From positions 14,781-78,780 of the forward strand of contig PCYM01000002.1 in NCBI GenBank assembly GCA_002774875.1: 64,000 nucleotides of DNA. The letters are read 5' to 3'. How positions within the stretch are numbered: the first letter of the stretch is position 1; each line of letters opens with the position of its first letter. Shown piece by piece: positions 1 through 64,000 of the stretch. Made by a program: the position numbers and the translations under genes. A model generated the notes under the pieces. That model had not been told where the DNA came from, did not search any database, and worked only from the letters and a program-made list of their open reading frames with translations. This DNA comes from Candidatus Uhrbacteria bacterium CG10_big_fil_rev_8_21_14_0_10_50_16 (GTDB lineage: Bacteria > Patescibacteriota > Patescibacteriia > UBA9934 > UBA11717).

Positions 1-234
1 TATCACCATGCCCTTACCGCAGCAGAAAATTCGGTCGTTTACAGCACACACGCGAGTGCCGTCGATAGTGCGCCTACGCAAAAACCTGTTACGTTATTTG
101 TTGGACCAGAAGGTGGATTTACCCAAGATGAAGTCGACTTTGCCGTGAGTCAAAACGCACAGATTGTCTCATTGGGAGCGTATCAGTTCCGTGCCGACAC
201 GGCGGCGCTGGTGGCACTTGCAAGAATTCAATAG
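1..234 (+). CDS. rsmE: 16S rRNA (uracil1498-N3)-methyltransferase RsmE-like, C-terminal fragment (5' end outside window)
   Basis: In-frame translation ...LFVGPEGGFTQDEVDFAVSQNAQIVSLGAYQFRADTAALVALARIQ* carries the GPEGGF...LG.RILR(T)ETAAL motif typical of RsmE C-termini; stop TAG at 232-234. Confidence 0.5.
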   Translation, partial: YHHALTAAENSVVYSTHASAVDSAPTQKPVTLFVGPEGGFTQDEVDFAVSQNAQIVSLGAYQFRADTAALVALARIQ

Positions 235-241
235 GTACCCC

Positions 242-278
242 AACACGCATTTCCCTATCGGCATGCGTGTTTTTTTAC
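242..278 (+). terminator. Rho-independent terminator (acacgcat...atgcgtgt stem + T7)
   Basis: Perfect 8-bp inverted repeat followed by TTTTTTT directly after rsmE stop. Confidence 0.6.
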
Positions 279-724
279 GTCACAGTTCGCTGGCCCACAG
301 ACTCAGCGCAAAAGATCAACAACTCGATTGATTGAAGCCTCATGGTCAAACACGTACGATCGTAGAGATTTGCACGTATGTGGATAAGGGTGCCTGTCCC
401 CTTTAGCCACACCAGTATCATCCAGCAATGTAGGAGCGAAGGGTTGTGTTTAGAAAAAGGGACAGTCGGATAGAGACGCACAAGACTTACTCCTGGCTAG
501 CTGTCTTCTGCGTGCAAGGGATTTAGCGAACGTCGTGATGAGGGTTTTGTATAAAAAGGGGCTCAGTTTATAAAACAGCTTGGCCCCGAGTTTTACGAGG
601 GTGTTTTATGAACTGCGTCAATGGGACGTCCGCAGGAGACGTTGAGTGTCCTTTTTATACAAAGCCCGAGGAACCCTTGACAAAACCCCCTTTTTAGGGT
701 AAACATCACACATAACTCTTAGAT

Positions 725-1993
725 ATGCTTATGCGATCCCATATCTCTTTCTTCGCCATTGTGGCGATTTTGTTCTCGTTTATACAGCCGATTGCCTCGG
801 CGTCGGCAACGTCCCTCGCTCCCATTACCCCATCGTGGAACACCAACGATGAACTTTGGATCGGCGCAAGTGCAACCTGGCAGTATCCAGGCTACTCCGT
901 AGCGCAGTATCAAACGGGCACCTTGATCAACTCAATGATCGATCAAATTCCCGCAGATCAATTTACGGACAGTCAGTTGACTTATGCGCGTACAGAAAGA
1001 CTCTCACATCCACTTGGGGGGAGCTCCCTACGCAATCAAGGATTCTTGCCTCTCACAGACACGTTTACCAATGTGTATCTCTATTCGTTTGTAGAGCATA
1101 AAATCGTTGCAACCGACTACAAGTTTCCAACGACTCGCTGGTGCGAATCTTGTTCAACGAGCCCAGGAGTCGGGACAAAATCCCTTGTTCAAATAAAGGA
1201 TGGGCAACTTCTTGTAACCGATGGTGATTTTAACTGGTATCTTTTGAATCCCTACACGTTACAAGCAACCGTTGTTGTAACAGCCGATACTCTTGAACAA
1301 AAAACGGGCGCACGATATGCATGGCTCCGTGTGATCAATAATCATATTGTCTCGGTTTCTGGTCCCGCATCAAACCTCGTAGCAGCCGGATTCGAGATCG
1401 TCTCTCCAACAGATGTCGTACGGACAAATCTCACTGGATCATTTAGCGAGCCATCCGTCTATTCTGTGTCGGATCAGTACGTCATTGTTACCGATCAGGC
1501 AAACGAAATGTTTACCGGTCAAATTGATGAAGGTGTCTATGTATCACAAGGAAGCACATTGACGAAAATTGGATTCACCGCGCGTGAACAAAATTCCAAT
1601 AACCCAGTGACCCTGCACGAACCACGCTTTATTTCTTCACAAGAGGTTGCTTGGATTGGAGCCGACAATAATCTGTACGTCGCCGATATTACTACGGCAC
1701 CCATGCAACACACGGGTGTTTTAGACACTCCTCGTGGTGTTCCGTTTCGTTCCATGTCCGATCCCAAGGTGTATTATCACGACGCACTTCCTGTGTATCC
1801 CTTTACACCACACGCTTACACATACGAATTTACAACCGAAGCGGATTACTTTGATGTCATGAATACGCAGAACTTTCAGGAGGTTCTCTATCTTCCCGAT
1901 ACTGCCGTGGATCACATTAAACTTCATTACGAGGTGTTAACGCAAGGACAACAGGTAGATATCCGAAGGACGATCTACGCAAACAAGCATTAA
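725..1993 (+). CDS. Secreted hypothetical protein (N-terminal signal peptide, 422 aa)
   Basis: ORF track; hydrophobic N-terminus ...AILFSFIQPIASASA; TTGACA-N17-TAAACA promoter at ~678-706; no recognisable domain. Confidence 0.55.
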   Translation: MLMRSHISFFAIVAILFSFIQPIASASATSLAPITPSWNTNDELWIGASATWQYPGYSVAQYQTGTLINSMIDQIPADQFTDSQLTYARTERLSHPLGGSSLRNQGFLPLTDTFTNVYLYSFVEHKIVATDYKFPTTRWCESCSTSPGVGTKSLVQIKDGQLLVTDGDFNWYLLNPYTLQATVVVTADTLEQKTGARYAWLRVINNHIVSVSGPASNLVAAGFEIVSPTDVVRTNLTGSFSEPSVYSVSDQYVIVTDQANEMFTGQIDEGVYVSQGSTLTKIGFTAREQNSNNPVTLHEPRFISSQEVAWIGADNNLYVADITTAPMQHTGVLDTPRGVPFRSMSDPKVYYHDALPVYPFTPHAYTYEFTTEADYFDVMNTQNFQEVLYLPDTAVDHIKLHYEVLTQGQQVDIRRTIYANKH

Positions 1994-2025
1994 AAAAACA
2001 GCCCTACGGGGCTGTTTTTGTTTCT
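1994..2025. terminator. Bidirectional rho-independent terminator (acagccc-tacg-gggctgt flanked by A/T runs)
   Basis: 7-bp stem with A-run upstream and T-run downstream between convergent genes. Confidence 0.6.
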
Positions 2026-2447
2026 AACACATGTGTGTCACCATCTTGTGATAGATAAAGGTCTAGGCCAGAAAGCGGTGTGTCGAGGCGCTCCGGCCAT
2101 TCGATCATCACGAGGTTTTTTGGATCGGCGAGTAATTCATCCAATCCAATCTGTCGCATTTCATTCGCATCAACGCGAGCTATTCGATACAAATCCACGT
2201 GAACGAGATTTGCGATCACCGCATGATTCACCTGGTGCACATTCACGAGCGTGTAGGTTGGACTCTTAACCGGACGCGTCACGCCAAGCGCCTTTGCTAC
2301 TCCTTGAACAAACGTGGTCTTTCCGGCGCCCAGATCTCCATGCAACAAAATCACGCGCGCAGCAATAAGTTGATCCACCATCTCTGCCGCGAGCACGTCC
2401 ATTTCTTCTACCTTGTGTGTTATGCACCTCATAGCTCCCATTTCCAT
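2004..2447 (-). CDS. tsaE: tRNA threonylcarbamoyladenosine biosynthesis protein TsaE (P-loop ATPase)
   Basis: Walker A GDLGAGKTT, ...LYLSQDGD... YjeE-like sequence; the 218-aa track ORF is trimmed to the Met at 2447; 3' overlap with tsaD. Confidence 0.7.
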   Translation of the reverse strand: MEMGAMRCITHKVEEMDVLAAEMVDQLIAARVILLHGDLGAGKTTFVQGVAKALGVTRPVKSPTYTLVNVHQVNHAVIANLVHVDLYRIARVDANEMRQIGLDELLADPKNLVMIEWPERLDTPLSGLDLYLSQDGDTHVLETKTAP

Positions 2448-3463
2448 TGTCCCCCCAAAATTTTTGCGGGGTCGGCGTCGATAATTAACGGATCCATGGC
2501 CACGCGTCCATCTACCAAAGCCCGCAAACCCGCCGCTCCAATCATCGCAGCGTTGTCCGTGGTGTATTTGATCTGCGGCACAAGCACGGAGACAGAAGTA
2601 TCGGAAAACGCTTCCATAAGTTGACGTCGCAACTCCGTGTTTGCCGATACACCTCCACACAGCATAACCGTGTTTGGTGCGTACTGTTCCGCGGCAAGCC
2701 GTGTTTTTGTCACCAGTACATCCACCACCGCCTGTTGAAACGAGGCGGCAATATCGGCAATAATCGTCGGTGTCAACTCTGCGTGTGATCGAATTTGATT
2801 ACGTACAGCCGTTTTGAGACCAGAAAATGATACATCCAAATCTCCCGAGTTGATCATGGGTCGTGGGAGCGTAATCGCCGTAGCGTCTCCGCCGAGCGCC
2901 GCCTTGGCAATACTTGGACCACCCGGATAGCTCAACCCAAGCTGTGCGGCCGTCTTATCAAAGGCCTCCCCCGCAGCATCATCTCGGGTTTGACCAAGAA
3001 AAACATACTCTCCATGGTCCTTCATGAGCACAATCTCCGTGTGCCCACCGGAGACCACGAGACAGAGAATCGGAAACGCGCTCGCCTCCACAGAGCTATC
3101 CAAAAAGTTTGCATAGATATGCCCTTCTATATGATCCACCGGGACAAGCGACACACCCCATGTGACCGCCAATGCTTTTGCCGTCTCCACGCCCACACGG
3201 AGTGCTGTTGCAAGCCCTGGTCCCGTAGTTACCGCCACCGCATCAAAATCCCCTTGCTTCCACTGCGTGAGCGCTTGGATCATTAACGGCAAAACAGGCA
3301 CATGCATACGTGCGGCAACCTCCGGCACCACGCCGCCATATTGTTGGTGCGTGGCGATCTGTGAGGAAACAAGATTCTCCACAACCACAAAAGATGTTCC
3401 GTCGCCCTCAACAATGGCGACGGCAGTTTCATCACAACTCGTTTCTATGGAGAGGATCTTCAT
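2429..3463 (-). CDS. tsaD: tRNA N6-adenosine threonylcarbamoyltransferase TsaD (Kae1/Gcp family)
   Basis: MKILSIETSCDETAVAIV... and His/Gly-rich metal-site motifs typical of TsaD; 344 aa. Confidence 0.85.
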   Translation of the reverse strand: MKILSIETSCDETAVAIVEGDGTSFVVVENLVSSQIATHQQYGGVVPEVAARMHVPVLPLMIQALTQWKQGDFDAVAVTTGPGLATALRVGVETAKALAVTWGVSLVPVDHIEGHIYANFLDSSVEASAFPILCLVVSGGHTEIVLMKDHGEYVFLGQTRDDAAGEAFDKTAAQLGLSYPGGPSIAKAALGGDATAITLPRPMINSGDLDVSFSGLKTAVRNQIRSHAELTPTIIADIAASFQQAVVDVLVTKTRLAAEQYAPNTVMLCGGVSANTELRRQLMEAFSDTSVSVLVPQIKYTTDNAAMIGAAGLRALVDGRVAMDPLIIDADPAKILGGQWKWEL

Positions 3464-3477
3464 GCGCCGTTTTTACC

Positions 3478-4464
3478 TTATCCTCGCCAAATTGTAAACC
3501 CAAGATACACAACATAGGCGATTGTAAACAAGGCGCCTTCCCATCGACTCAATTCGCCCGTCCGTTTTTGATTGATCATGAATGGAAACAGTATTGCTGT
3601 TGCCGCAAACGCCAAGAAGACATCAATCAGACCACCTGGGAAAACAGGAACCGGCAATATAATCGCCGTGACGCCCAAGATCCAAAGTGTGTTAAAGGTG
3701 ACCGACCCAACAATGTTCCCAATCGCCATGTCCGTTTGTCCACGGTATGCCGCCATCATGGTTGCAGCAATTTCAGGGAGGGACGTTCCGGCAGCAACGA
3801 TGGTAAGAGAAATAAATGCCTGGCTAAACCCAAGCGAGAGCGCCAAAGCACTTGCACTTTCTACGATCAATTCACCACCCAAAATCAATCCAACAAGTCC
3901 TCCAACAATCATGGCAATCGATACTCCCGTCCGTTGTTTTACAACAAAAATAAGATCCTTATCTTTTTTACTCTCACGCCTCTTAACCAACATAGGTTTA
4001 ATCGTGAAGTACAAAAATACAAAAAAGAATGCAATGAGTGCAATGCCTTCTCCACGCGAGAGAATATTTTCCGTTCCCGAGAGAGGACCATCCACCATCA
4101 GCGCAAACAACACACCAGCTCCCAAAATCGCAAACGGAATCTCACGCCAGACCGCAGAGCGTGCTACCACCAATGGTCGCACAAGTGCCGCAAGCCCCAA
4201 CCCCAGCAAAATATTTGCAAGGTTGGAGCCGATCACGTTTCCAAAGGCAATATCCGGATTGCCACCTGCGGCCGCGAACATATTAACTGCCAGCTCAGGA
4301 GCTGAGGAGCCAAAGGCAACAACCGTGAGTCCAATAAATAGGTTCGAGAAACCAAAACGCTTGGCAATCGACGATGCACCCTTTACCAGCTGATCTGCGC
4401 CCACAATGAGAGCAAAGAATCCTGCTAACAAAATAATGATTTGAAAAAACATGTATGAATACAC
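3478..4464 (-). CDS. Ca2+/cation antiporter, CaCA family (YrbG-like Na+/Ca2+ exchanger)
   Basis: Two alpha-repeat motifs (GSSAPELAV..., GTSLPEIAAT...) in a polytopic membrane protein, 328 aa. Confidence 0.75.
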   Translation of the reverse strand: MYSYMFFQIIILLAGFFALIVGADQLVKGASSIAKRFGFSNLFIGLTVVAFGSSAPELAVNMFAAAGGNPDIAFGNVIGSNLANILLGLGLAALVRPLVVARSAVWREIPFAILGAGVLFALMVDGPLSGTENILSRGEGIALIAFFFVFLYFTIKPMLVKRRESKKDKDLIFVVKQRTGVSIAMIVGGLVGLILGGELIVESASALALSLGFSQAFISLTIVAAGTSLPEIAATMMAAYRGQTDMAIGNIVGSVTFNTLWILGVTAIILPVPVFPGGLIDVFLAFAATAILFPFMINQKRTGELSRWEGALFTIAYVVYLGFTIWRG

Positions 4465-4600
4465 AAATAATAGTGATTCAAGTATAGCACCTCCCTCTTG
4501 ACAAAACGTCCACAGTGTCGTAGGTTATCCTCTCGCCTTGAGCGAGAAAAAACGGACACATCATCCTTAGAAATAAGGATCAACTGCGAGGAGGATCGAG

Positions 4601-6259
4601 ATGAACGTAGGACGGCTTTTGATGGCCTGTCTGCTGGTGGTGGCCATGAGCGCCTCCGCTTTCGGACAGGATTCGCTCACTCTGGTGCTCGTGGGTCAGC
4701 CGCGAGAGCCGCAGATGGTGCCCAAGGTCGTGAAGGCCTTTACCCGCGCAACGGGTGGTGGCGTGACGCCCACGTCCGCTGAGACCGCTCTGCCCAACCG
4801 GCAGGTGATGGAAGCTTGTGTGGACACGAACGCAGACTCCGTCTGTGAGAACATGGGCGTCAACACGCTCTACCGTCAGCCGGGCAACCTTCTGCTGGTG
4901 AGCGGTGCGGACCCCGAGTTTCACCCGTGCACGGATCGTGGATCCTACACCGCCATGGAGGCAGAGGACCAGTTCGTCGCCAACAGTCGTGGTGCGAGCA
5001 TCATCGATCAGATGGATGCACTCGCGTACGGAAAGGCTGCAACGGCGCTAATGACGCTCGGAGAGGTTAGCCTCCCTTGCCTCAACGAACGGTTGGAGGA
5101 AGAAACGTTCTGGCGGTATAACTTCGTGGCTGGGTATCTGGCCTACGAGACTGCCAACAACCACTCCGCCGGCATCGATGCCGCGCGGCCGTTCTTTCTG
5201 AACGCCCTCCACACATCTCCGGGTCACACCTGGGACGCCGACTACCCGCCGGCGGCACAGACCGCCTATGCCGAGGCCAAGGTGGCCCTGGTGAAGGAGG
5301 AAATAGGGGAGGTGAACCACGACGCCATGCGAGTGGTGACCCTCGGGGCGTTCGACGCTCTGACGGTAGACACCCAATCCTACGCCGAGGGGATGCACCT
5401 GCACCCCGGCCTGCACCTGCTCCAGTGGAAGTTCCAGGGTATGGAGTACACGCGTGTGTTCAGCGTCCCTGAGGGCGGCGTTGACCAGGTCCTTCTGCTC
5501 GTGGATGGCGCGAGCTGGGCGCAGGCCTTGCTCACCTTCCCCGAACAGCGCTCCCAGGCGCAACGTCTGGTGGTGGCCACAACTCTCAGCCTCATGACCC
5601 GCAACGGTCAGCGGTCGATGGGTGTCGTGGATCTTGCGCAGGACCCTCCACTGGGGCTTCTGTACAAAGCGGATGGCGAAGGCGTGCCACTCCCCGTGGA
5701 TCTGCCGACCTACACCGCCGCTGTAGAGGAGGGCGATGATGATGACGGTCCGGTCCGCCGGCCTCACGTGGAACCGTTCCAGACGGTGGACACCACGCCG
5801 GGTCAACTGGCGCTGGTGGCAGGCGGTGGGTTCAAGGGCTTCGGCCCGGCCACCTACGCCAGCGTCCACCTGGCGCTCGATGCCCACATCCGCAACGGCT
5901 TCGGCGTGGCCATTCAGGGCAACCTGGGGCTCACGTCCGTCTCCCTCCCGGATGGCACCAATGTCCTCGGAGACCTGGTCTCCCTAGGGCTGGGTGTGTG
6001 GTACCGGTTCTGGTCGCCGGTGGGGGTTCGCCCTCTCCTGCTACTAGATCTACTGCTGGACATCAACAGCTACGGCGTCAGTGCCCCCATCCCGCTCCCC
6101 TCCCTCACGGGCGGCGGCGGCGTGGAGGTGCTCCTGCCCGACTCCCGCTTCCGCGTCCGATTCGTCGGCTACGTGGGTGGTGGGTGGGATGGCACCACGA
6201 GTCGACCGCGCTACGGAGCCACGTCGGCTCTGGTGATGGAGCTGCGCCCGGCTCCCTAG
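4601..6259 (+). CDS. High-GC secreted hypothetical protein (552 aa, signal peptide, Cys-rich N-half, Gly-rich beta-like C-half)
   Basis: ORF track; GAGGAGG SD 7 nt upstream of ATG; GC ~65% with GC3 near saturation against ~48% flanks; shadow ORFs on other frames. Confidence 0.6.
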   Translation: MNVGRLLMACLLVVAMSASAFGQDSLTLVLVGQPREPQMVPKVVKAFTRATGGGVTPTSAETALPNRQVMEACVDTNADSVCENMGVNTLYRQPGNLLLVSGADPEFHPCTDRGSYTAMEAEDQFVANSRGASIIDQMDALAYGKAATALMTLGEVSLPCLNERLEEETFWRYNFVAGYLAYETANNHSAGIDAARPFFLNALHTSPGHTWDADYPPAAQTAYAEAKVALVKEEIGEVNHDAMRVVTLGAFDALTVDTQSYAEGMHLHPGLHLLQWKFQGMEYTRVFSVPEGGVDQVLLLVDGASWAQALLTFPEQRSQAQRLVVATTLSLMTRNGQRSMGVVDLAQDPPLGLLYKADGEGVPLPVDLPTYTAAVEEGDDDDGPVRRPHVEPFQTVDTTPGQLALVAGGGFKGFGPATYASVHLALDAHIRNGFGVAIQGNLGLTSVSLPDGTNVLGDLVSLGLGVWYRFWSPVGVRPLLLLDLLLDINSYGVSAPIPLPSLTGGGGVEVLLPDSRFRVRFVGYVGGGWDGTTSRPRYGATSALVMELRPAP

Positions 6260-6620
6260 GCTCTTGGAGCCCCTGACGACGCCCGTTCTGCATCCCCACC
6301 AATCTCGGTGGTCTGCAGAGCGGGTCGTTATTTTTTACACTATTCCTTGTTACGGGTTAACGGAACGCCCATTTTGGGCTAGTCTCCACGTGTTATCTAC
6401 AACCGAGCTGCCTATCTGCAGCTCAACACCCAGGATGAGTTCCTGTGTCACAGAATATTGTTCTGCCTGCTCTGCAAGCACAAGCTCATGCAGACGCGCG
6501 TCTTGATAAAGCTGGACACTATCCCGACACGTTCACCTGGATCGGCGACCCCGCTCCACCCCAGGATCTTCTTCGGAAGTCTCCCAGAGACGGTACTTAT
6601 TTTCACAAAATAAAAAACTC

Positions 6621-7874
6621 CTACCCGGCGGACATAATTTTATAAAACGTATCGCCTCTGCGAACGCGTGCGGTTACCTGCATCGTCATGTCCTCACCCT
6701 TATTGACCGTGGTGACATGCGTATCGTTGCACCAAATCTCTTCCGGCGTTTGACGCACAAACCCGGTCGTCTTTCCCACAAACACACAAGGCTCGCCCGC
6801 CGTAAATCCTTCTGCCTGCACGCGAATCTCGGCCACACCTAACTTGGGAAAGTAATTTAACACCGTTCCCACAAAGACCTTTTTTGTGGTGGCCTTACTA
6901 TCTGATCCTTGGCTCCAATATTTGTAGGCCAATCCACGATAAAATCCATCGCTTAATCCACGATTAAACACCGTTCCCAACCGCGTGTTCCACTGGCTGA
7001 TTTTTTCCTTTGTGCACGACCCATCGCCGATGGCCGCAAGTGCCTCCTTGTAACAGCGAATCACCACATCTACATATTCTGGCGGCTTTCCACGCCCTTC
7101 CACTTTCAAAGACACGGCACCAGACGCTACAATCTCATCAAGCATGCCAATGGTACACAAATCCTCCGTGCTCATAACAAACTCGTTGTCTACGTCTAAC
7201 TGTTTTCCTGTTGCTTTGTCCGTGACCGTGTACGCGCGACGGCAGGGCTGGCTACACGACCCACAATTAGCCGACGTGTTGTACATGTACAAGCTCATTC
7301 CGCATCTTCCACTCACCGCCACACACATGGCCCCGTGCACAAAAATCTCCACCTCCACCAACCGACCCTTTGGTCCGCGAATGTCCTGCGTTTTAATCAC
7401 GTCAACGATTGATTTGATCTGTTTAAGCGTGAGTTCGCGCGCAAGCACGACTCGGTCCGCCCACGTAGCAAAAAATTTTACGGCGTCGATGTTAGAAATG
7501 GAATGTTGTGTAGAAATATGAACCTCGACTCCTTGCGACTTTGCATAAGCGATTGTGGAGAGGTCAAACGCAATCACCGCGTCCACCTGTGCCAGCTTTA
7601 CCGCGTCTATCACCTGCTTCATCTCCTCCAAGTTTTGATCATACACAAGCGTGTTGAGCGCCAAATAGCATTTGACGTTGTATTGATGGCAAAGCGTGCT
7701 GATCTCCTGAATGTCTGCTAGGCCAAGGTGCGCAGAAGAGTTTGCGCGCATATTAAACCCATCCACACCAAAGTAGACCGCATCTGCCCCGGCGTTGATA
7801 GCGGCATGGAGCGCCTCGTAGGACCCTGCGGGTGCCAGGAGTTCGATGTGAGAAATGTCGGTAGGCGTTGCCAT
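6621..7874 (-). CDS. Peptidase U32 family protein (collagenase-like / RlhA-type)
   Basis: ELLAPAGSYEALHAAINAGADAVYFG... and C-x-C-rich central region typical of U32; start set to Met of MATPTDISHIELLAPAG. Confidence 0.75.
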   Translation of the reverse strand: MATPTDISHIELLAPAGSYEALHAAINAGADAVYFGVDGFNMRANSSAHLGLADIQEISTLCHQYNVKCYLALNTLVYDQNLEEMKQVIDAVKLAQVDAVIAFDLSTIAYAKSQGVEVHISTQHSISNIDAVKFFATWADRVVLARELTLKQIKSIVDVIKTQDIRGPKGRLVEVEIFVHGAMCVAVSGRCGMSLYMYNTSANCGSCSQPCRRAYTVTDKATGKQLDVDNEFVMSTEDLCTIGMLDEIVASGAVSLKVEGRGKPPEYVDVVIRCYKEALAAIGDGSCTKEKISQWNTRLGTVFNRGLSDGFYRGLAYKYWSQGSDSKATTKKVFVGTVLNYFPKLGVAEIRVQAEGFTAGEPCVFVGKTTGFVRQTPEEIWCNDTHVTTVNKGEDMTMQVTARVRRGDTFYKIMSAG

Positions 7875-8042
7875 AGAAGAGCTTGAGTTTACAAAAATCT
7901 GGGGGTTCTGGCAATGGTGGGTGGGCTGTATAAAGCAAGAACCGCCCACCGAGTAGACGCACCCCCTTCTTCACAAAACCAAGATCAGCTCGAAGACAAT
8001 GCCCATGCGATGGCAAGATCTATCTCTTTGTCCATACCTAAC

Positions 8043-8072
8043 TTGATAAAATACTAGAAAACACATACGATA
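8043..8072 (+). promoter_or_regulatory. Sigma70-like promoter TTGATA-N17-TACGAT, followed by a 10-bp perfect inverted repeat (8131-8172) in the leader
   Basis: Hexamers and spacing read directly; hairpin ctaccaaagc...gctttggtag. Confidence 0.4.
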
Positions 8073-8255
8073 TGCCTACAATATAGCCTAAACTGTTACG
8101 AAAGTCACAGCATGGCATAAAAATCTACCAAAGCACTGACCCCGTTGTCAGCGAGCTTTGGTAGGTCGTATGTCGAAAGGCATGCGTTGGGAGTAATCCC
8201 ACGAGCTGGCAGCGGGTTTTGTGCTGTCCGCTCGAATAAATCCTACCAAAGCGCT

Positions 8256-8651
8256 ATGACAACCTACAAACAAAATGGCTCCCACGATTGGTTGGGAGAT
8301 GCAGCGGAAAATTATGTCCGCTATTGTTTTGCACGCGAAGGCTACGAAGTCTTCGGGGCAGGTAAATAGGCGACAGACTGCGCCGTGCATGACAAGGAAA
8401 ACGACAAGTGGTATCGGGTAGAGGTGAAAAGCACAGATCGGCCAAAGCGACCTATACGACCAAGAATTTCAAACCTCGCCGGACGCGTAGACCTACTAGC
8501 AGAAGTAGTATTTTCTGATGACTCCGAACATCACAGTACGACCATGACGCTGACTTTGACGAAAATTAGTACAGAGGGACGAAGGGGTGAACGGTGTCCG
8601 ATCTGGGAAAACGGGGATGTGAAAGGGTTCCTTGCTGGACCTAACGGCTAA
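8256..8651 (+). pseudogene. YraN/UPF0102-like PD-(D/E)xK endonuclease interrupted by an in-frame amber (TAG at 8367-8369)
   Basis: Track ORFs 8145..8369 and 8385..8651 are in the same frame. The joined product MTTYKQNGSHDWLGDAAENYVRYCFAREGYEVFGAGK*ATDCAVHDKENDKWYRVEVKST... (~130 aa) has the spacing of the YraN pattern G..AE.A..YL...GY.........EIDLI...D...VFVEVK. Confidence 0.4.
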
Positions 8652-9618
8652 GCATTTGACCAATTGATCTAAGGTTCGAGCTCTTAATTATTTCGCCTAG
8701 ATTCCTTGTCTTTATTTCTTCGATGACCTTCGAATTTTCCTCGCGAGTTTTTAAGACTCTGTTAAGGAGTCTTTGGTTAGCGGTAACTACAAAACGACCC
8801 GCATGAAAGGCCACTCGTTTATTTACTTCTCTAACGATACGATGGTCTACGATCGCGACTGAAATGCCATCAAATTGATAACTCTTTTCCATTAGTAGAG
8901 TAGATCGTGGACCTATTGGTATGACGGTCTCTGTTATCGGACCGCAAGTAGTATAGCCAGTAGTTGTAACTAAAGGATTGTCACTACAAATAAACTGTCT
9001 CCCACTCGGCGCCACAAGTAATGTCCATCGTCGTTTGCTGTATTCACCCTTCATGAGTGGACCAATCATAGCCATTAATTTGAGATTATGATCATTACCT
9101 TCAACTTTCCATGTGATACCACTAGATGGATCAAGTGTATTCAATAACTCCTCTCGACTCGGTAATCCCTTGCCTGGATTCTCTGCTTTCCAGTCGATTT
9201 CAAACTCTCTAAATTTTTTCTTGTCACTCAATATGCTCAAAGCGCGATCGCGATGATCTTTTAGGGCGAGTTTATTCATCTGTTCATGACTGACAGGCGT
9301 GCGTACAGCCTGGAAACCAAAGTAATAGCAAAGGCTTTCACGTTCATCAGCCGATATATCCGAAACATCTAATGTTGCTAGCTTTGCGAGCGGTGCGGCT
9401 GCGGGACCCTCAATATCGTCTGCTAGCATTTCATCTATCGTAAAAGGAAGGTCCACAGGTGCATTCATCTCATAGTAATCTCTCTGGGCACAGATATTTC
9501 TTGGTGAGGTGATGAGTGATTTCTTCTCAGGGATCAAATAAGCAAATACCTGATCGTTTTCGTCAGCCCAGTGGCGAAGATGCATCTGCGCTACGACATG
9601 TTGATTTCTGGTCGGCAT
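8641..9618 (-). CDS. DUF4238-family protein (the family used by the single-gene anti-phage system Rst_DUF4238), 325 aa
   Basis: N-terminal QHVVAQMHLRHW resembles the DUF4238 H-Y-V-P-Q-F-Y-L-(K/R)-x-F motif; length is in the family range; located next to a tRNA; 3' end overlaps the YraN-like gene by 11 nt. Confidence 0.45.
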   Translation of the reverse strand: MPTRNQHVVAQMHLRHWADENDQVFAYLIPEKKSLITSPRNICAQRDYYEMNAPVDLPFTIDEMLADDIEGPAAAPLAKLATLDVSDISADERESLCYYFGFQAVRTPVSHEQMNKLALKDHRDRALSILSDKKKFREFEIDWKAENPGKGLPSREELLNTLDPSSGITWKVEGNDHNLKLMAMIGPLMKGEYSKRRWTLLVAPSGRQFICSDNPLVTTTGYTTCGPITETVIPIGPRSTLLMEKSYQFDGISVAIVDHRIVREVNKRVAFHAGRFVVTANQRLLNRVLKTREENSKVIEEIKTRNLGEIIKSSNLRSIGQMLSR

Positions 9619-9864
9619 GCTCTTAATCTTAGCACTTTTTTATCAAATCACTAACGCTCCTAACGACGAGGTTCAGATTTATTAGATATCTTCTCAACGC
9701 ATCGAGATGCCAGAGGACGCCAAAGACCCATTTATATTTATTAAAACCACGATGCAGCTTGTCATTACAGGGTAATGACCGCTGAAAGAGCGTCTGGCGT
9801 CGCTCTTTGGGTAGTGAGATTGTTTGTTGTATTAAAACCACACTTGAGCCCGTCCCTGCGGTAC

Positions 9865-9897
9865 AAAAAAGCCCCCAGATATACTGGTGGCTTTTTT
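9865..9897. terminator. Bidirectional terminator (gccccca-gatatac-tggtggc with A6/T6 flanks) immediately 3' of tRNA-Glu
   Basis: Stem-loop with one G.U, flanked by AAAAAA and TTTTTT. Confidence 0.6.
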
Positions 9898-9971
9898 GGT
9901 GACCCCACCGGGAATCGAACCCGGATTTCCAGGATGAAAACCTGACGTCCTAACCGCTAGACGATGGGGCC
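9897..9971 (-). tRNA. tRNA-Glu (anticodon UUC)
   Basis: Reverse complement GGCCCCATCGTCTAGCGGTTAGGACGTCAGGTTTTCATCCTGGAAATCCGGGTTCGATTCCCGGTGGGGTCACCA folds as a cloverleaf with anticodon loop TTTTCAT; CCA encoded. Confidence 0.85.
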
Positions 9972-10162
9972 ATGGTATTGCTCCTCTTACAGGCAAATGC
10001 AATGCCAGAGCGCGGAGAATATACGACATTCCACAGGGTCTGTCAATCCTATTCCGCGTATCCATTGACGAATCCACCCTGATTGCTATATTCGGCGTGG
10101 AGGAGCGTCATTTTAACGCACCAATAGTCATCTATACCGGTACGCCGGTAAAGGGAGGTAAC

Positions 10163-11686
10163 GTGACCAACCTGGGCGATACGTTTGGACCGTTTCAGCT
10201 CCAACGCCTCCTGGGCGAAGGAGGCATGGCCAAGGTCTATCTCGCGATTCAGCGCGGGGCACAAGGGTTTGAGAAGTCTGTTGCGCTCAAAGTGATCGAC
10301 CAGCGCGTCACGGAAGACGACCGTTTTGTGAAGGCCCTCATCAACGAGGCGCGGCTAGGTGGTCAGCTCAAGCACCCCAACGTGGTGGAGATCTACGGGT
10401 TCGATCGCGTAGAAGGTCAGTACTACCTGGCCATGGAGCTGGTAGATGGATGGACGCTGGATCAGCTCCTCAAGCCAAACGGCAAGACGAGCACCCCGCT
10501 CCCCGTAACCATTGCATTGGAACTTCTGGTAGAGGTCTGTAAGGGTCTCGCCTATGTGCACGGTCTTGCGGACAAGCACGACACCCCCATGCACCTGGTG
10601 CACCGCGACATCAAGCCAGCCAACATCATCGTGAGCCGGGCAGGAGAGGTCAAGCTGCTCGACTTTGGTATCGCCAAGTCGGACACCAGTCTCTACAAGA
10701 CCACCAACGCCGATGTCACCAAGGGAACCCCTGTCTACATGTCACCGGAGCAGGTGCGAGGTGAGTCTTTGGACGGACGCAGTGACCTATTTGCACTCGG
10801 AATCATCCTGCACGAACTCCTATCGGGTGAGGTGTTGCTGGCAGTAGGAACTCTTCTCGAGATCCTGAATCGGGTTCTCCAGTGCGAGCAACCCATTGTG
10901 CAGAATCGATTCAACGTGCACTCTCCCGCCATCCAGACGATCCTGAGGAAGTGTGTTCGTGCCAACGTCGGCGATCGATTCGCAAGCGCACAGGACATGC
11001 AAACAGCGCTCAAGCAAGCAAGAGCTGAGTTGGACGGGCCCACGCTGGTGGAATGGATCAAGGGAATGGCACCGCAAGACAGCCATCAACCATCCCCTTC
11101 CCCAACTCCCACTCCGGGACCCACACGTCAACAACAGACGCCCAAGCTTGCAAGTCCGGCTGTACAACTGGCGCCCGTGGCAGCCCCCGAGCCTACCGTG
11201 CATGTCACGGTCCCGGCTCCGGTGCAACCGTCACACAGGGTATGGGTCGGTGGCTTGGCAATCGGCGTTCCTGTGCTGGTAGCGATCGCTCTCATCTGGC
11301 CACGAGAGCCAGTTGAGCTTACTGCATCACCTCAAGCGTCGCACGTCGCCTCGTCGACTTTGCCAGGTTTAGGGGTTCTTCCCAACTTGGCGGTAGAACC
11401 AGGCCCGGCGTCCACGTCCCCGCGAGCCACTCGGCAACAACCGAGCCCCGCGCCCGTGGAAACAGGTACAGGAACACTGGTTCTCAACAGCCGACCATGG
11501 TCGCGTGTAGATGTCGATGGACAGTCCGTTGGCGTGACTCCTGTTCACGGATTCATGGTCTCCGCGGGTAAACACACGCTCGTGTTTCACTGCGGCGCCT
11601 GTTTGGATCAACAGGTCCAGACGCAGACCGTCACGGTAACCGTGGCCAATGGCGAGACCGTATCGCTCACTTCCGTTCGATTCTAA
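10163..11686 (+). CDS. Hanks-type Ser/Thr protein kinase with Pro-rich linker, TM segment and C-terminal PEGA-like domain (high-GC)
   Basis: LGEGGMAKVY..ALKV, HRDIKPANI, DFGIAK, GTPVYMSPEQ kinase motifs; C-terminal LVLNSRPWSRVDVDG...VTP..G (PEGA-like); start set at GTG 10163 six nt after the perfect SD AGGGAGGT, where the GC jump also begins. Confidence 0.8.
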   Translation: MTNLGDTFGPFQLQRLLGEGGMAKVYLAIQRGAQGFEKSVALKVIDQRVTEDDRFVKALINEARLGGQLKHPNVVEIYGFDRVEGQYYLAMELVDGWTLDQLLKPNGKTSTPLPVTIALELLVEVCKGLAYVHGLADKHDTPMHLVHRDIKPANIIVSRAGEVKLLDFGIAKSDTSLYKTTNADVTKGTPVYMSPEQVRGESLDGRSDLFALGIILHELLSGEVLLAVGTLLEILNRVLQCEQPIVQNRFNVHSPAIQTILRKCVRANVGDRFASAQDMQTALKQARAELDGPTLVEWIKGMAPQDSHQPSPSPTPTPGPTRQQQTPKLASPAVQLAPVAAPEPTVHVTVPAPVQPSHRVWVGGLAIGVPVLVAIALIWPREPVELTASPQASHVASSTLPGLGVLPNLAVEPGPASTSPRATRQQPSPAPVETGTGTLVLNSRPWSRVDVDGQSVGVTPVHGFMVSAGKHTLVFHCGACLDQQVQTQTVTVTVANGETVSLTSVRF

Positions 11687-11687
11687 T

Positions 11688-11750
11688 ACGCATCCGCGTC
11701 CATGTAACCTTCCGTTACTGGCCTCGCAGATGCGTCAATTTTTTAAAAAA
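11688..11750. terminator. Bidirectional terminator between convergent kinase and GGDEF genes
   Basis: acgcatc...gatgcgt stem followed by AATTTTTTAAAAAAAG. Confidence 0.45.
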
Positions 11751-11794
11751 AGTGAGATCGACGCACCCCGTTCTTGGGTACGCCGATCCGTTGT

Positions 11795-12424
11795 TCACTG
11801 TTGGCTCTTCTTGATTCGCTTGTTCGCGCTCATCGCCGCCGCCACCGGCTGGTAGAGCGAGGCTATGGGATTTTTGAGATCCTCTCGGGAGATGATCGTG
11901 CCAATCCCCCTGTGGATACCCAAACCCCAAAACGGCGTATTGAGCGCGACGAATTCCTTCTCACCCAGCACAAACTCCAGACGCTGCGCAACCCTCCGTG
12001 TCACTTCAAAATCCGCACCTGGTAATAAGACCACGAACTCATCTCCACCCACGCGCGCCGCCGCATCCAATGGGCGCAGAACGGACAAAGAGTCCGTGTC
12101 GCCCGTGTAGACGGCGCCCAGAACCTTCCCCACGTGCCGCAACACATGGTCTCCCGTGGGCTGACCGTACGTGTCATTGATCTGCTTGAACCCTTGGAGG
12201 TCTAAAAAGATCACGCTCAAAGGTTTTCGCTCTCGCATGCACGTCGCCGCCATACGCAACAAGGTCTCTTCCATTCCACGGAGGTTCATTAACCCCGTGA
12301 GGTAGTCGGTTCGCGACATCCGTCGCTCATCCAAGAGCTGAGTCTGCAGTTCCCGAACGCGCGCATGAAGCGCCGCAACCGCTTCCGGCGAACAGTCGTC
12401 CGGCGGTGGTAAAGATGATTTCAT
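11795..12424 (-). CDS. Diguanylate cyclase (GGDEF domain)
   Basis: RVGGDEF active-site motif and GLMNLRG region; AAGGAGG SD upstream of Met at 12424. Confidence 0.75.
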   Translation of the reverse strand: MKSSLPPPDDCSPEAVAALHARVRELQTQLLDERRMSRTDYLTGLMNLRGMEETLLRMAATCMRERKPLSVIFLDLQGFKQINDTYGQPTGDHVLRHVGKVLGAVYTGDTDSLSVLRPLDAAARVGGDEFVVLLPGADFEVTRRVAQRLEFVLGEKEFVALNTPFWGLGIHRGIGTIISREDLKNPIASLYQPVAAAMSANKRIKKSQQ

Positions 12425-12541
12425 GGCTCCTCCTTGGGCACTACATGCCAGCAAGCGTTCCGGAGAATCCGGTGCTCATCCACCATACAAACAAAAAAAC
12501 AGGTATATGTCAACACCTGCCATCTACTCATGATGAAGGTT

Positions 12542-12853
12542 TTAAAAATCCATCATCGTGTCAAGACTCGGCGCCTCCCCCGAATATAACCGCACGAGTT
12601 CTGGCACGTCCTCTACACGCACGTCTCCCAACCACACATTGTCTGGCATCACGACCACGGTGACGCCCGTGCTACATTGCCCCAAGCACCCGGTGCGACT
12701 TACACGAATATCAAACGCCGCCTCTGCAAATCCTAATTTAAGTGCGTCATACACCTCCTCTGCCCCTCGTTGCATGCAACACGCACGGCCGTCAGGTCTG
12801 TCATTGAGGCAGACAAGAATTAATTTTCTGTACACGCGTTCTGGGGTTTTCAT
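12542..12853 (-). CDS. (2Fe-2S) ferredoxin-like protein, thioredoxin-fold ferredoxin/NuoE-like family
   Basis: Four Cys in C...C...C..C-like spacing (LVCLNDRPDGRACCMQRG... GCLGQCSTG), 103 aa. Confidence 0.55.
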   Translation of the reverse strand: MKTPERVYRKLILVCLNDRPDGRACCMQRGAEEVYDALKLGFAEAAFDIRVSRTGCLGQCSTGVTVVVMPDNVWLGDVRVEDVPELVRLYSGEAPSLDTMMDF

Positions 12854-12955
12854 ACTTTGTTGTGAGTTCTAAGTTCTGTTGATTCTATCAGCTAAAAAAC
12901 GTGACCGCGGGACTCAAGGTGAGAATCCCGCGGCCTTCCACGTTGTTGTTGGCCC

Positions 12956-13165
12956 TCAGCGCATGCAGTCCGCCCGCGCTTGCACGTCCCTCGTCACTCC
13001 AACAGCCGCACGCCAAGCATGCGGATCCGCCCCGAGAAGCCCGTCGATCTCATCGCCGTTCGAGACTCTGGGACCTCGTCCCATCGTCACACCAGCGCGA
13101 TTCGGCGACGCCTCGCTATTCTGACCGTCTCCCTGCTGTCCCTCGCCCTGTCCCTGCGACTGCAT
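12956..13165 (-). CDS. Small high-GC hypothetical protein (69 aa, Gln/Gly-rich N-terminus) in a promoter-to-terminator cassette
   Basis: Minus-strand TTGACA-N17-TAGTAT promoter at ~13215-13245, GGAG SD, ORF, then terminator hairpin ggccgcggga...tcccgcggtc + T6 at 12893-12930. Confidence 0.35.
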   Translation of the reverse strand: MQSQGQGEGQQGDGQNSEASPNRAGVTMGRGPRVSNGDEIDGLLGADPHAWRAAVGVTRDVQARADCMR

Positions 13166-13279
13166 GACTCATCTCCGTGCTCTCATTTCGAGCTCGCAGA
13201 TACTATTCTCATTTTCTCCTTCTGTCAATCATCCACAGAGAAGTTAGAATCCCCGCCATAATTCCTATATACTGTACCT

Positions 13280-13654
13280 ATGGATTTACACATTGGCACA
13301 AAAGAGCAGGATTGGGCAGACGTTGTAGAAGGTCAGCTTTCTGTTGATATTTTTGAGACAGAGGATCAAATCATTATCCAATCCGCCATTGCCGGTGTTT
13401 CTGCAAGTGATTTGGACCTCTTTGTAAATGCGGACATGGTCACCATCCGAGGAACCCGCCAACGCGACGCACGCACAAACACGGCCACTATGCATTACGA
13501 AGAGTGTTTTTGGGGAGCCTTTTCCCGCACCGTTGTCCTCCCTTCTCACATCAAGCCAGGAGACGCACAGGCAGAACTCAAAGACGGAATCCTAACGATC
13601 ACCTTACCCAAGGAGCACAAAGGAGGAGCATCTATACCTGTAACCGAACGTTAA
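13280..13654 (+). CDS. Hsp20/alpha-crystallin family small heat-shock protein
   Basis: Alpha-crystallin domain signature ...AELKDGILTITLPK... 124 aa. Confidence 0.8.
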   Translation: MDLHIGTKEQDWADVVEGQLSVDIFETEDQIIIQSAIAGVSASDLDLFVNADMVTIRGTRQRDARTNTATMHYEECFWGAFSRTVVLPSHIKPGDAQAELKDGILTITLPKEHKGGASIPVTER

Positions 13655-13655
13655 T

Positions 13656-13898
13656 ATGTTGTCGCACGCACGCCCCGCCATTGTTACCAATCTCACCGAT
13701 TCAACCATGGAGCTCACCCTAGACGATGTCTCCCTTACCTGGCCAAAATCCGAATTTCAAGAGATTTCCCTCGGTGACACCCTTTACCTCGTTCCCTTTA
13801 CAAAAGCCGGCTTAGAAGAAGAACGCAATGAGATTGCCAAGTCTCTCCTCAACACCGTTCTCAACCCAACACATGAAGATCAACCTCAAGGAGAATAA
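13656..13898 (+). CDS. Small hypothetical protein (80 aa)
   Basis: ORF track only; directly follows hsp20; overlaps the next gene by 26 nt. Confidence 0.3.
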   Translation: MLSHARPAIVTNLTDSTMELTLDDVSLTWPKSEFQEISLGDTLYLVPFTKAGLEEERNEIAKSLLNTVLNPTHEDQPQGE

Positions 13899-15828
13899 GA
13901 CACAACGCCTCGCTGCTATCAGTGTTCTTGGTAGTCTGTTGATTGTTTCGGTTATTGTTATTGCCGGCGTGAGTTATGCCTACGCGTATAACGATCGTTT
14001 TTTTCCAGGAAGTATTGTTGCAACCGTACCGCTCGGTGGTCTCTCCTATGAGTCAGGGCTCACAGCCGTCAATACACGCGTCGACGCGCTCATTCAGGAA
14101 GGAGCATCCATCACCATCAACGGAGAAACGCGCACCATTCCTTTGCAGATTCTTTCTCCTTCCGACCCAGATCTTACGCAGGATCTCGTAACCTTAGATG
14201 TCGCCCTATCTGTTCAAGACGCCTTCAACAAGGGACGCACACGGAATTTATTTGTGCGTGCCTGGGACATGGCGTTTTTGGGGCTCGTTCGTCCCTCTAT
14301 GCCAATCCATGTGGAGACAAATCGCGAGGCCATTGAATCAAATCTGTTAAAAACGTTTGAGGATTATTACAACCCCGCACAGGAACCTACCTTTACAATT
14401 ACCCATGTCGATGACGTGTGGGATGTGCAGGTTGTAGAGGGTCATTCTGGTCGCGCTTTCAATGTGGACGACGCGATTCATGCGTTTACTTCCATGATGA
14501 CGCAGCTCAATAATTCAGAGGTACGCATTGCTCTCGTCGATGAGGACCCCCAGATTACTACCGAACAAGCGAGTGCGCGTGTGGATCAGGTTATGGCCGT
14601 TTTGGAGGCCGCGCCATTTGATTTTATCTACGAACCAAGTCGATTCGAGTCGTTTTCTTATAGCCTCGAGGCTGTCGACCTTGCGGATACACTCCAACTT
14701 GAACGCACAGCAGATGATCGCATAGCGCTCTCGGTTCCTGACTCGCTACCACTGTTTGAAACCATGACGCAGGACATCAACATCGATGCGCGCAACGCAC
14801 GATTCGTGATGGAAAATGATCGTGTGCAGGAGTTTACGCCAAGCATCGAAGGACGCGCCGTAAATACGGATGCCGTTCGACTTGCACTTATAGACCGACT
14901 AAGTACATTTACGCCAATTAGTTCTGTCGTTCCTTCCAACGAACCAATCGCTATTTCTGTAGAACGCACAGAAGCCGACATTACCACCAATGAAGTGAAC
15001 GATCTCGGCATTAGTGAGATTATAGGCGTGGGTGTTTCCGATTTTCACAACAGTCCCGCCAATCGTATTGCCAATATTAAGCACGGCATGAGTAAATTAA
15101 ATGGAATGCTCATTGCACCTGGTGAGGAGACTTCGCTCCTGGAGCACTTGCGACCATTCACGATTGCAGACGGTTACTTGCCTGAGCTCGTCATTAAAGG
15201 TGATGAGATTATTCCAGAGGTTGCCGGAGGGTTGTGTCAGATTGGGTCTACCGCTTTCCGCGCTGTCATGAATTCCGGGCTTACCATTACCTCGCGTCGC
15301 AACCATTCGCTTGTCGTCAGCTATTACAACGACCTCACCAACGGCAACCCAGGAACAGACGCGACGCTCTACGACCCCGCTCCTGACTTTAAATTCATTA
15401 ACGACACAGGTCATTACATCCTCCTTAATACCGAAATGGACATGGCCACAAGCAAACTCTACTTTACATTCTGGGGAACCAACGACGGACGTAAGGGTTA
15501 CTACTCGCCTCCTGTTGTTCTCAACTGGAGTTCGGCAGGACCCGCTGTCACCACCTATACCACAAGCTTGGCACCTGGCGTTAAACGTTGTCAGTCGGCA
15601 CATCCCGGCGCCAACACCACGTTCAACTATTTTGTGGAGCGACCAGATGGAACCGTGGAGAAAACCGTGTATGAGAGTCATTACCGTGCCCTACCCGCAT
15701 CATGTCTTGTAGGTGTGGCGGCAGATAGGCTTGATCCAGACGGTAATCTGATTCCAGAGTCTGTCGAGCCTGCACCTGAGACTCCGATTATCGACGCTCC
15801 GGTAGAAGAACCGATCGCCGTAGAATAA
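13873..15828 (+). CDS. VanW-family protein with N-terminal transmembrane anchor
   Basis: VanW core ...EVAGGLCQIGSTAFRAVMNSGLTITSRRNHS...GTDATLY; start moved to MKINLKENK before the TM helix. Confidence 0.7.
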   Translation: MKINLKENKTQRLAAISVLGSLLIVSVIVIAGVSYAYAYNDRFFPGSIVATVPLGGLSYESGLTAVNTRVDALIQEGASITINGETRTIPLQILSPSDPDLTQDLVTLDVALSVQDAFNKGRTRNLFVRAWDMAFLGLVRPSMPIHVETNREAIESNLLKTFEDYYNPAQEPTFTITHVDDVWDVQVVEGHSGRAFNVDDAIHAFTSMMTQLNNSEVRIALVDEDPQITTEQASARVDQVMAVLEAAPFDFIYEPSRFESFSYSLEAVDLADTLQLERTADDRIALSVPDSLPLFETMTQDINIDARNARFVMENDRVQEFTPSIEGRAVNTDAVRLALIDRLSTFTPISSVVPSNEPIAISVERTEADITTNEVNDLGISEIIGVGVSDFHNSPANRIANIKHGMSKLNGMLIAPGEETSLLEHLRPFTIADGYLPELVIKGDEIIPEVAGGLCQIGSTAFRAVMNSGLTITSRRNHSLVVSYYNDLTNGNPGTDATLYDPAPDFKFINDTGHYILLNTEMDMATSKLYFTFWGTNDGRKGYYSPPVVLNWSSAGPAVTTYTTSLAPGVKRCQSAHPGANTTFNYFVERPDGTVEKTVYESHYRALPASCLVGVAADRLDPDGNLIPESVEPAPETPIIDAPVEEPIAVE

Positions 15829-15835
15829 AAAATAA

Positions 15836-15868
15836 AAACGCGCATCTCTTGGTGCGTGTTTTTTTTGT
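15836..15868 (+). terminator. Rho-independent terminator after vanW-like gene
   Basis: acgcgca-tctcttgg-tgcgtgt stem + T8. Confidence 0.55.
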
Positions 15869-16149
15869 CTCAACGTTGTATCAAACGTGTAAAAAATTTC
15901 CACCCGTCGCCAGCGTACAAGAAGCTTACAATACAAGGAAGAGTCGAGCCGGAGCCTGAGTCATCCTGCGAGTAAACTCCATGCTTGTCGTGCACGCTGG
16001 CGACGAGAGGAAAATCACAGGTCGCCGCTAGCGACTGGGAAAGGTATCACGCGAAGGCCATCCTGTCAAGTCAGCGAGGCTCCTCGAATCATTGCAGGAA
16101 GCATTTTAACACACCTGTGGATAATTTATAAGGAAATACATACATTTTG

Positions 16150-16200
16150 CTCGTAATCCAAACAAAAACACCCCACCGGATCTCCGGCAGGGCGTTTGCT
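16150..16200 (-). terminator. Rho-independent terminator after clpP
   Basis: Minus-strand ccctgccgg-agat-ccggtgggg hairpin followed by TGTTTTTG. Confidence 0.5.
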
Positions 16201-16779
16201 TTATTTGATAATCTTGTCAATGAGACCGTACTTCTTTGCCTCCTCCGAGGTCATAAAGTTGTCACGTTCTGTGTCATCTGTAACCTTCTTGAGTGGTTGA
16301 CCGGTGTTTTTTGCCAAGATTTTATTGAGATCATCCTTCATCTTAAGAATCCGCTCCGCATGAATCTTGATGTCCGTCGCCTGCCCTTGTGTTCCACCGA
16401 GCACCTGATGAATCATAATTTCTGAGCTTGGCAGACAAAATCGCTTTCCCGGCTCCCCCGACGAGAGCAAAAACGCCCCCATACTCGCCGCCATTCCCAC
16501 GCAAATCGTAGAAACATCCGGTTTAATGTAATTCATCGTGTCATAAATAGCCAGACCCGCTGTGACACTTCCACCCGGCGAGTTAATGTAGAGTTGAATA
16601 TCCTTTGCCTTATCTTCGCTGGCTAAAAAGAGTAACTGCGCAATAATCGTATTAGCCACCGCGTCATCAATCGGACCGCCCAAGAAAATAATGCGATCTT
16701 TTAACAAGCGTGAGTAAATATCATACGCCCGCTCTCCATTGGCGGTTTTCTCTATCACGGTTGGGATCAAATAACTCAT
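16201..16779 (-). CDS. clpP: ATP-dependent Clp protease proteolytic subunit ClpP
   Basis: ClpP catalytic-region motifs ([14 protein letters not shown]) over 192 aa. Confidence 0.9.
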
Positions 16780-16861
16780 ATGAATATAGATGTTGAACAG
16801 TAAAAGGTCGTGTGCAGATTATAGCAGATCTTCACGTAACGCGTGAACGATTTTAACAAAA

Positions 16862-17821
16862 TTAAACCACACAAACACAGTCGTCAACAATCTTGATCAC
16901 ACCCTTTACACTGAATCCGCACGCACCGGGGTGACCCCCTCCGCCCGTAAACTGCTTCGCAATGCGCGAAACATCATTATTGATAGATCGCATACTCACT
17001 TTTACCATCCCATCTGAGAGTTCCTTCAGGAAAAAAATCACCTTTACATGGAGCGTTGCCTGCAGGTAATCATGGAGTTCTCCAATGATTTCCGATCCGG
17101 TGCCGGTAAGATCGTAATCTTCTTGTTTGACCCAAAGTATCGCTGTATCAAATTCCCTATGATACACAAGTCGGCTTAACAAAATGCCCCAAAGCTGTAA
17201 TTGCTCAACGCCCATCTGACGCACAATGTTGTCGATCACTGTCTTAATGTTTCCTCCCTGTATGAGCAAAGCGCTCGCACGATCAATCGCATCGGAATTT
17301 GTTACGGGGTTGGAGAACATCCCCGTATCTGTGAGGATACCCGTCATTAAACATTTTGCCATGTCACGCGATAACGGTATGTTGTGGTGACGCAAATATT
17401 CGAAAACTACTTCACATGTAGACGAGACGTCCGAATGTACCACATTCACCTCACCAAACAGGGAGTTACTTGCATGATGGTCAAACAAAATGAGAGAGAC
17501 AGACCGATGGAGCAGCGAAAGGATATCCTTCACATACGATTCGCGTGAGGAGTCGAAAACAATTACAAGATCAATCGTTGGATTCTGGATCACAGATCGG
17601 TCTTCTGTAGCTTGTTCTATTCCTGGCAAAAATCGTAAAGAGATTGGAATCGCAGACCCTGCCACGTGCGTTACGCGCTTGTTTTGCCCCCGTAAATACT
17701 CCGCGAATGCCAAGCTGGACCCAAACGTATCACCGTCAGAGCGCTCGTCAGTCAACAATAAAACATGATCGGCTGGGTCGATCAATCGCTTGGCTCGCTC
17801 AAATGTCTCAATCATGGTCAT
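16862..17821 (-). CDS. DHH-family phosphoesterase, NrnA-like (oligoribonuclease/pAp phosphatase)
   Basis: DHH motif (LFDHHASN), DHHA1 GGGGH..A.G near the C-terminus. Confidence 0.7.
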   Translation of the reverse strand: MTMIETFERAKRLIDPADHVLLLTDERSDGDTFGSSLAFAEYLRGQNKRVTHVAGSAIPISLRFLPGIEQATEDRSVIQNPTIDLVIVFDSSRESYVKDILSLLHRSVSLILFDHHASNSLFGEVNVVHSDVSSTCEVVFEYLRHHNIPLSRDMAKCLMTGILTDTGMFSNPVTNSDAIDRASALLIQGGNIKTVIDNIVRQMGVEQLQLWGILLSRLVYHREFDTAILWVKQEDYDLTGTGSEIIGELHDYLQATLHVKVIFFLKELSDGMVKVSMRSINNDVSRIAKQFTGGGGHPGACGFSVKGVIKIVDDCVCVV

Positions 17822-18252
17822 AAGCCGTGCAGCATACGTTGATTTGAGGTGTCCGTCAAGGGTCGCTCGGGTTATGCTTAAAAAAGTGACTCGGAAGTAG
17901 AGACACGTCTTCGTGCCTTCGCACTCAGAAGACAGCTAGCCAGGAGTAAGCCTTGTACGTCTCTATCCGATTGTCCCTTTTTGTAAACACAACCCTTCGC
18001 TCCTACATTACCTGATGATACATTCTTATTTGGTTGCGGAGCCCCCCGATCACAAAACCCTCGTCACAACGTTTGCCAGAATCCTTCGCGTTCAGAGAAC
18101 AAATCTTTGCAATCTACCATCTACGATCGTGAGCCTAGCACCTTGAATACGTTTTCTCGTTTAGGGTTTATAAAGCTCGTCCCATGGGTCATTCTATGGA
18201 ATCGTATCCCACCCCTTTCTCACGACCGCCCACAATCTGCTATAATCTGGCC

Positions 18253-20508
18253 ATGTATTTGAAAGAGCTTACCTTGCAGGGATTCAAAACCTTTGCAAAG
18301 AAAACAACCATCCAGTTCATTCAACCAACGCACGATCGACGAGGCGTCACAGCTGTCGTTGGACCAAACGGGTCTGGCAAAAGTAACGTTGCCGATGCCC
18401 TTCGGTGGGTTTTGGGAGAACAAAGCATGAAGACATTGCGAGGCAAAGCGGCGCACGATGTGATTTTTTCTGGTTCTAACGGAAAAGGTCGCTCTGGGTT
18501 TGCAGAGGTTACGGTGCTTTTTGGTGAGGCGGACACGGTAGAGGGGGTCGATGCATCTGAGCTTTCTATTAGCAGACGACTGTACCGCGACGGAGAATCT
18601 CAATATTACATTAACAACCAATCCTCTCGCCTCTCGGACGTACACATGCTTTTGGCTCAGGCAAACGTTGGACAAAAAAGTTACGCCATTATTAACCAAG
18701 GACAAATCGATCACATTCTCGCCGCATCTTACGAGGAACGAAAGGCATTTTTTGACGATGCGACCGGCGTTAAACCACTCCAACTCAAGCGTCATAAGGC
18801 GGTACTGAAGTTGAATCGAACACGCGATAATCTGGGCCAGGCGGAGCTCCTATTAGAGGAGCTGGCACCACGTTTGCGAACACTTAAACGGTTGGTTAGT
18901 CGACTCAGCGAGCGAGAAGAAGTGGAGCGTGAGCTCAGCCTCAAGCAACTTGCCTACTATGGATCCCTCTGGAATCAGTTGCAATCCAAGATGCAAGCAG
19001 AGCTCGCTGTGTTTGCAACTCACGAGGCACAGGTAAAAGAGCAGCAAGCGGTTTTTGAACACGAACGCCAACAGTTTAAGGCACTCGAGCTTGCAGAAAA
19101 ACAAGAGAACGCTCCCGAGCAGGGATTAGAAGAACTCTCCGAGCTCCAACGGCGATACGAGGTTCTTCAGGAGCAACGCAACCATGTGCGCGAGGAACGG
19201 TTCGAGCGTGAAAAATCTCTCGAGTTGGCAAGGGCGGCTTCTACCACAAGCTGGACACCGCTTCCCCTCACCAAGATTATTGAGGGAATTGCCGCGGTTG
19301 CAAGTAGCATAGGTAACCTCAAGGCAAAATTAAAGGACGGAACGCTCACCGAGCAAGATCTAGACCATGCCGAGGCGTCGTCGAGTGGATTACTGAATCG
19401 TTTGCAAAAACCCGCACCTGTCGAGCACACACCAGACCCAGAAATTCTCAAACAACTGGAGCGTTTTAAGACCGAAGATGCCAAGATCGTGATTGAGCTC
19501 ACAACGCTCAAACAGGCCATGACAGACCTTGCATCGGCCTCAAAATCGGAGAAAAAAGAGCTGTTTGCTCTACAACACAGAATGCTAGAGGCACAGGAAA
19601 AACTGCATGCCCTCGAATCACGCCTCAATGAACACCGTGTCACACTTGCACGGATAGAGACACGCGCTGAGGACTTGGAACGAGACATGCGTCAGGTACT
19701 AGGTGAACGTATGGCCGAGGCAAAAGCTTCTAAAGAACAGGCTAATGCGGATGCACTCTACCCAGTCATTCAACAACTGCGACACAAATTAGATCTTATT
19801 GGCGGGATTGACGAGGAGACGGTTGCCGAGTTTGAGGAGGCTAAGGAGCGACATGACTTCTTGGACACGCAGATTGCGGATCTCGTACAGGCACTCAACG
19901 ACACGGAGAAAATCGTCAAAGAATTAGATGCGCAGATTACAAGCCAATCCAATAAAACGTTTAAGGAGATTCAGAAGCACTTTGAGCATTACTTTAAGAT
20001 CCTGTTTCGCGGGGGGACATGTGCACTTGTGGAGATAAAAGCTAAAGATCTCGCGCAGACGTCGGCAGATGAGACAAATTCCGTTACAGCGGAGGACGCA
20101 GAAGATGCGGCTCCTCCAATGAGTAAGCAGGAAGGCGAGCGCGTTGTGGGAATTGAGATTCAGGCCACGCCTCCCGGGAAAAAGCTCAAGAGTATCAATC
20201 TCTTGTCCGGTGGCGAGCGAGCGCTCACATCCATTGCGCTCATTAGTGCCATTATGGCCACTAATCCGTCACCGTTTGTGGTGTTGGACGAGGTGGACGC
20301 GGCGTTGGACGAGGCAAACACGGTGAGATTCGCAGAGATTGTAGAAGAGCTCGCCGGAAAGACACAGTTTGTACTTATTACGCACAACCGAGCTACCATG
20401 CATGCCGCCGACGCCCTTTACGGTGTCACCATGCAAAGTGACGGCATCTCGCAACTGATATCGGTCAAACTAGAGGAAATTGAGCAACAAGGAACCGCCC
20501 GGCGTTAG
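18253..20508 (+). CDS. smc: Chromosome segregation protein SMC (short ~750-aa form)
   Basis: N-terminal Walker A GPNGSGKSN, long coiled coils, C-terminal LSGGERALTSIAL...VLDEVDAALD signature/Walker B; start at ATG 18253 just after TATAAT. Confidence 0.8.
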   Translation: MYLKELTLQGFKTFAKKTTIQFIQPTHDRRGVTAVVGPNGSGKSNVADALRWVLGEQSMKTLRGKAAHDVIFSGSNGKGRSGFAEVTVLFGEADTVEGVDASELSISRRLYRDGESQYYINNQSSRLSDVHMLLAQANVGQKSYAIINQGQIDHILAASYEERKAFFDDATGVKPLQLKRHKAVLKLNRTRDNLGQAELLLEELAPRLRTLKRLVSRLSEREEVERELSLKQLAYYGSLWNQLQSKMQAELAVFATHEAQVKEQQAVFEHERQQFKALELAEKQENAPEQGLEELSELQRRYEVLQEQRNHVREERFEREKSLELARAASTTSWTPLPLTKIIEGIAAVASSIGNLKAKLKDGTLTEQDLDHAEASSSGLLNRLQKPAPVEHTPDPEILKQLERFKTEDAKIVIELTTLKQAMTDLASASKSEKKELFALQHRMLEAQEKLHALESRLNEHRVTLARIETRAEDLERDMRQVLGERMAEAKASKEQANADALYPVIQQLRHKLDLIGGIDEETVAEFEEAKERHDFLDTQIADLVQALNDTEKIVKELDAQITSQSNKTFKEIQKHFEHYFKILFRGGTCALVEIKAKDLAQTSADETNSVTAEDAEDAAPPMSKQEGERVVGIEIQATPPGKKLKSINLLSGGERALTSIALISAIMATNPSPFVVLDEVDAALDEANTVRFAEIVEELAGKTQFVLITHNRATMHAADALYGVTMQSDGISQLISVKLEEIEQQGTARR

Positions 20509-20524
20509 TCGGGTGGTTTTTTTC

Positions 20525-20553
20525 TTGACAGTTTTTTAGGTTTTTCCTACACT
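20525..20553 (+). promoter_or_regulatory. Sigma70-like promoter TTGACA-N17-TACACT heading a ~190-nt mini transcription unit
   Basis: Hexamers read directly after the SMC terminator. Confidence 0.45.
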
Positions 20554-20707
20554 TGAGGCCTTCTCCCTCCGTGTTCGAAACCAGGTTACGAAAGGGCCTG
20601 CCTATCGTGTACGCTCCCATCAGCCCCATCAGCCTCCAGATCGTCTTCGGCTGGGGTCGCGCCTGCGACCTGCTCGATCCCGGCATCTGAGCACAACACT
20701 TCTTCCT

Positions 20708-20750
20708 CTGATCGGCGGCCCTCTCAGGGTGCGCCGATCAGTCTTTTTTG
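20708..20750 (+). terminator. Strong rho-independent terminator (10-bp perfect stem ctgatcggcg...cgccgatcag + T6)
   Basis: Perfect inverted repeat followed by TCTTTTTT. Confidence 0.7.
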
Positions 20751-20941
20751 AGCGGTGTTTAAGAAAACAAAGACGATAAACACGCTCTTACAAGCTCATG
20801 CTTGACATTTTCTTGTATTTCTCGTATTCTCACACCACTCTCGCGATCCGTCGTGAAGGCAGATGGTCCAACGCCAGTTAATCTGGAATATCTCGTTGGT
20901 CATTATCTACCTGTTTGTATCTATTCCTATCTATCAATTAC

Positions 20942-21442
20942 ATGTTGTCTATCCGTTTTCAACGCACAGGAAAGAAGAAAGCCCCACAGTACCGCGTGGT
21001 GGTAACCGAAAAAACTCGTGACCCATGGGGAAAGCATAACGAGATCGTCGGACACTATAACCCTCGTACCAAAGAAGCGGTTCTTAAAGAGGATCGTATC
21101 CAGTACTGGGTAAGTGTCGGTGCACAACCAACCAACTCCGTTCGCAACTTACTCATTCGCTTGAACGTAATCAAGGGCGAAAAGGTAAAATCCATCACCA
21201 TCAGCAAAAAGCGACAGGGTGCATTGGATGCTAAGAACACAGAGAAGATGGAGGCCCTTGCAGCCGCAGAAGAGGCAAAGAAGGCAGAAGCAGAAGCCAA
21301 GAAGGCGGCGGCTGAGGCTGAGAAAGCTGCTGCAGAAGAGGCAAAGGCAGCTGCAGAGACAGCACCTGTGGAAGAAGTACCTGCAGAGGTTGCTTCAAAG
21401 GTGCCAGAAGAAGAGGCTCCCGCAGAACCCGTTACAGAATAA
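20942..21442 (+). CDS. rpsP: 30S ribosomal protein S16 with Lys/Ala/Glu-rich C-terminal extension
   Basis: MLSIRFQRTGKKKAPQYRVVVTE...; the repetitive KAEAEAKKAAAEAEKAAAEEAKAAAE tail is unusual. Confidence 0.85.
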   Translation: MLSIRFQRTGKKKAPQYRVVVTEKTRDPWGKHNEIVGHYNPRTKEAVLKEDRIQYWVSVGAQPTNSVRNLLIRLNVIKGEKVKSITISKKRQGALDAKNTEKMEALAAAEEAKKAEAEAKKAAAEAEKAAAEEAKAAAETAPVEEVPAEVASKVPEEEAPAEPVTE

Positions 21443-21445
21443 CCC

Positions 21446-21475
21446 AAAACGAGCTCATCCGAGCTCGTTTTTGTA
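21446..21475 (+). terminator. Rho-independent terminator after rpsP
   Basis: acgagctc-atcc-gagctcgt + T5. Confidence 0.65.
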
Positions 21476-21738
21476 TAACTATATTTATTCTTCCCCCCTC
21501 CTTTTTGTTTCGCCAAAAAGGAGGCAAAAAGCATTGTGTCTGCACTGTGTGCGCCGTAAGACCCACGTCAACACTCCGCGTCGCTGCAGGTGTGTGCCGA
21601 TCGTGGCGATTCATACAGAATCTTCAATTGGCTACACGGCTTCGCTCTACAGAAGAGCTTCGTTTATGCCAAGGTCTTACCGGCGTACTCGTGGGGACAC
21701 GCGGAGGGAACTCTCGAAGATTGCTATATGGCGAGGGT

Positions 21739-22398
21739 CTATGTCTCCCCTGTTTTCCGATGTTCCTCTCGCCATTTGGCAATCTCCGCATGATTCCCCG
21801 ACAGCAACACGTCCGGAACGCGCCAGCCCTTAAACTCCTCCGGCTTTGTATATTGTGGGTATTCCAACACGCCTTCTTCATTGTGTGATTCATCTGTGAG
21901 CGTATCATCATTGCCCAATACACCCGGAATATTGCGCACGATCGCATCCGTCATCGTGAGCGCCGGCAGCTCACCACCGGTCAACACATAATTTCCCACA
22001 GAAAATGACTCATCCACGAGTTGATCTTCCACCCGCTGATCCACCCCCTCGTACCTGCCACACACAAAAATAAGATGATCATACTCTTTGGCTAGACGCT
22101 GGGCATCCTTCTGCGTGAACATCTTCCCTGCCGCCGAAGTCATAATCACATACGTGCTCTTTCGCTTTAAAAACGGTTTGAGCTTTTTGAGTGCTGCATA
22201 CATTGGCTCCACTTTCATAACCATTCCCGCGCCCCCACCATAGGGCGTGTCATCCACCTGCGCGTGTTTCCCCTCTGCAAAATCACGTAATTGCACAGCC
22301 TCAAGCTTGATCCCTATCCGCTGTGCGCGCCCCAAAATCGACCCGTCCAAATAGGGCTGAACCATCTCAGGAAACAATGTGAGAATTTGTATTTTCAT
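21739..22398 (-). CDS. trmD: tRNA (guanine37-N1)-methyltransferase TrmD
   Basis: SPOUT/TrmD motifs (GRYEG, TGGELPA) over 219 aa. Confidence 0.85.
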   Translation of the reverse strand: MKIQILTLFPEMVQPYLDGSILGRAQRIGIKLEAVQLRDFAEGKHAQVDDTPYGGGAGMVMKVEPMYAALKKLKPFLKRKSTYVIMTSAAGKMFTQKDAQRLAKEYDHLIFVCGRYEGVDQRVEDQLVDESFSVGNYVLTGGELPALTMTDAIVRNIPGVLGNDDTLTDESHNEEGVLEYPQYTKPEEFKGWRVPDVLLSGNHAEIAKWREEHRKTGET

Positions 22399-23078
22399 AC
22401 CTGTAGCAGTGCTTTTAGTAGATCTGCAGCCTGTTTATGACGCTTCCAGTCCGCATCGTTGGGTTTGAGCTCGTGCTGTTTTACGTCGAGCCGAGGAACA
22501 ATCAGGGAAAAAATATCCTTGTGATCAGCAATCCCCCTGGGCTCAATGTTTCCAAGCTCTAACAGCGAATTTGCGGCATGATAGCGTGTTAAATACCCGG
22601 GTGCATGAGCCACACGGTCCAGCAACGCATCCACAATCTCTTGGTCAATCGGCAGCTTGCGCGCCGCAATAATCGTATCCAGAGCGTGAATTCCTCGATC
22701 TTCTGTAACCATCCCTATGATCAAATCATGATACAGGGTCTTTTCCTTCTCCGTCGCCTCTAAATCATATTGAAAAAGAAATTGCGCAAGTGCCGCGATA
22801 AATCCACCTTTCTCTCCGTGAGCAACAAGCGGTTTTATGACCTCTACTCCTTTTTGTGCATCAAACACTGCCCACGCCGGAATCGCATCCACGTCTTTTT
22901 CCTCAACAATTCCACGTGTGAGCATTTTTGCCGTGTGAAGTCGCTCCTGTGGATCTTTTATAGCCCGAATCTGCTCCACATCTGGTCCACCCTCATGCCA
23001 CACCATGTAGGCCGGCCCAAACACACGTTCTCTAAACGCCTCGTAGGATTCGTTTGGATCAAATTGCTGCTGTTTCAT
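22395..23078 (-). CDS. Hypothetical protein (227 aa) co-transcribed upstream of trmD
   Basis: ORF track; 4-nt overlap with trmD; no recognisable motif. Confidence 0.5.
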   Translation of the reverse strand: MKQQQFDPNESYEAFRERVFGPAYMVWHEGGPDVEQIRAIKDPQERLHTAKMLTRGIVEEKDVDAIPAWAVFDAQKGVEVIKPLVAHGEKGGFIAALAQFLFQYDLEATEKEKTLYHDLIIGMVTEDRGIHALDTIIAARKLPIDQEIVDALLDRVAHAPGYLTRYHAANSLLELGNIEPRGIADHKDIFSLIVPRLDVKQHELKPNDADWKRHKQAADLLKALLQV

Positions 23079-23167
23079 AACGTGAGTTGACGTGTAATTC
23101 CTCTCTATACTATCATGCTTGCACTGACAGACGTCAGGGAGATTCTTATTAGACGTAACGAAACGCT

Positions 23168-23521
23168 ATGGCTGAGCAAGATCAGCAGTTTGTCGAGGAC
23201 GTGGTGAAAGCCATCGTCAATCATCCAGATGACGTACGCACAGAGCGTACCGTGGATGAACGTGGGGTGCTTATTACACTTCACACAAACCCAGAAGACA
23301 TGGGGTATGTGATTGGACGCAGTGGTCAAACCGCGCGTTCCATTCGAACGCTTCTCCGAATTGTGGGAGCCAAGAACAACGCCCGTGTGACCCTCAAAAT
23401 CATTGAGCCGGAAGGATCCACACATCGCCGACGCGACGAGATGGAACCCGAGGTTCAAGAAGACGAGGCTGGAATGGATGATGATATCGACACTTCAACC
23501 GTTGATGATCTAACCATCTAG
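23168..23521 (+). CDS. KH-domain RNA-binding protein (KhpA/YlqC-like) with acidic C-terminal tail
   Basis: KH core VIGRSGQTARSIRTLL; 117 aa. Confidence 0.65.
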   Translation: MAEQDQQFVEDVVKAIVNHPDDVRTERTVDERGVLITLHTNPEDMGYVIGRSGQTARSIRTLLRIVGAKNNARVTLKIIEPEGSTHRRRDEMEPEVQEDEAGMDDDIDTSTVDDLTI

Positions 23522-23583
23522 TCATGCAACCGCTACAAGACCTGCACGCAAACGTGCGGGTCTTGTTTTTGTTGCGTTTTTTC

Positions 23584-23613
23584 TTGACAATCTCGTTTGC
23601 CATTCTGTATGCT
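23584..23613 (+). promoter_or_regulatory. rRNA operon promoter P1 candidate TTGACA-N18-TATGCT
   Basis: Read directly; followed by strong SD + 22-codon ORF (23655..23723), a 9-bp GC hairpin (23723-23790) and a boxA-like CTCTTTTTATAACA (23796-23815). Confidence 0.45.
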
Positions 23614-23891
23614 TGTTTTTGTACAACGAGCTTCGGCTCAGAAAGGAGTCGGCCATGTTGGCCAACTTGCCGATCGACGGGCAGTGCCCGTCCCTCGTCT
23701 CGACGATCATCTGCGGGAGCTAGGCGCCCGTCTGCTCCAGCCCCCGCAGGGATCCTTCACCCCTTCTTCGGCCGACGCCCCACGGGCGCCGGCCGAACTC
23801 TTTTTATAACAGCTTTTATTGAATATTTTGATCCACAACCTCGCTCTTACCAATACCTCTCTAGCCCGCTTCCTCTCGCCTTTAAGAATCC

Positions 23892-23920
23892 TTGACAAGA
23901 TTTTCAGCCTGTATTACAAT
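23892..23920 (+). promoter_or_regulatory. rRNA operon promoter P2 TTGACA-N17-TACAAT
   Basis: Near-consensus hexamers ~265 nt upstream of the 16S 5' end. Confidence 0.6.
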
Positions 23921-24184
23921 TCCGTCGCATTGGAGTGATTCCTCTACCGACCTCATTCGGCCCCTGGCCAACGGTAGTTGAATATCGTCAAGGATCATTA
24001 CAAGGAAGCAAAGTTGGAGCTCATCCTGCACTTCTGAGATTTGTCTCGGAAGACGCACATGACTTCAATCTTTCACAATTGTGCATTACGTGATTGTAAC
24101 GTCTATTTCAAGTCCTTCTCTACTCCGAGAAGGCAACTGACAGATATTTATTGAATGTTTAATTTATTAAGCATTCGTAAGTGT

Positions 24185-25666
<1,482 letters not shown>

Positions 25667-25854
25667 AACGGAATTATACGTTGGTCGAGGTCTTGTACAT
25701 CAAGATCAGTCTCTCGAGACTAAAATCAAAGTCCGCGCAGTACCGCGGCAAGTAGACGTTGCAATCACGTAGCACACAATAAATAAACTCCCCATGTTGA
25801 GGCATGAGGAGTTTTTGTTTCTTTGACACGCTCAATAAGACACCGTAGGATAGA

Positions 25855-26538
25855 ATGACTATGCACCCCTGGGAACACGAATATCGACAACATCAACTAA
25901 TTCACGAGAATCTGGAACCGCTTGCCTGTGTCCGCGTTTTGTTGCGACAGCTCAAGAAACTGAAGTTTGATTTTGCCCATGCGCACGTCCTTGATTTAGG
26001 TACCGGCACTGGCAGACATGCACTTGCTTTTGCGGACAAGGGAGCAACCGCGATCGGTTACGACATCTCCCCTTCTGCTATCCAGATTGCAACGGCGAAT
26101 CAAACAGATCATCCAGGTACGGCCACCTTTTCTATTCGTGATATTGGTGAACCCTACCCTGTTCAGGACGCATCGATAGATCTTGTTCTCGATGTCACAA
26201 GCTCGCACGCCCTCATGCAGCCTCAGCGCTCTACCTACATCAATGAGGTGACACGTATACTCAAACCAGGCGGATATTTTTTTGTACGAACGTTTGCCAT
26301 GGAGGGTGATGCAAATGCCAAGCGGCTGATAAAAGAGTATCCAGGTCCAGAGCCAAGCACCTATATTCTCCCAGGGTTAAATCTTACGGAACGTGTTCTA
26401 ACAAAAAAGGAACTTATTGAATCATTTCCTCGGCTCACCCTTGTTACCCTTAAGCAAGTAACCGGGTACACTGTAGTTGCCAATCAACGCTATAAGCGCA
26501 ATTACTGGATCGCGCTCTTTCAAAAGCAGAGAGAATAG
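25855..26538 (+). CDS. Class I SAM-dependent methyltransferase
   Basis: Motif I LDLGTGTGRHA; TTGACA-N17-TAGGAT promoter just upstream; 227 aa. Confidence 0.7.
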   Translation: MTMHPWEHEYRQHQLIHENLEPLACVRVLLRQLKKLKFDFAHAHVLDLGTGTGRHALAFADKGATAIGYDISPSAIQIATANQTDHPGTATFSIRDIGEPYPVQDASIDLVLDVTSSHALMQPQRSTYINEVTRILKPGGYFFVRTFAMEGDANAKRLIKEYPGPEPSTYILPGLNLTERVLTKKELIESFPRLTLVTLKQVTGYTVVANQRYKRNYWIALFQKQRE

Positions 26539-26539
26539 G

Positions 26540-26578
26540 CAAACAAAAAACCGCCTCATAAAGGTGGTTTTTACTTAT
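26540..26578. terminator. Bidirectional terminator (ccgcct-cataa-aggtgg with A/T flanks)
   Basis: Stem-loop flanked by A6 and T5. Confidence 0.55.
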
Positions 26579-26582
26579 CTGG

Positions 26583-26657
26583 TGGTGCCGGGAGTCAGAA
26601 TTGAACTGACGACACGTGGCTCTTCAGGCCACTGCTCTACCACTGAGCTACCCCGGC
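26583..26657 (-). tRNA. tRNA-Phe (anticodon GAA)
   Basis: Reverse complement GCCGGGGTAGCTCAGTGGTAGAGCAGTGGCCTGAAGAGCCACGTGTCGTCAGTTCAATTCTGACTCCCGGCACCA; anticodon loop CTGAAGA. Confidence 0.85.
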
Positions 26658-26904
26658 GTTTTGGTTCCGCTTGTGTGTTCGCGATCTCTTTTTTCAGCCA
26701 TTCCGGTGCTCGACAACGTACATATTCGTACGTATTACTTTGCTCCTCATAGCTTTAAAAAGATCTCATCAAACACACTTCGCTCACATATGCACGACTA
26801 ACTTGCATCCGTACCATGATAGCCTTCAATGCACTTCGCTCGTATGGAACGCGCAAACAAATCCTGTAAAATACGTGATCAATCTCTATACACAAGAAAG
26901 TGAT

Positions 26905-26981
26905 TGGTGGGCGTGCCAAGAATCGAACTTGGGACCTCAGCATTATCAGTGCTGCGCTCTAACCATCTGAGCTACACGCCC
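26905..26981 (-). tRNA. tRNA-Ile (anticodon GAU)
   Basis: Reverse complement GGGCGTGTAGCTCAGATGGTTAGAGCGCAGCACTGATAATGCTGAGGTCCCAAGTTCGATTCTTGGCACGCCCACCA; anticodon loop CTGATAA. Confidence 0.85.
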
Positions 26982-27007
26982 GTTGTAACGGCGCTACTGT
27001 ATCAGTA

Positions 27008-28216
27008 TTGCCCCAACATGGCAAGAGTGCAATAATGATAGATATGAAACACCTCCTCACCCTCCTATCCTTCTCCCTCCTGCTTCTTCCCTCACCAGGG
27101 CACGCGGAGAGCCTCTACAGCCACGTTGCCGTCAGTTCTGGGGTCAACGCCCCAAGTTCGATTACAGGAGCACCAGACGGGGCTTCTACCACATTTACCT
27201 CCTCCACCTCCTGGGTGGAGCCAGGATTCCCTCAAACCTCCACTGGAGACGTCTCATTTCAATACACGGCCCCCTCCGACGACCTCTATTCCATGACGGT
27301 TAATTTTATGAATGGAGCGAGTATTGAGCATTCGGCGATCGTGATTTTTGTAGGAACGGCCCCAACGGGTATCGAGACGATTCAAAACCCAGATGGGGTG
27401 ACATTTGATCGCATTCACATCTCTCCAGATGATCCGTTATTTGGCATTGACGCCGTATGGATCGAAACTGCCGGATCAGATCCTGTGGTTGATCCAATCA
27501 GCGAGCCTGTAACACCCGTGGATTCCACGACAGACGACGCACTTACCGGACAGCCTGCTCCAGAGCCCTTAGATCGTCCAATCGGCTATCCTCGTCTTGT
27601 TAAACTCACAGATGATCACAACGCATCAACGCAATATGACACCGCTGTCTACGCGATCGATTCACAAGGAAAGCGTCGACCTTTCTCCAATGAGACCATC
27701 TACTTTTCTTGGTTTCCTGGGTTTGACGATGTAGAAGAAATCTCTGCAAGTGAGATGGCAAGCATTCCCCTTGGGGCGGCAATGCCCATGCATCAAGGGA
27801 CATGGCTTGTGAAAATTCAAAGTACACCGGACGTCTACGCCGTAGAACAAGGGGGTGTCTTGCGACGTATCCCCGACGAGACAACGGCACTTTATTACTA
27901 CGGACCAGACTGGGCAAAGCGCGTGCGTGATATTGCTCCCACGGATTGGCCGCGCTACACCAAGGGAGAAGATCTTTCCTACGTTCACCCAGATGACAGC
28001 ATTGTGCGGGACCAGAATCTTGTAGTGTGGCATATCAGAAACGGCGTAAAACGACAGATCTCAGAAAATGATCTAGCCTTCTATGGGATCGATGACGATG
28101 TGATCGTTTATAGCCTGTTTAGTGTCTTTAATCCTAGCCTCGTAGACCTTGTTGACTCCTACCCAATCGGCATGATGTACGACCGATCGGACGACTTTAA
28201 TTGGTACAGCTTTTAG
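27008..28216 (+). CDS. Secreted hypothetical protein (signal peptide, Pro/Thr-rich linker, 402 aa)
   Basis: ORF track; ...LLLLPSPGHA signal; true start may be Met 27035 or 27044. Confidence 0.55.
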   Translation: MPQHGKSAIMIDMKHLLTLLSFSLLLLPSPGHAESLYSHVAVSSGVNAPSSITGAPDGASTTFTSSTSWVEPGFPQTSTGDVSFQYTAPSDDLYSMTVNFMNGASIEHSAIVIFVGTAPTGIETIQNPDGVTFDRIHISPDDPLFGIDAVWIETAGSDPVVDPISEPVTPVDSTTDDALTGQPAPEPLDRPIGYPRLVKLTDDHNASTQYDTAVYAIDSQGKRRPFSNETIYFSWFPGFDDVEEISASEMASIPLGAAMPMHQGTWLVKIQSTPDVYAVEQGGVLRRIPDETTALYYYGPDWAKRVRDIAPTDWPRYTKGEDLSYVHPDDSIVRDQNLVVWHIRNGVKRQISENDLAFYGIDDDVIVYSLFSVFNPSLVDLVDSYPIGMMYDRSDDFNWYSF

Positions 28217-28311
28217 GGCTCGACAAAGGAATGGGCTTGTGGCATAATGCCTCCGCTGATGAGTCATAGAGATGTTAAAGGCCCTGGCGCCTTTGCTCGT
28301 TATGCGCGGAT

Positions 28312-28388
28312 CGGGCTGTAGCTCAGTAGGCTAGAGCGCTTGGTTTGGGACCAAGAGGTCGTGGGTTCGAGCCCCGCTAGCCCGACCA
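28312..28388 (+). tRNA. tRNA-Pro (anticodon UGG)
   Basis: CGGGCTGTAGCTCAGTAGGCTAGAGCGCTTGGTTTGGGACCAAGAGGTCGTGGGTTCGAGCCCCGCTAGCCCGACCA; anticodon loop TTTGGGA; terminator acaccacc-gaaa-ggtggtgt+T5 at 28391-28420. Confidence 0.85.
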
Positions 28389-28464
28389 TCATGAACACCA
28401 CCGAAAGGTGGTGTTTTTGTTGTATTTACTGGCATTTTTTTTAAAAAAATAGGGCGCAATACCT

Positions 28465-28493
28465 TGACAAAACACCAAAATCGTGTTATAACG
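28465..28493 (+). promoter_or_regulatory. Sigma70-like promoter TTGACA-N17-TATAAC in AT-rich DNA driving a high-GC ORF
   Basis: Read directly. Confidence 0.5.
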
Positions 28494-28529
28494 GCAGCAG
28501 TTTCCAAACCCCCGGATCTTGGAGGATCC

Positions 28530-28910
28530 ATGCAGAACGTGAACGTGACTGTTGCTGGCGAAATCACCACCCTCCCCTGGAAGGAGGCCCTCCACCTCCT
28601 CCTGGAGGTGACAGAGTCGAAGCTCGACTTCGGCGACGGAGTCGAGCTGTCCCGCATCGGACCCCTCTGGGGGATCCGATGGACCGGACAGCCGTCCGCC
28701 CACCCGGGCACGGTGGACACCGCGGACATCCGCGGTGTGACGGTTCAAATGCGCCGTCACGCGAGAGCCCTCCCCCAGGCGTTGGAGGGGCTCCTGCGGG
28801 GGTCCCACCGCCGGGTGAGCCTCATGTGGGGCAGCACCCGGCGGTATGCCGGGATGGCACTCGAGCTCGTCGTCGAGGACGACGAGCTCTACGCCACGAT
28901 CTCCGTCTGA
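28530..28910 (+). CDS. High-GC hypothetical protein (126 aa) in a self-contained cassette
   Basis: GGAGGA SD then ATG at 28530 (the track ORF starts earlier in AT-rich leader); GC3-saturated; followed by 9-bp perfect hairpin atgccccgc...gcggggcat. Confidence 0.5.
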   Translation: MQNVNVTVAGEITTLPWKEALHLLLEVTESKLDFGDGVELSRIGPLWGIRWTGQPSAHPGTVDTADIRGVTVQMRRHARALPQALEGLLRGSHRRVSLMWGSTRRYAGMALELVVEDDELYATISV

Positions 28911-28989
28911 CAACCCCTGCTATGCCCCGCTTCCCAATCCTGGGAGGCGGGGCATACTGTTTGACAAAAAAACGTGCAGTCTGTAGCGT

Positions 28990-29300
28990 ATAGGTAGTCC
29001 TTTTACAACAACAAAATCAATGACTCGAGAAGTAGTACTCTTATTACTCCCTGCAAAGCGAATCCGGGATGGTGGAAGCCGGATCATAGAATAAGAAGAA
29101 ATTGGACTCGATGAGATGACGCGTGCTTTTGTGCGTGTCCGGCATCCCCCGTAACCTTGGGATAATGTGTATCTACGGAGCACATGAAAGAGCCTTCTTT
29201 TTTTAGAAGGAATTGAGGTGGTACCGCGGTGGTGGAGAACCCCCGTCCTCAGACAACGTCTTGTTGTCTTTGGGCGGGGGTTTTTTGCCCCACGCAAGGA
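28990..29300 (+). promoter_or_regulatory. T-box riboswitch leader with intrinsic terminator
   Basis: Canonical T-box sequence AATTGAGGTGGTACCGCGGTG at ~29205-29225 (17/19 to AAUUAGGGUGGUACCGCGG); ~300-nt leader; terminator ccccc gtcc...gggcggggg + T6 at ~29242-29290 just before the SD of the downstream operon. Confidence 0.65.
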
Positions 29301-29307
29301 GTGTCTC

Positions 29308-30099
29308 ATGGATCTAACCCCTTTGTTCAAACATGCCTGGCGCGACCATGTCGGCATTGAGCGTGAATTTACGCTCAACCAGAATGAATGTGCCGTTCCC
29401 CTCTCACCTTCATTTCTTCGTTGCATGCATCATCTCCAACGTTCACTCGGACACAACCCAGATCGCTGGGCGCCAGAGCTCTCTGCGTGTCAGGTAGAGG
29501 ATCGTACTGTGCCTCATCGACGGCTCGCAACACTGCGCTCCGACCTGGCTAGTGCTCAGAACCGTGGAACACGCGTAGCTGCATCAATCGGGTGCAGGCT
29601 TGCGGCATCCGAAGTCGTTCCTCATGATGTCGTACGAGTTACGCATCCGAAGTACAGACATCTACAAGAACGTCTCCCGGAGAATGTTCTCATGGCTGCC
29701 TATCGAGTAGCGGGTGTCCATGTGCACATTGGATGTGGGTCTCTCCATGAAGCCGTGGAACGTCATGATCTGCTCTGCGATGCCCTCGTGGAGCTTGCTC
29801 GCATCTCTGACCACAGCAACGGTGAGCGGCTGCGACTGTACGGTGAGGTGTTAGCCTTCACCATGGGATCGAATGCGCCTAATACAATCGGAACCTCGCC
29901 ACATTACGAATCTCCAGAAGGCTGGCATGCACGCATGCGTGCGCTTGGAGTCGAGCAACTCGCCTCCTGTTACGACCTGGTTCGCATCACCAGTTACGGA
30001 ACTGTAGAGGTACGTATCTTCGGCATGACAGAGTCACCAGACGAGATCATTGATTGGGTAGAAAGGATTCATTCACTCGTCGGTATTACGACGATCTAA
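29308..30099 (+). CDS. Carboxylate-amine ligase, glutamate-cysteine ligase family 2 (YbdK-like)
   Basis: GCS2-like sequence over ~260 aa; AAGGAG SD 7 nt upstream of ATG 29308. Confidence 0.55.
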   Translation: MDLTPLFKHAWRDHVGIEREFTLNQNECAVPLSPSFLRCMHHLQRSLGHNPDRWAPELSACQVEDRTVPHRRLATLRSDLASAQNRGTRVAASIGCRLAASEVVPHDVVRVTHPKYRHLQERLPENVLMAAYRVAGVHVHIGCGSLHEAVERHDLLCDALVELARISDHSNGERLRLYGEVLAFTMGSNAPNTIGTSPHYESPEGWHARMRALGVEQLASCYDLVRITSYGTVEVRIFGMTESPDEIIDWVERIHSLVGITTI

Positions 30100-30137
30100 C
30101 GCCCCTGCCTGGGGGAAACCCCAGGCAGCTTACTTCT

Positions 30138-31004
30138 ATGCCTATTTCTTCTATTACAACACACACTGGCAGTTCACCTGGTCCCACGGTGACGATTCTT
30201 GGAGCGACCCATGGCGATGAACCAGGGGGTGTTCGAATTGTTGAGCGCCTTCGTAACTATCTTGATTCACAACTTTTTTATGGCACCGTCAACTTAGGAA
30301 TTGGAAATCCGGAGGCGTACAAACGACGATCTCGTTCTGCAGATCCCGATTCTAACACAAACATGAATCGCGTCTTTACAGCAAAGCGTCTTTTAGATCC
30401 GCAGCCGCGATCAAGAGATGTCCTTAGAGCTCAGGAGCTCGCACCACTTCTTGCAAAAACGGATTATCTTATAGATCTCCATGCGACAAGTCTTCCGTCA
30501 GAGCCGTTTCTCTGCTTTGGACTAAACCCTGAAAAACACTCCCCACTAACACGGTTCGCTCCAGTGCAACGTATTCTCATTGATTCAAATCATTTCATGG
30601 GTAAAGAGCTTGGAACAACGGATGCCTATGTGGATCGATCAGGTGGCATAGGTATTTGTTATGAAACAGGACAATGGTCCAATCTCTTACAACAGGATAA
30701 AGCTTACAAAGGCGTTCTGAATATGCTACAAGGAATCGGCGTGATCCCCAACGGTGCAGCCGTTACCGTACCTTCGCAGCAAATATATACAATCGTCGCG
30801 CAGGGTAAAGCAAAGAGTGCTACTTTCACCTTTGCACCGCGTGCTTCCCACAATTGGGCGCCTATTAAATGTCGTGAATATATTGGTTCACATGGCCACA
30901 GCACGGCCGAGCTCGCTACCCATAACGGCGTCATTCTGTTTCAAGTTCGTAAGGAACACATACGTCCAAATGGATTTCTCTATTCGATTGCTGCACCTGT
31001 GTAA
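30138..31004 (+). CDS. Succinylglutamate desuccinylase/aspartoacylase (AstE/AspA) family metallo-hydrolase
   Basis: Zinc-site motif ILGATHGDEPGG and second His region (IDLHAT). Confidence 0.6.
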   Translation: MPISSITTHTGSSPGPTVTILGATHGDEPGGVRIVERLRNYLDSQLFYGTVNLGIGNPEAYKRRSRSADPDSNTNMNRVFTAKRLLDPQPRSRDVLRAQELAPLLAKTDYLIDLHATSLPSEPFLCFGLNPEKHSPLTRFAPVQRILIDSNHFMGKELGTTDAYVDRSGGIGICYETGQWSNLLQQDKAYKGVLNMLQGIGVIPNGAAVTVPSQQIYTIVAQGKAKSATFTFAPRASHNWAPIKCREYIGSHGHSTAELATHNGVILFQVRKEHIRPNGFLYSIAAPV

Positions 31005-31042
31005 GTCTTTGTACCCGGTCCATTTCTTGCTAAGATAAAAGC

Positions 31043-31690
31043 ATGATCGCCTCTCAACAATCCTACAAAGAAGTTCTACGGCGACTACGGAAGCGATACA
31101 AAAAATCGCCAACAGATTTTGTGCACTGGTCTAACCCATTGGAATTGATCATGGGAACCGTACTGTCTGCCCAATGTACCGACAAGCGCGTTAACCAAGT
31201 CACAAGGGTGCTCTTTAAAAGGTATAAGACAGCAGCGGCTTACGCACAGGCGGATCTTGTGAAACTCAAGCAGATTGTTCGATCTACGGGATTTTATAAT
31301 TCTAAGGCACGTTATCTTAAAGGGATCGGCACGATCCTTGTTCGCGATCATGGAGGAAACGTTCCCGCGGATTATGATGCGCTCATGCAGCTCCCCGGCG
31401 TCTCCAATAAGACGGCAAATCTCATTATGGCAAAAGCCTTTGGGATAAACGTAGGTGTTGCCGTCGACACACATGTAAAGCGCATTGCTCCACGCATCGG
31501 ATGGGTGACAAAAACAGAGAACACCGCCAAAATTGAACGAGAGCTCAACGCCATTGCCGACCCCAAAGACTATCTTGATCTCAACGAGTACTTAATTTTG
31601 CTTGGTCGTGATGTGTGCGGCCGCACACCAAACTGTGCCGCCTGCCCGCTTAATGATCTGTGCAAAACTGGAATCAAAAACACCCACTAG
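31043..31690 (+). CDS. nth: Endonuclease III (Nth), [4Fe-4S] DNA glycosylase/lyase
   Basis: HhH-GPD region LPGVSNKTANLIM, C-terminal Cys cluster CGRTPNCAACPLNDLC. Confidence 0.85.
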   Translation: MIASQQSYKEVLRRLRKRYKKSPTDFVHWSNPLELIMGTVLSAQCTDKRVNQVTRVLFKRYKTAAAYAQADLVKLKQIVRSTGFYNSKARYLKGIGTILVRDHGGNVPADYDALMQLPGVSNKTANLIMAKAFGINVGVAVDTHVKRIAPRIGWVTKTENTAKIERELNAIADPKDYLDLNEYLILLGRDVCGRTPNCAACPLNDLCKTGIKNTH

Positions 31691-31722
31691 GGGTGTTTTA
31701 AAAACGCAGCAAAAAACGAACA

Positions 31723-33237
31723 CTACAACTGCCTAACCACTTTGATATTGGCACCAAGCTTACTGAACTTTTCGGCGATATCCTCGTATCCACGGTTAAT
31801 GGAATAGACGTTTCGCAACATCGATGTTCCCTTTGCCGACAACATAGCAATAAGAATTAACATCGCCGGACGCAGCGCCGGTGGCGTAGTAATGTCAGCG
31901 GCCGTAAAGGCGACCGGACCATCCACCTGCGCACGATGAATATCTAACAACGTCACCTTCCCTCCTACTTTGGTGAGCTCCGTGTAATAAATCGCGCGGT
32001 TCTCATACGGCCAGTCGTGGATGAGTGTACGTCCCTTTGCCTTACATGCAATCAGAACAAAGAAGGGAAGATTATCCATGTTAATCCCCGGGTATGGACG
32101 CGGCGCGATCTTATCGGTCAACGCGGTCAGAACCGAGGGCAACGTTTGAATATCCACCAATCGCGTCTGGCCATTATCCGCAAGGTACGACTTTTTGATC
32201 TCATACTTAAATCCCATATTGGAAAGATAGAGCAACTCCAGCTCAAGAAAATCAATGGGACAGCGTTTTAACGTGATAGACGAATCCGTAACAATCGCCG
32301 CCGCTAAAAATGACATAGCCTCAATAGGATCCTCGCTTGGCGCGTAGGTAACGTCCATATTGATCTCCGATTTTCCGTGGATGGTCAGCGTAGAGCTTCC
32401 AATTCCTTCGATTTTGACACCGAGTTTTTGCAAATAAAAGCACACATCCTGCACCATGTAGTTTGCTGACGCGTATTTGATTACGGTTATACCGTCTATT
32501 TTTGCCGCCGCCATCAGCACATTCTCCGTTACCGTGTCGCCCGCCTCCGACAAAATAATCTCAGCCGGTTTAGGGCGTTTTACCTCCACGTGATACACAC
32601 TTTCCTTGACCTGCACACGCAGCCCGAGTTTCTCTAACCCCTCCAAATGTGGGTGTACGCTGCGCGTTCCTAGTTTACAACCACCCGCATACGGGAGATC
32701 GAACGATTTTGTCCAATGCATGAGCGGCCCCATGAACATAATAATGCTCCTAGTTTTCGCACCCGCCTCTGCATCTAACCCAGCAAGATTAAGTTCTTTT
32801 GGCGGTGTAATTTTGAGATCATTCCCCTCTATCCACTTTACATTTACGCCGATACTCTCCAACACCTCAATAAGCCGATAGACTTCCTCAATACGAGGCA
32901 CATGCCTGAGTGTGGTGACACCATTATTGAGTAATGACGCACACAGCAAACCCACGGCAGCATTCTTAGATGTGCTCATGGTCACCGATCCTTTAAGCTT
33001 TTTGCCACCCACAATCTGAAAGTTGAGTGCACCTGTCCCAAGAGACACAATCTGATAGTTGAGCGCGCGAGAAATCCGAGAAAGCGTGTCCACACTCAGG
33101 TTTTGTTCTCCCCGTTCAATCCGCGCTACGGCACTTTGGCTTGTTTTGAGTTGACGCGCGAGGTCTGCCTGCGTCATGCCTTGCTGTTTACGTAGTTCCG
33201 TAATAAAGGCACCAATCTTTTTTTGTTCGGTTTGCAT
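31723..33237 (-). CDS. murA: UDP-N-acetylglucosamine 1-carboxyvinyltransferase MurA fused to an N-terminal XRE-type HTH domain
   Basis: Residues ~8-62 KIGAFITELRKQQGMTQADLARQLKTSQSAVARIERGEQNLSVDTLSRISRALN = HTH_XRE; from ~70 onward FQIVGGKKLKGSVTMSTSKNAAVGLL... aligns to MurA including catalytic Cys (GGCKLGTR); no stop between the two parts. Confidence 0.75.
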   Translation of the reverse strand: MQTEQKKIGAFITELRKQQGMTQADLARQLKTSQSAVARIERGEQNLSVDTLSRISRALNYQIVSLGTGALNFQIVGGKKLKGSVTMSTSKNAAVGLLCASLLNNGVTTLRHVPRIEEVYRLIEVLESIGVNVKWIEGNDLKITPPKELNLAGLDAEAGAKTRSIIMFMGPLMHWTKSFDLPYAGGCKLGTRSVHPHLEGLEKLGLRVQVKESVYHVEVKRPKPAEIILSEAGDTVTENVLMAAAKIDGITVIKYASANYMVQDVCFYLQKLGVKIEGIGSSTLTIHGKSEINMDVTYAPSEDPIEAMSFLAAAIVTDSSITLKRCPIDFLELELLYLSNMGFKYEIKKSYLADNGQTRLVDIQTLPSVLTALTDKIAPRPYPGINMDNLPFFVLIACKAKGRTLIHDWPYENRAIYYTELTKVGGKVTLLDIHRAQVDGPVAFTAADITTPPALRPAMLILIAMLSAKGTSMLRNVYSINRGYEDIAEKFSKLGANIKVVRQL

Positions 33238-33304
33238 AGTAAAAACATTTTATATCATATATGGTATATTGTCAATCAACAAAAACCTGCTATACTTGAG
33301 TCCT

Positions 33305-35104
33305 ATGGAAAAGCCCTCCGCCTTTTTGAGACAAGAAGCCAAGAAGCGACCCGAAGCTGCAGAAGTCCGCAGTGCAAAAGCTGCAGAGCTCGTTGAGGCA
33401 CGCACGCAAGACAGAGAACGCAGGGAGCGTCTTGCAGAACTCGCCGAGCAGATAGAAAACGGACGTTCGGAGGCATCACGCATAGAAGAAGGACTCCTTA
33501 CAGAGGCAGCGCAAGAACTCTCCACTGTGGAACAACAACTTAAAGAATTGCGAACCAGTAAACTCGCGGAAGTTTGGAATTGGAGACAAATCAAACAAGT
33601 AAAGGCAGAGATTGCACAGATACGAGCAAAACAAGGCGAGGGGGAATCCAGCCTGTACGTTGCTCAAGACTCCGTCAATAAGGCACAGGAACAACTGTAT
33701 GTCGCCAAGCAGAAGACGGATGTCCCATCGGCTCACGATATTTTGAATCAATACTACGAGGACGAGAAAGCTCTTTGGGAAAATCGTGAGGCTTCCATGG
33801 ACGATGTAGCTGAGTATTTTAGGGCAGACAAGCTTGCCGATATGGATATGGAGAGCTATGTGGACCTGCTGCGCCGCTTCCCTTCCGAAATGGTTACACA
33901 CGTTAGCCGTCGCGGCATCCGAGATCATGCCGAGCTTAGTTACCATACCTCTGGATTACAGGAATATCATGCAGCGTTTGATAGTGTCTTGGAAACAGGT
34001 CGGCTACAGTCAGCAATCAGTATTAAACTCGAAGGTGATCAAAAGGATGACGCGATTGCAAAACAGCTTAAATTAGACTCCTTTGCGACAAAAGAAGAAG
34101 CCTATGCGCATCTTGATCAACTAACCCAACGAGAAGGCTGGAATAGTTTTGCCGATCATAGCGCTGTTCATTTTGCCACAGAATGGGTGGCCGATGCCTA
34201 CTACGGATCCGAACGAGATAATGAAGTCTTTATTGCGTTTCCCTCTGCCCTTATTGCATCCGAATTCCAGTTTGGCGGGGGGCATGGTCGCGATCTTACA
34301 GAAGCAGGTGAAGACTCAGTAAGAAATGATTTGTGGGTTTGGCAAAAAGACGAGGAAGGCATCCCAATTGATGCAGGAGTCACATTCCTGCCAAAAGAAG
34401 CAGCCGTGGATCCAGAAACAGGCTCTCGCTATGAACTCGATACGGACAAAAACCCTATCGTTGATACGGAACGTGTACAACAATTAAAATCGGTACTTGA
34501 ATCCGGAGTCATTATTGAACTCGCAGCAGCATCCAGAGAAAAAGAATATGAATCCTACTCTCTTCCACCGTCAGAAAGAGTGTGGAGAAAAAAAGAGATA
34601 GAAACCGAGCTAAGGAAAAACATTCAAGAGGCACTGGGTATCTCTGATAAAACAGCCAAGGATGTACTCTATGACGTTGTGCCTCTCGTCGTCTTATCAG
34701 AGAGAGTTCAAAAAGCCCTTGCTGCAGAACCAGATCCAAACAACCAAGTAGTCGAGGATATGAATAACGCCCTTATTAAAATGGGCGCGTATTATAAAAC
34801 GGCAGAAAGGACGATTCCCTCTCAAGAGTATTGGAACAAACGATTCGAGGCGCACCCGGACCAAAAACCAAGTAAAGTCGTTTTTTACGAGGGGGACTCA
34901 CCTTCTGCCGCCCTCTATAAATGGCGAAAAGACAACGGGTTAACAAAACGCAGTGATAGCTTAGATGGCGACTTGAATGAAAAAAAGGTTACGACCGGAC
35001 AAGATACCATCGTCCAGTCTCGCTACAAAGACATTGCTCGTTCCATTATCGACAAACATTTTGATCAACAAGACACCTCCCAAACAGAAAAACAGGCCGC
35101 GTAG
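33305..35104 (+). CDS. Large hypothetical protein (599 aa; N-terminal charged coiled-coil region)
   Basis: ORF track, start moved to MEKPSAFL; no recognisable catalytic motif. Confidence 0.5.
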   Translation: MEKPSAFLRQEAKKRPEAAEVRSAKAAELVEARTQDRERRERLAELAEQIENGRSEASRIEEGLLTEAAQELSTVEQQLKELRTSKLAEVWNWRQIKQVKAEIAQIRAKQGEGESSLYVAQDSVNKAQEQLYVAKQKTDVPSAHDILNQYYEDEKALWENREASMDDVAEYFRADKLADMDMESYVDLLRRFPSEMVTHVSRRGIRDHAELSYHTSGLQEYHAAFDSVLETGRLQSAISIKLEGDQKDDAIAKQLKLDSFATKEEAYAHLDQLTQREGWNSFADHSAVHFATEWVADAYYGSERDNEVFIAFPSALIASEFQFGGGHGRDLTEAGEDSVRNDLWVWQKDEEGIPIDAGVTFLPKEAAVDPETGSRYELDTDKNPIVDTERVQQLKSVLESGVIIELAAASREKEYESYSLPPSERVWRKKEIETELRKNIQEALGISDKTAKDVLYDVVPLVVLSERVQKALAAEPDPNNQVVEDMNNALIKMGAYYKTAERTIPSQEYWNKRFEAHPDQKPSKVVFYEGDSPSAALYKWRKDNGLTKRSDSLDGDLNEKKVTTGQDTIVQSRYKDIARSIIDKHFDQQDTSQTEKQAA

Positions 35105-35123
35105 GACCTGTTTTTTTCTTAAA

Positions 35124-36026
35124 CTACTTGAGCCGAGAAACGTCGCGGGTAAAGCAGTCATGACCAACTTTATGCGCGTAAAAGTCACGCTCGGCGAGTC
35201 CACTTCCATAAGGAATTGGTCGTGAGTATCCCATGTCCGCGGTTGGTGCATAGGTAAACGTGGCACAAAGTTCATAGGTCGTGTCCGTCAACCGATTGTA
35301 CTCATACCCCTCACCCGTTTGTGGATCCACGGGTAACGTAAGGTATACGTTGACACCCGTAAGCGATTCTGGAAGTGCTGTTTGTTCATACCAATAGTTT
35401 TCTACCGCTCCTTGCACGGTCCACAAGTCTGTAACACGCTGGTTGTCTAACTTTTCTAGACGCTGTTGTGCGGGAGATTCCATGATAAAGAATCCGCCAA
35501 TCACGCTTGCTGCCAACAGCACCAACGTGACACGTGCCAACCACATCATCTTGACAGGCATTGCCTTAGCCTCGCGTCTGATATCCCAAATGTAATACGC
35601 AAAGACCGCAGCCGCAACAATTAATACGGAGAGGGTTTTAAGCGCAAACCGCATGGACAACTCGCCACCGAGAAAATTATAGATCAGCGTCGCGAGATCG
35701 ATCATAATAGTAATCCCCGACACAAATAGCGTGAGATGAATCAACCACCTACGAATCGCCAGGCTATATTTACCCGCGTGTGCCAGCATATCCTTGTTCA
35801 AAAACCACGCAACCCACACGTAAACCGGCGTAAATATGATCAGAACAGACAAAGAAACACGTAGGACGTCTGAAACATTATTAAAACTATTCACCGGATC
35901 CGGAAAAAAGTGGTTCACATATTGAAACAACGTCGAGATAGCCGACACAGAAATCGTATAAAGCGTAACGGTCACAAGGAGGTACAAGAACACGTCCCGA
36001 GCCGTTGAATTGGTTGTTTGGTTCAT
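35124..36026 (-). CDS. Integral membrane protein (multi-TM N-half, soluble C-half)
   Basis: Hydrophobic helices in first ~170 aa; 300 aa; family not recognised with certainty. Confidence 0.5.
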   Translation of the reverse strand: MNQTTNSTARDVFLYLLVTVTLYTISVSAISTLFQYVNHFFPDPVNSFNNVSDVLRVSLSVLIIFTPVYVWVAWFLNKDMLAHAGKYSLAIRRWLIHLTLFVSGITIMIDLATLIYNFLGGELSMRFALKTLSVLIVAAAVFAYYIWDIRREAKAMPVKMMWLARVTLVLLAASVIGGFFIMESPAQQRLEKLDNQRVTDLWTVQGAVENYWYEQTALPESLTGVNVYLTLPVDPQTGEGYEYNRLTDTTYELCATFTYAPTADMGYSRPIPYGSGLAERDFYAHKVGHDCFTRDVSRLK

Positions 36027-36100
36027 ATGGTATTAGTATAGAGCGGTTGCCCGTTTGCGACAAGCAACTACCAAAAAACCCGGTTTCCCGGGTTTTGTAT

Positions 36101-37900
36101 TTACATTTTTGAACCGTGACGTTTGCGATCCACCTCTGTGAGGTACTTTTTACGAATACGCGTAAAGTGGGGCGTTACCTCCACATACTCGTCTTCTACA
36201 ATGTACTCAAGTGCACGCTCAAGCGTCATATCCAACGGCGGCGTGAGGTTAAGTGCCTCGTCCGCACCGCTGGAACGCATGTTGGACAACTGTTTTCCCT
36301 TACATGGGTTAACGGTCATACTCTCTTTGGCGCTTGCCCCAATCACCATTCCCTCGTATACCTCAACGGTAGGCTCAATAAACAAGGTTCCTCGTTCCTG
36401 GAGGTTGGCGAGCGAAAATCCAAGTGCTTTACCTGTAACTCCAGAGATAATGGATCCCGTTGTGCGTTTCTCAATCTCTCCCTTGTACGGTCCGTAATGC
36501 GAGAAAATGTGCGATAGCGTTCCTTCGCCCTTGGTGGCCGTCACGAAATCCATACGGTATCCGAGCAATCCACGCGTAGGGATGACGTACTCAAGTCGCG
36601 TAAATCCGTCTCGGCTTTCCATGTTGATCATCTCGCCTTTTCGCTTTCCAAGCGCTTCAATGACGGCGCCCGCACTCACATCTGGCACATCAATTGTTAC
36701 GGACTCATATGGTTCTTCTTTTACACCATCAATCATCCGAATAATTGCTTGTGGCTGACTCACCTGTAACTCATACCCTTCGCGTCGCATGGTCTCAATC
36801 AACACCGCAAGGTGCATTTCTCCACGTCCACTCACATGGAACGCTTCACCAGTATCGGAATCCGTAATCTGCAATCCAACATTTGTCTCCAACTCGCGAT
36901 CAAGGCGCTCTCGAATCTGTCGGGACGTAACCAGGTTTCCATCTTTTCCAACGAACGGCGAACTGTTGGCCATAAAATCCATGGTCAACGTTGGCGGGTC
37001 GATGTGAATCGCAGGTAGCGCCTCCACGGTAGCGTCTTGTGCTACGGTCTCTCCTACGTTAATGTTTGGAATTCCGGCGATAGTCACCACGTCACCGGCA
37101 TAGGCCTCTTCCACGTCTCGCTTAACAAGACCCATCGTAGTTTGCAACTTGGTGATTTTTTGATTTTCCTTGGTTCCATCGAGTTTTGTAACCACAACGG
37201 ACATTCCTGACTTCATGGTTCCCTCTACGATGCGACCCATAGCCATACGACCAACGAATTTATCGTACGAGAGGTTGACCGGCTGCATGCGCATTGGCTT
37301 GCTATTCTCGCTCGGTGCTGGTGGCACGGTCGCCAAAATCAAATCAAACAACGGTTGCAAGTCGGTTCCCTGTACCCTTGGATCCGTAACGGCAATCCCG
37401 TCTCGTGCGATAGTGTAAATGTACTTAAAATCGAGCTGTTCATCTGTTGCACCCAATTCGCTAAACAAATCAAACACCATATCCACCACCTCATCTGGGC
37501 GTGCGGAGGGTTTGTCGATTTTGTTGATCACCACAATCGGCTTGAGGCCAAGTTCCAACGACTTGCGCAACACAAACTTGGTTTGTGGCATAGGACCCTC
37601 GTAGGCATCCACGAGCAAAAGCACGGAATCCACCATTTTAAGCACACGCTCCACCTCGGATCCAAAGTCTGCGTGACCTGGCGTGTCGATAATGTTGAGC
37701 TTGGTCTCGCCAAGCATAATAGCCGTATTCTTTGCGTAAATGGTGATTCCGCGTTCTTTTTCCAAGTCATTATTGTCCATCACGCGTTCTTCAATAATTT
37801 CCCGATCAGAAAAGGTACCAGACTGTTTAAGCATGGCGTCCACAAGTGTCGTTTTACCGTGGTCAACGTGAGCAATGATGGCGATGTTTCGAAAATCCAT
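36101..37900 (-). CDS. typA: Translational GTPase TypA/BipA
   Basis: AHVDHGKTT, DTPGHADF, NKID G-motifs and EF-G-like domains; 599 aa. Confidence 0.9.
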   Translation of the reverse strand: MDFRNIAIIAHVDHGKTTLVDAMLKQSGTFSDREIIEERVMDNNDLEKERGITIYAKNTAIMLGETKLNIIDTPGHADFGSEVERVLKMVDSVLLLVDAYEGPMPQTKFVLRKSLELGLKPIVVINKIDKPSARPDEVVDMVFDLFSELGATDEQLDFKYIYTIARDGIAVTDPRVQGTDLQPLFDLILATVPPAPSENSKPMRMQPVNLSYDKFVGRMAMGRIVEGTMKSGMSVVVTKLDGTKENQKITKLQTTMGLVKRDVEEAYAGDVVTIAGIPNINVGETVAQDATVEALPAIHIDPPTLTMDFMANSSPFVGKDGNLVTSRQIRERLDRELETNVGLQITDSDTGEAFHVSGRGEMHLAVLIETMRREGYELQVSQPQAIIRMIDGVKEEPYESVTIDVPDVSAGAVIEALGKRKGEMINMESRDGFTRLEYVIPTRGLLGYRMDFVTATKGEGTLSHIFSHYGPYKGEIEKRTTGSIISGVTGKALGFSLANLQERGTLFIEPTVEVYEGMVIGASAKESMTVNPCKGKQLSNMRSSGADEALNLTPPLDMTLERALEYIVEDEYVEVTPHFTRIRKKYLTEVDRKRHGSKM

Positions 37901-38021
37901 ATTAGGTGCAAAGAATCAATACCGGCGGAGTATAGCTGGAAATGCCGTTTTGGTCAAGTACAGGAGGTGTTAAAAGACAAAAAAAACACTCGGTTGTTGA
38001 GACTTCTGGGTGTTTGTCTGG

Positions 38022-38855
38022 TTATGACTGATTGGTATCAATAATGACACTCACCGGATCTCCCAAGTGGTCCCATGTACTTTCTGGGATGTTTGAGACG
38101 AGTTTTGGAACACCGTGATCCTCGTGCACACGCAACTCTGATACATAACCCGACAACTGTTCCTCGTCTCTCAGTCGATCCGCAAATTCTGGCGTCTCAA
38201 AATCTCTTACAGAATATCCTGGGAGCGGAACCCGAGAGAAGCTCTCCCCTTTTGATTGAGGCTCTACAAAAAGTGTCAATTCCATCATCGGTTGAATCAC
38301 ATGACACCAGGCCAGGTTATCGTCATACAGTGCCAACCGTTTGAGCCGCATCGACGCGCCGTGCTCAGACAGATAGTACAGCGAATCATCTGGACGAATT
38401 GTATCGGACACCTCACCTGGTGCACCCCCAGATTGAGTCGCAAACTTGTAGCGCCACACGGACTGTTTGTCTAAATATGCTGCGATATCATCCACGGCCT
38501 CTTTGGTAATACGACGATACGCGTCAGATGTTCGCTTAAGACCTACTAAACGTTTAACGGTTCTCACGCGTAGACGTTCCACCTCTTGCGAAACATGACT
38601 TAGCCCCTCCATTTCCCGCTCGGGAATCATAGGATACTCAAATGGTAACGCAGCAAGTTCACCTTTCCGTTCTTGCATTGCTCGCAGATGACCGATAACC
38701 AAGGAGGGTTTTACTGATTGTTCTGGTTTCTGTACCTCTCCTTCTAATACCTGTACCGGTTGTCGATATTTACTTTTAAGATCTGCCAAAAGACGATCGC
38801 TCCCCATGGCACGCAATCGCTCTTCCTCAGATGACCCACCTTTGTATTCACTCAT
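38022..38855 (-). CDS. Hypothetical protein (277 aa)
   Basis: ORF track; no motif recognised. Confidence 0.45.
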   Translation of the reverse strand: MSEYKGGSSEEERLRAMGSDRLLADLKSKYRQPVQVLEGEVQKPEQSVKPSLVIGHLRAMQERKGELAALPFEYPMIPEREMEGLSHVSQEVERLRVRTVKRLVGLKRTSDAYRRITKEAVDDIAAYLDKQSVWRYKFATQSGGAPGEVSDTIRPDDSLYYLSEHGASMRLKRLALYDDNLAWCHVIQPMMELTLFVEPQSKGESFSRVPLPGYSVRDFETPEFADRLRDEEQLSGYVSELRVHEDHGVPKLVSNIPESTWDHLGDPVSVIIDTNQS

Positions 38856-38876
38856 ACATTACACGTTCAAAATTCT

Positions 38877-39833
38877 TTATTTACAAAGATACTTATGGAC
38901 CACAAATCTAAACGGCAGCAACATAATTGCCCACGGGAATACTACGAGCACCGTTGCAAGGAGTACGTTTGGATCGGAAAAGTAGAGACCAGCAAGATAA
39001 ATAGCCAGTGTAAAGTTCATAAACGTCATGCAAATGGAAACGGCTGTACGATCATTGCAAGGACGCCAGTACGCCACAAAGTAGCCCGCCACCAGTAGCA
39101 AACTAATAAAACAGAACAAAGCGATAACGAGTGAGAGGAGTGTTTGATCAAGGTTGGTCAAAATGACATGCGATTGCTTTGCCACAACGCCCGCAATCAA
39201 CATGCCGAGTAGCAGAAGCGAGATCGGCTTAAAGGTAAATGCCATTTTCTGAATGTGCTTTTGAAAAAACGATCGAACACCCTGTGCGAGAACAAACGGA
39301 ATAACGATCACCTTCACTAAACTCCAAAACATCGTCACACCGCTCACGGTAACGGCAGTGCTCGCAAAAATACCAATCACAAACGGGATCGTAAACGGTG
39401 CTAGCAAGGACGTTGTGAGAGTAAGGACAAGTGCAACATCTGTTTTACCTCCTACAACCTCCGAGAGGAGAGGTGCTGTCATGCCCGTTGGCATTGCCGC
39501 AAGAAGCATGAGCGCAATCGCAAATTCCGGCACAATCCATTGCGCCAACAGATACACAACGGACGGCAACAGCAAGAGCATAAACACGTTTGCCGCAATC
39601 AACATCTTTGTATTTCTGACCGTGCGGAAAATCTCTGTTGGATTGAGCTTGAGGCTCGTGAGAAAAAAGATGATTTGCAAAAGAAGCGTCGCAAAGGGTG
39701 CGAAAATTATTGCGGAATCAGGAAGAAGCAAGCCTGCTCCAAGAGCCAAAAGAATAAGAAAGAAATAGGACTGGACGAGCTGTACGAACCATTGGATAAG
39801 TCTTTGTGACATAATAGCTTTAGTATACCTCAC
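38877..39833 (-). CDS. Bile acid:sodium symporter (BASS) family transporter
   Basis: ~10 TM helices with BASS-like repeats; start may be the downstream Met (MSQRLIQW, 39812). Confidence 0.6.
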   Translation of the reverse strand: MRYTKAIMSQRLIQWFVQLVQSYFFLILLALGAGLLLPDSAIIFAPFATLLLQIIFFLTSLKLNPTEIFRTVRNTKMLIAANVFMLLLLPSVVYLLAQWIVPEFAIALMLLAAMPTGMTAPLLSEVVGGKTDVALVLTLTTSLLAPFTIPFVIGIFASTAVTVSGVTMFWSLVKVIVIPFVLAQGVRSFFQKHIQKMAFTFKPISLLLLGMLIAGVVAKQSHVILTNLDQTLLSLVIALFCFISLLLVAGYFVAYWRPCNDRTAVSICMTFMNFTLAIYLAGLYFSDPNVLLATVLVVFPWAIMLLPFRFVVHKYLCK

Positions 39834-39857
39834 CGTCTCTGTTATACTGAGCCTACT

Positions 39858-40619
39858 ATGTTAAACAAATGGATCAACACGTTTATTCAACTTGGGTTGA
39901 GTGAAGTGGAATCAAAAATCTACTTTGCGGGGTTGGAGTTGGGGCCCACGAGCGCGCAAGAATTAGCACGCAAGGCGAGTGTCTCACGCACGGCCACGTA
40001 CGATGCGATTAATGCGCTCAAAGGGAAGGGATTGTTATCGACGTTTCAAAAGGGAGCAAAAACGGTGTTCACAATCGAGCAGCCTGAGGACGCGCTGCGT
40101 TACTTCCGCAAACAATCGCGACAAATGCGAGATAAGATTGAACTCATGGAAGAGGCCGTGCCGGAAATGAAAAGCCTCTCACCTGGGGAGAAGCCGTTTA
40201 TTCGATTTTACGAGGGACCCGAGGCATTGCGCAACTTATTTGCGGACGTACAGGCCGTCAATCCTCCTTCCATCTACGAGTTTGTAAATATTCAGGATGT
40301 GTATCATTCCGTGCACGACGGGACACCAGAGGTTAAAAAAATATTTGCCGAAGCTCACAATGTATCAGATCCATCACGGCAAGATATACGTCTCCTACAT
40401 ACGGGAAATGTACGAGAAAATTATCAACATCGTAAAGGCGTAGCGTTTCGACAACTGAACAATTCATTTGGTGAGTTTCACGGCGACATCTGGATTTATG
40501 GCGACCGAGTTGTGTTCACCTCATTTAAGGGATCCATTATGGCAATTATCATTCAAAGTGAAATGTTTTCTCAAACTGCCCGTGTCATGTTTGAAGCCGC
40601 CTGGTCTATAAGCAAATAA
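39858..40619 (+). CDS. TrmB-family transcriptional regulator (wHTH + C-terminal domain)
   Basis: N-terminal winged-helix EVESKIYFAGLELGPTSAQELARKASVSRTATYDAINALKGKGLL; paralogue of 45951..46757. Confidence 0.6.
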   Translation: MLNKWINTFIQLGLSEVESKIYFAGLELGPTSAQELARKASVSRTATYDAINALKGKGLLSTFQKGAKTVFTIEQPEDALRYFRKQSRQMRDKIELMEEAVPEMKSLSPGEKPFIRFYEGPEALRNLFADVQAVNPPSIYEFVNIQDVYHSVHDGTPEVKKIFAEAHNVSDPSRQDIRLLHTGNVRENYQHRKGVAFRQLNNSFGEFHGDIWIYGDRVVFTSFKGSIMAIIIQSEMFSQTARVMFEAAWSISK

Positions 40620-41079
40620 CAAACCGCGACCTGCCAGGTGGGCGGATCGCGGTCACAAGATCTGGCGGATCGCGGGGCGCGGACGTCGGAGAACCGACGC
40701 CGCACCCCGCTCTCCGCGCTTCTCAGCCGTTCATGGTGCCCTCCTGTGGCCATGGCTGGTGAAGCTATTCTTCCAACAAAGTTAAGGTCTCTGTGAAGAC
40801 CTGTCCTTGTAGATGCGACGCCGAGGGGGCGTCGTGGTTGGAGTCGCGTGGTACGCGACTTCCGGCCGGGTCTTTCACCCGGCGGAGGGCTGTGGGGGGG
40901 GCTAGCCGCCGAACATGGCGTACCCCTTTCCAGGTTTGATGAACGCATGAGCGCGTTCAATCAAAACCATCTATACCACAATTTTGCGGCTTTGTCAAGC
41001 GTAAGAGGCGTGTTTGTTCGCCTGCGACGTACTAAATAATCTTAAATTTACTGTGAGTTGTCCGCCAAAAGCGTACAAA

Positions 41080-41110
41080 ATAAACCGCTAACTTAAGCGG
41101 TTTATTTTAA
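41080..41110. terminator. Bidirectional terminator aaaccgct-aactt-aagcggttt
   Basis: Perfect 8-bp stem with A/T-rich flanks. Confidence 0.6.
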
Positions 41111-41126
41111 TTCTGGCAACAATGGA

Positions 41127-41155
41127 TTGACACAATGCCTCTTCCATGTTAATCT
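41127..41155 (+). promoter_or_regulatory. Sigma70-like promoter TTGACA-N17-TAATCT at the entrance of the high-GC island
   Basis: Read directly; no convincing ORF for the next ~1.1 kb. Confidence 0.5.
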
Positions 41156-42304
41156 GCTTTGTTCACTGATAGAGCACAACGCCTCAGTGATCCATGCATC
41201 TTACAAACAAACAGTGAAACAGGGCTTGTAACAACTACGTTGCAAGAACAAAGGACGATCGATATGGATCGTTCTCCTGGAATGTGCGTATGGCTGTAGG
41301 AAATTTCATGTAACGGCACTACAACGTACGGCAATCTGGATTAAAAAGGCTGGATCCATGGTCTACAACACCGTTTGAGACACATGTGTCCCCGCCACGC
41401 GGCCCCGCCGCGGATCTCTCGCTAGCACCACATAGACGCCATGCTATAGCTGGTAGCGGGAGATCCGCGGCAGAGGACGCAACCTGTCCAATCCGCACAA
41501 GAACTCTGTTGCCGGTGGGACGGCAAAACAGGGTGGGTGCTTGGCACACCCAGACCATCTGGTCAAAGATAACTCCTGGTAACAGGAGGAAACTCATGGC
41601 GGTAACACCATGGGGATGCGAAAGCATTCATAGCGCCACGCCTATCATGACGTATCCACGTTGGGTCGGGAGACCCCTCCAGGATCGGTACTGGAGTTGA
41701 TAGGTGCTTGCGGGTTGGAACCCTGCAAGAGTGAGTGCGGACAGTGGATTCTCCAATCCACGTTTGCACAGCAATGGTTTGGGCTACGCCCTCAACTGAT
41801 CGCAACCATTTTGTTACCGGCATCGCGCCCGAGTGGCGCGACCAATCAACCACCGGGTTGGTTTGCTGGGGCAATGGCGATCAGGTTGTATGCAAGGAAG
41901 GGCCTAACCGGTGAATCGTTCGTGTCAGTCATCTGCACGGCGATGATCCGGATAAAAAGGCGGATGGTTTGGGCGCCCCCCATTCCGTCCGCTCAACCAG
42001 GAGTCCCAGGCCGGCCAGCCAGGATTCTGAAGTTGAGAACTTGCATACTCCTAAGGCTGACACCCATCAGCCGACCGAATTCCATCGGGTTTTTCCGCTC
42101 AGACGGGCGGAAGACACACGGAAGGGTCAAAGACTGGTTGGCGGTCGCAACCGTCTCGCACAGCCTGAGAAGGCAACCAGCCGCGGGAGTAAGCACTTGC
42201 GTTACTTATTCCCACCTTATCTTCGCGCCCGAGCTTGCAATTCTGCTTGCTCGGACGCTCCACAAACTGCTTGAGTAACTCGAGCTGTTCGTGGAGGAGG
42301 AGCG

Positions 42305-42460
42305 ATGGCCATCACCCCCAGCTACGGAGTGGTGCGTCACGGCGCGGTCTGGTTTACCACCAGCCCGCAGCAGCTCAAGCGTGAGGCCCGTGAAAAGGCC
42401 GATCGCGAGCTGCAGGCGAAGCGACCTTGTGTCGTAATCCGCCGCCGCGCGCACCGGTAG
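42305..42460 (+). CDS. Small high-GC hypothetical protein (51 aa)
   Basis: GGAGGAGG SD immediately upstream of ATG; GC3-rich; below the track length cut-off. Confidence 0.35.
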   Translation: MAITPSYGVVRHGAVWFTTSPQQLKREAREKADRELQAKRPCVVIRRRAHR

Positions 42461-42681
42461 TCCTCATACGCTCGTGGGTCACACGAGCGTAAAAGGGTGC
42501 CGCAAACACCCTGCCCTAGCCAGGCAAAACCCCCGGGCTGCAGGTCCCATCTTGATTGAAAATTCCTGCACAACGTGGACCTGGGCACTGCTCGGGTCTT
42601 CCACAAAGGCGCGATCCTGTATGGCATTTTTGTGGAGGATACAACTCACTTACTGTTCTCGGAGGAGAACGAGGAGGTTCC

Positions 42682-42972
42682 ATGCGTCGATACACATTGT
42701 TCAGTAGCTGGCGTCGATCTGAGCTCGAGATCCCCTCCTCCGGGAGAAGGATCAAGAAGCTGGATAGGACGTTCGAGGTCGGCACCCCGCGGTACCTGAA
42801 GTGGCTCCGGCGCATGTTCCCCGATCAGGTTTACCTGGTCGTGGCGCAGGGAACCATGCCTCAAATGCTCGACCGCGTTCGCGCGCGGTTTGGACAGGAG
42901 GAGGTTCCCGGCGTGGTGTCTGCCACCGTTCAGCTTCAGCGGGACATCCGAGAAAACCCAAGTCTCTACTGA
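42682..42972 (+). CDS. Small high-GC hypothetical protein (96 aa, basic)
   Basis: GAGGAGG SD + ATG 42682 inside track ORF 42556..42972; preceded by a repeat-leader copy. Confidence 0.45.
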   Translation: MRRYTLFSSWRRSELEIPSSGRRIKKLDRTFEVGTPRYLKWLRRMFPDQVYLVVAQGTMPQMLDRVRARFGQEEVPGVVSATVQLQRDIRENPSLY

Positions 42973-42990
42973 AAGGAGGTGCTTCCGTGG

Positions 42991-43055
42991 CCTGAGGAGA
43001 ATCGCTTCTTGGGCCCTGCATAGAGTCTTTGCAAAACGAAGGTTCTATGGAGGAA
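42991..43055 (+). repeat. Repeated ~65-70-nt leader module (copy R1) with conserved 11-bp stem-loop ending in the SD
   Basis: GCCTGAGGAGAATCGCTTCTTGGGCCCTGCATAGAGTCTTTGCAAAACGAAGGTTCTATGGAGG is ~80% identical to the copy at 43711-43790; compensatory base changes keep the CAUAGAGUCYU/ARGRUUNUAUG stem. Confidence 0.55.
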
Positions 43056-43293
43056 AGGAAGTGTCAAATACCCCAGGTGGTATTGACGGCACTTCTGGCG
43101 CCTCACGACCATGTGCTCTCACCAGCACAAATTGGTCACAAAAGAGACGAACAGCAATGCGTCGCGGCTGCCAGTAGGAGGTATACGTACGAGGCCTGAG
43201 AAGATTCACTTCTCGGGCACTCTACAGAATTCTAGGCAGAAAAGGATTCTGAGAGTTAATCAATGTACGCAACAAGAGATTGGGAGGTGTGCG

Positions 43294-43569
43294 ATGAACA
43301 AGCTCAATGTGGTTGAGATAGGTCTTCGTAATGGCAAGGGTCTGAGCTTCACCTGCGGCAAGCTCTATGTCCGCATTACGGTAGACGGCCTCACGCTGCG
43401 CGTTGAGACCAACCTGCCGGTGCGGGCCAAGGAGCTGGCCGAGTCCGAGACGACCCCCGTTCGCCGGTCCGTGTTTGACCGCGCCGATGAGCTGCGCCGA
43501 GGAGGACGGCACAGCGACGTGGACGTGGCGGCAACAGGAGGGCGGCGGGTGATCCGACGCAGAACGTAA
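43294..43569 (+). CDS. Small high-GC hypothetical protein (92 aa)
   Basis: GGGAGG SD + ATG 43294 inside track ORF 43111..43569; preceded by a partial leader-module copy at 43194-43238. Confidence 0.45.
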   Translation: MNKLNVVEIGLRNGKGLSFTCGKLYVRITVDGLTLRVETNLPVRAKELAESETTPVRRSVFDRADELRRGGRHSDVDVAATGGRRVIRRRT

Positions 43570-43710
43570 ACCCCAGCCCGCGATCGGAACACGCGGCAAA
43601 GGCTGTTCCACCCCTCGCCCTCGCGAGCAGACCCCTTGCGTTTGAGCCACGCAATCGGGTCCCGTCCAGAACGGGGTAAGCCATCGCTCCGGGCGGTCAC
43701 GCGCCCCCTT

Positions 43711-43790
43711 GCCTGAGGTCAACTGATTCTCGGGCACTGCATAGAGTCCTTGCTGCACGAGGATTGTATGGAGTCTACAACTTTTGGAGG
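43711..43790 (+). repeat. Repeated leader module (copy R2) abutting the ATG of the 189-aa gene
   Basis: GCCTGAGGTCAACTGATTCTCGGGCACTGCATAGAGTCCTTGCTGCACGAGGATTGTATGGAGTCTACAACTTTTGGAGGTCACC then ATG. Confidence 0.55.
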
Positions 43791-43795
43791 TCACC

Positions 43796-44362
43796 ATGCG
43801 CCTGTTCGGACTTTCTGACTGTTACGATGCGATGGATCTGTACGTCTGCATCAACGGCAAGCACGTGCTCCTGTCCCGGTCGGAGGGGTGGGTGTCTGCC
43901 CGTGTGAAGCCGTGTGACAAGAGCTGTGTTCCCACGGAGATTGATCTGGAGGTGTGGCTGCAGAAGGCACCGCGGAAGGTCCGCAAGGATCCTCGGCTGC
44001 TCGCGTTCGTGGAGCAAGGAGTGCCCGCGTACACGGTGCACCGTTCCTTCGCCAAGCGCTCCGGCGGCAGCGAGACGGTCTGGATCGGCAACCTGGCGAT
44101 CACGTGGAGCTTTTGCGACGCGTCGCGGTTGAGCCAGCGGGACCGGTGGCGAGACCGCTTTGAGATCTGCCCCATCGGGGAGAATGATCTGCTGTGGTGG
44201 ATCCGCGACGTCCTCCCGTCCTCAAGACGGCTCGAAGACGTTGCCGAGGAGATCCGTCGCAATGACGATCTGCTCCTGAGCGAGCTCCGGCAGCGCGGCA
44301 CTCCGGACGCAAACACCCTGGACGCGGATGCCTTCCGGCAGTTTCTCTTGAACCTGCTGTAA
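43796..44362 (+). CDS. High-GC hypothetical protein (189 aa)
   Basis: Start at MRLFGLSD with GGAGG SD supplied by the leader module; terminator gccaaaatccc...gggatttggc+T7 at ~44400-44460. Confidence 0.5.
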   Translation: MRLFGLSDCYDAMDLYVCINGKHVLLSRSEGWVSARVKPCDKSCVPTEIDLEVWLQKAPRKVRKDPRLLAFVEQGVPAYTVHRSFAKRSGGSETVWIGNLAITWSFCDASRLSQRDRWRDRFEICPIGENDLLWWIRDVLPSSRRLEDVAEEIRRNDDLLLSELRQRGTPDANTLDADAFRQFLLNLL

Positions 44363-44592
44363 GAAGACGATCGTGCTCCCCAGCTCCCCGGTTCTCGGGT
44401 TGAGCCAAAATCCCTACGTCAATCCCATCTGTTCTTCTGGTGGGATTTGGCTTTTTTTGCTACATTTCTATTTAATTTTCATCGCCCAACAAACCTAGGG
44501 CGGCGGCATTTATTTATAAACAATACGACCTGAGACTTGATTATCTTATTTTTCTTTTAGGCTAAAATTAGCCATTTTTCCATGGTCACCTC

Positions 44593-44621
44593 TTGACAAA
44601 AGGTGTTTTTTATGGTATAAG
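44593..44621 (+). promoter_or_regulatory. Sigma70-like promoter TTGACA-N17-TATAAG in AT-rich spacer driving the next high-GC ORF
   Basis: Read directly. Confidence 0.5.
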
Positions 44622-44761
44622 ATTGTTACGCCAAAGGTGGAATAGGTTCACCTAACGCGCAGACGATCCGGAACGCTGATTCATACAGCATTCTGAAAGA
44701 CGATAACGGATCGGTCTCGTGCAAGCGAGATACCTATGAACGGGGCTTACCACCCCACGGA

Positions 44762-45460
44762 GTGATGATGGAAAAGGAAACCAACGTCATGGTGCGCCTC
44801 CCGGCGCGAGAATGGGAAATCCTCATCAAGGAGGTCCTCGCCGCAGAGGCAGATCTCCCCTCGTGGGAGTGGTGCAGAACAAGCGGAGCCCCCCGCGAGG
44901 AGGAGGGGCGGCGGCGCGATGCCGCCAGGACCGCTCTGAGGGTGGCCATGGGTCGCTCACCGGCCAACGAGAGGATGGAGGACCGTCTGGCCAACAAGGC
45001 CGGGTGCGTCCTCCTCGTGGACGGCCGGTTTGAGATCGGGGGCTCCGTTGGGGAGCGCAAGCTCCTGATCAACGGCCGAATCCGGGCCACCCTCCGCCTG
45101 GGGGGCCGTCTGGACGGCCGCGTGGATGTCGTCACCCGGGAGGCGGCCGAGGCCGCCTACCAGGAGCGACGACAGGCCTCCCGCCACGCCGAGGCCGCCT
45201 ACAAGGCGGCCCGGCAGGAGCTCATCCACGAGCTCCTGCAGGCGGACCTGGCCGAGCCCGCCGACTTCGGTCGGTGGACATACGCCTACGGGCAGTTCGG
45301 TGGGTATTTCTACCGAACGGGGGTGAGCGGCCCCCGCGTCGCCGCCAACTCCGCCTTCGTGGCGGCGTTCGGCCGCGACTGGAGGAAGACCGCCAACGAT
45401 CGGCGTTGCGAGAAGATCGAGCTCGAGCTCGATCGTCGGCTCTACGGCGCCCGCTACTAG
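44762..45460 (+). CDS. High-GC hypothetical protein (232 aa, Arg/Ala/Glu-rich)
   Basis: GGAG SD then ATGATG; GC3-saturated; followed by a terminator-like hairpin + T-run at ~45517-45575. Confidence 0.5.
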   Translation: MMMEKETNVMVRLPAREWEILIKEVLAAEADLPSWEWCRTSGAPREEEGRRRDAARTALRVAMGRSPANERMEDRLANKAGCVLLVDGRFEIGGSVGERKLLINGRIRATLRLGGRLDGRVDVVTREAAEAAYQERRQASRHAEAAYKAARQELIHELLQADLAEPADFGRWTYAYGQFGGYFYRTGVSGPRVAANSAFVAAFGRDWRKTANDRRCEKIELELDRRLYGARY

Positions 45461-45950
45461 CCCCCCAAAAAAATCCTGAGCAAGCAGGAACCCTTCGGAG
45501 CACATGTCTTGCTACATGTCTCCACCTACGCCCCGAACCACCCCCGTGCAAAATCACGGTCTGGAGGTCCGGGGTTTTGCGTTTTAAAATAGCTGTCTCT
45601 CTTAAACACCCGCATTTTTTTAACATGTTTTCCTGCGTGAGGAGATGCGACGGGTGAAGAAGATGAGATACATCTGACCGCCCAACCAAGAACCGACCCC
45701 CATCGATACGTCGATGAAGGGCGACGTCACTCGGTGGGCGGTTCTTGTTTTTGTTCGTCTCGCAGTAAACATCATTGATACGCCAGGCGAATATTTGAGA
45801 GGATAGTGATATAGGTTGAGTATTTCTACCAGGTGATCACTAATGACTTATGCCGTAGAATTATCCTCTACATCTCGATAAGCACGCATTGCCCTTTTTT
45901 CAGTACTTTGCTAAGTTACATACATGAGTAAGTAGATTTTATTTCCCCAA

Positions 45951-46757
45951 GTGAGCATAATCCCCTATCTTATGAGTGAGCTCAACACAATCAAAACGGC
46001 GCTACAACACCTGCATGCAAGCCCGAACGCCATTTCGTTCTTTCTAACGAGCTACAAGCTGAGTCGTTCTTCCGTTGGACTGATTGCCAAGACCGCCAAG
46101 ATGGATAGGTCTTCGGCATACATCGCCTACGAGCAACTCAAAGAGCTAGGTCTCATGGAGGAGGAGACGGTTGGCAGACGAAAGGTGGTTTGGACACGCG
46201 AACCAAAGGCCGTCATTGCTCGTCTACGCACCGAGATCCGCCGCATGCGAAGGCAGGTAGAGTCTATCGAAGAAGCAATGCCGGAACTCCTCGCACAGTA
46301 TGGCAGTCGTAATGACCGCCCCGTTCTGCAAGTATTTACTGGAAACGACGGTCTCCATCAGATAAAGAACGATATCTTGTCGGGCTCGGGCTTTGAGCTT
46401 CTCCTCATGTCCAACTTCCGTGAGGAGGCTGAGGTTTTTTCACGAGAGGAGCATGACAGCTTTATTCAACAGCGACTCTCGCAAAACATCACACTGCGTC
46501 TCATTGCGACAGACTCTCTCGAGGCACGCAAGATCCAAAGCTCCGATGCAAAAAATCATCGTGAAACTCTTGTAATAGAAGGTGATGCCCCATTTAATAA
46601 TGAAACCTACATCTACGGCAATAAGGTCGCGATGCTCTCATTCAATGAGCAAACTGGCGTTATTGGCTTTATTATTCAGTCAAAGGAGTTTGCAGATGCG
46701 CAGCGCTGGATGTTTGAGCAGATTTGGAAACAATTAAATACAAGTAACAAGACTTGA
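45951..46757 (+). CDS. TrmB-family transcriptional regulator, paralogue of 39858..40619
   Basis: C-terminal IYGNKVAMLSF...GFIIQSKEFADAQRWMFEQIW parallels IYGDRVVFTSF...AIIIQSEMFSQTARVMFEAAW of the first copy; start may be Met 45972. Confidence 0.55.
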   Translation: MSIIPYLMSELNTIKTALQHLHASPNAISFFLTSYKLSRSSVGLIAKTAKMDRSSAYIAYEQLKELGLMEEETVGRRKVVWTREPKAVIARLRTEIRRMRRQVESIEEAMPELLAQYGSRNDRPVLQVFTGNDGLHQIKNDILSGSGFELLLMSNFREEAEVFSREEHDSFIQQRLSQNITLRLIATDSLEARKIQSSDAKNHRETLVIEGDAPFNNETYIYGNKVAMLSFNEQTGVIGFIIQSKEFADAQRWMFEQIWKQLNTSNKT

Positions 46758-46794
46758 TAGCAGCTCACAACCGTTATCAAGGGACTATTAATCT

Positions 46795-47547
46795 ATGCAG
46801 ATCATTGTAAATAACCTTGATACGGAATATACGGATAACGGAGCAGGCGCAACAATCCTCTTGCTACACGGTTGGGGTACAAATGCGCGTTCGTTCAGCT
46901 CACTCACAAATATCCTAAGCTCCAACAATAGGTGCATATCTCTTTCTTTGCCCGGTTTCGGAAAGAGCGAGAACCCTCCTAAGGCATGGGCAGTTGAGGA
47001 CTACGCTGCGTTTGTTCGTCAGTTTCTAATAAAGCTCGACATAGACAATCCAGATGTCCTTATTGGACATTCATTTGGTGGTAGGATCGCCGTTAAGGCA
47101 GTTGCAACGCTCAAAATCTCTCCCAAGAAACTAGTGTTAATTGCTTCTGCTGGATTGGCAGAGGAGACCAAGCACGCATACTTGGCAACGGGAATCATAA
47201 AGATCGGAAAGATCGTCACTTCGATCCCGCCTTTTTCGATTGCACGAAATACGTTGAAGCGCGTAATGCGACGCGCACGTGCAAGCAAGGACTATACGGA
47301 AGCCGGTGCGCTCAAAGACACGTTCGTTAATGTAGTCAATGAACATCTTGGAACAGATGCAAAGAAAGTACGTACTCCAACGTTGCTTATTTGGGGTAAG
47401 GAGGACGCCGAAACACCACTTACAGAGGCAAACGCCTTCAAGCAGAGTATCCCCAACTCTGAGCTTTGCATTATTCCAAACGCCGGTCATTTTGTCTTTC
47501 AGGAACAGTCCCGTACCGTCGCAAGAGCCATAAAACATTTCCTATGA
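46795..47547 (+). CDS. Alpha/beta-fold hydrolase
   Basis: HGWG oxyanion region and nucleophile elbow GHSFGG. Confidence 0.7.
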   Translation: MQIIVNNLDTEYTDNGAGATILLLHGWGTNARSFSSLTNILSSNNRCISLSLPGFGKSENPPKAWAVEDYAAFVRQFLIKLDIDNPDVLIGHSFGGRIAVKAVATLKISPKKLVLIASAGLAEETKHAYLATGIIKIGKIVTSIPPFSIARNTLKRVMRRARASKDYTEAGALKDTFVNVVNEHLGTDAKKVRTPTLLIWGKEDAETPLTEANAFKQSIPNSELCIIPNAGHFVFQEQSRTVARAIKHFL

Positions 47548-48974
47548 CTACCTCTTTTCTATCTCGCTATCGTCCTCGATTCTTACGCTCACTCGTATAC
47601 ATGCTCCAAGCCACGGAATACAACATTGGTGATTACATCAACTGGCTCCACCGAACGCGTGACTTTAGTAAGGTCGAGAAGCGCAAGCAACTTAAGCAAT
47701 CGCACAAAGCGCTTGCTCTCCTGTACCTTGGCAGACTTCTTTGGCTCGCGCTCATACTGTTAGGCACTTCTCTTTCTGTTTATGGGTCAGCTATTGCTAC
47801 AAAACTCTTAGGCATCCTCGTACTCATGCTGTCTCCGTTTCTATTGGCGTACATAATCACGATCCCCCTATTTATTCTCAAACTATTTGTACAAAAACCC
47901 ATCGAAGCACTCATAATCTGGCGTGCGACGCAAACAATGGCACGTCACAAAGGGGTAAAAATTGCTATTGCTGGTAGTTACGGAAAAACATCCATGAGAG
48001 AAATGCTCCACACCGTTTTGTCTGAGGGTAAGCACGTTGCAGCCCCTCCACATAGTTACAACACGCCGCTAGGCGTTAGCGCTTTTGTTAAAACACTCAA
48101 AGGAGATGAGAAAGTGTTGATCTTTGAGCTGGGAGAATACTACCCGGGTGATGTAGCAAAGCTTTGCAAGATCGTGCAACCCGACATCGGGGTCATTACT
48201 GGAATCAATGAGGCACACCTGCAGAAATTTAAAACATTAAAGCAAACCGCCAAAACGATCTTTGAGTTAGCCGAGGCGTTACCATCGCAACCAGTTTATA
48301 TAAATGGAGAGAGTCAAATTGCGTGCACATATGCAAAAGAATCTCACATCCTTTATGACCAAAATGGAATTGGGAGCTGGCACGTACATAATCCAGCAAC
48401 AGACCTATCGGGCACATCTTTCACGCTCACAAAGGATGACCAACAGATCAAGCTCAAATCAAAACTTCTCGGCATGCATCAGATTGGTCCATTAGTCGCG
48501 GCAGTCGACATCGCTCACAAGCTCGGCCTAACAAACGAACACATTCAGTCCGGCGTTGCCAATACAAAACCATTTGAGCATCGCCTCGAACCAAGAGTTG
48601 ATGAAAGCGGTATTACAACGCTTGACGACAGCTATAACGGTAACCCCGACGGAGTACGTGTCGTCATCGACTTTCTTAAAACCCTCAAGGGTCGTCGATT
48701 CTATGTAACGCCCGGGCTCGTGGAGATGGGCTCGCGCTCAAAAGAGGTTCACATGAAGATTGGCCATCAGCTCGCTAGCGCGAAGATAGAGCGCGTCGTA
48801 CTAATAAGCAACTCTGTCACCCCCTATATTGAGCAAGGGTTGCGAGAAGCCAACTACAAGGGAGAAATTATTTGGTTCGATGATGCTCTCAAAGCCTACG
48901 CAACCTTGCCTAGCATGACCGTGAAGGGCGACATTATTCTTCTTCAAAACGATTGGCCCGATCAATATGCCTAA
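47544..48974 (+). CDS. murF: UDP-N-acetylmuramoyl-tripeptide--D-alanyl-D-alanine ligase MurF with N-terminal membrane extension
   Basis: Mur ligase P-loop IAGSYGKTS and C-terminal Mur ligase domain; ATGA overlap with the upstream gene. Confidence 0.75.
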   Translation: MTTSFLSRYRPRFLRSLVYMLQATEYNIGDYINWLHRTRDFSKVEKRKQLKQSHKALALLYLGRLLWLALILLGTSLSVYGSAIATKLLGILVLMLSPFLLAYIITIPLFILKLFVQKPIEALIIWRATQTMARHKGVKIAIAGSYGKTSMREMLHTVLSEGKHVAAPPHSYNTPLGVSAFVKTLKGDEKVLIFELGEYYPGDVAKLCKIVQPDIGVITGINEAHLQKFKTLKQTAKTIFELAEALPSQPVYINGESQIACTYAKESHILYDQNGIGSWHVHNPATDLSGTSFTLTKDDQQIKLKSKLLGMHQIGPLVAAVDIAHKLGLTNEHIQSGVANTKPFEHRLEPRVDESGITTLDDSYNGNPDGVRVVIDFLKTLKGRRFYVTPGLVEMGSRSKEVHMKIGHQLASAKIERVVLISNSVTPYIEQGLREANYKGEIIWFDDALKAYATLPSMTVKGDIILLQNDWPDQYA

Positions 48975-50112
48975 CAAGAAAACAATCGCAGTAATCTTTG
49001 GTGGGAAAAGTGCCGAGCATGACGTCTCTATTATCACGGCCCACACGCCCATCATCCAGTCACTTGTTGCTATGGGCAAGTACAACATCCTACCTATCTA
49101 TGTTACAAAGGACGGTGATTGGTATTCCGATGAAGCAATGAACGATATGGCTTACTTTAGGAAAGGTGGTATTGAAGGCAAGCTCAAGAAATTAAAGCCT
49201 CTTCAACTGTCACTCGGGAATGCTTTGTCTATTATTTTTCCAGGCATCATCCCGAAGACTGTAAAAGTCGACATTGTATTTCCAGCTATGCACGGAACGT
49301 TCGGCGAAGATGGGAGTCTCATGGGGGTTCTGCGCATGGCAAACGTTCCGTTCGTCGGTTGCGATCTTGCCGCATCTGCCGTTGCCATGGACAAGGTATT
49401 CACCAAGCAAATTGCAGAAGCAGAAGGCATCCCAGTTGTGCCGTATGTTTGGTTTACCAAACAAGAATGGCTATCCGATATGGACGTTTGCATCAAGAAG
49501 ACCGCCGGACTAACGTGGCCACTGTTTGTAAAGCCGGTACACCTTGGCTCATCTATTGCTATTACAAAAGTAAAGAATCAAACAGAACTCAAACGCGCTA
49601 TTGAAGTCGCATTTCATTATGACGACAAAGTGCTGGTTGAGGAGAGTGTAGACAATCTCATTGAGGTCACGCTTCCAATCATGGGGAATGACCAGCCCCA
49701 GGTTGCCAGCATTGAGCGACCTTTGAACAAGACAGAGTTTTTTAACTTTGAAGACAAATATCTGTCTGGCGGGAAAAAAGGATCGGGAGGTAACAGCGCT
49801 TATAGTGAAGTCCCTGCAAAAATATCATCAGATCTTGCACACAAAGTAGAAGAGCTGGGAAAACAAGTCTATCGCGTTCTAGGATGCACGGGCACCGCAC
49901 GCGTTGACTTCCTTATTAACTCAAAGCGAGAGCACATATTCGTTAACGAGGTGAACACGCTCCCCGGGAGTCTCTACCATCACAACTGGAAGATGTCGGG
50001 TGTGTCTAATATTGATCTTGTACGCAGACTTATCGAGCTCGGAGAGGAAAAATTCCTAAGAGAATCAACAATCGTACGTGTGTTTAAATCCAACGTGTTG
50101 CACAAAGACTAA
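48967..50112 (+). CDS. ddl: D-alanine--D-alanine ligase
   Basis: ATP-grasp Ddl pattern (IAVIFGGKSAEHDVSI..., FVNEVNTLPG). Confidence 0.8.
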   Translation: MPNKKTIAVIFGGKSAEHDVSIITAHTPIIQSLVAMGKYNILPIYVTKDGDWYSDEAMNDMAYFRKGGIEGKLKKLKPLQLSLGNALSIIFPGIIPKTVKVDIVFPAMHGTFGEDGSLMGVLRMANVPFVGCDLAASAVAMDKVFTKQIAEAEGIPVVPYVWFTKQEWLSDMDVCIKKTAGLTWPLFVKPVHLGSSIAITKVKNQTELKRAIEVAFHYDDKVLVEESVDNLIEVTLPIMGNDQPQVASIERPLNKTEFFNFEDKYLSGGKKGSGGNSAYSEVPAKISSDLAHKVEELGKQVYRVLGCTGTARVDFLINSKREHIFVNEVNTLPGSLYHHNWKMSGVSNIDLVRRLIELGEEKFLRESTIVRVFKSNVLHKD

Positions 50113-50168
50113 TGGCATATGCTCTCCCACCCTGCAACGAAAAACACCCCTTTCGGGGTGCCTTTCGT

Positions 50169-50244
50169 TGGAGCGGGTAGAGGGAATCGAACCCTCATCT
50201 CAAGCTTGGAAGGCTCGCATAATAAGCCACTATACTATACCCGC
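50169..50244 (-). tRNA. tRNA-Gly (anticodon UCC)
   Basis: Reverse complement GCGGGTATAGTATAGTGGCTTATTATGCGAGCCTTCCAAGCTTGAGATGAGGGTTCGATTCCCTCTACCCGCTCCA; anticodon loop CTTCCAA; T-arm GAGGG-TTCGATT-CCCTC. Confidence 0.75.
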
Positions 50245-50475
50245 ATATTGTTTAATGTACCTTCTTCCCTCTCCCGACTTCAGCCACTTTTCTCGAATGC
50301 GACCTACTATAAAGTCAGGATGAGTTTCCGTTAGAATAACACGGAACGGCCGTTTGTGTTTTGTTGATCGATTTCTTCCGGAATTGTGCTCACTTAATCG
50401 TCGATCAAGATCTTTACACATTCCTATGTACAGAGTCCCATCAAATTCACTCACCAGCGCATAGACAGTTATCAT
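50230..50475 (-). CDS. GIY-YIG nuclease-domain protein, YhbQ/UPF0213-like (81 aa)
   Basis: ITVYALVSEFDGTLYIGMCKDLDRRLSEHNSG matches the GIY-(x10)-YIG...R...H.xG core; its last 15 nt overlap the 5' end of tRNA-Gly. Confidence 0.65.
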   Translation of the reverse strand: MITVYALVSEFDGTLYIGMCKDLDRRLSEHNSGRNRSTKHKRPFRVILTETHPDFIVGRIREKWLKSGEGRRYIKQYAGIV

Positions 50476-50508
50476 AGCTCGGATTTTGTTTTCGTAGATG
50501 TAAATCCC

Positions 50509-50587
50509 CGAACCCTCATCTCAAGCTTGGAAGCCTGCCTGCCGGCAGGCAGGGCTCGCATAATAAGCCACTATACTATACCCGCAT
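50509..50587 (-). repeat. Partial duplicate of tRNA-Gly (positions ~1-57) with a 20-nt palindromic insertion CCTGCCTGCCGGCAGGCAGG at the anticodon loop; T-arm/acceptor 3' half missing
   Basis: 59 nt identical to the intact tRNA gene at 50180-50244 apart from the insertion at 50534-50553. Confidence 0.7.
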
Positions 50588-50712
50588 GTTCTTTTTCGTA
50601 GGCAACTATAACAAATAGGTCATTTTTTTGCAAGAGTTGATCCAGTTGGCCTTACTATTCATTGTTCTTATGAGGTAACTCATCGTAGAGAGCCATTTTG
50701 CCAATCCCTCAT

Positions 50713-51156
50713 AAAAAAGTGAAACGGCAGCCTCGGATGGCCGCCGTTCACGTACGTTGACATAGATTTGGGCTTTTTACACCCTACCCGCTTGAGTAAC
50801 CAGGACCTCGCACGCCCTTTCCGATGGTCACCTAGCGTCTGCAATACCCTAAGCGCGTTTCATACAAAAGTCGCGCGCTCCACAGGTCTCTCCGTACGTG
50901 GCTGACCAACCAACGTACCCCGTGTGGACTAACTACCGCAGGTGCTTTCTCACCTCAAATGATCCTCTTTGTCCAAGGTCGGTAGTTCTTTCACCTTCAG
51001 CGCGGCGCGAGCCGTGCGCGGAAGGTGTGGTCGAAGATGTCGAGTGGGGGGGTGTAGGCGTTTGCGGAGAGAGCTTCCGCTGCCTACATACATAGATTCA
51101 TACTGTCCTCCTTCCGTTCGACCTAACCTTTATACCCTAAAATACCATTTTGTCAA
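50713..51156 (-). ncRNA. Candidate ~410-nt non-coding transcript bounded by a TTGACA-N16-TATAAA promoter (51129-51156, minus) and a 14-bp hairpin + U6 terminator (50713-50751, minus)
   Basis: No ORF with SD in either strand; strong promoter and terminator on the same strand; identity (tmRNA/RNase P/SRP/other) not established. Confidence 0.4.
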
Positions 51157-51213
51157 TAGTTCGCGTATAAAACAATAAAAAAACGCCTAAAACGGCGCCA
51201 TTTTTAACAATCA

Positions 51214-51693
51214 CTACCCAACCAACCCAGCCCAGGCAATAGCTGCAGCATCGGCAGCGTCATCTGGTTTTGGAATCTCCTTTAGGTGCAAAATTCGCTT
51301 TATCATTTCCTGAACCTGCTGCTTGTCTGCTGCTCCATTGCCTGTGACGGACTGTTTAACTTGCCCAGGTCCCAACTCAATCACCTCTACTGTAAACGCA
51401 CCGGCGATTGCCAACACCACGCCGCGTGCCTCGGCCACCGCCAGAGCCGTGGTCTGATTATTAGAAAAAAACAATGTCTCAATCGCCAAGCGCGTGGGGT
51501 GATGTGTATCAAACAACCCGCGAACCTCCCTTGCAATCACACTCAATCGCTTTGCATGCGTGTCCGTCTTCTCCGTTTGAATACACCCCACATCCAACAA
51601 CGTTTCCTGTCCCACATCACCAACAATAACCGCATACCCCATGCGGTCGTATCCTGGATCAATCCCGAGCGTAACTTTAGGTGTTGTGTTCAT
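51214..51693 (-). CDS. ruvC: Crossover junction endodeoxyribonuclease RuvC
   Basis: LGIDPGYDRMGYAVI... RuvC N-terminus and catalytic acidic residues; start at MNTTPKV. Confidence 0.8.
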   Translation of the reverse strand: MNTTPKVTLGIDPGYDRMGYAVIVGDVGQETLLDVGCIQTEKTDTHAKRLSVIAREVRGLFDTHHPTRLAIETLFFSNNQTTALAVAEARGVVLAIAGAFTVEVIELGPGQVKQSVTGNGAADKQQVQEMIKRILHLKEIPKPDDAADAAAIAWAGLVG

Positions 51694-51709
51694 TCTATTG
51701 GCCAACACC

Positions 51710-52432
51710 CTACTTGATATTCGTAAACACCTCCTGCACATCATCCAAATCCTCCAACGCGTCGGTGATCTTCTCCACTTTTTCATGTGCTTCCTCATCT
51801 ACCTCCATGGGCATTTTGGACACGTACTGCAAACTCGCCTCTTCTGGCTTAATGTTCATAGCTTCTAACGCATCGATCAACGCTTTAAACGTATCGATCG
51901 CACCCGTAACAATCCACCCTTCATCACTTTCTTCAATATCTTCTGCGCCCGCCTCAATCAACGCAATCTCCATGTCCTCGGGTGAGACAACCTCGGCGTT
52001 ACGAGCTACAACCACCACGACTTTTCGATCAAAATTAAACAACACGCTCCCCTGTTCTGCGGGCGTAGCTCCCGACTTCTTAAGCGCCGTTTGAACCTCT
52101 GCCACAGTTCGATTCTTATTATCCGATAACGTCGAAATGACAAACGCGACACCCTTTGGGCCGTACGCTTCATACAATCCCTCCACCATCACGTTGCCTT
52201 CACCCTCACCAGTTCCACGCTTAATCGCGCGATCAATATTGTCGTTTGGCATGTTGGCCGCCTTGGCTGAGTCGACCGCAATGCGCAGCTTAAAATTCAT
52301 GCTCATGTCTCCCCCACCTTCACGCGCGGCCACCGCGATCGCTTTTGCAATTTTTGTAAACGCACCCGCACGTTTTGCGTCGGCTGCCCCCTTTTTATTC
52401 TTGATTTTGGACCACTTGTTATGTCCAGACAT
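51710..52432 (-). CDS. yebC: YebC/PmpR-family DNA-binding transcriptional regulator
   Basis: MSGHNKWSKIKNKKG...; conserved yebC-ruvC arrangement. Confidence 0.85.
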   Translation of the reverse strand: MSGHNKWSKIKNKKGAADAKRAGAFTKIAKAIAVAAREGGGDMSMNFKLRIAVDSAKAANMPNDNIDRAIKRGTGEGEGNVMVEGLYEAYGPKGVAFVISTLSDNKNRTVAEVQTALKKSGATPAEQGSVLFNFDRKVVVVVARNAEVVSPEDMEIALIEAGAEDIEESDEGWIVTGAIDTFKALIDALEAMNIKPEEASLQYVSKMPMEVDEEAHEKVEKITDALEDLDDVQEVFTNIK

Positions 52433-52460
52433 AGCGAGGAGTTAACAATGAATAGAAATG

Positions 52461-52970
52461 TTACTGCACCATGGCTGCCCAAACATCTTTGAGCGCGCGT
52501 GCGTCACTGAGCGCGTGATGTTCTGGGTAGTCGTTACCGTCTAATCCCAAATAATGCATCAACACGCCGCGGCGCTCGGATCGCATTTGACCCGGGTCTT
52601 GCCCATCGCCAAAGAGCATGGAGGCAAAATCGATCGGCATCCAATGAAAGGGAAGTGACTCTGTTCCAAAAAGCTTGACCATGTACACCATATCGTACTG
52701 CGGGACGAATGCTACCATGTGTGGTTTCCCTGCTCCCAAAAAATCTGCAATCTTCTTTTTTGCCTCGTCGCGCGAGATATTCTCTCCCGTGAGCGTTGGT
52801 AAAATATTGGTGCGAACCCACGGATGTATCTCTCCCTCATAGGCAATCTCCACATAGAATTCCTCCCCATTTGGCTTAACCATGCCCACCGATAAAATCT
52901 CACCTGTGTAGGGGTTGAGGTCCGTAAACTCTGTATCCACATACACAATATTGTTGGAAAATGCTTTCAT
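52461..52970 (-). CDS. DEDDh 3'-5' exonuclease (DnaQ/oligoribonuclease-like)
   Basis: Exo I VYVDTEFTDL, exo III H..SDA (HHALSDARAL); 169 aa. Confidence 0.65.
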   Translation of the reverse strand: MKAFSNNIVYVDTEFTDLNPYTGEILSVGMVKPNGEEFYVEIAYEGEIHPWVRTNILPTLTGENISRDEAKKKIADFLGAGKPHMVAFVPQYDMVYMVKLFGTESLPFHWMPIDFASMLFGDGQDPGQMRSERRGVLMHYLGLDGNDYPEHHALSDARALKDVWAAMVQ

Positions 52971-53048
52971 AGTGGTTGTATCCTACCAATCTGCGGCTAT
53001 TCTGTCACTCCAACCAAAAACCCCACGCACAAGGCGCGGGGTTTACTC

Positions 53049-53900
53049 TTACTGATTCCAAACGCGTTCGCACGACATGTGTCGTTTACCGATAATCTCG
53101 TTGCCGGACGTATCCGTCGCCGGTGAGTCTACACACGTCTCTACCATATCCGTTGCCTGTGTAGCACTATCCAGGATGTAGTAGCTCCACCAAACATTTC
53201 TCATGTCTCCACGACTTGTTCCCACGACGGTTTGATGAGGAAGGAAGTCACCTAAAAAGTACCCATCCTCCATAACACCACTGAGCGGTTGATAACGAAT
53301 AAATATATTTCCGTTCCACATCATCGGATGGCCATATCCTTCTCCGTTTTTGACAAAGGCATAAACCTCCGTACCAAACTTACAAAGTTGAATCTGATTA
53401 CCGTTCAGGTTGTTAGCCGTTTTTACGATTTTTTGTGTGAAGACCGCATCATTGATTCTAGGCACATAGTTGTTTTGTGCAACATCCGCTATTGTAAACG
53501 GTAGACCGTAAGATGAGACAGAAGATGTTTCACACGTTCGCGCCTGTTCGAACATGCCAGCCACAAGCTTTTGCATCGCCGTTTTATATCCCTGACCCGT
53601 CTGTGCGTCAACATCATACGTAATATCAAGCCCTGTTGCCGACAACTCTCCCAATCCAGGGAGTGTACTGTCGGATTCCGTAGACCCTTCTTCCACGATA
53701 TCCGATGCGACCTCGTTTGTTGCATCTGATTCTTCCGATCGCGGATTCGAGGATGTGACAACGACATCTGAGGAATCCGATTGGTGAACACCAAACCAGA
53801 TGGCCGCACCCGTCGCACTAAGCGCAAGCACAATGAGAATAATCACCAAGTACCACGGTGCGCCATGCGATGCTGATGTTGGGGGTGTAAATGATTCCAT
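53049..53900 (-). CDS. Membrane-anchored hypothetical protein (N-terminal TM, extracytoplasmic domain)
   Basis: ORF track; WYLVIILIVLALSATGAAIWF TM helix; terminator hairpin at 53005-53045. Confidence 0.5.
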   Translation of the reverse strand: MESFTPPTSASHGAPWYLVIILIVLALSATGAAIWFGVHQSDSSDVVVTSSNPRSEESDATNEVASDIVEEGSTESDSTLPGLGELSATGLDITYDVDAQTGQGYKTAMQKLVAGMFEQARTCETSSVSSYGLPFTIADVAQNNYVPRINDAVFTQKIVKTANNLNGNQIQLCKFGTEVYAFVKNGEGYGHPMMWNGNIFIRYQPLSGVMEDGYFLGDFLPHQTVVGTSRGDMRNVWWSYYILDSATQATDMVETCVDSPATDTSGNEIIGKRHMSCERVWNQ

Positions 53901-53989
53901 AATGGTTTCATTGTATCAAACTTTGAGATCAACCGGGAGCGACGTGGTCTTTTGCACAAAACAAAGAAGCGCCGAAGCGCTTCTTTGTT

Positions 53990-56900
53990 TTATTCCTCGT
54001 CCACGGACGCAAGTACCTCTTCTGTTGGCTCCTCGTCGTCCTCTGTATCTTCCTCAATCTCTTCGACGTCCTTTTCTACGACGTCTTCTACATCAGAAAC
54101 CTCACCTTCCGGTAACTCACCAATCGTCTTGGTTGTGGCCTCCATGATCTCATCGGCAACGGCGATCACGTCTCCCGCACGAGGCTCCGGTGTCACAACC
54201 TCATACAACTCAGGATCTTCCATGAAGTCTGGATCTTCCTCAAGTGGCAGCATGCCTGTACCTGCTGGGATGAGTTTTCCAATAATCACGTTCTCCTTAA
54301 GTCCACGCAACTCGTCCACCTTTCCGGTAACGGCGGCGTTAATCAACACGCGTGATGTTTCTTGGAACGATGCAGCAGACAGCCATGAGTCCGTAGAAAG
54401 CGAGACCTTGGTGATTCCTTGGAACATCTCCTCAACCGTCGCTTGCTTCTGATTCTTCTTGAGCTGATCGTTTGCAATCAACCACGTAGAACGCTCATAG
54501 ATCTCGCCTGGCAACAAATCGGTGTCCCCAGGATCTGCCACACGCACACGCGAGAACATTTGTCGCACAATCACCTCAATGTGCTTGTTGTTGAGCTTCT
54601 GTCCCTGTGACGCGTAGATGAATTGAATTTCCTTAGACACATAGCGCTCAACGGCGTTACGTCCCTTGGTTGCATAGAGCAACTGGAGGTCCAAGTGACC
54701 CTCGGTCAACTCGTCACCCGCTTCTACTTCATCTCCATCCTTCACGAGCACGGTAAATCCAGCTGGGACCAAGTACTCACGCGACTGCTGTGATTCAAAC
54801 ATCACGTGCACATGCGTTTTTTCGATCTTCACAACTCCATCAACCTCAGAAACGTGCTGCTCACCGTTTGGCTTCTCACAAACCACGTCTCCCGCCTTTA
54901 CCGTGTCGCCATCCTTAACTTTTACCTTTCCACCACGACCACACTTGTAAATCTTTACGTCCATCATCGCGTGATGAATCATAATGATCTTTTGTCCCGG
55001 TCGCGTATCTACAATCTTTTGACCCGTCTTGGATTCCAGAACCTCACGCTTTGTGGTCACAATCTCCACGGTTCCTGGAACCTCTGTCATAAGCGCGCGA
55101 TGCTTTGGCGTTCGTGCCTCAAACAACTCCTCCACACGTGGCAAACCTTGCGTAATGTCCTTACCGGCAACTCCTCCCATGTGGAAGGTACGCATCGTCA
55201 ACTGTGTTCCAGGCTCTCCAATGGACTGCGCGGCAATAATGCCAACCGCTGTTCCCATCTTCACGACCTTGTTGTGTGCAAGGTCATATCCATAACATTT
55301 GATACACAATCCACGACGTCGCTGACAACTCACCACGGATCGCACATGTGCCTCTTGTAACTCGGCCTCTGCCTCTTCGATCTCACGGATATGATCCTCT
55401 ACCACCAACTCACCAGCCTTGATTACCACTTTACGTGTTCCCGGCTTCTTGATATCAGACAATGCGTAACGACCGAGAATACGCACCGTAAGTGGCTCTC
55501 CAATCTCATCTGATTCTTCTTTGGTGAGCACGACACCTTCTGTATCTCCACAATCGTCCGTCACCACAACCACGTCTTGCGCCACATCCACCAATCGACG
55601 TGTGAGGTATCCGGCGTTTGCCGTTTTAAGCGCCGTGTCCGTAAGTCCCTTTCGCACACCATGAGAGGAGATAAAGAACTCCATTACATCCAATCCCTCT
55701 TTAAAAGATCCTTTGACAGGTAGCTCCAAGGTTTCTCCAGACGCCGACGACACCAATCCCTTCATACCGATCATCTGCGTCAACTGTCCCAAACTTCCAC
55801 GGGCACCAGATTCGATCATTGTGTACGCCGATCCGCGCTTTGGAAGCACGTCGCGTGACAAAATCTCAATCTGATCCTTTACGTCCGTCCAAATCTTTAC
55901 GATCGCGCTGTGTCGCTCAGAGTGTGTAAGTAGTCCTTGTGCGAAATGCTCGTCCACCTCCAATGCCTTTCGCTCTCCTTCCTTAAGGATCTCTGGCTTT
56001 TCTGGAATCGCTGGCAATTCTCCCATTCCCCAGCTAAATCCGGAGAGTGTTGAATACTTAAATCCGAGGTTCTTAAGACCATCAAGCAACGTTACGGTTC
56101 GAGGCTTTCCTTCTTTCTCCAAAACCGTACGGACAATTGCGGACAATTGCTTCTTGCCAAGCGTCTCATTGCGATAACCAATGACCTCTGGGATGTACTG
56201 GTTCACCAACCACCGTCCAACGGTTGTCTCCATACGCCCGTATCCTGGAACCACCATGGTCACCAACTCACGCATGCCAATTTTTCCTGCTTGCTGCGCG
56301 TAGAACGCATCTCGTGGCGTGGCAAATTCTTTACGCTCGCCTTCCGGCTTCTGTTCCTCGTCCAAAATCATGGTGAGGTAGAAACATCCCCAAGCAATGT
56401 CTTTTCCAGGACGCGTAATCGGTTCTCCCGCAGACGGCTTAAGCAAGTTACTTGATGCAAGCATCAAATGCTTGGCCTCCATACGTGCTTGTTTTGTAAG
56501 TGGCACGTGCACGGCCATTTGGTCTCCATCAAAGTCGGCGTTAAACGCGTCACACACTAATGGATGCACCTGAATCGCCTTTCCCTCAATCAACTTAGGT
56601 CGAAAGGCTTGAATTCCCAAACGGTGAAGCGTCGGAGCACGGTTCAACAACACATAGGAATCACGAATGATCTCTTCCAAAATATCCCAAACTTCCAATC
56701 GATCCGCTTCAATAAAGCGGTTTGCACTACGAATGTTATAGACGTACTCGCGTTGAATCAACTTGGAGATTACAAACGGTCGAAACAACTCCAATGCCAT
56801 ACGCTTTGGAATTCCACACTCTCCCAAGTTAAGATGTGGCCCTACAACAATCACGGAACGTCCCGAGTAGTCGATACGCTTTCCAAGTAAGTTCTGTCGG

Positions 56901-58123
56901 AAGCGACCTTGCTTTCCTTTAAGGTTATCTGAGAGCGACTTAAGCTGACGCTTACGTCCTGTTGCGGCAATTACTGTCTTACTGTGACGCGCACTATTGT
57001 CCAACAAGGCATCTACCGCCTCCTGCAACATGCGCTTCTCATTACGTTGAATCACCTCTGGCGCGTTCAATCCCTGCAATCGTCGCAAACGGTTGTTACG
57101 GTTAATCACACGTCGATACAAGTCGTTGAGATCCGACGTTGCAAATCGCCCGCCATCCAGCGGCACCATTGGGCGCAAATCTGGCGGAATCACAGGAACA
57201 GCCGTCATGACGGTCCACTCTGGGCGGATATGGTTAATCTCCAATGCTTTTAAAAGCTTTACTCGACGAATAATACGATCCGATTTTGCTTTTCCAGCCT
57301 CTTTCCCTTCCTGTTCTAACAACGCGATCGTCTCAGTGAGGTTCATGCGTTGCAACAAGCTTCGGATTGCTTCTGCACCAATAGACGCTTCAAAAATGTG
57401 ACCATAGCGAATGGACCAATCTTGGTAGGTGGTCTCACCAATCAACTGCATGGGACGCATGTCCTTCAGCTCCTTGTCCACGATCACAAAGTCTCCTTCC
57501 AGTTCTTCCAACTTGTGGTCGCGAATTTCAAGCAACCGCGCATCCTCTAATTTTAGCTTATCTGGTGTTCCCTCGAGGTTGGTCTTCGCACGATCTAAAT
57601 CGCGCTTGTACTCTCCTTCGATCATCTTGCGCTTGTTCTTGTACTCTGCCTGTAATTCCTCCAAGGCCATGGTGCGCGCGTTCTCATCCACGTCGGTAAT
57701 CACAAACTGCGCAAAGTAAATCACTTTCTCTAATTGCTGAACGGACAAATCAAGAATCGTTCCAATCTTGGAAGGCACGCCACGCAAGAACCAGATGTGT
57801 GATACAGGAACAGCAAGCTCAATGTGACCCATACGCTCACGTCGCACTAATGCATAGGTCACCTCTACGCCACACTTGTCGCAAACAATTCCTTTGTATC
57901 GTATTTTCTTGTACTTTCCACAATAACATTCCCAGTCCTTAGAAGGTCCAAAAATTTCTTCCGCAAACAATCCCATTTTTTCTGGTTTTTGTGTGCGGTA
58001 GTTGATGGTTTCCGGCTTTGTTACCTCACCATAGGACCATTCACGAATGACCTCTGGACTCGCCACGCGTAATCGGATCGAATCAAAGTCCGTCGCCTTC
58101 AATGTTTCTCTAAACATCGCCAT
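53990..58123 (-). CDS. rpoC: DNA-directed RNA polymerase subunit beta' with acidic C-terminal tail
   Basis: Zn-binding CxxC...CxxC N-terminus, NADFDGD active site, 1377 aa. Confidence 0.95.
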   Translation of the reverse strand: MAMFRETLKATDFDSIRLRVASPEVIREWSYGEVTKPETINYRTQKPEKMGLFAEEIFGPSKDWECYCGKYKKIRYKGIVCDKCGVEVTYALVRRERMGHIELAVPVSHIWFLRGVPSKIGTILDLSVQQLEKVIYFAQFVITDVDENARTMALEELQAEYKNKRKMIEGEYKRDLDRAKTNLEGTPDKLKLEDARLLEIRDHKLEELEGDFVIVDKELKDMRPMQLIGETTYQDWSIRYGHIFEASIGAEAIRSLLQRMNLTETIALLEQEGKEAGKAKSDRIIRRVKLLKALEINHIRPEWTVMTAVPVIPPDLRPMVPLDGGRFATSDLNDLYRRVINRNNRLRRLQGLNAPEVIQRNEKRMLQEAVDALLDNSARHSKTVIAATGRKRQLKSLSDNLKGKQGRFRQNLLGKRIDYSGRSVIVVGPHLNLGECGIPKRMALELFRPFVISKLIQREYVYNIRSANRFIEADRLEVWDILEEIIRDSYVLLNRAPTLHRLGIQAFRPKLIEGKAIQVHPLVCDAFNADFDGDQMAVHVPLTKQARMEAKHLMLASSNLLKPSAGEPITRPGKDIAWGCFYLTMILDEEQKPEGERKEFATPRDAFYAQQAGKIGMRELVTMVVPGYGRMETTVGRWLVNQYIPEVIGYRNETLGKKQLSAIVRTVLEKEGKPRTVTLLDGLKNLGFKYSTLSGFSWGMGELPAIPEKPEILKEGERKALEVDEHFAQGLLTHSERHSAIVKIWTDVKDQIEILSRDVLPKRGSAYTMIESGARGSLGQLTQMIGMKGLVSSASGETLELPVKGSFKEGLDVMEFFISSHGVRKGLTDTALKTANAGYLTRRLVDVAQDVVVVTDDCGDTEGVVLTKEESDEIGEPLTVRILGRYALSDIKKPGTRKVVIKAGELVVEDHIREIEEAEAELQEAHVRSVVSCQRRRGLCIKCYGYDLAHNKVVKMGTAVGIIAAQSIGEPGTQLTMRTFHMGGVAGKDITQGLPRVEELFEARTPKHRALMTEVPGTVEIVTTKREVLESKTGQKIVDTRPGQKIIMIHHAMMDVKIYKCGRGGKVKVKDGDTVKAGDVVCEKPNGEQHVSEVDGVVKIEKTHVHVMFESQQSREYLVPAGFTVLVKDGDEVEAGDELTEGHLDLQLLYATKGRNAVERYVSKEIQFIYASQGQKLNNKHIEVIVRQMFSRVRVADPGDTDLLPGEIYERSTWLIANDQLKKNQKQATVEEMFQGITKVSLSTDSWLSAASFQETSRVLINAAVTGKVDELRGLKENVIIGKLIPAGTGMLPLEEDPDFMEDPELYEVVTPEPRAGDVIAVADEIMEATTKTIGELPEGEVSDVEDVVEKDVEEIEEDTEDDEEPTEEVLASVDEE

Positions 58124-58134
58124 AGTGATGGGGG

Positions 58135-61100
58135 TTAGGCTCGGTCACGATCATGATCGTTTTGATCACGCTCGTGCGGCTCAAGAATCTTAGTACCGTC
58201 TCGCAGGAGTTCCACGTCCAATCCCAATCCCTTTAACTCGCGTGTTAACACGTTGAACGACTCTGGGATGTTGACCTTTTTAACACTATCTCCCTTGATA
58301 ATAGACTCATACGCTTTTGATCGCCCCGGAACGTCATCGGACTTGATAGTGAGAATCTCTTGTAACGTATGTGCGGCTCCATAGGCCTCCAATGCCCAAA
58401 CTTCCATTTCTCCAAATCGTTGACCTCCATGCTGGGCCTTTCCTCCAAGCGGTTGCTGTGTAATAAGCGAGTACGGACCAATGGACCGCTGGTGCATCTT
58501 GTCCTCGATCATATGTCCGAGTTTAAGCATATACATATATCCAACCGTCACCTGGTGCTCAAATGCCACACCTGTTCGTCCGTCGTAGAGCGTCTGCTGT
58601 CCGTTTTCGTTAAATCCTGCGCGCTCGAGCTCGGATCGAATCTCGTGCTCTTTTACGCCGTTCATTGGCAACGTCGCCACTTGGTAACCGTGTGCATTTG
58701 CCGCAAGCGACAAGTGAACTTCCAAAATCTGACCCAAGTTCATACGAGACACAACTCCCAACGGGGTCAAAATCACATCCACCGGTGTTCCATCTGGCAA
58801 GAATGGCATGTCCTCTTGTGGAACCACGCGGGAAATAACTCCCTTGTTTCCATGACGTCCAGCCACCTTGTCTCCAACCTGAATCTTTCGCAAGTTTGCA
58901 ATCGTCACCTCAACGGATCGGATCACCCCTGGTGCCAACTTATCTCCATCTTCACGTGTGAAGATTTTAACGTCGATCACTTTTCCATGGGCACCGTGGT
59001 CTAGGTAGAGTGAGGTGTCTCGCACATCACGCGCCTTCTCTCCAAAGATCGCACGGAGCAATTTTTCTTCTGCGGATAATTCCGTTTCTCCCTTTGGCGT
59101 AATCTTTCCAACAAGAATGTCTCCAGAACTTACCTCTGCTCCGACGCGAATAATGCCTTCGCTATCCAAGTTTTTAATCTTTTCTTCACTCACATTCGGA
59201 ATGTCGGCCGTAAGCACTTCTGGTCCCAACTTGGTGTCGCGCAATTCTAACGTGTGGCGTGACAAATAGAGCGAGGAAAGCGTGTCATCTTTTACTAATC
59301 GACTCGACACAATCACGGCGTCGTCAAAGTTATATCCATCCCATGCCATAAAGGCCACAAGGAGGTTTTGACCCAATGCCAACTCCGCGTTCTTGGTTGA
59401 AGCACCATCTGCTAGCGGCGCACCTGTTGCAACCTTGTCTCCCACGTTCACAATCGGACGCTGGTTCATGCCAGACGAGTGGTTGGAACGGTCAAACTTT
59501 GCAAGGCGGTAGCGCGTGTCCCCTTCATCTCCCTTTACAACGACATGCGAGCCACTTACTTCTGTAACAACACCCGACGCTGTTGCACGAACCACGTGAC
59601 CAGAGTCTAGTGCGGCTCGCGCCTCTACGCCCGTTCCAATAATAGGGGCTTCTGGTCGCACGGTAGGCACAGCCTGACGCATCATGTTCGTTCCCATCAA
59701 GGCACGCGTTGCATCGTCGTGCTCGAGGAAAGGAATCAACGCTGTTCCAACAGAAATAATCTGCTTGGAAGAGACGTCCATGTGCTGCACACGCTCGCGT
59801 GCAATCAATCGAGGCTCTCCACCTTCTCGACCCTCTACGTAGTCTTTAATAATGTAACCATCCTCCGTCATCTTGGTGGTCGCGATGGTTGTTGCCGTCT
59901 TTTCTTCAGAAAAGGCGTTCAAATATTCAATCTCATCTGTAACACGTGCACCCTTACTGTCTTGGACAACTTTTCGATAAGGCGTTTCAATAAATCCATA
60001 CTCGTTGATACGCGCATAGCTTGCCAAGTGACCCACAAGTCCAATGTTAGGACCCTCAGGTGTGTGAATTGGGCAAATACGTCCGTAGTGCGTAGGATGC
60101 ACGTCACGAACTTCAAATCCAGCACGCTCACGCGTGAGTCCACCTGGTCCCATGGCACTCAAGCGTCGCTTATGCTCCAACTCCGCCAATGGGTTTGCCT
60201 GATCTAGGAACTGAGACAACTGCGAGCTCATAAAGAACTCACGAACCGCACCAATCACAGGGCGTGCGTTAATCAACCGAGCAGGAGTCAATGTATCAAT
60301 GTCATGTGTGGACATGCGATCTTTTACAATACGCTCCATGCGCGCAAGACCGATACGGAATCGTCCTTGCACCAACTCTCCCACAGCACGCACACGACGG
60401 TTTCCAAGATGGTCCACGTCATCTGGTGGATCTTGCGTAATGTTAAGACGAATAATCTCGCTCAATACTTCCAATAAGTCATTCAACGACAAAATACGTT
60501 TTGATTCTGGCGCGACGTCTTCCTTGGCAGTCGACTTTCCAAAACGTACGTTAAACTTGTAACGTCCCACCTTGTCAAAGTCGTAACGATCAAAGTTGAA
60601 GAACATGGAATGGATCAACTGACGGGCATTGTCCACGGTTGCCAAGTCTCCCGGTCGAATACGCTTGTATACCTCCTTTAACCCCTCATCCCCGTTTTTG
60701 GAAGCATCCTTACTAATGGTTGCTTCGATGTAGTCCGCCATTGGATGCGTGTTTACGGCCTCAAACGCTTTGAGAATCGTCGCATCATCTTCCATTCCAA
60801 AAGCACGCAAGAGGGCCGTGGCAGCCACCTTACGCTTTCTGTCGATTTTTACCCAAATCACGTTGTTTGCATCTGTCTCGAACTCGAGCCAAGCACCACG
60901 GTTTGGAATAATCTTTGCACCGTAGTAGCGACGTCCGCGAATTGCGTTGGAGGTAAAGAAGACCCCACTTGATCGCACGAGTTGTGAAACGATTACGCGC
61001 TCAATACCATTAACAATAAAGGTTCCACGACCTGTCATAACAGGAAGGTCACCCAAATAAATCTCCTGCTCCTTTTCCTCGTTTGTACGAAGGTTTTTAA

Positions 61101-61392
61101 GCACCGCACGCACACGCAAAGGAGCCTCGTACGTTACGTTTTTCTCTTTTGAGGTAACCTCGTCGAATTTTGGTTCGTCGAGATAATGATCCAAGAGAGT
61201 CAACTCCAGGTCTCGGCCAATAAAGTCCGTGACGGGGTTAATCTCTTTAAATAGTTCCGCAATACCGTCGGTCAGGAACCACTCGTAAGAATCGCGCTGG
61301 ATACTTGCCAAAAATGGCAATTCCATGGCATCTGGAGCCGCTCCGAATACACGACGATCTGCTTCCTGAATAGGAAGACGTTTAAAAATCAT
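58135..61392 (-). CDS. rpoB: DNA-directed RNA polymerase subunit beta
   Basis: Start chosen at [17 protein letters not shown] (spacing matches E. coli M-x12-R-x-FGK); conserved beta-subunit blocks throughout; the upstream part of the track ORF is assigned to the leader. Confidence 0.9.
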
Positions 61393-61470
61393 ACCGGGCT
61401 TTAAGTTATGAGTTACCGGTGGCACCCTACGCTCTACGCATGTCCATCCACCAAAAGGTGGACAGAACAA

Positions 61471-61504
61471 CAAAAAACCTGTTTTCAACAAGGGAAAACA
61501 GCTG
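61471..61504 (-). promoter_or_regulatory. Leader attenuator/terminator upstream of rpoB (ctgttttc-ccttgttg-gaaaacag + GTTTTTTG)
   Basis: Perfect 8-bp stem followed by U-run on the minus strand, ~80 nt before the rpoB start; minus-strand TTGACA-N17-TAGTAT promoter at ~61676-61705. Confidence 0.45.
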
Positions 61505-61767
61505 TTACTTGCCTAATATTGGTGCAGCGACGCTGAATATCCGTTTCGCCACGAAAGCGGATAGAGCGTTTAGCATGGGGATGAAACTCACTGAATGGGG
61601 GTTAGGATTTAGTGAGTTTTGACCTGAGTCCGCTCGGATCAGCAGACCAAGACAGATCCGTCAAGAGCGTTGCAATACTATAGCGAAAAGACACATTTGT
61701 CAAACATGAGCAAGTATTCTGTCAAGAACAATCAATATTTAGCTAATACTAGGCGAATAACTATACC

Positions 61768-61797
61768 TTGACAAAATCTGCTTTTTCTGGTACATTC
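61768..61797 (+). promoter_or_regulatory. Sigma70-like promoter TTGACA-N17-TACATT heading a ~390-nt structured leader into the last high-GC gene
   Basis: Read directly; leader contains several perfect short hairpins. Confidence 0.45.
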
Positions 61798-62185
61798 GGC
61801 CGTTCATTAAAACCTGTATAACATTAGATTGAAGGAGGAAGAGGAGCGTTGGAAACCGGCTAGATTCGTTTAGCATGGCGACAGTGTTCTTGAGTCATCT
61901 ATCGGTGAAACTGGGTCTCACTCACTCTCTCCGAACAGATGCCTCGCGAATGTAGATTACCTTGGTAAACCTACATTCATCCCCTTCAATCTGCTGTGAT
62001 ACAGCAGGCGTTTCCCGCTTCACCCCAGAAACCTGTCGTTTTTGGCGATTTTCTGTGTTGAGGTGGGAGAACGAGCGTTCTTTCCATATTTAGCCTGCAA
62101 CCCCGTGGTGGGGAAGTTGGCTTTTTTGATACGTCGCCGCGTGTACGGCACGTTTTGCGGCAATGCCGTGGAAGAGGAGAGGGAG

Positions 62186-64000
62186 ATGAGCAAGACCATG
62201 CCGATCCGCCTGCGCCTGGCGGACAACGAGGAGGTCAGCGAGGAGATGCCCACCGGGCTCTCGTTCGGGGACATCCGGACCCTCGGGTTGCTGGAGGTCG
62301 CCGAGATCGGAACGCGCCTCGCGCTCCCCTCGGGGATCGAGGTAGTCCGGACAGAGTCCGGCCTGGGGTTCATCACCAAGACCGCGCCCGTGAGCACGGC
62401 CGCCCCGGCTCCCAAGGCCGAGGTGGTCCAGACCGCGCGCCCGGCGGCCAAGGAGCCGAGGGTGACCGCCCAGGTGGCGGACATCTTCGGCGGATCCGTC
62501 GCCGTCCCCTCGGGGCGGCTGGCGGTGGACGCCTCCGTCCCCGTCCCGGCACCCAAGGCCGAGGTGGTCCAGACCGCGACCGCGCCCCCGGCGGCCAAGA
62601 TCGAGATCAAGACGGGCTCCGCCCAGGTGGCGGACATCGTCGAGGACGAGGCCCGCTTGGAACGGGAGAAGAAGGCCGCCGCACACGCGGCCAACCTCGC
62701 GGCCCGGGCCGCGATCATCCCCGGACTGGTCGTCGCCCTCGTGGCGCTGGCCAAGGAGTTCCTCAAGGAGGGCGGCCACATGGCCGGCATCTTCCTGGAG
62801 GAGGCCTACGTCAAGTCCGGCCCCTTTGCCACCCGCGTGGTGGCCGAGGGGATCGAGACCATCGAGAACTCGGTCGTCATGGACGGCCGCGCCATCCTGA
62901 ACGCCCTCCGGGCGCTCAACTCCAACCACCCCCTCCGGGGGATGGTGGACGCGATGGTCCTGCACGGCCCCCATGCCGTGCACTACGATCGGATCTTGAT
63001 CAACCGGAACCCCAAGGGGAAGGTCTGGATCCTCCCCTTGTGGGCGCCAGTGGCCTCGGCCGTCACCGACCGGCTCAGGAACGAGCTGGTGGGCGTCGCC
63101 CGCTACACGAAGCTCAAGAATGAGCTTCGCCGCCGCCTCTCGGGCGGCGCCGTGGTCAAGGGCGGGCGGAAGATCGCCCGCCACCCCAACGGGGGCGTGG
63201 ACTGGGACAGGCTCCACGACAAGTTCGAGGGAAAGGAATCCCTCGAGGGCCGCAAGGTGGCTTGGGGCCACATTGCCCTCATCGGCGACTGGGCCTTCTG
63301 CCTGGACGCCACCGACTACGACAAGACGACGGTGGTCGCCGTCGCCGCGGAGCTCACGGACGAGGGCCGCAAGGAAGAACAGGCCAAGGTGCTCCAGGAC
63401 ATCAACTGGGCCAACCGGTCCGTGAACGGGGTCAAGTTGATCCCCTTCAACACCCGGCAGACCCCCGAGGGGGCCTACCGGGTGGACCGGATCCTGAAGC
63501 AGGACGGCACCTGCCCGATCAGCGGGCAGGAGATCCCCCAGCAGAAGGGGGGCGCCTTCCACTTCCTGGTCTACGCCCCCCGTGGTGGGAGTGATCCCGC
63601 CCAACTGGTGGAGGAAATGGGCTACGTCCCCCTCCGCCCCTGGGTGGGCTACGCCCTCCTGGAGGACCTCTCCATCCTCCCCACCGACTGGGAAGTGTGG
63701 CAGAGGTGGGAGATCGTGACGCGGTTCTCCGCCACGGTCTCGTTCGTGGCGGACAAGAGCATCAAGCTCGAGCCCGCCTCACCTCGCAAGAGCAAGGGGA
63801 GCGTCTCCCTGAGCTCCCGCAAGCTCAAGGAGGAGCGCTCCGACGCCGATGCCAGGAAGGCGCTCGGCGGGGGCAAGAAGAAGAAGGGCGGGGGGTCCAA
63901 GAAGACCACCCGCCGGCTCCGAGCACGGACTCCAATGTCGGTCACCGACCGCCTGATCGAGTCCTGGGAGCACAAGTCGCCCGAGGAGTTCGGGATCATG
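62186..64000 (+). CDS. Large high-GC hypothetical protein (at least 605 aa; 3' end beyond window) with tandem ~45-aa PAPKAEVVQTA...AQVADI repeats and Lys/Gly-rich segment
   Basis: Frame-2 ORF translated by hand with no stop from ATG 62186 (GGAGAGGGAG SD) to 64000; absent from the track (no stop in window); track ORFs 62155..63123(+), 62090..63604(-) are its shadows. Confidence 0.6.
   Translation, partial: MSKTMPIRLRLADNEEVSEEMPTGLSFGDIRTLGLLEVAEIGTRLALPSGIEVVRTESGLGFITKTAPVSTAAPAPKAEVVQTARPAAKEPRVTAQVADIFGGSVAVPSGRLAVDASVPVPAPKAEVVQTATAPPAAKIEIKTGSAQVADIVEDEARLEREKKAAAHAANLAARAAIIPGLVVALVALAKEFLKEGGHMAGIFLEEAYVKSGPFATRVVAEGIETIENSVVMDGRAILNALRALNSNHPLRGMVDAMVLHGPHAVHYDRILINRNPKGKVWILPLWAPVASAVTDRLRNELVGVARYTKLKNELRRRLSGGAVVKGGRKIARHPNGGVDWDRLHDKFEGKESLEGRKVAWGHIALIGDWAFCLDATDYDKTTVVAVAAELTDEGRKEEQAKVLQDINWANRSVNGVKLIPFNTRQTPEGAYRVDRILKQDGTCPISGQEIPQQKGGAFHFLVYAPRGGSDPAQLVEEMGYVPLRPWVGYALLEDLSILPTDWEVWQRWEIVTRFSATVSFVADKSIKLEPASPRKSKGSVSLSSRKLKEERSDADARKALGGGKKKKGGGSKKTTRRLRARTPMSVTDRLIESWEHKSPEEFGIM

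What the first reader, a model, noticed from the sequence alone, without database searches (positions are those of the whole stretch)
41127..42300. Consensus promoter followed by ~1.1 kb of high-GC DNA with no credible protein-coding frame
After the terminator/promoter pair (41080-41155), the longest ORFs (104, 205, 101 aa) lack SD sites. They have mixed third-position composition unlike the GC3-saturated genes of the island, and they overlap each other.

Only a 35-codon ORF (41596-41703, AGGAGG SD, MAVTPWGCESIHSATPIMTYPRWVGRPLQDRYWS) is well initiated.

The tract could be a large non-coding RNA, a decayed gene, or the RNA component of an unrecognised system serving the downstream small genes.
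Basis: seen in the sequence. Interest (0 to 1): 0.6.

Follow-up and report, generated by a model that had tools for sequence, protein, structure and literature searches.

The report
New large structured RNA in Uhrbacteria
The 1.1 kb "gene-less" stretch behind a strong promoter is a large, intricately folded non-coding RNA that matches no known RNA family, is conserved in at least five populations of Candidatus Uhrbacteria (tiny-genome bacteria), and has an unknown function.

Summary
A near-consensus promoter (TTGACA-17 nt-TAATCT with a TGn extension, 41127-41155) sits just after a terminator. The following ~1.14 kb has no real reading frame. It is not a decayed gene.

Window 41507-42215 is the core of a large structured RNA:
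- Homologues lie downstream of the orthologous TrmB-like gene in four other Uhrbacteria contigs (L007, L026, L036, L078; nhmmer E 1e-23 to 1e-30).
- In two independent species pairs the RNA differs by 0.9% and 2.3%, while flanking genes differ by 15-47%.
- A fold predicted from the window sequence alone keeps 46 base pairs through changes on both sides, against 7-12 in slid controls.
- Folding z-scores are about -6.9 in both clades.
- No Rfam family matches, and no reading frame is shared between clades.
Its ATG is ACG in the other clade through a compensatory change.

In L026, L036 and L078 the RNA has its own terminator and no downstream genes, so it is not merely a leader. Its function is unknown. 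I judge it most likely a trans-acting RNA, either a ribonucleoprotein scaffold or a ribozyme-like molecule. Only five sequences in two clades were found.

The parts
41079..41110 (.). Hairpin plus T/A runs (bidirectional intrinsic terminator or insulator) between the minus-strand promoter P3 and the plus-strand promoter P1
   Evidence: Sequence: AAACCGCU-AACUUA-AGCGGUUU followed by AUUUUA. A terminator-like alignment appears. An equivalent hairpin stands at the same place in L026, L074 and L078.
41127..41155 (+). Promoter P1: -35 TTGACA, 17-nt spacer, extended -10 TGtTAATCT
   Evidence: 3 matches in the window against 0.01 expected. The same architecture is found in five other Uhrbacteria loci. 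It resembles the 16S rRNA promoter of this genome at 23893.
41162..42304 (+). Non-coding part of the P1 transcript (about 1.14 kb). The start is inferred from the -10 position. No terminator precedes orf51.
   Evidence: MFE is -501 kcal/mol on the + strand against -476 on the - strand. 300-nt windows give z of -3.6 to -6.5. There is no coding signal.
41163..41190 (+). 5' hairpin with the conserved start GCUUUGUUC...CACAACG
   Evidence: The same start (GCCUUUGUUCGAG...CACAACG / CACGACG) is seen in L026 and L078.
41263..41394 (+). Variable stretch, about 30% different between the window and L007. Some helices are kept through compensatory changes.
41401..41475 (+). Long, near-perfect hairpin with G-U pairs on the + strand. 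It is specific to the window/L007 lineage.
   Evidence: It is identical in L007. L026 has only a short hairpin at this place.
41507..42215 (+). Conserved core of the RNA family, with about 28 helices. Invariant blocks include GGUCAAAGAUAACU (41561), CUGGUAACAG (41576), AUAGCGCCA (41630), GCUGGGGC (41865), CCUAACC (41903), GGAUAAAA (41950), AGGCCGGCCAGCCA (42008), UGAGAAC (42034), CCGAAUU (42075), GGUCAAAG (42125) and CGGGAGUAA (42184).
   Evidence: nhmmer to L026 gives E=8e-23 and to L078 E=2.5e-30. The blocks are listed. Covariation is shown. z = -6.88. There are 6 differences in 693 nt against L007.
41596..41703 (+). It is not a gene.
   Evidence: The 'SD' at 41583-41588 is the 3' arm of hairpin 41573-78/41583-88. 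The ATG at 41596 lies in stem 41593-99/41608-14 and is ACG in L026, L036 and L078, with the partner base changed as well.
42259..42295 (+). 3' hairpin (UCCACAAACUGCUUGAG-UAAC-UCGAGCUGUUCGUGGA). Its 3' arm overlaps the start of the orf51 SD (GGAGGAGGAG, 42293-42302).
   Evidence: A comparable hairpin followed by GGGAGAG, but no ORF, is present in L026 and L078.
42305..42460 (+). orf51, the first real gene of the transcript. It is a small conserved protein and is not part of the RNA.
   Evidence: GC3 is 0.79. It is called as a gene in several assemblies. An uncalled homologue is in L074 7028-7189, read from the sequence.

Best explanation
Window 41162-42300 is the gene for a large, highly structured non-coding RNA of a family not in Rfam. 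It is transcribed on the + strand from a near-consensus, rRNA-like sigma-70 promoter. It has a ~710-nt conserved core (41507-42215) built from about 28 helices closed by long-range pairings, with several GNRA-type tetraloops and strictly invariant single-stranded joiners.

Shown: the promoter, the absence of a reading frame, the homologues, the conservation and the covariation. Also shown: in the other clade the RNA is a free-standing gene with its own terminator.

Inferred: the RNA works as an RNA in trans, as a compactly folded scaffold of a ribonucleoprotein or a ribozyme-like molecule, in the manner of OLE, GOLLD, ROOL or RNase P RNA. On this reading it is not a cis-regulator. In this genome it is either released from, or simply shares, a ~3.3-kb transcript that also carries horizontally acquired small ORFs.
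For: 1. Strong promoter. The P1-type pattern is found 3 times against 0.01 expected, and P1 is conserved in orthologous loci.
2. Homologues sit downstream of the orthologous TrmB-like gene, on the same strand, in L007, L026, L036 and L078 (model R1).
3. Constraint in the window/L007 pair. The core has 6/693 differences, island-ORF synonymous sites 24.5/320 (p=4e-8) and host synonymous sites 476/1006 (p=4e-124).
4. Independent replicate. L026 against L036 shows 18/800 differences in the RNA and 193/700 in TrmB (p=1e-49).
5. Covariation. The RNAalifold structure has 138 pairs, 53 of them with changes on both sides, and 98.9% of cells paired against ~41% when slid. A structure predicted from the window sequence alone has 46 such pairs against 7-12 in slid controls. 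L078 adds further independent compensatory changes.
6. Stability. z = -6.88 for the window core and -6.87 for the L026 core.
7. Strand. Many G-U pairs form on the + strand, the + strand MFE is lower, and within-lineage substitutions keep 13 pairs and break 8 on +, against 12 kept and 17 broken on -.
8. Stand-alone gene in the L026 clade. P1 is followed by ~1.05 kb and an intrinsic terminator, and the next gene is convergent. Indels of 2 and 4 nt between L026 and L036 exclude an ORF in the 3' part.
9. No coding signal.
Against: - No expression data exist. The transcription start and the 3' end are inferred.
- In the window there is no convincing terminator between the RNA and orf51. The 3' hairpin touches the orf51 SD, which would also fit a leader role.
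- Only five sequences were found, and they amount to two deep clades plus close relatives. Each compensatory change therefore counts few independent events, and no R-scape-type statistic was available.
- The MAFFT alignment is unreliable in some stretches, notably the 3' end around the second GGUCAAAG block.
- Other Uhrbacteria carry non-homologous but equally structured RNAs at the same place. The role could therefore be generic, such as stabilising or insulating the transcript, rather than specific to this fold.
- Nothing points to a particular biochemical activity.
Confidence: 0.6

Rival explanations
1. It is a very long cis-acting 5' leader that controls, stabilises or protects the downstream small-gene operon. 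It might do this by gating the orf51 SD through the 3' hairpin, or by shielding an untranslated transcript from Rho or RNases.
For: - No terminator lies between the RNA and orf51, and the 3' hairpin overlaps the SD.
- The same promoter and 5' start drive small ORFs in L024, L074 and L075.
- The non-homologous leaders of L074 and L075 are just as structured, with z of -8.9 and -7.6. That suggests a generic leader property at this locus.
Against: - In L026, L036 and L078 the homologous RNA has nothing to regulate. It ends in a terminator and the next gene is convergent.
- About 99% nucleotide identity over 700 nt and invariant joiner sequences go far beyond what known leaders need.
- orf51 occurs without this RNA in L074.
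Confidence: 0.22
2. It is a selfish or mobile RNA element, such as an ORF-less self-splicing intron or a ribozyme-bearing insertion, that has landed in the P1 leader in some lineages.
For: - Distribution is patchy. The core is present in two clades but absent from L024, L074, L075 and L076, which share the promoter and 5' start.
- The core is a discrete module between lineage-specific flanks.
- From general knowledge, CPR bacteria are rich in self-splicing introns.
Against: - No group I or group II model, nor any ribozyme model in Rfam, matches at E<=10 in the window or in L026.
- There is no intron-encoded protein, no recognisable domain V, no second copy in the 64-kb window, and no empty-site/filled-site pair with clean boundaries.
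- It sits at the same locus in every genome that has it.
Confidence: 0.06
3. The conservation only reflects recent horizontal transfer of a GC-rich island between two species, so the stretch is non-functional spacer or a decaying gene.
For: - The island ORFs have foreign-looking GC3 of 0.73-0.87.
- They also have low synonymous divergence, pS 0.077 against 0.47 in host genes, so the cassette part probably was exchanged recently.
- Gene content differs between the window and L007.
Against: - The RNA core is a further ~9-fold less divergent than the synonymous sites of those same island ORFs (p=4e-8).
- Hypervariable patches next to invariant ones, including a hairpin with four compensatory pairs at 42470-42492, do not fit uniform recent transfer.
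- A second clade, with TrmB only ~43% identical, keeps the RNA with 46-53 compensated pairs.
- No protein homology exists in any frame.
Confidence: 0.03

Closest known systems
OLE RNA (Rfam RF01071; ~600-nt ornate RNA of anaerobic or extremophilic Bacillota, forming an RNP with OapA, OapB and OapC)
   Same: Both are large (600-700 nt core) with many helices interspersed with strictly conserved single-stranded nucleotides. Both are chromosomal and show very high sequence conservation. Both have small protein genes directly downstream in some genomes. Neither has a known biochemical function.
   Different: There is no sequence or structure match. The phylum is different (CPR/Patescibacteria). 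No oapA-like membrane protein gene is adjacent. The known distribution is far narrower, at five sequences.
GOLLD (RF01998) and ROOL (RF03087), giant ornate RNAs that form RNA-only multimeric cages (PMC12286853)
   Same: The size class is the same, with a multi-domain fold, multiple tetraloops and no associated function. In L007 the island abuts a tRNA gene, a context typical of GOLLD and ROOL (general knowledge).
   Different: There is no Rfam match. It is not in a prophage and sits at a fixed chromosomal locus next to a TrmB-like regulator. Oligomerisation is untested.
RNase P RNA and other universal structured RNAs (tmRNA, SRP, 6S)
   Same: It has a strong promoter, rRNA-like conservation and long-range helices closing multi-helix junctions. 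A few short strings (CUGGUAACAG, GGAAACU) recall E. coli M1 RNA from memory.
   Different: No RNase P, tmRNA, SRP or 6S model reaches E<=10. The RNA is twice the size of RNase P RNA. It is present in only some Uhrbacteria, so it is not a universal housekeeping RNA.
ORF-less group II or group I introns
   Same: The size fits and GNRA loops are present. It appears as a discrete module within a transcribed region, and its distribution is patchy.
   Different: No match to Intron_gpI, Intron_gpII or the group II D1-D4 models. There is no domain V-like hairpin, no intron-encoded protein and no exon context. In three genomes it is a stand-alone gene.
Long structured 5' leaders, such as T-box leaders and processive-antitermination RNAs like EAR or put (general knowledge)
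   Same: It is promoter-proximal and untranslated, is followed by genes in this genome, and its 3' hairpin touches an SD.
   Different: It is five to ten times longer than those elements. It is conserved as a free-standing gene where no downstream genes exist.

Membership tests
Any Rfam 15 family (4227 models, including OLE, GOLLD, ROOL, HEARO, raiA, RNase P, tmRNA, group I/II introns and ribozymes) | Covariance-model score at or above the family's gathering threshold | tested here: not met
   The gathering scan of the whole window finds nothing in 40600-46000. Permissive scans at E<=10 of 40900-42700, 40500-46000 and L026 7300-9000 give only chance-level hits to miRNA, snoRNA or leader models, none within the core.
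Group II intron | Domain V/VI catalytic hairpin, GUGYG 5' end and (usually) an intron-encoded reverse transcriptase | tested here: not met
   No Intron_gpII or group-II-D1D4 hit. No ORF in the region matches Pfam. No domain V-like 34-nt hairpin was seen on reading the sequence.
Retron msr-msd | Adjacent reverse transcriptase gene and a short (~150-250 nt) msr-msd RNA flanked by inverted repeats | tested here: not met
   No RT among the ORFs of 38000-47500 that were scanned (Pfam; PADLOC). The RNA is four to five times too long.
Protein-coding gene or pseudogene | A reading frame conserved between relatives, excess third-position change, and homology to proteins | tested here: not met
   pN/pS is 0.66-2.3 with differences spread over all codon positions, plus a compensated frameshift. 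GC1, GC2 and GC3 are flat. There are no Pfam, NCBIfam or PADLOC hits. Cross-clade translated matches occur only at one nucleotide block, in five frames. Indel lengths are not multiples of three.
Structured non-coding RNA (generic) | Homologues whose helices are kept through compensatory substitutions, beyond suitable controls | tested here: met
   53 of 138 pairs (alifold structure) and 46 of 244 pairs (structure from the window sequence alone) are kept with changes on both sides, against 4-12 in slid controls. No shuffle out of 500 reaches the observed values. L078 adds further events.
Cis-regulatory leader (riboswitch, T-box or attenuator type) | Always located upstream of the genes it controls, with an expression platform (terminator or SD-sequestering helix) | tested here: inconclusive
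   An SD-overlapping hairpin exists in the window. In L026, L036 and L078, however, no gene follows the RNA.
Large ornate RNAs forming RNPs or RNA-only assemblies (works like OLE, GOLLD or ROOL) | A stable, discrete, abundant RNA species, with protein partners or homo-oligomerisation | not testable with these tools
   This needs RNA-seq or Northern data and biochemistry or cryo-EM. Only the promoter strength and the fold complexity speak for it.

The most novel reading that the evidence does not exclude
This is the first large ornate RNA class specific to CPR/Patescibacteria: a ~0.7-1.1 kb RNA expressed from an rRNA-grade promoter, with a compact tertiary fold and either catalytic or self-assembling function. 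It would sit in a conserved Uhrbacteria locus (TrmB-like regulator, antisense RNA with mini-ORFs, P1) that hosts interchangeable giant structured RNAs and acquires small foreign gene cassettes behind them.
Probability: 0.4. Interest if true: 0.85.

Novelty: categorically new. Interest (0 to 1): 0.72.

Why it matters
Bacterial non-coding RNAs above ~500 nt with elaborate conserved folds are very rare. OLE, GOLLD, ROOL, RNase P and group II introns are the main examples. Each has turned out to be a ribozyme, a ribonucleoprotein machine or an unexpected RNA-only assembly.

CPR bacteria have ~1-Mb genomes with little spare DNA. An organism that spends more than 1 kb on an RNA, drives it from a promoter as good as its rRNA promoter, and holds it at ~99% identity while neighbouring genes drift to 53-85% is making something important. 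No such RNA has been described for this huge, uncultivated radiation. The literature searches found none.

The sequence set and helix map given here are enough to build a covariance model, to look for the RNA in groundwater metatranscriptomes, and to make it in vitro for probing or cryo-EM. The limits are a known distribution of only five sequences and the absence of any functional clue.

Tried and rejected
- Rfam at gathering and permissive thresholds on the window and on L026 found nothing.
- blastn in 'distant' mode against the phage and plasmid collections found nothing.
- Pfam, PHROGs, PADLOC and NCBIfam on all island ORFs and on the extra L007 ORFs gave only a partial receiver domain in an L007-only ORF and sub-threshold noise.
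- The search for homologous proteins with the 188-aa ORF returned only its own cluster; a 93%-identical variant of that cluster came from the cluster look-up.
- A composite six-frame translation of the RNA was used as a protein query, to catch spurious ORFs called in homologous RNAs. It returned nothing, not even the known self ORFs, so it is uninformative.
- The genome-contig scan with the TrmB alignment recovered only UBA11717, which is the L007 lineage.
- The repeated-module pattern in viral contigs gave chance hits only.
- Conserved-block patterns in viral contigs gave none or chance hits.
- The metagenome pattern scan gave 47 loci, of which only L036 is real.
- nhmmer and model R1 on L024 and L074-L076 found no core homologue.
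- A boxA-like antitermination motif shared with the 16S leader was looked for and not found.
- tRNA-like or tmRNA elements and tandem repeats in the island: none.
- An attC/integron reading of the repeated two-hairpin modules was considered. It was dropped because the R'/R'' consensus (GTTRRRY) and an integrase are both absent.
- Structure-aware alignment (mafft-qinsi) was tried but its MXSCARNA component is missing, and LocARNA is not installed, so helix counts rest on MAFFT alignments.

Full report
**Setting**

The window comes from a Candidatus Uhrbacteria (CPR/Patescibacteria) genome assembled from Crystal Geyser. The 188-aa ORF at 43796-44362 is PIR47740.1, annotated as Candidatus Uhrbacteria bacterium CG10. 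Six contigs from several public samples are 100% identical to the island. A further one is 99.9% identical.

The finding lies in a stretch of raised G+C, 55-72% against ~47%. This stretch begins at the stop codon of a TrmB-like regulator gene (39858-40619; Pfam TrmB).

**Checking the observation**

- A hairpin with flanking A/T runs lies at 41082-41109.
- It is followed by TTGACA (41127-41132), a 17-nt spacer ending in TGT, and TAATCT (41150-41155).
- The pattern TTGACA-N14-TGN-TANNNT has three matches in the 64-kb window against 0.01 expected.
- The three overlapping ORFs of 104, 205 and 101 aa exist.
- Their composition is flat across codon positions (GC1/2/3 of 0.55-0.65). The small ORFs further downstream have the coding signature GC3 0.73-0.87 with GC2 0.44-0.52.
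- None of the ORFs in 41127-42300 matches Pfam, NCBIfam or PADLOC.

**It folds**

- The + strand of 41160-42300 has an MFE of -501 kcal/mol, against -476 for the - strand.
- In 300-nt windows the whole island has z-scores of about -3 to -7, while the flanking genes are near 0.
- The core 41500-42215 gives z = -6.88.

**A first relative: strong constraint**

A cluster look-up revealed a 93%-identical variant of the 188-aa ORF. Its contigs (L007-L013; UBA11717, DOMJ01000036.1) carry the same island behind the orthologous TrmB gene.

The two organisms are quite diverged.
- TypA is 83% and TrmB 76% identical at the DNA level.
- Pooled synonymous divergence of four host genes is 0.47.
- Yet 41401-42093 shows 6 differences in 693 nt.
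- That is nine-fold below the synonymous divergence of the island's own small ORFs, 24.5/320 (Fisher p=4e-8). It is fifty-fold below host synonymous sites (p=4e-124).

The few differences are structure-friendly. At 41739-41769, three changes convert G-U to A-U, G-C to G-U and U-A to U-G in two nested helices. A C-to-T change repairs a C-A mismatch in hairpin 41534-41552.

For the 205-aa ORF, the differences are spread evenly over the three codon positions (2, 2, 2; pN/pS 1.75). A -1/+1 indel pair at 42094-42112 shifts the frame locally. Two patches are hypervariable:
- 41263-41394 differs by about 30%.
- A hairpin just after the orf51 stop (42470-42492) has four fully compensated pairs.

This mosaic of invariant and free-running segments is what selection on an RNA produces. 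Uniform recent transfer would not give it.

**Distant relatives**

The next TrmB orthologues are only 39-47% identical to the window protein. Their contigs show gene-free gaps of 1-1.6 kb after TrmB.

- nhmmer aligned L026 8030-8724 (GCA_018701105.1) to window 41513-42203 with E=8e-23. Blocks of up to 14 identical bases are separated by indel-rich stretches.
- A pattern built from the best block found one more homologue among 47 metagenome loci, L036.
- The closest TrmB relative of L026 led to a fifth copy, L078/L079 (E=2.5e-30 to the window).
- A 90-nt covariance model of the most conserved sub-domain finds exactly these and nothing else in the loci examined.
- L026 and L036 repeat the conservation pattern independently. 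There are 18 differences in 800 nt of RNA against 193 in 700 nt of TrmB (p=1e-49).
- The L026 core also has z = -6.87.

**Covariation**

On the four-sequence alignment of the core, RNAalifold predicts 138 pairs, 53 of them kept through changes on both sides.
- Counted independently, 98.9% of cells pair, against ~41% when the 3' partners are slid by 1-3 columns.
- The number of pairs changed on both sides is 53 in register against 4-8 when slid.

That structure was chosen on the same alignment, so I repeated the count with the MFE structure of the window sequence alone. It gave 46 pairs changed on both sides against 7-12 when slid, and 84% against ~40% paired.

L078 adds events inside the second clade. 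For example, one hairpin reads CUCCUG/CAGGAG in the window, CUUCUG/CAGAGG in L026 and CUCUUG/CAAGAG in L078. Well-supported helices in window coordinates are listed. They include long-range pairings (41516-24 with 42158-67; 41710-22 with 42136-48) that close the core into a multi-domain fold.

The abundance of G-U pairs identifies the + strand as the RNA strand. So does the within-lineage count of 13 pairs kept and 8 broken on +, against 12 kept and 17 broken on -.

**Not coding**

- All stop-free stretches of the L026 RNA, searched by tblastn against the window core, hit only around the conserved nucleotide block. The hits fall in five different frames.
Its AGGAGG is the 3' arm of the GUAA-capped hairpin 41573-78/41583-88.
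- Its ATG (41596) lies in stem 41593-99/41608-14. It reads ACG in L026, L036 and L078, with the pairing partner changed too.

**Not any known RNA**

Rfam 15 gives no hit at gathering thresholds. At E<=10 it gives only chance hits, in the window and in L026. Three literature searches found no description of a large RNA in CPR bacteria.

**Leader or free-standing RNA?**

In the window there is no convincing terminator before orf51. The last hairpin (42259-42295) overlaps the first bases of the orf51 SD. That would fit a leader.

In L026, L036 and L078, however, the same RNA has its own intrinsic terminator.
- The promoters have the same design: TTGACA-17-TAGAGT in L026 (L036 was not read there) and TTGACA-17-TAAAGT in L078. 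The transcripts share the same 5' start, GCCUUUGUUCGAG....
- The transcript runs ~1.05 kb into the terminator, and the next gene is convergent.
- The 3' part differs between L026 and L036 by 2- and 4-nt indels, which excludes a hidden ORF.

Conversely, L074 has a homologue of orf51 (MTTKSYGVVMHLATWFTT..., read) behind a leader that is not homologous to this RNA.

The RNA and the small genes are therefore separable. I favour a trans-acting structured RNA (confidence about 0.6 for this mechanism, about 0.9 that it is a functional structured RNA at all). A leader function in this particular genome remains the main rival.

**The wider locus**

Several Uhrbacteria share the same architecture:
- a TrmB-like gene;
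- a GC-rich segment read from a minus-strand promoter;
- a hairpin terminator;
- P1;
- a long untranslated RNA;
- variable small ORFs.

The P1 RNAs of L074 (729 nt, z = -8.9) and L075 (979 nt, z = -7.6) are as structured as this one. They show no sequence similarity to it or to each other. Either the slot holds interchangeable large RNAs, or these are homologues diverged beyond sequence recognition. I could not decide which.

**Limits**

- There are no expression data.
- The five sequences amount to two deep clades.
- The alignments are sequence-based and shaky near the 3' end of the core.
- No phylogeny-aware covariation statistic was available.
- Function is inferred only by analogy with other large ornate RNAs.

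Noticed in passing
window 40620-40999, minus strand: A second structured RNA is read from a minus-strand promoter (TTGACA 40999-40994, 17 nt, TGgTATAGA). It runs ~340 nt towards the TrmB stop and ends in a hairpin plus a U-rich tail. z = -8.56, and it differs from L007 by only ~3%. It carries SD-preceded mini-ORFs: ATGAACGGCTGA (MNG*, 40734-40723) and ATGTTCGGCGGCTAG (MFGG*, 40916-40902). Counterparts occur in L074 and L075 (MNG*), L026 (MFGC*) and L078 (MIGA*, MIGI*), read.
   Followed up: partly
window 42978-43064, 43181-43268, 43701-43785 (weaker at ~42560-42650); L007 7703, 7907, 9402, 9906: A ~68-90-nt two-hairpin module precedes each small ORF (GCCUGAG..CUCGGGC, then CAUAGA..UCUAUG). Its copies differ by compensatory changes. 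L007 has an extra 1.4 kb with three ORFs exactly between two module copies, as if the modules bound gene cassettes. There is no integrase and no attC consensus.
   Followed up: partly
window 42305-45460: The small ORFs (51, 96, 91, 188 and 223 aa) have GC3 of 0.73-0.87 in a genome whose genes have GC3 of ~0.5. The first four show low synonymous divergence from L007, 0.077 against 0.47 for host genes. All five lack Pfam, PHROGs, PADLOC and NCBIfam hits, and a homologue search with the 188-aa ORF found none outside these species. They look like recently acquired foreign genes. Only orf51 has a detectable relative, in L074.
   Followed up: partly
window 44422-50162: This 5.7-kb segment is absent from L007, where the island abuts tRNA-Gly (window 50169-50244, minus strand). 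It holds a terminator (~44415-44450), another TTGACA-17-TGgTATAAG promoter (~44594), a 223-aa ORF at 70% G+C, a second TrmB-like gene, a hydrolase, a Mur ligase and Ddl. In L024 the two TrmB paralogues are in tandem.
   Followed up: no
window 42463-42495: The hairpin directly after the orf51 stop differs from L007 at 11 positions but keeps all nine pairs, four of them through double changes. Its flanks are invariant.
   Followed up: no
L074 6292-7020; L075 6362-7340: In other Uhrbacteria the same promoter slot drives untranslated RNAs of 0.7-1.0 kb. They are strongly structured (z of -8.9 and -7.6) but have no sequence similarity to the window RNA or to each other.
   Followed up: partly
window 8085-8202, 29011-29253, 24185-25665: Rfam finds a LOOT RNA, a T-box leader and a 16S rRNA gene with no 23S gene next to it. 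The 16S promoter at ~23893 (TTGACAAGAT...TACAAT) shares its -35 context with P1 of L024 and L026.
   Followed up: no
window 16041-16069 (minus strand), 61768-61796 (plus strand): These are the only two other sites in the window with the full P1-type promoter pattern TTGACA-N14-TGN-TANNNT. What they drive was not examined.
   Followed up: no

What the first reader, a model, noticed from the sequence alone, without database searches (positions are those of the whole stretch)
42580..44362. Array of small orphan genes each preceded by a conserved ~70-nt stem-loop leader module
Copies at 42991-43055 and 43711-43790 are ~80% identical. Both start GCCTGAGG and contain TTCTYGGGCMCTGCATAGAGTC...TATGGAG.

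Each copy can form an 11-bp hairpin (CAUAGAGUCYU / ARGRUUNUAUG) in which two positions covary (C-G to U-A, and G.G to G-C). Each ends in the GGAG that serves as SD for the next ORF. Weaker copies lie at 42580-42642 and 43194-43238.

The downstream ORFs are unrelated in sequence: 96, 38 (GTG 43061-43177), 92 and 189 aa. So the conserved part is regulatory. It is either a shared operator (half-sites CATAGA/TCTATG ~19 nt apart) or a cis-acting RNA hairpin gating translation.

This is the architecture of a co-regulated phage-like or accessory module and is not explained by any listed feature.
Basis: seen in the sequence. Interest (0 to 1): 0.75.

Follow-up and report, generated by a model that had tools for sequence, protein, structure and literature searches.

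The report
Two-hairpin RNA leaders before orphan genes
A small operon of orphan genes in a Candidatus Uhrbacteria (CPR) genome carries a diverged copy of one two-hairpin RNA element in front of each gene, and in a related genome a three-gene block has been gained or lost exactly between two identical copies, so the element is probably both an RNA signal between genes and a recombination joint.

Summary
The repeat is real and larger than reported. There are five sense-strand copies: E 42227-42296, D 42579-42638, A 42990-43052, B 43194-43256 and C 43711-43773. Each is two abutting hairpins, P1 of 10 bp and P2 of 11-16 bp ending in GGAG. A covariance model built from A, B and C alone recovered D and E and nothing else in 64 kb.

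A, C and D fold only on the sense strand. G.U pairs outnumber A.C 15:3, and no substitution against a second genome breaks a pair. This points to RNA, not a DNA operator.

The modules contain no promoter, terminator or Rfam match. The real ribosome-binding sites mostly lie 22-43 nt downstream. The 38-aa ORF is not a gene.

The array belongs to a 3.8-kb GC-rich island in Candidatus Uhrbacteria. It follows a roughly 1.1-kb highly structured non-coding leader. The island is far less diverged between two Uhrbacteria genomes than the neighbouring host genes are.

In the second genome a 1.4-kb three-gene block lies between two identical 76-nt B copies.

My best reading is an intercistronic RNA processing or stability element that also supplies portable homology for cassette gain and loss. 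T4-type phage PeSL cassettes are the closest analogue, but the modules are not members. The function is inferred, and only two genomes carry the family.

The parts
41127..41155 (+). Sigma-70-like promoter candidate: TTGACA, 17 nt, TAATCT, with TG before the second hexamer. It is the only candidate upstream of the array.
   Evidence: My own relaxed scan scored it 9/12 and found no comparable site inside or next to any module. It is 100% conserved in L014. Its activity is inferred, not shown.
41160..42226 (+). Long, highly structured non-coding leader. The conserved core is about 41390-42300.
   Evidence: No ORF appears, even if one stop codon is read through. The fold z-score of 41380-42300 is -9.7 on + and -7.9 on -. 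It is about 1% diverged from L014, and 6 of 7 substitutions at predicted paired positions keep the pair via G.U. No Rfam match.
42227..42296 (+). Module E: P1 CCGAGCUUGCA/UGCUUGCUCGG and P2 CUCCACAAAC/GUUCGUGGAG. It lies 8 nt before the ORF0 start.
   Evidence: Found by a model built without it (19.1 bits, E 0.0036). Fold z -5.1.
42305..42460 (+). ORF0, 51 aa, orphan.
   Evidence: Called by gene finders in other assemblies. GC by codon position 0.71/0.53/0.78. pN/pS 0.081/0.165. No Pfam or PHROGs hit.
42579..42638 (+). Module D: P1 ACCUGGG/CUCGGGU and P2 CUUCCACAAA/UUUGUGGAGG.
   Evidence: Model R1 gives E 0.0017 in the window and 1.4e-4 for the L014 copy. Fold z -3.4 on +, -0.5 on -. The L014 G-to-A change turns a U.G pair into U-A.
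42682..42972 (+). ORF1, 96 aa, orphan. It has a premature stop in L014.
   Evidence: GC by codon position 0.61/0.45/0.74.
42990..43052 (+). Module A: P1 GCCUGAGGAG/CUUCUUGGGC and P2 CAUAGAGUCUU/AAGGUUCUAUG, then GAG.
   Evidence: Fold z -4.0 on +, -0.1 on -. Identical in L014 over the 63-nt module core (the hits score the same) while the flanks differ.
43061..43177 (+). 38-aa GTG ORF, probably not a gene. I read it as the spacer of an emptied cassette.
   Evidence: GC by codon position 0.50/0.74/0.42. pN/pS 0.060/0.066. Not called in any of 6 assemblies.
43189..43264 (+). Module B as the 76-nt unit that is duplicated in L014. The two-hairpin core is 43194-43256.
   Evidence: Fold z -5.2. In L014 the 76-nt unit is present twice, 100% identical, flanking a 1411-nt three-gene insert.
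43294..43569 (+). ORF3, 91 aa, orphan.
   Evidence: pN/pS 0.015/0.068, with an in-frame 6-nt indel in L014. GC by codon position 0.68/0.48/0.75.
43711..43773 (+). Module C: P1 GCCUGAGG/UCUCGGGC and P2 CAUAGAGUCCU/AGGAUUGUAUG, then GAG.
   Evidence: Fold z -3.9 on +, +0.4 on -. The only change inside the module in L014 is in the P2 loop.
43796..44362 (+). ORF4, 188 aa, orphan. It is the last gene of the array.
   Evidence: The only match in two database-wide searches is its own cluster. pN/pS 0.032/0.069. GC3 0.81. The structure model is unusable, pLDDT 46.
44404..44458 (+). Intrinsic terminator: stem GCCAAAAUCCC ... GGGAUUUGGC followed by U7. No module follows ORF4.
   Evidence: Read from the sequence and folded. 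Similarity to L014 ends at 44421.

Best explanation
The modules are a family of sense-strand RNA elements inside one polycistronic transcript.

**Shown**
- Five copies in the window, and seven in a second Uhrbacteria genome, share one architecture. A 10-bp hairpin P1 directly abuts an 11-16-bp hairpin P2 whose 3' side ends in GGAG.
- All copies are on the coding strand. Each lies 8-43 nt (50-65 nt for copy X in L014) upstream of the start codon of a translational unit.
- The structure is kept through compensatory and G.U-mediated changes, and it exists only on the sense strand for three of the copies.
- The modules contain no promoter and no terminator.

**Inferred**
- The array is read as one operon. 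It would run from the promoter-like site at 41127, through a 1.1-kb structured leader, to the terminator at 44404-44458.
- In that RNA each module would act as an intercistronic processing and stability element. It would be a defined, stable double hairpin that marks or caps the 5' side of each cistron.
- It would also insulate that cistron's ribosome-binding site from misfolding with upstream RNA. A common RNase or RNA-binding protein may recognise it through the conserved helix bases GCCUGAG/CUCGGGC and the conserved U.G.

**Second role, shown as a pattern with the mechanism inferred**
- The 60-76 nt of shared sequence is portable homology at which cassettes are gained or lost.
- One genome has a three-gene block between two identical B copies. 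The other has a single B copy.
For: - **Family and significance:**
- **Independent recovery:** a model built from A, B and C alone recovers D, E and a further copy X inside the L014 insert. All are on the sense strand in intergenic positions. No other hit in the 64-kb window has E below 0.3, apart from antisense echoes of the same modules.
- **Structure:** in the fitted alignment 92% of cells pair, against 31-51% when the partners are slid. 16 of 21 pairs change on both sides. In the ungapped A/B/C alignment two pairs change on both sides.
- **Strand:**
  - Fold z-scores on + are -3.4 to -7.3 for all six types.
  - On - they are -0.1, +0.4 and -0.5 for A, C and D.
  - G.U to A.C is 15:3 by module type.
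- **Selection:**
  - Against L014, module A has no change over its 63-nt core.
  - B has A-U to G.U and D has U.G to U-A.
  - All other changes are in loops.
- **No promoter or terminator at the modules:**
- **Genes downstream are probably real:** GC by codon position and dN/dS of 0.2-0.5.
- **Cassette polymorphism:** it is bounded by a perfect 76-nt repeat.
- **Analogue:** PeSL cassettes of T4-type phages flank orphan genes and mediate the same kind of insertion and deletion (PMC2839356).
Against: - No transcript data exist, so co-transcription, processing and stabilisation are all inferred.
- Only two genomes carry the family, which gives about six independent sequences. The covariation statistics are therefore weak, and the larger alignment was fitted to the model.
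- E and X fold equally well on both strands.
- Conserved helix sequence could equally mean a DNA-binding protein.
- The distance to the start codon varies, so no single translational mechanism fits.
- Module A is followed by no convincing gene.
- Loss of the three-gene block could be plain RecA or slippage recombination between any 76-nt repeat. It says nothing specific about module function.
Confidence: 0.45

Rival explanations
1. Translational operator or thermometer. The P2 hairpin, or a protein bound to it, gates ribosome access to the next ORF.
For: - P2 always ends in GGAG or GGAGG, and in the predicted folds this tail is paired with the linker.
- For E and ORF0, and for A and the 38-aa ORF, this GGAG lies 8 nt from the start codon.
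- One module sits in front of each translational unit, including only one for the overlapping ORFa/ORFb pair in L014.
Against: - ORF1, ORF3, ORF4, ORFa and ORFc have their own GGAGG-type sites 22-65 nt downstream, outside the hairpins.
- The 38-aa ORF is not a gene.
- The spacing to the start codon is not conserved.
Confidence: 0.2
2. Site-specific recombination sites of an integron-like cassette platform. The modules would fold as single-stranded DNA and be recombined by an enzyme encoded elsewhere.
For: - The array consists of promoterless orphan ORFs in one orientation, each with a structured repeat whose sequence drifts while the structure stays.
- A cassette-sized insertion or deletion is bounded by two identical modules.
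- The island moves between species.
- G.T pairs are tolerated in folded single-stranded DNA.
Against: - No recombinase is found in the island: none of its ORFs hits Pfam or PHROGs.
- There are no RYYYAAC / GTTRRRY boxes, and the shape is two hairpins rather than one long imperfect hairpin (read).
- The last cassette, ORF4, has no module after it. The modules therefore sit on the 5' side, not the 3' side like attC.
- Identical 76-nt repeats are enough for homologous recombination.
Confidence: 0.12
3. DNA operator sites for a repressor, for example one of the flanking TrmB-like proteins.
For: - Both stems are imperfect inverted repeats with conserved sequence.
- A TrmB-family gene adjoins the island in both genomes, and a second, weaker TrmB-like gene lies at 45951-46757.
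Against: - No promoter lies at any module.
- There are 15 G.T against 3 A.C mismatches, and A, C and D show no stable structure or symmetry on the other strand.
- All copies are in one orientation.
- No copy lies upstream of either TrmB gene or anywhere else in the window.
Confidence: 0.08
4. Co-transcriptional signals for RNA polymerase. These would be put-like processive antitermination or pause elements repeated along the operon.
For: - Two adjacent stem-loops of about 65 nt resemble my recollection of HK022 put RNA. This rests on my own knowledge and was not tested.
- Mobile elements do use structured leader RNAs for antitermination, such as Tn916 canT, pLS20 conAn2 and the eps EAR element (PMC11658703).
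Against: - Known elements of this kind act once, near the promoter, not before every cistron.
- No terminators lie between the cistrons for such an element to override.
- There is no sequence or Rfam relationship.
Confidence: 0.07
5. Selfish or neutral repeat: a MITE-like or duplicated spacer with no function of its own.
For: The family is confined to one island in two genomes. Copies differ greatly in sequence.
Against: - Structure is kept despite about 40% sequence divergence between copies.
- No pair-breaking substitution occurs between the genomes, while neighbouring spacers reach about 20% divergence.
- Orientation is strictly one-way and every copy sits upstream of an ORF.
- No terminal inverted repeats or target duplications are visible.
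Confidence: 0.08

Closest known systems
PeSL (promoter-early stem-loop) mobile regulatory cassettes of T4-type phages (Arbiol et al. 2010, PMC2839356; Comeau et al. 2014, PMC4122927)
   Same: - Short conserved regulatory cassettes sit in front of small orphan genes in a plastic region.
- Related genomes differ by insertion or deletion of 'cassette plus ORF' units, with one cassette left behind.
- The cassettes act as portable homology (compared).
   Different: - PeSLs consist of a strong sigma-70 promoter plus a terminator stem-loop. These modules have neither.
- These modules consist of two abutting hairpins that appear to work as RNA.
- The host is a CPR bacterial chromosome, not a phage.
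- There is no sequence similarity.
Intercistronic RNase III processing hairpins of the phage T7 early operon (own knowledge)
   Same: A related hairpin recurs between small genes of one polycistronic mRNA. There it defines mRNA ends and stability.
   Different: - T7 sites are single, roughly 20-bp hairpins with an internal loop.
- Here there are two helices of 10 and 11-16 bp.
- Cleavage is untested and there is no sequence relationship.
Integron attC sites and cassette arrays, including arrays without an integrase (own knowledge)
   Same: Promoterless orphan cassettes lie in one orientation. Their structured repeats keep the fold while the sequence drifts. Cassettes are gained and lost at the repeats.
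   Different: - No R''/R' core boxes, and two hairpins instead of one.
- The repeat is 5' of each ORF and is absent after the last ORF.
- No integrase is seen.
Structured leader RNAs of mobile-element operons (Tn916 canT, pLS20 conAn2, eps EAR; PMC11658703)
   Same: A long structured RNA directly follows the promoter of an operon on a laterally moving element. This applies to the 1.1-kb leader rather than to the modules.
   Different: No homology and no tested antitermination. This leader is two to three times longer.

Membership tests
PeSL cassettes (T4-type phages) | Contains a consensus sigma-70 early promoter (-35 and -10) | tested here: not met
   The consensus scan and my relaxed scan find no promoter in or beside any module. 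The only good sites are at 41127 and 44593.
PeSL cassettes (T4-type phages) | Stem-loop that acts as a transcription terminator | tested here: not met
   Hairpins are present but none is followed by a U run. No terminator-like site was reported at the modules.
PeSL cassettes (T4-type phages) | Flank orphan ORFs, with insertions and deletions between related genomes bounded by the cassettes | tested here: met
   All the ORFs are orphans. In L014 a 1411-nt three-gene insert lies between two identical 76-nt B units.
Integron attC site | R'' (RYYYAAC) and R' (GTTRRRY) core sites at the two ends of one imperfect hairpin with extrahelical bases | tested here: not met
   I see no such boxes at the module ends. 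The fold is two separate hairpins.
Integron attC site | Site lies 3' of each cassette ORF, with an integrase and attI at the head of the array | tested here: not met
   No module follows the last ORF and the first ORF is preceded by one. No island ORF hits any Pfam family. The rest of the genome was not searched for an integrase.
Any Rfam 15 family (including hammerhead, twister, pistol, hatchet, ROSE, C4) | Covariance-model match at or near the gathering score | tested here: not met
   No match over the modules at the gathering thresholds or at E up to 5 on 40500-46000. The hammerhead core CUGANGA fits copy A only (read).
RNase III intercistronic processing site (T7 type) | Recurrent hairpin between cistrons of one mRNA | tested here: inconclusive
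   The position and recurrence fit. Co-transcription is inferred only from the absence of internal promoters and terminators.
RNase III intercistronic processing site (T7 type) | Cleavage by RNase III within about 20 bp of duplex RNA | not testable with these tools
   This needs in vitro cleavage or mapping of RNA ends. Here the helices are 10 and 11-16 bp and might stack.
TrmB-type operator | Palindromic duplex site overlapping or next to a promoter and bound by TrmB | tested here: not met
   No promoter at the modules. There is a strand-asymmetric mismatch pattern. Binding itself is not testable here.

The most novel reading that the evidence does not exclude
The island may be an RNA-centred mobile cassette platform of CPR bacteria. 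A roughly 1-kb highly structured RNA would act as ribozyme, guide or antiterminator at the head of an array. Each cassette would carry a two-hairpin adaptor that this RNA, or a host factor, recognises for processing or for cassette capture. That would be a functional counterpart of an integron without a protein integrase.
Probability: 0.07. Interest if true: 0.9.

Novelty: new variant of a known kind. Interest (0 to 1): 0.5.

Why it matters
CPR bacteria have very small genomes and few described mobile elements or regulatory RNAs.

- This locus shows an RNA motif that is not in Rfam.
- It shows a way in which orphan genes are packaged with a portable structured leader and swapped between species, much as in the plastic regions of T4-type phages.
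- It also carries an adjacent non-coding RNA of about 1 kb with strong signs of selection on its structure.

If the modules are processing or stability signals, they would be a compact natural 'insulator' part for polycistronic expression. If they are recombination sites, they would point to a new cassette system.

Tried and rejected
**Collection scans for more copies**
- IMG/VR with a P1 pattern gave 7 hits with no P2, which I take as chance.
- IMG/VR and the JGI metagenomes with a P2 pattern gave 0 and 6 hits. None of the six has a P1.
- The metagenome scan did not return the source samples either, so that collection may not hold them.
- The genome scan gave one true locus, L014, and two chance hits.
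- A 25-nt piece of the leader gave nothing in IMG/VR.

**Other searches**
- blastn of the whole island against phage and plasmid records found nothing.
- The six other assemblies carrying ORF4 are essentially identical: five at 100%, and L010 with one mismatch plus a short indel in ORF5. They give no useful population variation.
- Stop-codon recoding as an explanation for the ORF-less 41130-42300 was rejected. No frame opens.

**Protein searches**
- Concatenated queries were a poor idea. The window's ORF0+1+3+5 returned nothing, not even themselves, so that search is uninformative.
- The L014 ORFa/c/b query found only a 287-aa fusion homologue of ORFa+ORFb. It lies on a contig with a classical promoter and no module.
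- The AlphaFold model of ORF4 had pLDDT 46, so I ran no fold search.

**Motif ideas rejected on the sequence**
- Hammerhead core, attC boxes, a Xer/dif-like site (spacers of 5 and 9 nt), loop-loop kissing between P1 and P2, and a conserved upstream mini-ORF.

**Further checks**
- A second model that included D and E found no further copies.
- An RNA duplex test between the modules and the leader timed out. It was reduced to k-mer sharing only.
Full report
**1. Source and setting**

- ORF4 of the array matches only 'hypothetical protein COV06_01975, Candidatus Uhrbacteria bacterium CG10_big_fil_rev_8_21_14_0_10'. The window is therefore from a CPR (Parcubacteria) genome.
- The same ORF4 lies on eight contigs from several assemblies. 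The six I read match this locus: five at 100%, and L010 with one mismatch and a short indel in ORF5.
- The array sits in a GC-rich stretch (57-59% against about 48%) between two TrmB-like genes.

**2. The observation**

- The repeat is real. Identities over the 63-nt core are A-C 78%, A-B 62% and B-C 59%.
Two of its pairs change on both sides between copies.
- A second hairpin was missed. P1 is GCCUGAGRAG, a 5-nt loop, then CUUCUYGGGC, with a U.G pair conserved in A, B, C and D.
- In the predicted folds the few bases between P1 and P2 pair with the GGAG tail. The two helices therefore abut directly.

**3. More copies**

- A covariance model built from A, B and C only was run with filters off over the window and the related locus L014.
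- Apart from A, B and C, the non-echo hits with E below 0.05 were:
  - D at 42579-42637 (E 0.0017; 1.4e-4 for its L014 copy);
  - E at 42227-42296 (E 0.0036);
  - X, a copy inside the L014-specific insert (E 0.038).
- All of these are on the coding strand, in intergenic spaces upstream of ORFs. These E-values are rough.
- A second model that included D and E found nothing further.
- Every translational unit of the array therefore has a module before it:
  - E before ORF0;
  - D before ORF1;
  - A before a 136-nt spacer;
  - B before ORF3;
  - C before ORF4.
- In L014, B' precedes the overlapping ORFa/ORFb pair, X precedes ORFc and B'' precedes ORF3.
- ORF4 is followed by an intrinsic terminator and no module.

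**4. RNA or DNA?**

| Module | Fold z, + strand | Fold z, - strand |
|---|---|---|
| A | -4.0 | -0.1 |
| B | -5.2 | -3.7 |
| C | -3.9 | +0.4 |
| D | -3.4 | -0.5 |
| E | -5.1 | -5.4 |
| X | -7.3 | -7.2 |

- By module type there are 15 G.U pairs and 3 A.C oppositions.
- In the fitted alignment 92% of cells pair, against 31-51% when the partners are slid. 16 of 21 pairs change on both sides. That alignment leans towards the model.
- Against L014, changes inside the modules are few and none breaks a pair:
  - A is identical over its 63-nt core;
  - B has A-U to G.U;
  - D has U.G to U-A plus loop changes;
  - C has one loop change.
- Neighbouring spacers reach about 20% divergence.
- Together this favours a structure read on the sense strand, meaning RNA, or less likely folded top-strand DNA.

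**5. What the modules are not**

- There is no Rfam match at the gathering thresholds or at E up to 5.
- There is no sigma-70-type promoter. Promoters of this lineage look classical: TTGACA-17-TATAAG at 44593, and TTGACA-17-TATATT on contig L023. Nothing similar lies in a module.
- No U run follows either hairpin.
- The GGAG tail is the working ribosome-binding site only for ORF0. ORF1, ORF3 and ORF4 have their own GGAGG 22-43 nt downstream.
- The 38-aa ORF after A is not a gene.

**6. The genes**

- ORF0, ORF1, ORF3 and ORF4 have strong ribosome-binding sites.
- Their GC3 is 0.74-0.81 with GC1 above GC2. Their dN/dS is 0.2-0.5 on few substitutions.
- ORF3 differs from its L014 copy by an in-frame indel. 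ORF1 has a premature stop in L014.
- None has a Pfam or PHROGs family.
- ORF4 has no homologue even in a full HMMER search of 1.84 billion representatives.

**7. The island moves, and the modules are its joints**

- L014 (Candidatus Uhrbacteria UBA11717) shares window 40590-44421 at 92-99% identity.
- Synonymous divergence compares as follows:

| Region | pS |
|---|---|
| TrmB gene on the left (host) | 0.71 |
| RuvC (host) | 0.27 |
| Island ORF1, ORF3, ORF4 | 0.04-0.07 |
| Island leader (read in the frame of a spurious ORF) | about 0.01 |

- The island has therefore been exchanged between the two lineages much more recently than they diverged, or it is under unusual constraint.
- Inside it, L014 has 1411 extra bases (58% GC) with three ORFs, one of them a divergent receiver domain.
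- That insert lies between two 100% identical 76-nt B units. The window has a single B.
- This is the pattern described for PeSL cassettes in T4-type phages, where recombination between cassettes deletes or inserts orphan genes and yields mini-circles (PMC2839356).
- The PeSL membership test fails on the promoter and terminator features. The likeness is in architecture and evolutionary role only.

**8. Upstream context**

- Between a promoter-like site at 41127 and module E lie about 1.1 kb with no ORF, even if one stop codon is read through.
- This stretch is extraordinarily structured: z -9.7 for 41380-42300, and z -2.5 to -5.8 in every 200-nt window from 41200 to 42300.
- It differs from L014 by about 1%. 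Six of seven substitutions at predicted paired positions keep the pair through G.U.
- It has no Rfam match.
- It shares two exact 10-mers with module B, at 42163 and 42021. Its 3' part may hold decayed modules.
- I regard it as a probable new large non-coding RNA and the 5' leader of the array.
- Large structured leaders on mobile elements can act in processive antitermination (PMC11658703). That is only a lead.

**9. Mechanism**

- Shown:
  - the family and its two-hairpin fold;
  - the sense-strand bias;
  - the position before each cistron;
  - the absence of promoter and terminator features;
  - the cassette polymorphism at B.
- Inferred:
  - a single transcript;
  - the modules as intercistronic processing, 5'-stabilising or insulating elements, possibly bound by one factor;
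  - recombination by homology.
- I put about 0.45 on this combined reading. The rivals get 0.2 (translational operator), 0.12 (site-specific recombination site), 0.08 (DNA operator), 0.07 (polymerase signal) and 0.08 (neutral repeat).

**10. Limits**

- Only two genomes carry the family. No metagenome or viral relatives were found with exact-pattern scans.
- Models could not be run over public collections.
- The statistics rest on about six independent sequences.

Noticed in passing
window 41160-42300 (core 41390-42300), + strand: About 1.1 kb with no ORF, after a TTGACA-17-TAATCT site. Fold z is -9.7. It is about 1% diverged from a genome whose neighbouring host genes have pS 0.27-0.71, and 6 of 7 substitutions at paired positions keep the pair via G.U. 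No Rfam match. It is probably a new large structured RNA, and arguably more novel than the modules.
   Followed up: partly
window 40620-41110: A second GC-rich, highly structured stretch lies directly after the TrmB stop codon (z -4 to -7 on both strands) and is 97-99% identical in L014. It ends in a perfect bidirectional terminator hairpin, AAAUAAACCGCU...AGCGGUUUAUUU, at about 41079-41108. Strand and function are unknown.
   Followed up: no
window about 40590 and 44421; L014 8000-2255: The shared island has sharp borders. Identity jumps from about 75% to about 99% some 30 nt before the TrmB stop codon and ends just before the terminator. Inside the island, two patches (41260-41390 and 42380-42500) are 20-30% diverged, so the island is a mosaic.
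   Followed up: partly
L014 2255-2031 compared with window 44421-50234: In UBA11717 the island ends about 150 nt from tRNA-Gly. The window's 44421-50163 is absent at that place; it holds ORF5, the second TrmB-like gene, a hydrolase, a Mur ligase and Ddl. This may be a rearrangement or an assembly difference. L014 also carries a run of N there.
   Followed up: partly
window 44593-45460: A near-consensus promoter (TTGACA-17-TATAAG with TG) is followed by a 130-nt leader and a 230-aa orphan ORF of about 70% GC (GC3 0.86). The DNA is itself strongly structured (z -2.5 to -5). There is only a weak DUF7438 hit, and the ORF is not part of the island shared with L014.
   Followed up: no
window 42163-42172 and 42021-42030: Exact 10-mers of module B (GCCTGAGAAG and AGGATTCTGA) occur inside the leader. 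At about 42000-42030 a P2-like hairpin, GGAGUCC...GGAUUCU, can form. These may be relics of older modules.
   Followed up: partly
L023 460-1323 (Logan SRR23086399 contig): A 287-aa protein is 58% identical to ORFb of L014 over its C-terminal, receiver-like half. Its N-terminal half looked ORFa-like by eye, but I did not align it. It has a classical promoter and no module, so ORFa and ORFb may derive from a single gene.
   Followed up: partly
window 50230-50475, - strand: A small GIY-YIG gene next to tRNA-Gly is 96% identical between the two genomes (pS 0.125). That is less diverged than RuvC beside it, so it may itself be mobile.
   Followed up: no
window 8085-8202; 29011-29253; 24185-25665: A LOOT RNA (78 bits), a T-box leader (96.8 bits, just above its threshold) and a 16S rRNA gene with no 23S rRNA match anywhere in the 64-kb window.
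   Followed up: no
window 4601-6259 and 62090-63604: Other GC-rich patches (65-68% GC) hold long orphan ORFs of 552 and 504 aa with no Pfam family. The genome seems to carry several GC-rich orphan islands.
   Followed up: no
L001 13486-13511, - strand (IMG/VR UViG 3300021964_012334): One viral contig matches CCTGAG-N9-TTCTTGGGCACTGCATA, seven bases beyond the search pattern, and is followed by a TGCTATAAT box. It has no P2 and is probably a chance match.
   Followed up: no

What the first reader, a model, noticed from the sequence alone, without database searches (positions are those of the whole stretch)
50169..50590. GIY-YIG nuclease wedged between an intact tRNA-Gly and a 5' tRNA-Gly duplicate carrying a 20-nt palindromic insertion
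The 81-aa YhbQ-type GIY-YIG ORF ends inside the 5' end of tRNA-Gly(UCC).

About 270 bp further, 59 nt of the tRNA (positions ~1-57) are repeated, with a perfect palindrome CCTGCCTGCCGGCAGGCAGG inserted at the start of the anticodon loop. The T-arm/acceptor 3' half is replaced by unrelated sequence.

A nuclease gene framed by direct repeats of a tRNA segment is the footprint of a small mobile or homing element. It could also be an intron-like insertion that has been resolved.
Basis: seen in the sequence. Interest (0 to 1): 0.65.

Follow-up and report, generated by a model that had tools for sequence, protein, structure and literature searches.

The report
tRNA-nested hairpin and mini-nuclease cassette
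An 81-residue nuclease gene and a 20-base DNA hairpin sit inside a partial duplication of a glycine tRNA gene, and the same three-part module recurs beside many different tRNA genes in many bacteria, so it looks like a very small, apparently undescribed selfish DNA cassette.

Summary
On the minus strand lie a promoter-like site, a copy of tRNA-Gly(UCC) nt 1-57 split at nt 32/33 by the perfect palindrome CCTGCCTGCCGGCAGGCAGG ("PAL"), an 81-aa GIY-YIG gene whose stop codon is tRNA nt 13-15, the intact tRNA-Gly, and a terminator.

It is not a one-off. Of 80 metagenome loci chosen only by similarity to this protein, 64 have a same-strand tRNA directly adjacent and 48 carry PAL (two or fewer substitutions). 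PAL or a variant hairpin cleanly splits a truncated copy of that tRNA. Nuclease clades track tRNA type. A related Uhrbacteria genome has the empty site. Between the window genome and a relative, synonymous divergence is 0.14 in the nuclease gene against 1.4-1.9 in yebC and its neighbour.

The protein is a sister of the Ssn family (hairpin-guided single-strand DNA nucleases, 2025) and of UPF0213. It fails Ssn's motif and homology criteria.

Best reading: a small mobile nuclease-plus-hairpin cassette that settles in tRNA genes and keeps one copy intact. The insertion chemistry is unknown. I found no paper describing PAL or the tRNA association.

The parts
50605..50633 (-). Promoter-like site (TTGCAA, 17 nt, TG-TATAGT), about 20 nt upstream of the truncated tRNA copy. 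It is probably the ancestral tRNA-Gly promoter and would now drive the truncated copy, the nuclease gene and the tRNA.
   Evidence: Consensus scan. A homologous TTGC-TATAGT leader lies directly before tRNA-Gly at the empty site in L207 and before the truncated copy in L204. Function is inferred, not shown.
50554..50585 (-). Distal segment of the truncated tRNA-Gly copy (tRNA nt 1-32).
   Evidence: 100% identical to the intact tRNA. Not called as a tRNA.
50534..50553 (.). PAL: the perfect 20-nt palindrome CCTGCCTGCCGGCAGGCAGG, inserted at tRNA nt 32/33 with no target duplication and no deletion.
   Evidence: Unique in the window. It forms the dominant hairpin in single-stranded DNA. The same 20-mer lies next to homologous nuclease genes in 48/80 unbiased loci and in at least 120 genome stretches from many phyla.
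50509..50533 (-). Proximal segment of the truncated copy (tRNA nt 33-57).
   Evidence: 100% identical to the intact tRNA. In relative L001 this segment has decayed (2 substitutions and 1 deletion) while the intact tRNA has not.
50476..50508 (-). Spacer / 5' untranslated region between the truncated copy and the ATG.
   Evidence: Sequence. Unrelated to the tRNA.
50230..50475 (-). 81-aa single-domain GIY-YIG nuclease gene. The last four codons and the stop codon are encoded by tRNA nt 1-15.
   Evidence: ORF. Pfam PF01541 E=2.2e-11. Y5, Y16, G18, R26, H30 and E62 are conserved across 49 homologues. Model pLDDT 96, with best fold matches UPF0213, Slx1 and the I-TevI catalytic domain. dN/dS 0.08 against L001.
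50169..50244 (-). Intact tRNA-Gly(UCC).
   Evidence: ARAGORN. Rfam 65.3 bits. Nearly invariant (a single mismatch, at nt 15) across the window, L001, L204 and L207.
50145..50160 (.). GC-rich hairpin followed by a T-run immediately after the tRNA 3' end. It looks like a two-way terminator shared with the converging ddl gene.
   Evidence: Terminator scan and inverted repeat.

Best explanation
The locus holds one copy of a very small selfish cassette, about 340 bp long. The cassette is a single-domain GIY-YIG nuclease gene paired with a cognate 20-nt GC-rich hairpin (PAL), lodged in a tRNA gene.

**Layout.** The arrangement is A | PAL | B' - spacer - nuclease gene - A B C. Here A B C is the intact tRNA and A-PAL-B' is a truncated, hairpin-split copy.

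**What the topology implies.** This is the product expected when a circular or 'ends-in' piece [PAL-B'-nuclease-A'] joins an intact tRNA gene at the A|B junction. The tRNA is rebuilt from an element-borne 5' part and the host 3' part. The host's own 5' part, with the promoter, is pushed upstream.

**Inferred enzyme action.** By analogy with the sister Ssn family, the nuclease probably binds the hairpin when the DNA is single-stranded and nicks beside it. Host recombination or repair then copies the cassette into homologous tRNA genes of related genomes, dragging flanking sequence along, and makes tandem arrays.

**Consequences in this window.** tRNA-Gly stays intact but is now probably transcribed from the old promoter through the truncated copy and the nuclease gene. 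The nuclease mRNA ends inside the tRNA.

**Shown versus inferred.** Shown: the anatomy, its recurrence, the hairpin-nuclease-tRNA linkage, the empty site, the low divergence of the cassette, purifying selection, and the fold. Inferred: hairpin binding and cleavage, the recombination route, and co-transcription.
For: **1. Recurrence in a protein-only sample.** Among 80 metagenome loci, 64 have a same-strand tRNA directly adjacent (47 downstream, 17 upstream). 48 have PAL with two or fewer substitutions, and 44 have both. The stop codon lies inside the downstream tRNA in 21 of 47. Chance adjacency is about 0.0075 per locus.

**2. The hairpin splits the truncated copy cleanly.** The two sides are contiguous in tRNA coordinates, for example 1-22|23-39, 1-14|15-27 and 14-64|64-85. 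Most PAL-less loci with an adjacent tRNA that were inspected carry a truncated PAL or a variant GC hairpin at the same kind of place.

**3. Independent confirmation from protein records.** 20 of the 151 proteins held (150 of them unbiased 50%-identity cluster representatives) contain translated PAL (CLPAGR, LPAGRQ, PACRQA), mostly in mis-called N-terminal extensions that start with tRNA-derived peptides.

**4. Unrelated genomes share the module.**
- L003: tRNA-Pro, two PAL copies.
- WWE3 L059: tRNA-Lys.
- Cultured Algoriphagus taiwanensis L118: mirrored layout on tRNA-Leu.

**5. Nuclease clades track tRNA type and hairpin variant**.

**6. Mobility.**
- Empty site in L207 and filled site in L204 share the same leader.
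- Window versus L001: nucleotide identity is 95.6% in the cassette against 76-87% in the flanks.
- dS is 0.136 for the nuclease gene, 0.39 for ruvC, and 1.44 and 1.87 for yebC and its neighbour.
- Tandem arrays of whole units are 98.7-100% identical.

**7. PAL behaves as a discrete inserted unit.**
- The CCGG centre occurs in 78/124 genome sites and in 39/39 exact sites next to the genes. No flanks are conserved.
- Filled and empty pairs exist in L036 and L058.
- 12/129 PAL sites have an intact joined-flank copy nearby, against 0/238 control sites.

**8. Precedent.** Ssn enzymes bind hairpin repeats that flank their own genes and cut single-stranded DNA just 5' of them (PMC11893778). SegB cuts tRNA genes and drives tandem tRNA-segB amplification (PMC13096335).

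**9. An active enzyme is likely.** Catalytic residues are conserved, dN/dS is 0.08, and the model is confident with a UPF0213/Slx1-like fold.
Against: - No biochemistry exists for this subfamily.
- GIY-YIG nucleases are hydrolytic and are not known to join DNA, so the insertion step has no demonstrated enzyme.
- Duplicated segments can be as short as 12-14 nt, which is too short for ordinary RecA recombination.
- No excised circle or junction has been seen.
- Most PAL copies found by pattern search (about 110 of 120 stretches) have no nuclease gene of this family within the 8 kb fetched. PAL could therefore spread independently.
- The intact tRNA copy keeps the presumed target site, so how it escapes cleavage or insertion is unexplained.
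- Low divergence around a tRNA could partly reflect a general recombination hotspot.
- The window itself holds only one PAL and one nuclease gene.
Confidence: 0.6

Rival explanations
1. Two separate phenomena that merely co-occur. The nuclease gene (by whatever route) creates a partial tRNA duplication. PAL is an independent, hairpin-seeking 20-nt insertion that later lands in the disposable tRNA fragment, because that fragment still forms stem-loops and is free of selection.
For: - PAL occurs alone at many sites without a nearby nuclease gene.
- It often sits at the apex of other inverted repeats. Clean filled and empty pairs are seen in L036 and L058.
- PAL-bearing tRNA fragments exist with no nuclease gene between them and the intact tRNA, as in L004, L010 and L048.
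- Insertion in an essential intact tRNA would be lethal, so survivorship alone would confine PAL to the spare copy.
Against: - PAL lies within about 30-80 nt of the gene in 48/80 unbiased loci. That is far too regular for secondary hits.
- Its tRNA coordinate is constant within a nuclease clade, while the proximal segment varies from 0 to 30 nt.
- Hairpin variants co-vary with nuclease clades.
- L128 and L131 keep the same boundary with only a truncated PAL.
Confidence: 0.22
2. A resident, vertically inherited nuclease gene whose activity on the neighbouring tRNA gene provokes local segmental duplication, as SegB does. There would be no movement of the cassette between loci or genomes.
For: - Tandem arrays of whole units occur.
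- The cassette sits at the same ruvC-tRNA-Gly locus in the window, L001 and L204.
Against: - Homologues sit at more than 12 tRNA types in very different bacteria.
- L207 has the empty site.
- The nuclease gene has dS 0.14 against 1.4-1.9 for yebC and its neighbour.
- The window's nuclease is not in the clade of the other tRNA-Gly-associated ones.
- This model does not explain a 20-nt sequence shared across phyla.
Confidence: 0.1
3. A classical homing endonuclease, or the remnant of a tRNA intron (group I or archaeal-type) that was imprecisely resolved.
For: The protein is GIY-YIG. The insertion point in this window is at the anticodon loop. Weak similarity exists to the group I intron endonuclease model TIGR01453.
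Against: - At 81 aa there is no DNA-binding domain. TIGR01453 scores 20.8 bits against a cut-off of 56.
- No intron or ribozyme family is found.
- The split copy lacks nt 58-76.
- In other loci the hairpin sits in the D-arm or T-loop rather than the anticodon loop.
- The nuclease gene lies outside the split, not inside it.
Confidence: 0.03
4. An assembly or sequencing artefact, such as a mis-joined repeat or an adaptor-like palindrome.
For: The NCBI assembly L002 has runs of N exactly in the repeated tRNA segments. The source is a metagenome-assembled genome.
Against: - The same arrangement appears in independent assemblies with point differences.
- It appears in cultured isolates and long-read genomes.
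- It appears in hundreds of metagenome contigs.
- The PAL sequence is not printed in any paper of the library searched.
Confidence: 0.01

Closest known systems
Ssn family (SsnA with NTS/SRM hairpin repeats; CDD cd10448; Chenal et al. 2025, PMC11893778)
   Same: Both are single-domain GIY-YIG proteins of about 80-95 aa. In both, the gene is accompanied by a GC-rich hairpin repeat that also occurs elsewhere in genomes. Hairpin variants co-vary with enzyme lineage. The authors themselves noted an insertion-sequence-like layout. The window protein is 37% identical over 68 aa to the N. gonorrhoeae ssnA product.
   Different: - The hairpin is a different sequence, a perfect 20-nt palindrome without the oriented GTCAT flank.
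- The published SRM pattern finds 0 matches near 80 genes.
- The C-terminal motif differs (LKSGxGR against KKWNRAWK).
- Here there is strict association with tRNA genes and partial tRNA duplication. The Ssn paper never mentions tRNA.
- No biochemistry exists for this subfamily.
UPF0213 / YhbQ-type proteins (BH0048, EF2693) and Slx1
   Same: They are the best sequence-profile and fold matches among solved structures. Slx1 is a structure-specific nuclease acting on branched and flap DNA.
   Different: No hairpin or tRNA association is known to me for UPF0213 (from memory). Slx1 has extra domains and a partner protein. The functions of BH0048 and EF2693 are unknown.
SegB and other free-standing GIY-YIG homing endonucleases of T-even phages
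   Same: SegB is a GIY-YIG gene embedded among tRNA genes. It cleaves inside tRNA genes, at motif RAWTSGAAC. It promotes tandem tRNA-nuclease repeats and co-conversion of flanks (PMC13096335).
   Different: SegB is much larger and, from my memory of the literature, carries a DNA-binding domain. It cuts double-stranded DNA, has no dedicated hairpin, and is phage-borne. Only 6 loci of the present family were found in 2.9 million viral contigs.
REP/REPIN elements with RAYT transposases, and IS200/IS605
   Same: A short palindromic repeat is dispersed in the genome and flanks the gene of the enzyme thought to move it. Recognition is of the hairpin in single-stranded DNA (PMC2817692 and PMC3116915 listed; discussed).
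   Different: Those enzymes are HUH tyrosine transposases that form covalent intermediates and can rejoin DNA. A GIY-YIG nuclease is not known to do so. REPs are lineage-specific, whereas PAL is identical across phyla.
tRNA-targeting integrative elements (attP x attB)
   Same: The topology is the same: the element carries part of the tRNA, so the gene is rebuilt after integration, and the displaced host part remains as a direct repeat.
   Different: No integrase is present and the element is about 340 bp. Either the 5' part or the 3' part of the tRNA can be duplicated. The repeat copy carries a hairpin.
Mobile GIY-YIG ORFs with duplicated gene ends, and GC-cluster or hairpin elements, in fungal and sponge mitochondria
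   Same: A nuclease ORF inserts next to or into a gene with duplication of the displaced gene end. Small GC-rich hairpins spread in the same genomes (my own knowledge, plus titles retrieved, e.g. PMC2800124).
   Different: Those are organellar, the targets are mostly protein-coding genes, the ORFs are larger, and no fixed pairing of one hairpin with one nuclease has been shown.

Membership tests
GIY-YIG nuclease superfamily | Sequence match to the GIY-YIG catalytic domain | tested here: met
   Pfam PF01541 E=2.2e-11, 44.3 bits against a cut-off of 22.6.
GIY-YIG nuclease superfamily | Conserved catalytic residues (two Tyr, Arg, His/Asn, Glu) | tested here: met
   Y16, G18, H30 and K66 are invariant. 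Y5, R26 and E62 are at least 90% conserved in 49 homologues. All are present in the window protein.
GIY-YIG nuclease superfamily | Three-stranded sheet flanked by helices (the GIY-YIG fold) | tested here: met
   AlphaFold model pLDDT 96 with strand-strand-helix-strand-helix-helix order. Foldseek top hits are UPF0213 BH0048, Slx1 and the I-TevI catalytic domain.
Ssn family (cd10448) | Single-domain protein of about 90-100 aa | tested here: met
   81 aa with the domain covering residues 2-69.
Ssn family (cd10448) | Homology to N. meningitidis SsnA at E<1e-10 (the paper's criterion) or a top CDD hit to cd10448 | tested here: not met
   Against the N. gonorrhoeae orthologue (L208, flanked by NTS repeats), identity is 37% over 68 aa. 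The pairwise E is 3e-9 even in a one-sequence database. The family profile scores 46 bits on SsnA against 56 and 49 bits on UPF0213 structures. CDD itself could not be run.
Ssn family (cd10448) | Gene flanked by SRM/NTS hairpin repeats (published degenerate pattern) | tested here: not met
   0 SRM matches within 600 nt of 80 homologous genes (0.5 expected). None lies near the window gene. A different hairpin (PAL) takes that place.
Ssn family (cd10448) | Cuts single-stranded DNA only, next to its hairpin | not testable with these tools
   Needs purified protein and oligonucleotides.
UPF0213 / YhbQ (cd10456) | Closest profile similarity to UPF0213 members | tested here: inconclusive
   BH0048 E=3.5e-14 and EF2693 E=4.2e-12 are the best PDB hits. 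SsnA scores nearly as well, and no NCBIfam model claims the protein.
Classical GIY-YIG homing endonucleases (I-TevI, Seg proteins) | Catalytic domain plus linker and C-terminal DNA-binding domain | tested here: not met
   Only 81 aa. TIGR01453 scores 20.8 bits against a cut-off of 56 and covers residues 3-42 only.
tRNA intron (group I or bulge-helix-bulge type) | An otherwise complete tRNA interrupted by an intron, with a ribozyme or splice motif present | tested here: not met
   The split copy ends at nt 57. No Rfam intron family is found and the copy is not called a tRNA.
Integrase-borne tRNA island (attL/attR) | A tyrosine or serine recombinase gene between direct repeats of the tRNA 3' end | tested here: not met
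   Only the 81-aa nuclease lies between the repeats, and the repeat is the 5' part of the tRNA.
REP/RAYT or IS200/IS605 | An HUH (Y1) transposase associated with the palindromes | tested here: not met
   The associated protein is GIY-YIG. No other ORF lies inside the module.

The most novel reading that the evidence does not exclude
PAL would be a 20-nt, precisely inserting, cross-phylum mobile hairpin, which would make it the smallest mobile DNA known. The roughly 340-bp [PAL + 81-aa nuclease] unit would be its autonomous partner: an integrase-free integrative element that enters tRNA genes through hairpin-directed cuts in single-stranded DNA plus host repair, rebuilding the tRNA as it goes. 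This would be a new transposition or homing chemistry for the GIY-YIG fold.
Probability: 0.3. Interest if true: 0.9.

Novelty: new variant of a known kind. Interest (0 to 1): 0.76.

Why it matters
- **A model for minimal selfish DNA.** If the reading holds, one of the smallest self-contained selfish DNA units (an 81-residue enzyme and a 20-base hairpin) has colonised tRNA genes in candidate-phyla bacteria, Bacteroidota and Gammaproteobacteria. That would offer a model for how minimal nucleases move DNA without a recombinase.

- **Annotation.** It explains a recurrent problem. Many database proteins of this family carry false N-terminal extensions that are translated tRNA fragments and hairpins.

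- **New enzyme-site pairs.** It extends the newly described hairpin-guided single-strand nucleases, which are of interest as DNA tools, with a sister family. That family's site, an exact 20-mer, can be read directly from the genomes.

- **Tractability.** The module occurs in a cultured strain, Algoriphagus taiwanensis JCM 19755, so the open questions are directly testable.

Tried and rejected
**Searches that found little or nothing**
- The word-indexed protein search found only 2 relatives. The exhaustive search was needed.
- The search for related loci failed with the 49-sequence alignment because it was too diverse. A 9-sequence alignment worked.
- An exact 16-mer test for an intact joined-flank copy was too strict. 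A mismatch-tolerant scan with random-site controls replaced it.
- Literature searches for the PAL sequence, for GIY-YIG with YhbQ, and for GIY-YIG with tRNA, palindrome and CPR terms gave nothing on bacteria. The Ssn paper surfaced only with REP and hairpin terms. Its supplementary files are not held.
- Viral contigs hold few copies, so a phage vehicle is not supported.

**Impressions that did not survive testing**
- By eye, many PAL flanks looked like Ssn-type SRM hairpins. The published SRM pattern matched none of them, so I dropped that claim except for L018.
- PAL flanks show no conserved extension that would give the hairpin an orientation.
- The 255-290-nt window-specific segment at 50767-51022 is not a known RNA and does not fold unusually well.

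**Explanations rejected**
- Intron, integrase island and assembly artefact; see the rival explanations.
Full report
**1.

Read on the minus strand, the region contains the following, in order.
- A promoter-like site at 50633-50605, TTGCAA-17-TG-TATAGT.
- tRNA-Gly nt 1-32 at 50585-50554.
- The perfect palindrome CCTGCCTGCCGGCAGGCAGG at 50553-50534.
- tRNA-Gly nt 33-57 at 50533-50509.
- A 33-nt spacer.
- An 81-aa ORF at 50475-50230.
- The intact tRNA-Gly(UCC) at 50244-50169.
- A hairpin followed by a T-run at 50160-50145.

Both tRNA-derived segments are 100% identical to the intact gene. The palindrome occurs once in the 64-kb window, against 0.01 expected. The ORF is a GIY-YIG domain (Pfam E=2.2e-11). 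Its last four codons and its stop codon are tRNA nt 1-15. Neither ARAGORN nor a permissive Rfam scan calls the split copy a tRNA. It is the only GIY-YIG gene and the only copy of the palindrome in the window.

**2. The first clue that this is a module**

The word-indexed search gave two relatives.

One is 98% identical and comes from two assemblies of a related Candidatus Uhrbacteria. It has the same arrangement with the same palindrome. There the proximal segment of the split copy has decayed (two substitutions and a deletion) while the intact tRNA is unchanged. The NCBI version has runs of N in the repeats.

The other relative is 47% identical and comes from an AT-rich, unrelated genome. It overlaps the 5' end of tRNA-Pro(GGG). 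It is preceded by tRNA-Pro nt 1-31, two tandem copies of CCTGCCTGCTGCAGGCAGG, and the anticodon-loop bases. So a different tRNA and a different genome show the same insertion point and nearly the same palindrome.

**3. The palindrome (PAL) is widespread**

- They come from Patescibacteria, Bacteroidota, Omnitrophota, Planctomycetota, Gammaproteobacteria, Acidobacteriota and others.
- They include cultured Winogradskyella, Flagellimonas, Robertkochia, Longitalea, Flavivirga and Algoriphagus.
- The exact 20-mer with a CCGG centre accounts for 78 of 124 sites, where chance would give about 1 in 16 of the two-base-centre class. The flanks show no conserved extension.

PAL often sits at the apex of another inverted repeat. 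In L036 and L058, a second copy of the local repeat lacks PAL. This shows a precise insertion of about 20 nt with no target duplication. Twelve of 129 PAL sites have an intact copy of the joined flanks within 1.5 kb, against none of 238 random control sites.

Several sites are tRNA fragments split by PAL just upstream of the intact tRNA, with no nuclease gene between. Examples are L004, L010 and L048. No paper in the library prints the sequence.

**4. An unbiased sample shows the three parts belong together**

The exhaustive protein search found 3101 cluster representatives at E<=0.001 and 169 at E<=1e-10, mostly 80-130 aa long.

Twenty of the 151 proteins held (the best 150 of those representatives plus P0002) contain translated PAL (CLPAGR, LPAGRQ, PACRQA and similar). 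Many more contain near-variants. These lie in N-terminal extensions that begin with tRNA-derived peptides, and the C-termini often read into a tRNA. These are annotation artefacts, and they report the DNA context.

I then fetched 80 metagenome loci chosen only by protein similarity. Their features are as follows.

| Feature | Count |
|---|---|
| Same-strand tRNA directly adjacent | 64 of 80 |
| - tRNA downstream of the gene | 47 |
| - tRNA upstream only | 17 |
| PAL (two or fewer substitutions) beside the gene | 48 of 80 |
| Both tRNA and PAL | 44 of 80 |
| Stop codon inside the downstream tRNA | 21 of 47 |

- Sixteen loci have no adjacent tRNA, and six of these are cut by a contig end.
- In locus after locus the hairpin splits a partial copy of the neighbouring tRNA at contiguous coordinates. 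Examples are 1-22|23-39, 1-14|15-27, -3-23|23-50 and, in the mirrored layout, 14-64|64-85.
- The insertion coordinate is constant for a tRNA type:
  - Leu 14/15;
  - Arg-UCU and Lys-UUU 22/23;
  - Arg-CCU and Glu 55/56, within GTTC^GA of the T-loop.

  All lie in or at the edge of a cloverleaf loop.
- The segment between the hairpin and the gene varies from 0 to about 30 nt.
- Most PAL-less loci with an adjacent tRNA that I inspected carry a truncated PAL or a variant GC hairpin at the same kind of place. For example, the tRNA-Glu clade has the 27-nt CCTGCCTGCRTGACGCAGNCAGGCAGG.
- Two layouts exist. In one, the split 5' fragment precedes the gene and the tRNA follows. In the other, the tRNA precedes the gene and a split 3' fragment follows, as in cultured Algoriphagus taiwanensis.
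- A neighbour-joining tree groups the nucleases largely by tRNA type, with some switches. Isoacceptor changes within tRNA-Leu are frequent.
- Whole units also occur as tandem arrays that are 98.7-100% identical.

**5. Evidence for mobility at this very locus**

The window genome is a Candidatus Uhrbacteria from the CG10 series, with a 100% YebC match. Three relatives are informative.
- L204 (YebC 73% identical) has the cassette at the same ruvC-tRNA-Gly place. Its hairpin differs (TCCGCCACGGCGGA, after tRNA nt 8) and its nuclease is 56% identical. The nuclease again ends ...AGIV inside the tRNA.
- L207 (YebC 68%) has tRNA-Gly directly behind a promoter and leader that match the distal leader of L204. 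This is an empty site.
- L001 (YebC 85%) shares the cassette at 95.6% nucleotide identity, against 76-87% for the flanks.

| Gene (window vs L001) | dS |
|---|---|
| Nuclease gene | 0.136 (dN/dS 0.08) |
| ruvC | 0.39 |
| yebC | 1.44 |
| Gene next to yebC | 1.87 |

This gradient is what a recent recombination tract centred on the cassette would leave. It resembles the co-conversion seen with free-standing homing endonucleases.

**6. What the protein is**

The catalytic residues are conserved. The model is confident (pLDDT 96) and has the GIY-YIG fold. The nearest solved structures are the UPF0213 proteins BH0048 and EF2693, then the structure-specific nuclease Slx1, then the I-TevI catalytic domain. 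No NCBIfam model claims it.

The relevant recent work is Chenal et al. 2025 (PMC11893778). It describes the Ssn family, which has these properties.
- Members are single-domain GIY-YIG proteins of about 94 aa.
- They bind a hairpin repeat (NTS/SRM) only in single-stranded DNA.
- They cut just 5' of the hairpin.
- Their genes are flanked by those repeats in 71% of cases.

The authors remark on the insertion-sequence-like layout. The paper never mentions tRNA.

I retrieved the N. gonorrhoeae orthologue, flanked by CCGTCATTCCCGC...GCGGGAATC repeats. The window protein is 37% identical to it over 68 aa. The family profile scores 46 bits on it, against 56 and 49 bits on the UPF0213 structures. The published SRM pattern finds nothing near the 80 genes or the window gene.

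The family is therefore a sister of Ssn and UPF0213, not a member by the paper's criteria. It probably works like Ssn, with PAL as its site.

**7. Mechanism**

Shown:
- The layout A|hairpin|B' - gene - A B C, or its mirror image.
- The hairpin is always in the truncated copy.
- The junction with the distal segment is clade-constant, while the proximal segment is variable.
- An intact tRNA is always kept.
- Tandem arrays, an empty site, and a recent recombination tract exist.

Inferred:
- The topology equals the product of joining a circular or ends-in piece [hairpin-B'-gene-A'] to an intact tRNA at A|B. The same logic applies to integrase-borne tRNA islands, but here there is no integrase and the unit is about 340 bp.
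- The nuclease would bind the hairpin in single-stranded DNA (during replication, DNA uptake or transcription) and nick beside it.
- Host repair would do the copying. SegB gives a precedent for GIY-YIG cuts in tRNA genes that yield tandem tRNA-nuclease repeats through microhomology between the tRNA 5' end and the nuclease 3' end (PMC13096335).

Not explained:
- How an exact 20-mer is inserted without a joining enzyme.
- Why the intact copy is spared.
- How duplications as short as 12-14 nt arise.

In the window, the practical consequences are these. tRNA-Gly probably depends on the old promoter upstream of the split copy. It would then be made from a transcript that also encodes the nuclease.

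**8. Alternatives**

The main rival is that PAL is an independent hairpin-seeking insertion that lands secondarily in spare tRNA fragments. The solo copies favour it. The regular position, the constant coordinate within a clade and the hairpin-clade co-variation argue against it. A purely resident, SegB-like duplicating gene, an intron relic and an assembly artefact are each contradicted by specific results (see the rival explanations).

**9. Novelty and verdict**

- **Already known:** pairing of a mini GIY-YIG nuclease with a hairpin repeat has been described for the sister Ssn family.
- **Not found in the literature:** this family, its exact cross-phylum 20-nt palindrome, and its systematic nesting in partial tRNA-gene duplications. 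I searched seven times.
- **Classification:** I class it as a new variant of a known kind. There is a real chance (about 0.3) that it represents a new way of moving DNA.

Noticed in passing
window 50767-51022: A segment of about 255-290 nt between the ruvC end and the hairpin at 50722-50749 is present in the window but absent from the close relative L001. It has no ORF of note and no Rfam match, and its predicted fold is not unusual (z = -1.4).
   Followed up: partly
window 44001-50140, compared with L001 5466-5886: Synteny breaks exactly at the 3' end of tRNA-Gly. The DNA that follows the tRNA in L001 matches window 44421-44001 at 96.7%. So about 5.7 kb of the window (including murF and ddl) is not at this place in the relative.
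   Followed up: partly
L001 4243-4790: A 110-aa ORF with no family match is framed by direct repeats of a terminator-like hairpin (GGTGGCCATCCGAGGCCGCCGTTTCAC). The window has a single copy of the hairpin and no ORF, which is an indel mediated by hairpin repeats. L001 and L002 also carry a 23S-rRNA-IVP family gene between yebC and ruvC that the window lacks.
   Followed up: no
L204 5850-5990: Downstream of the intact tRNA-Gly lies a 3' remnant of the same tRNA (GAGGG ... CCCTCTACCCGCTCCA) with an insert of about 110 nt in the T-loop. L061 (a Gammaproteobacteria genome) shows the same thing for tRNA-Val, with PAL in the middle of the insert.
   Followed up: partly
L018 3250-3537 (Bdellovibrionales genome): A fragment of a true Ssn-type gene (44% identical to the N. 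gonorrhoeae ssnA product) is followed by a hairpin whose loop carries PAL. This suggests cross-talk between the two nuclease and hairpin systems.
   Followed up: partly
L186 1055-1730 and L173 1143-1745: These are tandem arrays of complete [tRNA fragment-PAL-fragment-nuclease gene] units at 98.7-100% identity. L186 shows the end of a third unit upstream. Short-read assemblies may collapse such arrays.
   Followed up: yes
L259, L269, L272 (IMGVR_UViG_3300037242_000417): One 29-kb contig classed as viral holds at least six PAL copies.
   Followed up: no
L094 2751-4892; protein P0052: The same GIY-YIG domain occurs embedded in large proteins. One is a 714-aa ORF in a Thermodesulfobacteriota genome. 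The other is a 655-aa protein with two copies of the domain and a PAL-like peptide.
   Followed up: no
L208 (NZ_CP119142.1): The plasmid collection holds 2.17-Mb Neisseria gonorrhoeae chromosomes labelled as plasmids. In this strain the first ATG of ssnA is out of frame with the rest of the gene, so it may be a frameshifted pseudogene.
   Followed up: partly
window 8085-8202, 24185-25665, 29011-29253: A LOOT RNA (78 bits) and a T-box leader are present. There is also a 16S rRNA gene with no 23S next to it, and tRNA-Ile and tRNA-Phe lie on the opposite strand just downstream.
   Followed up: no
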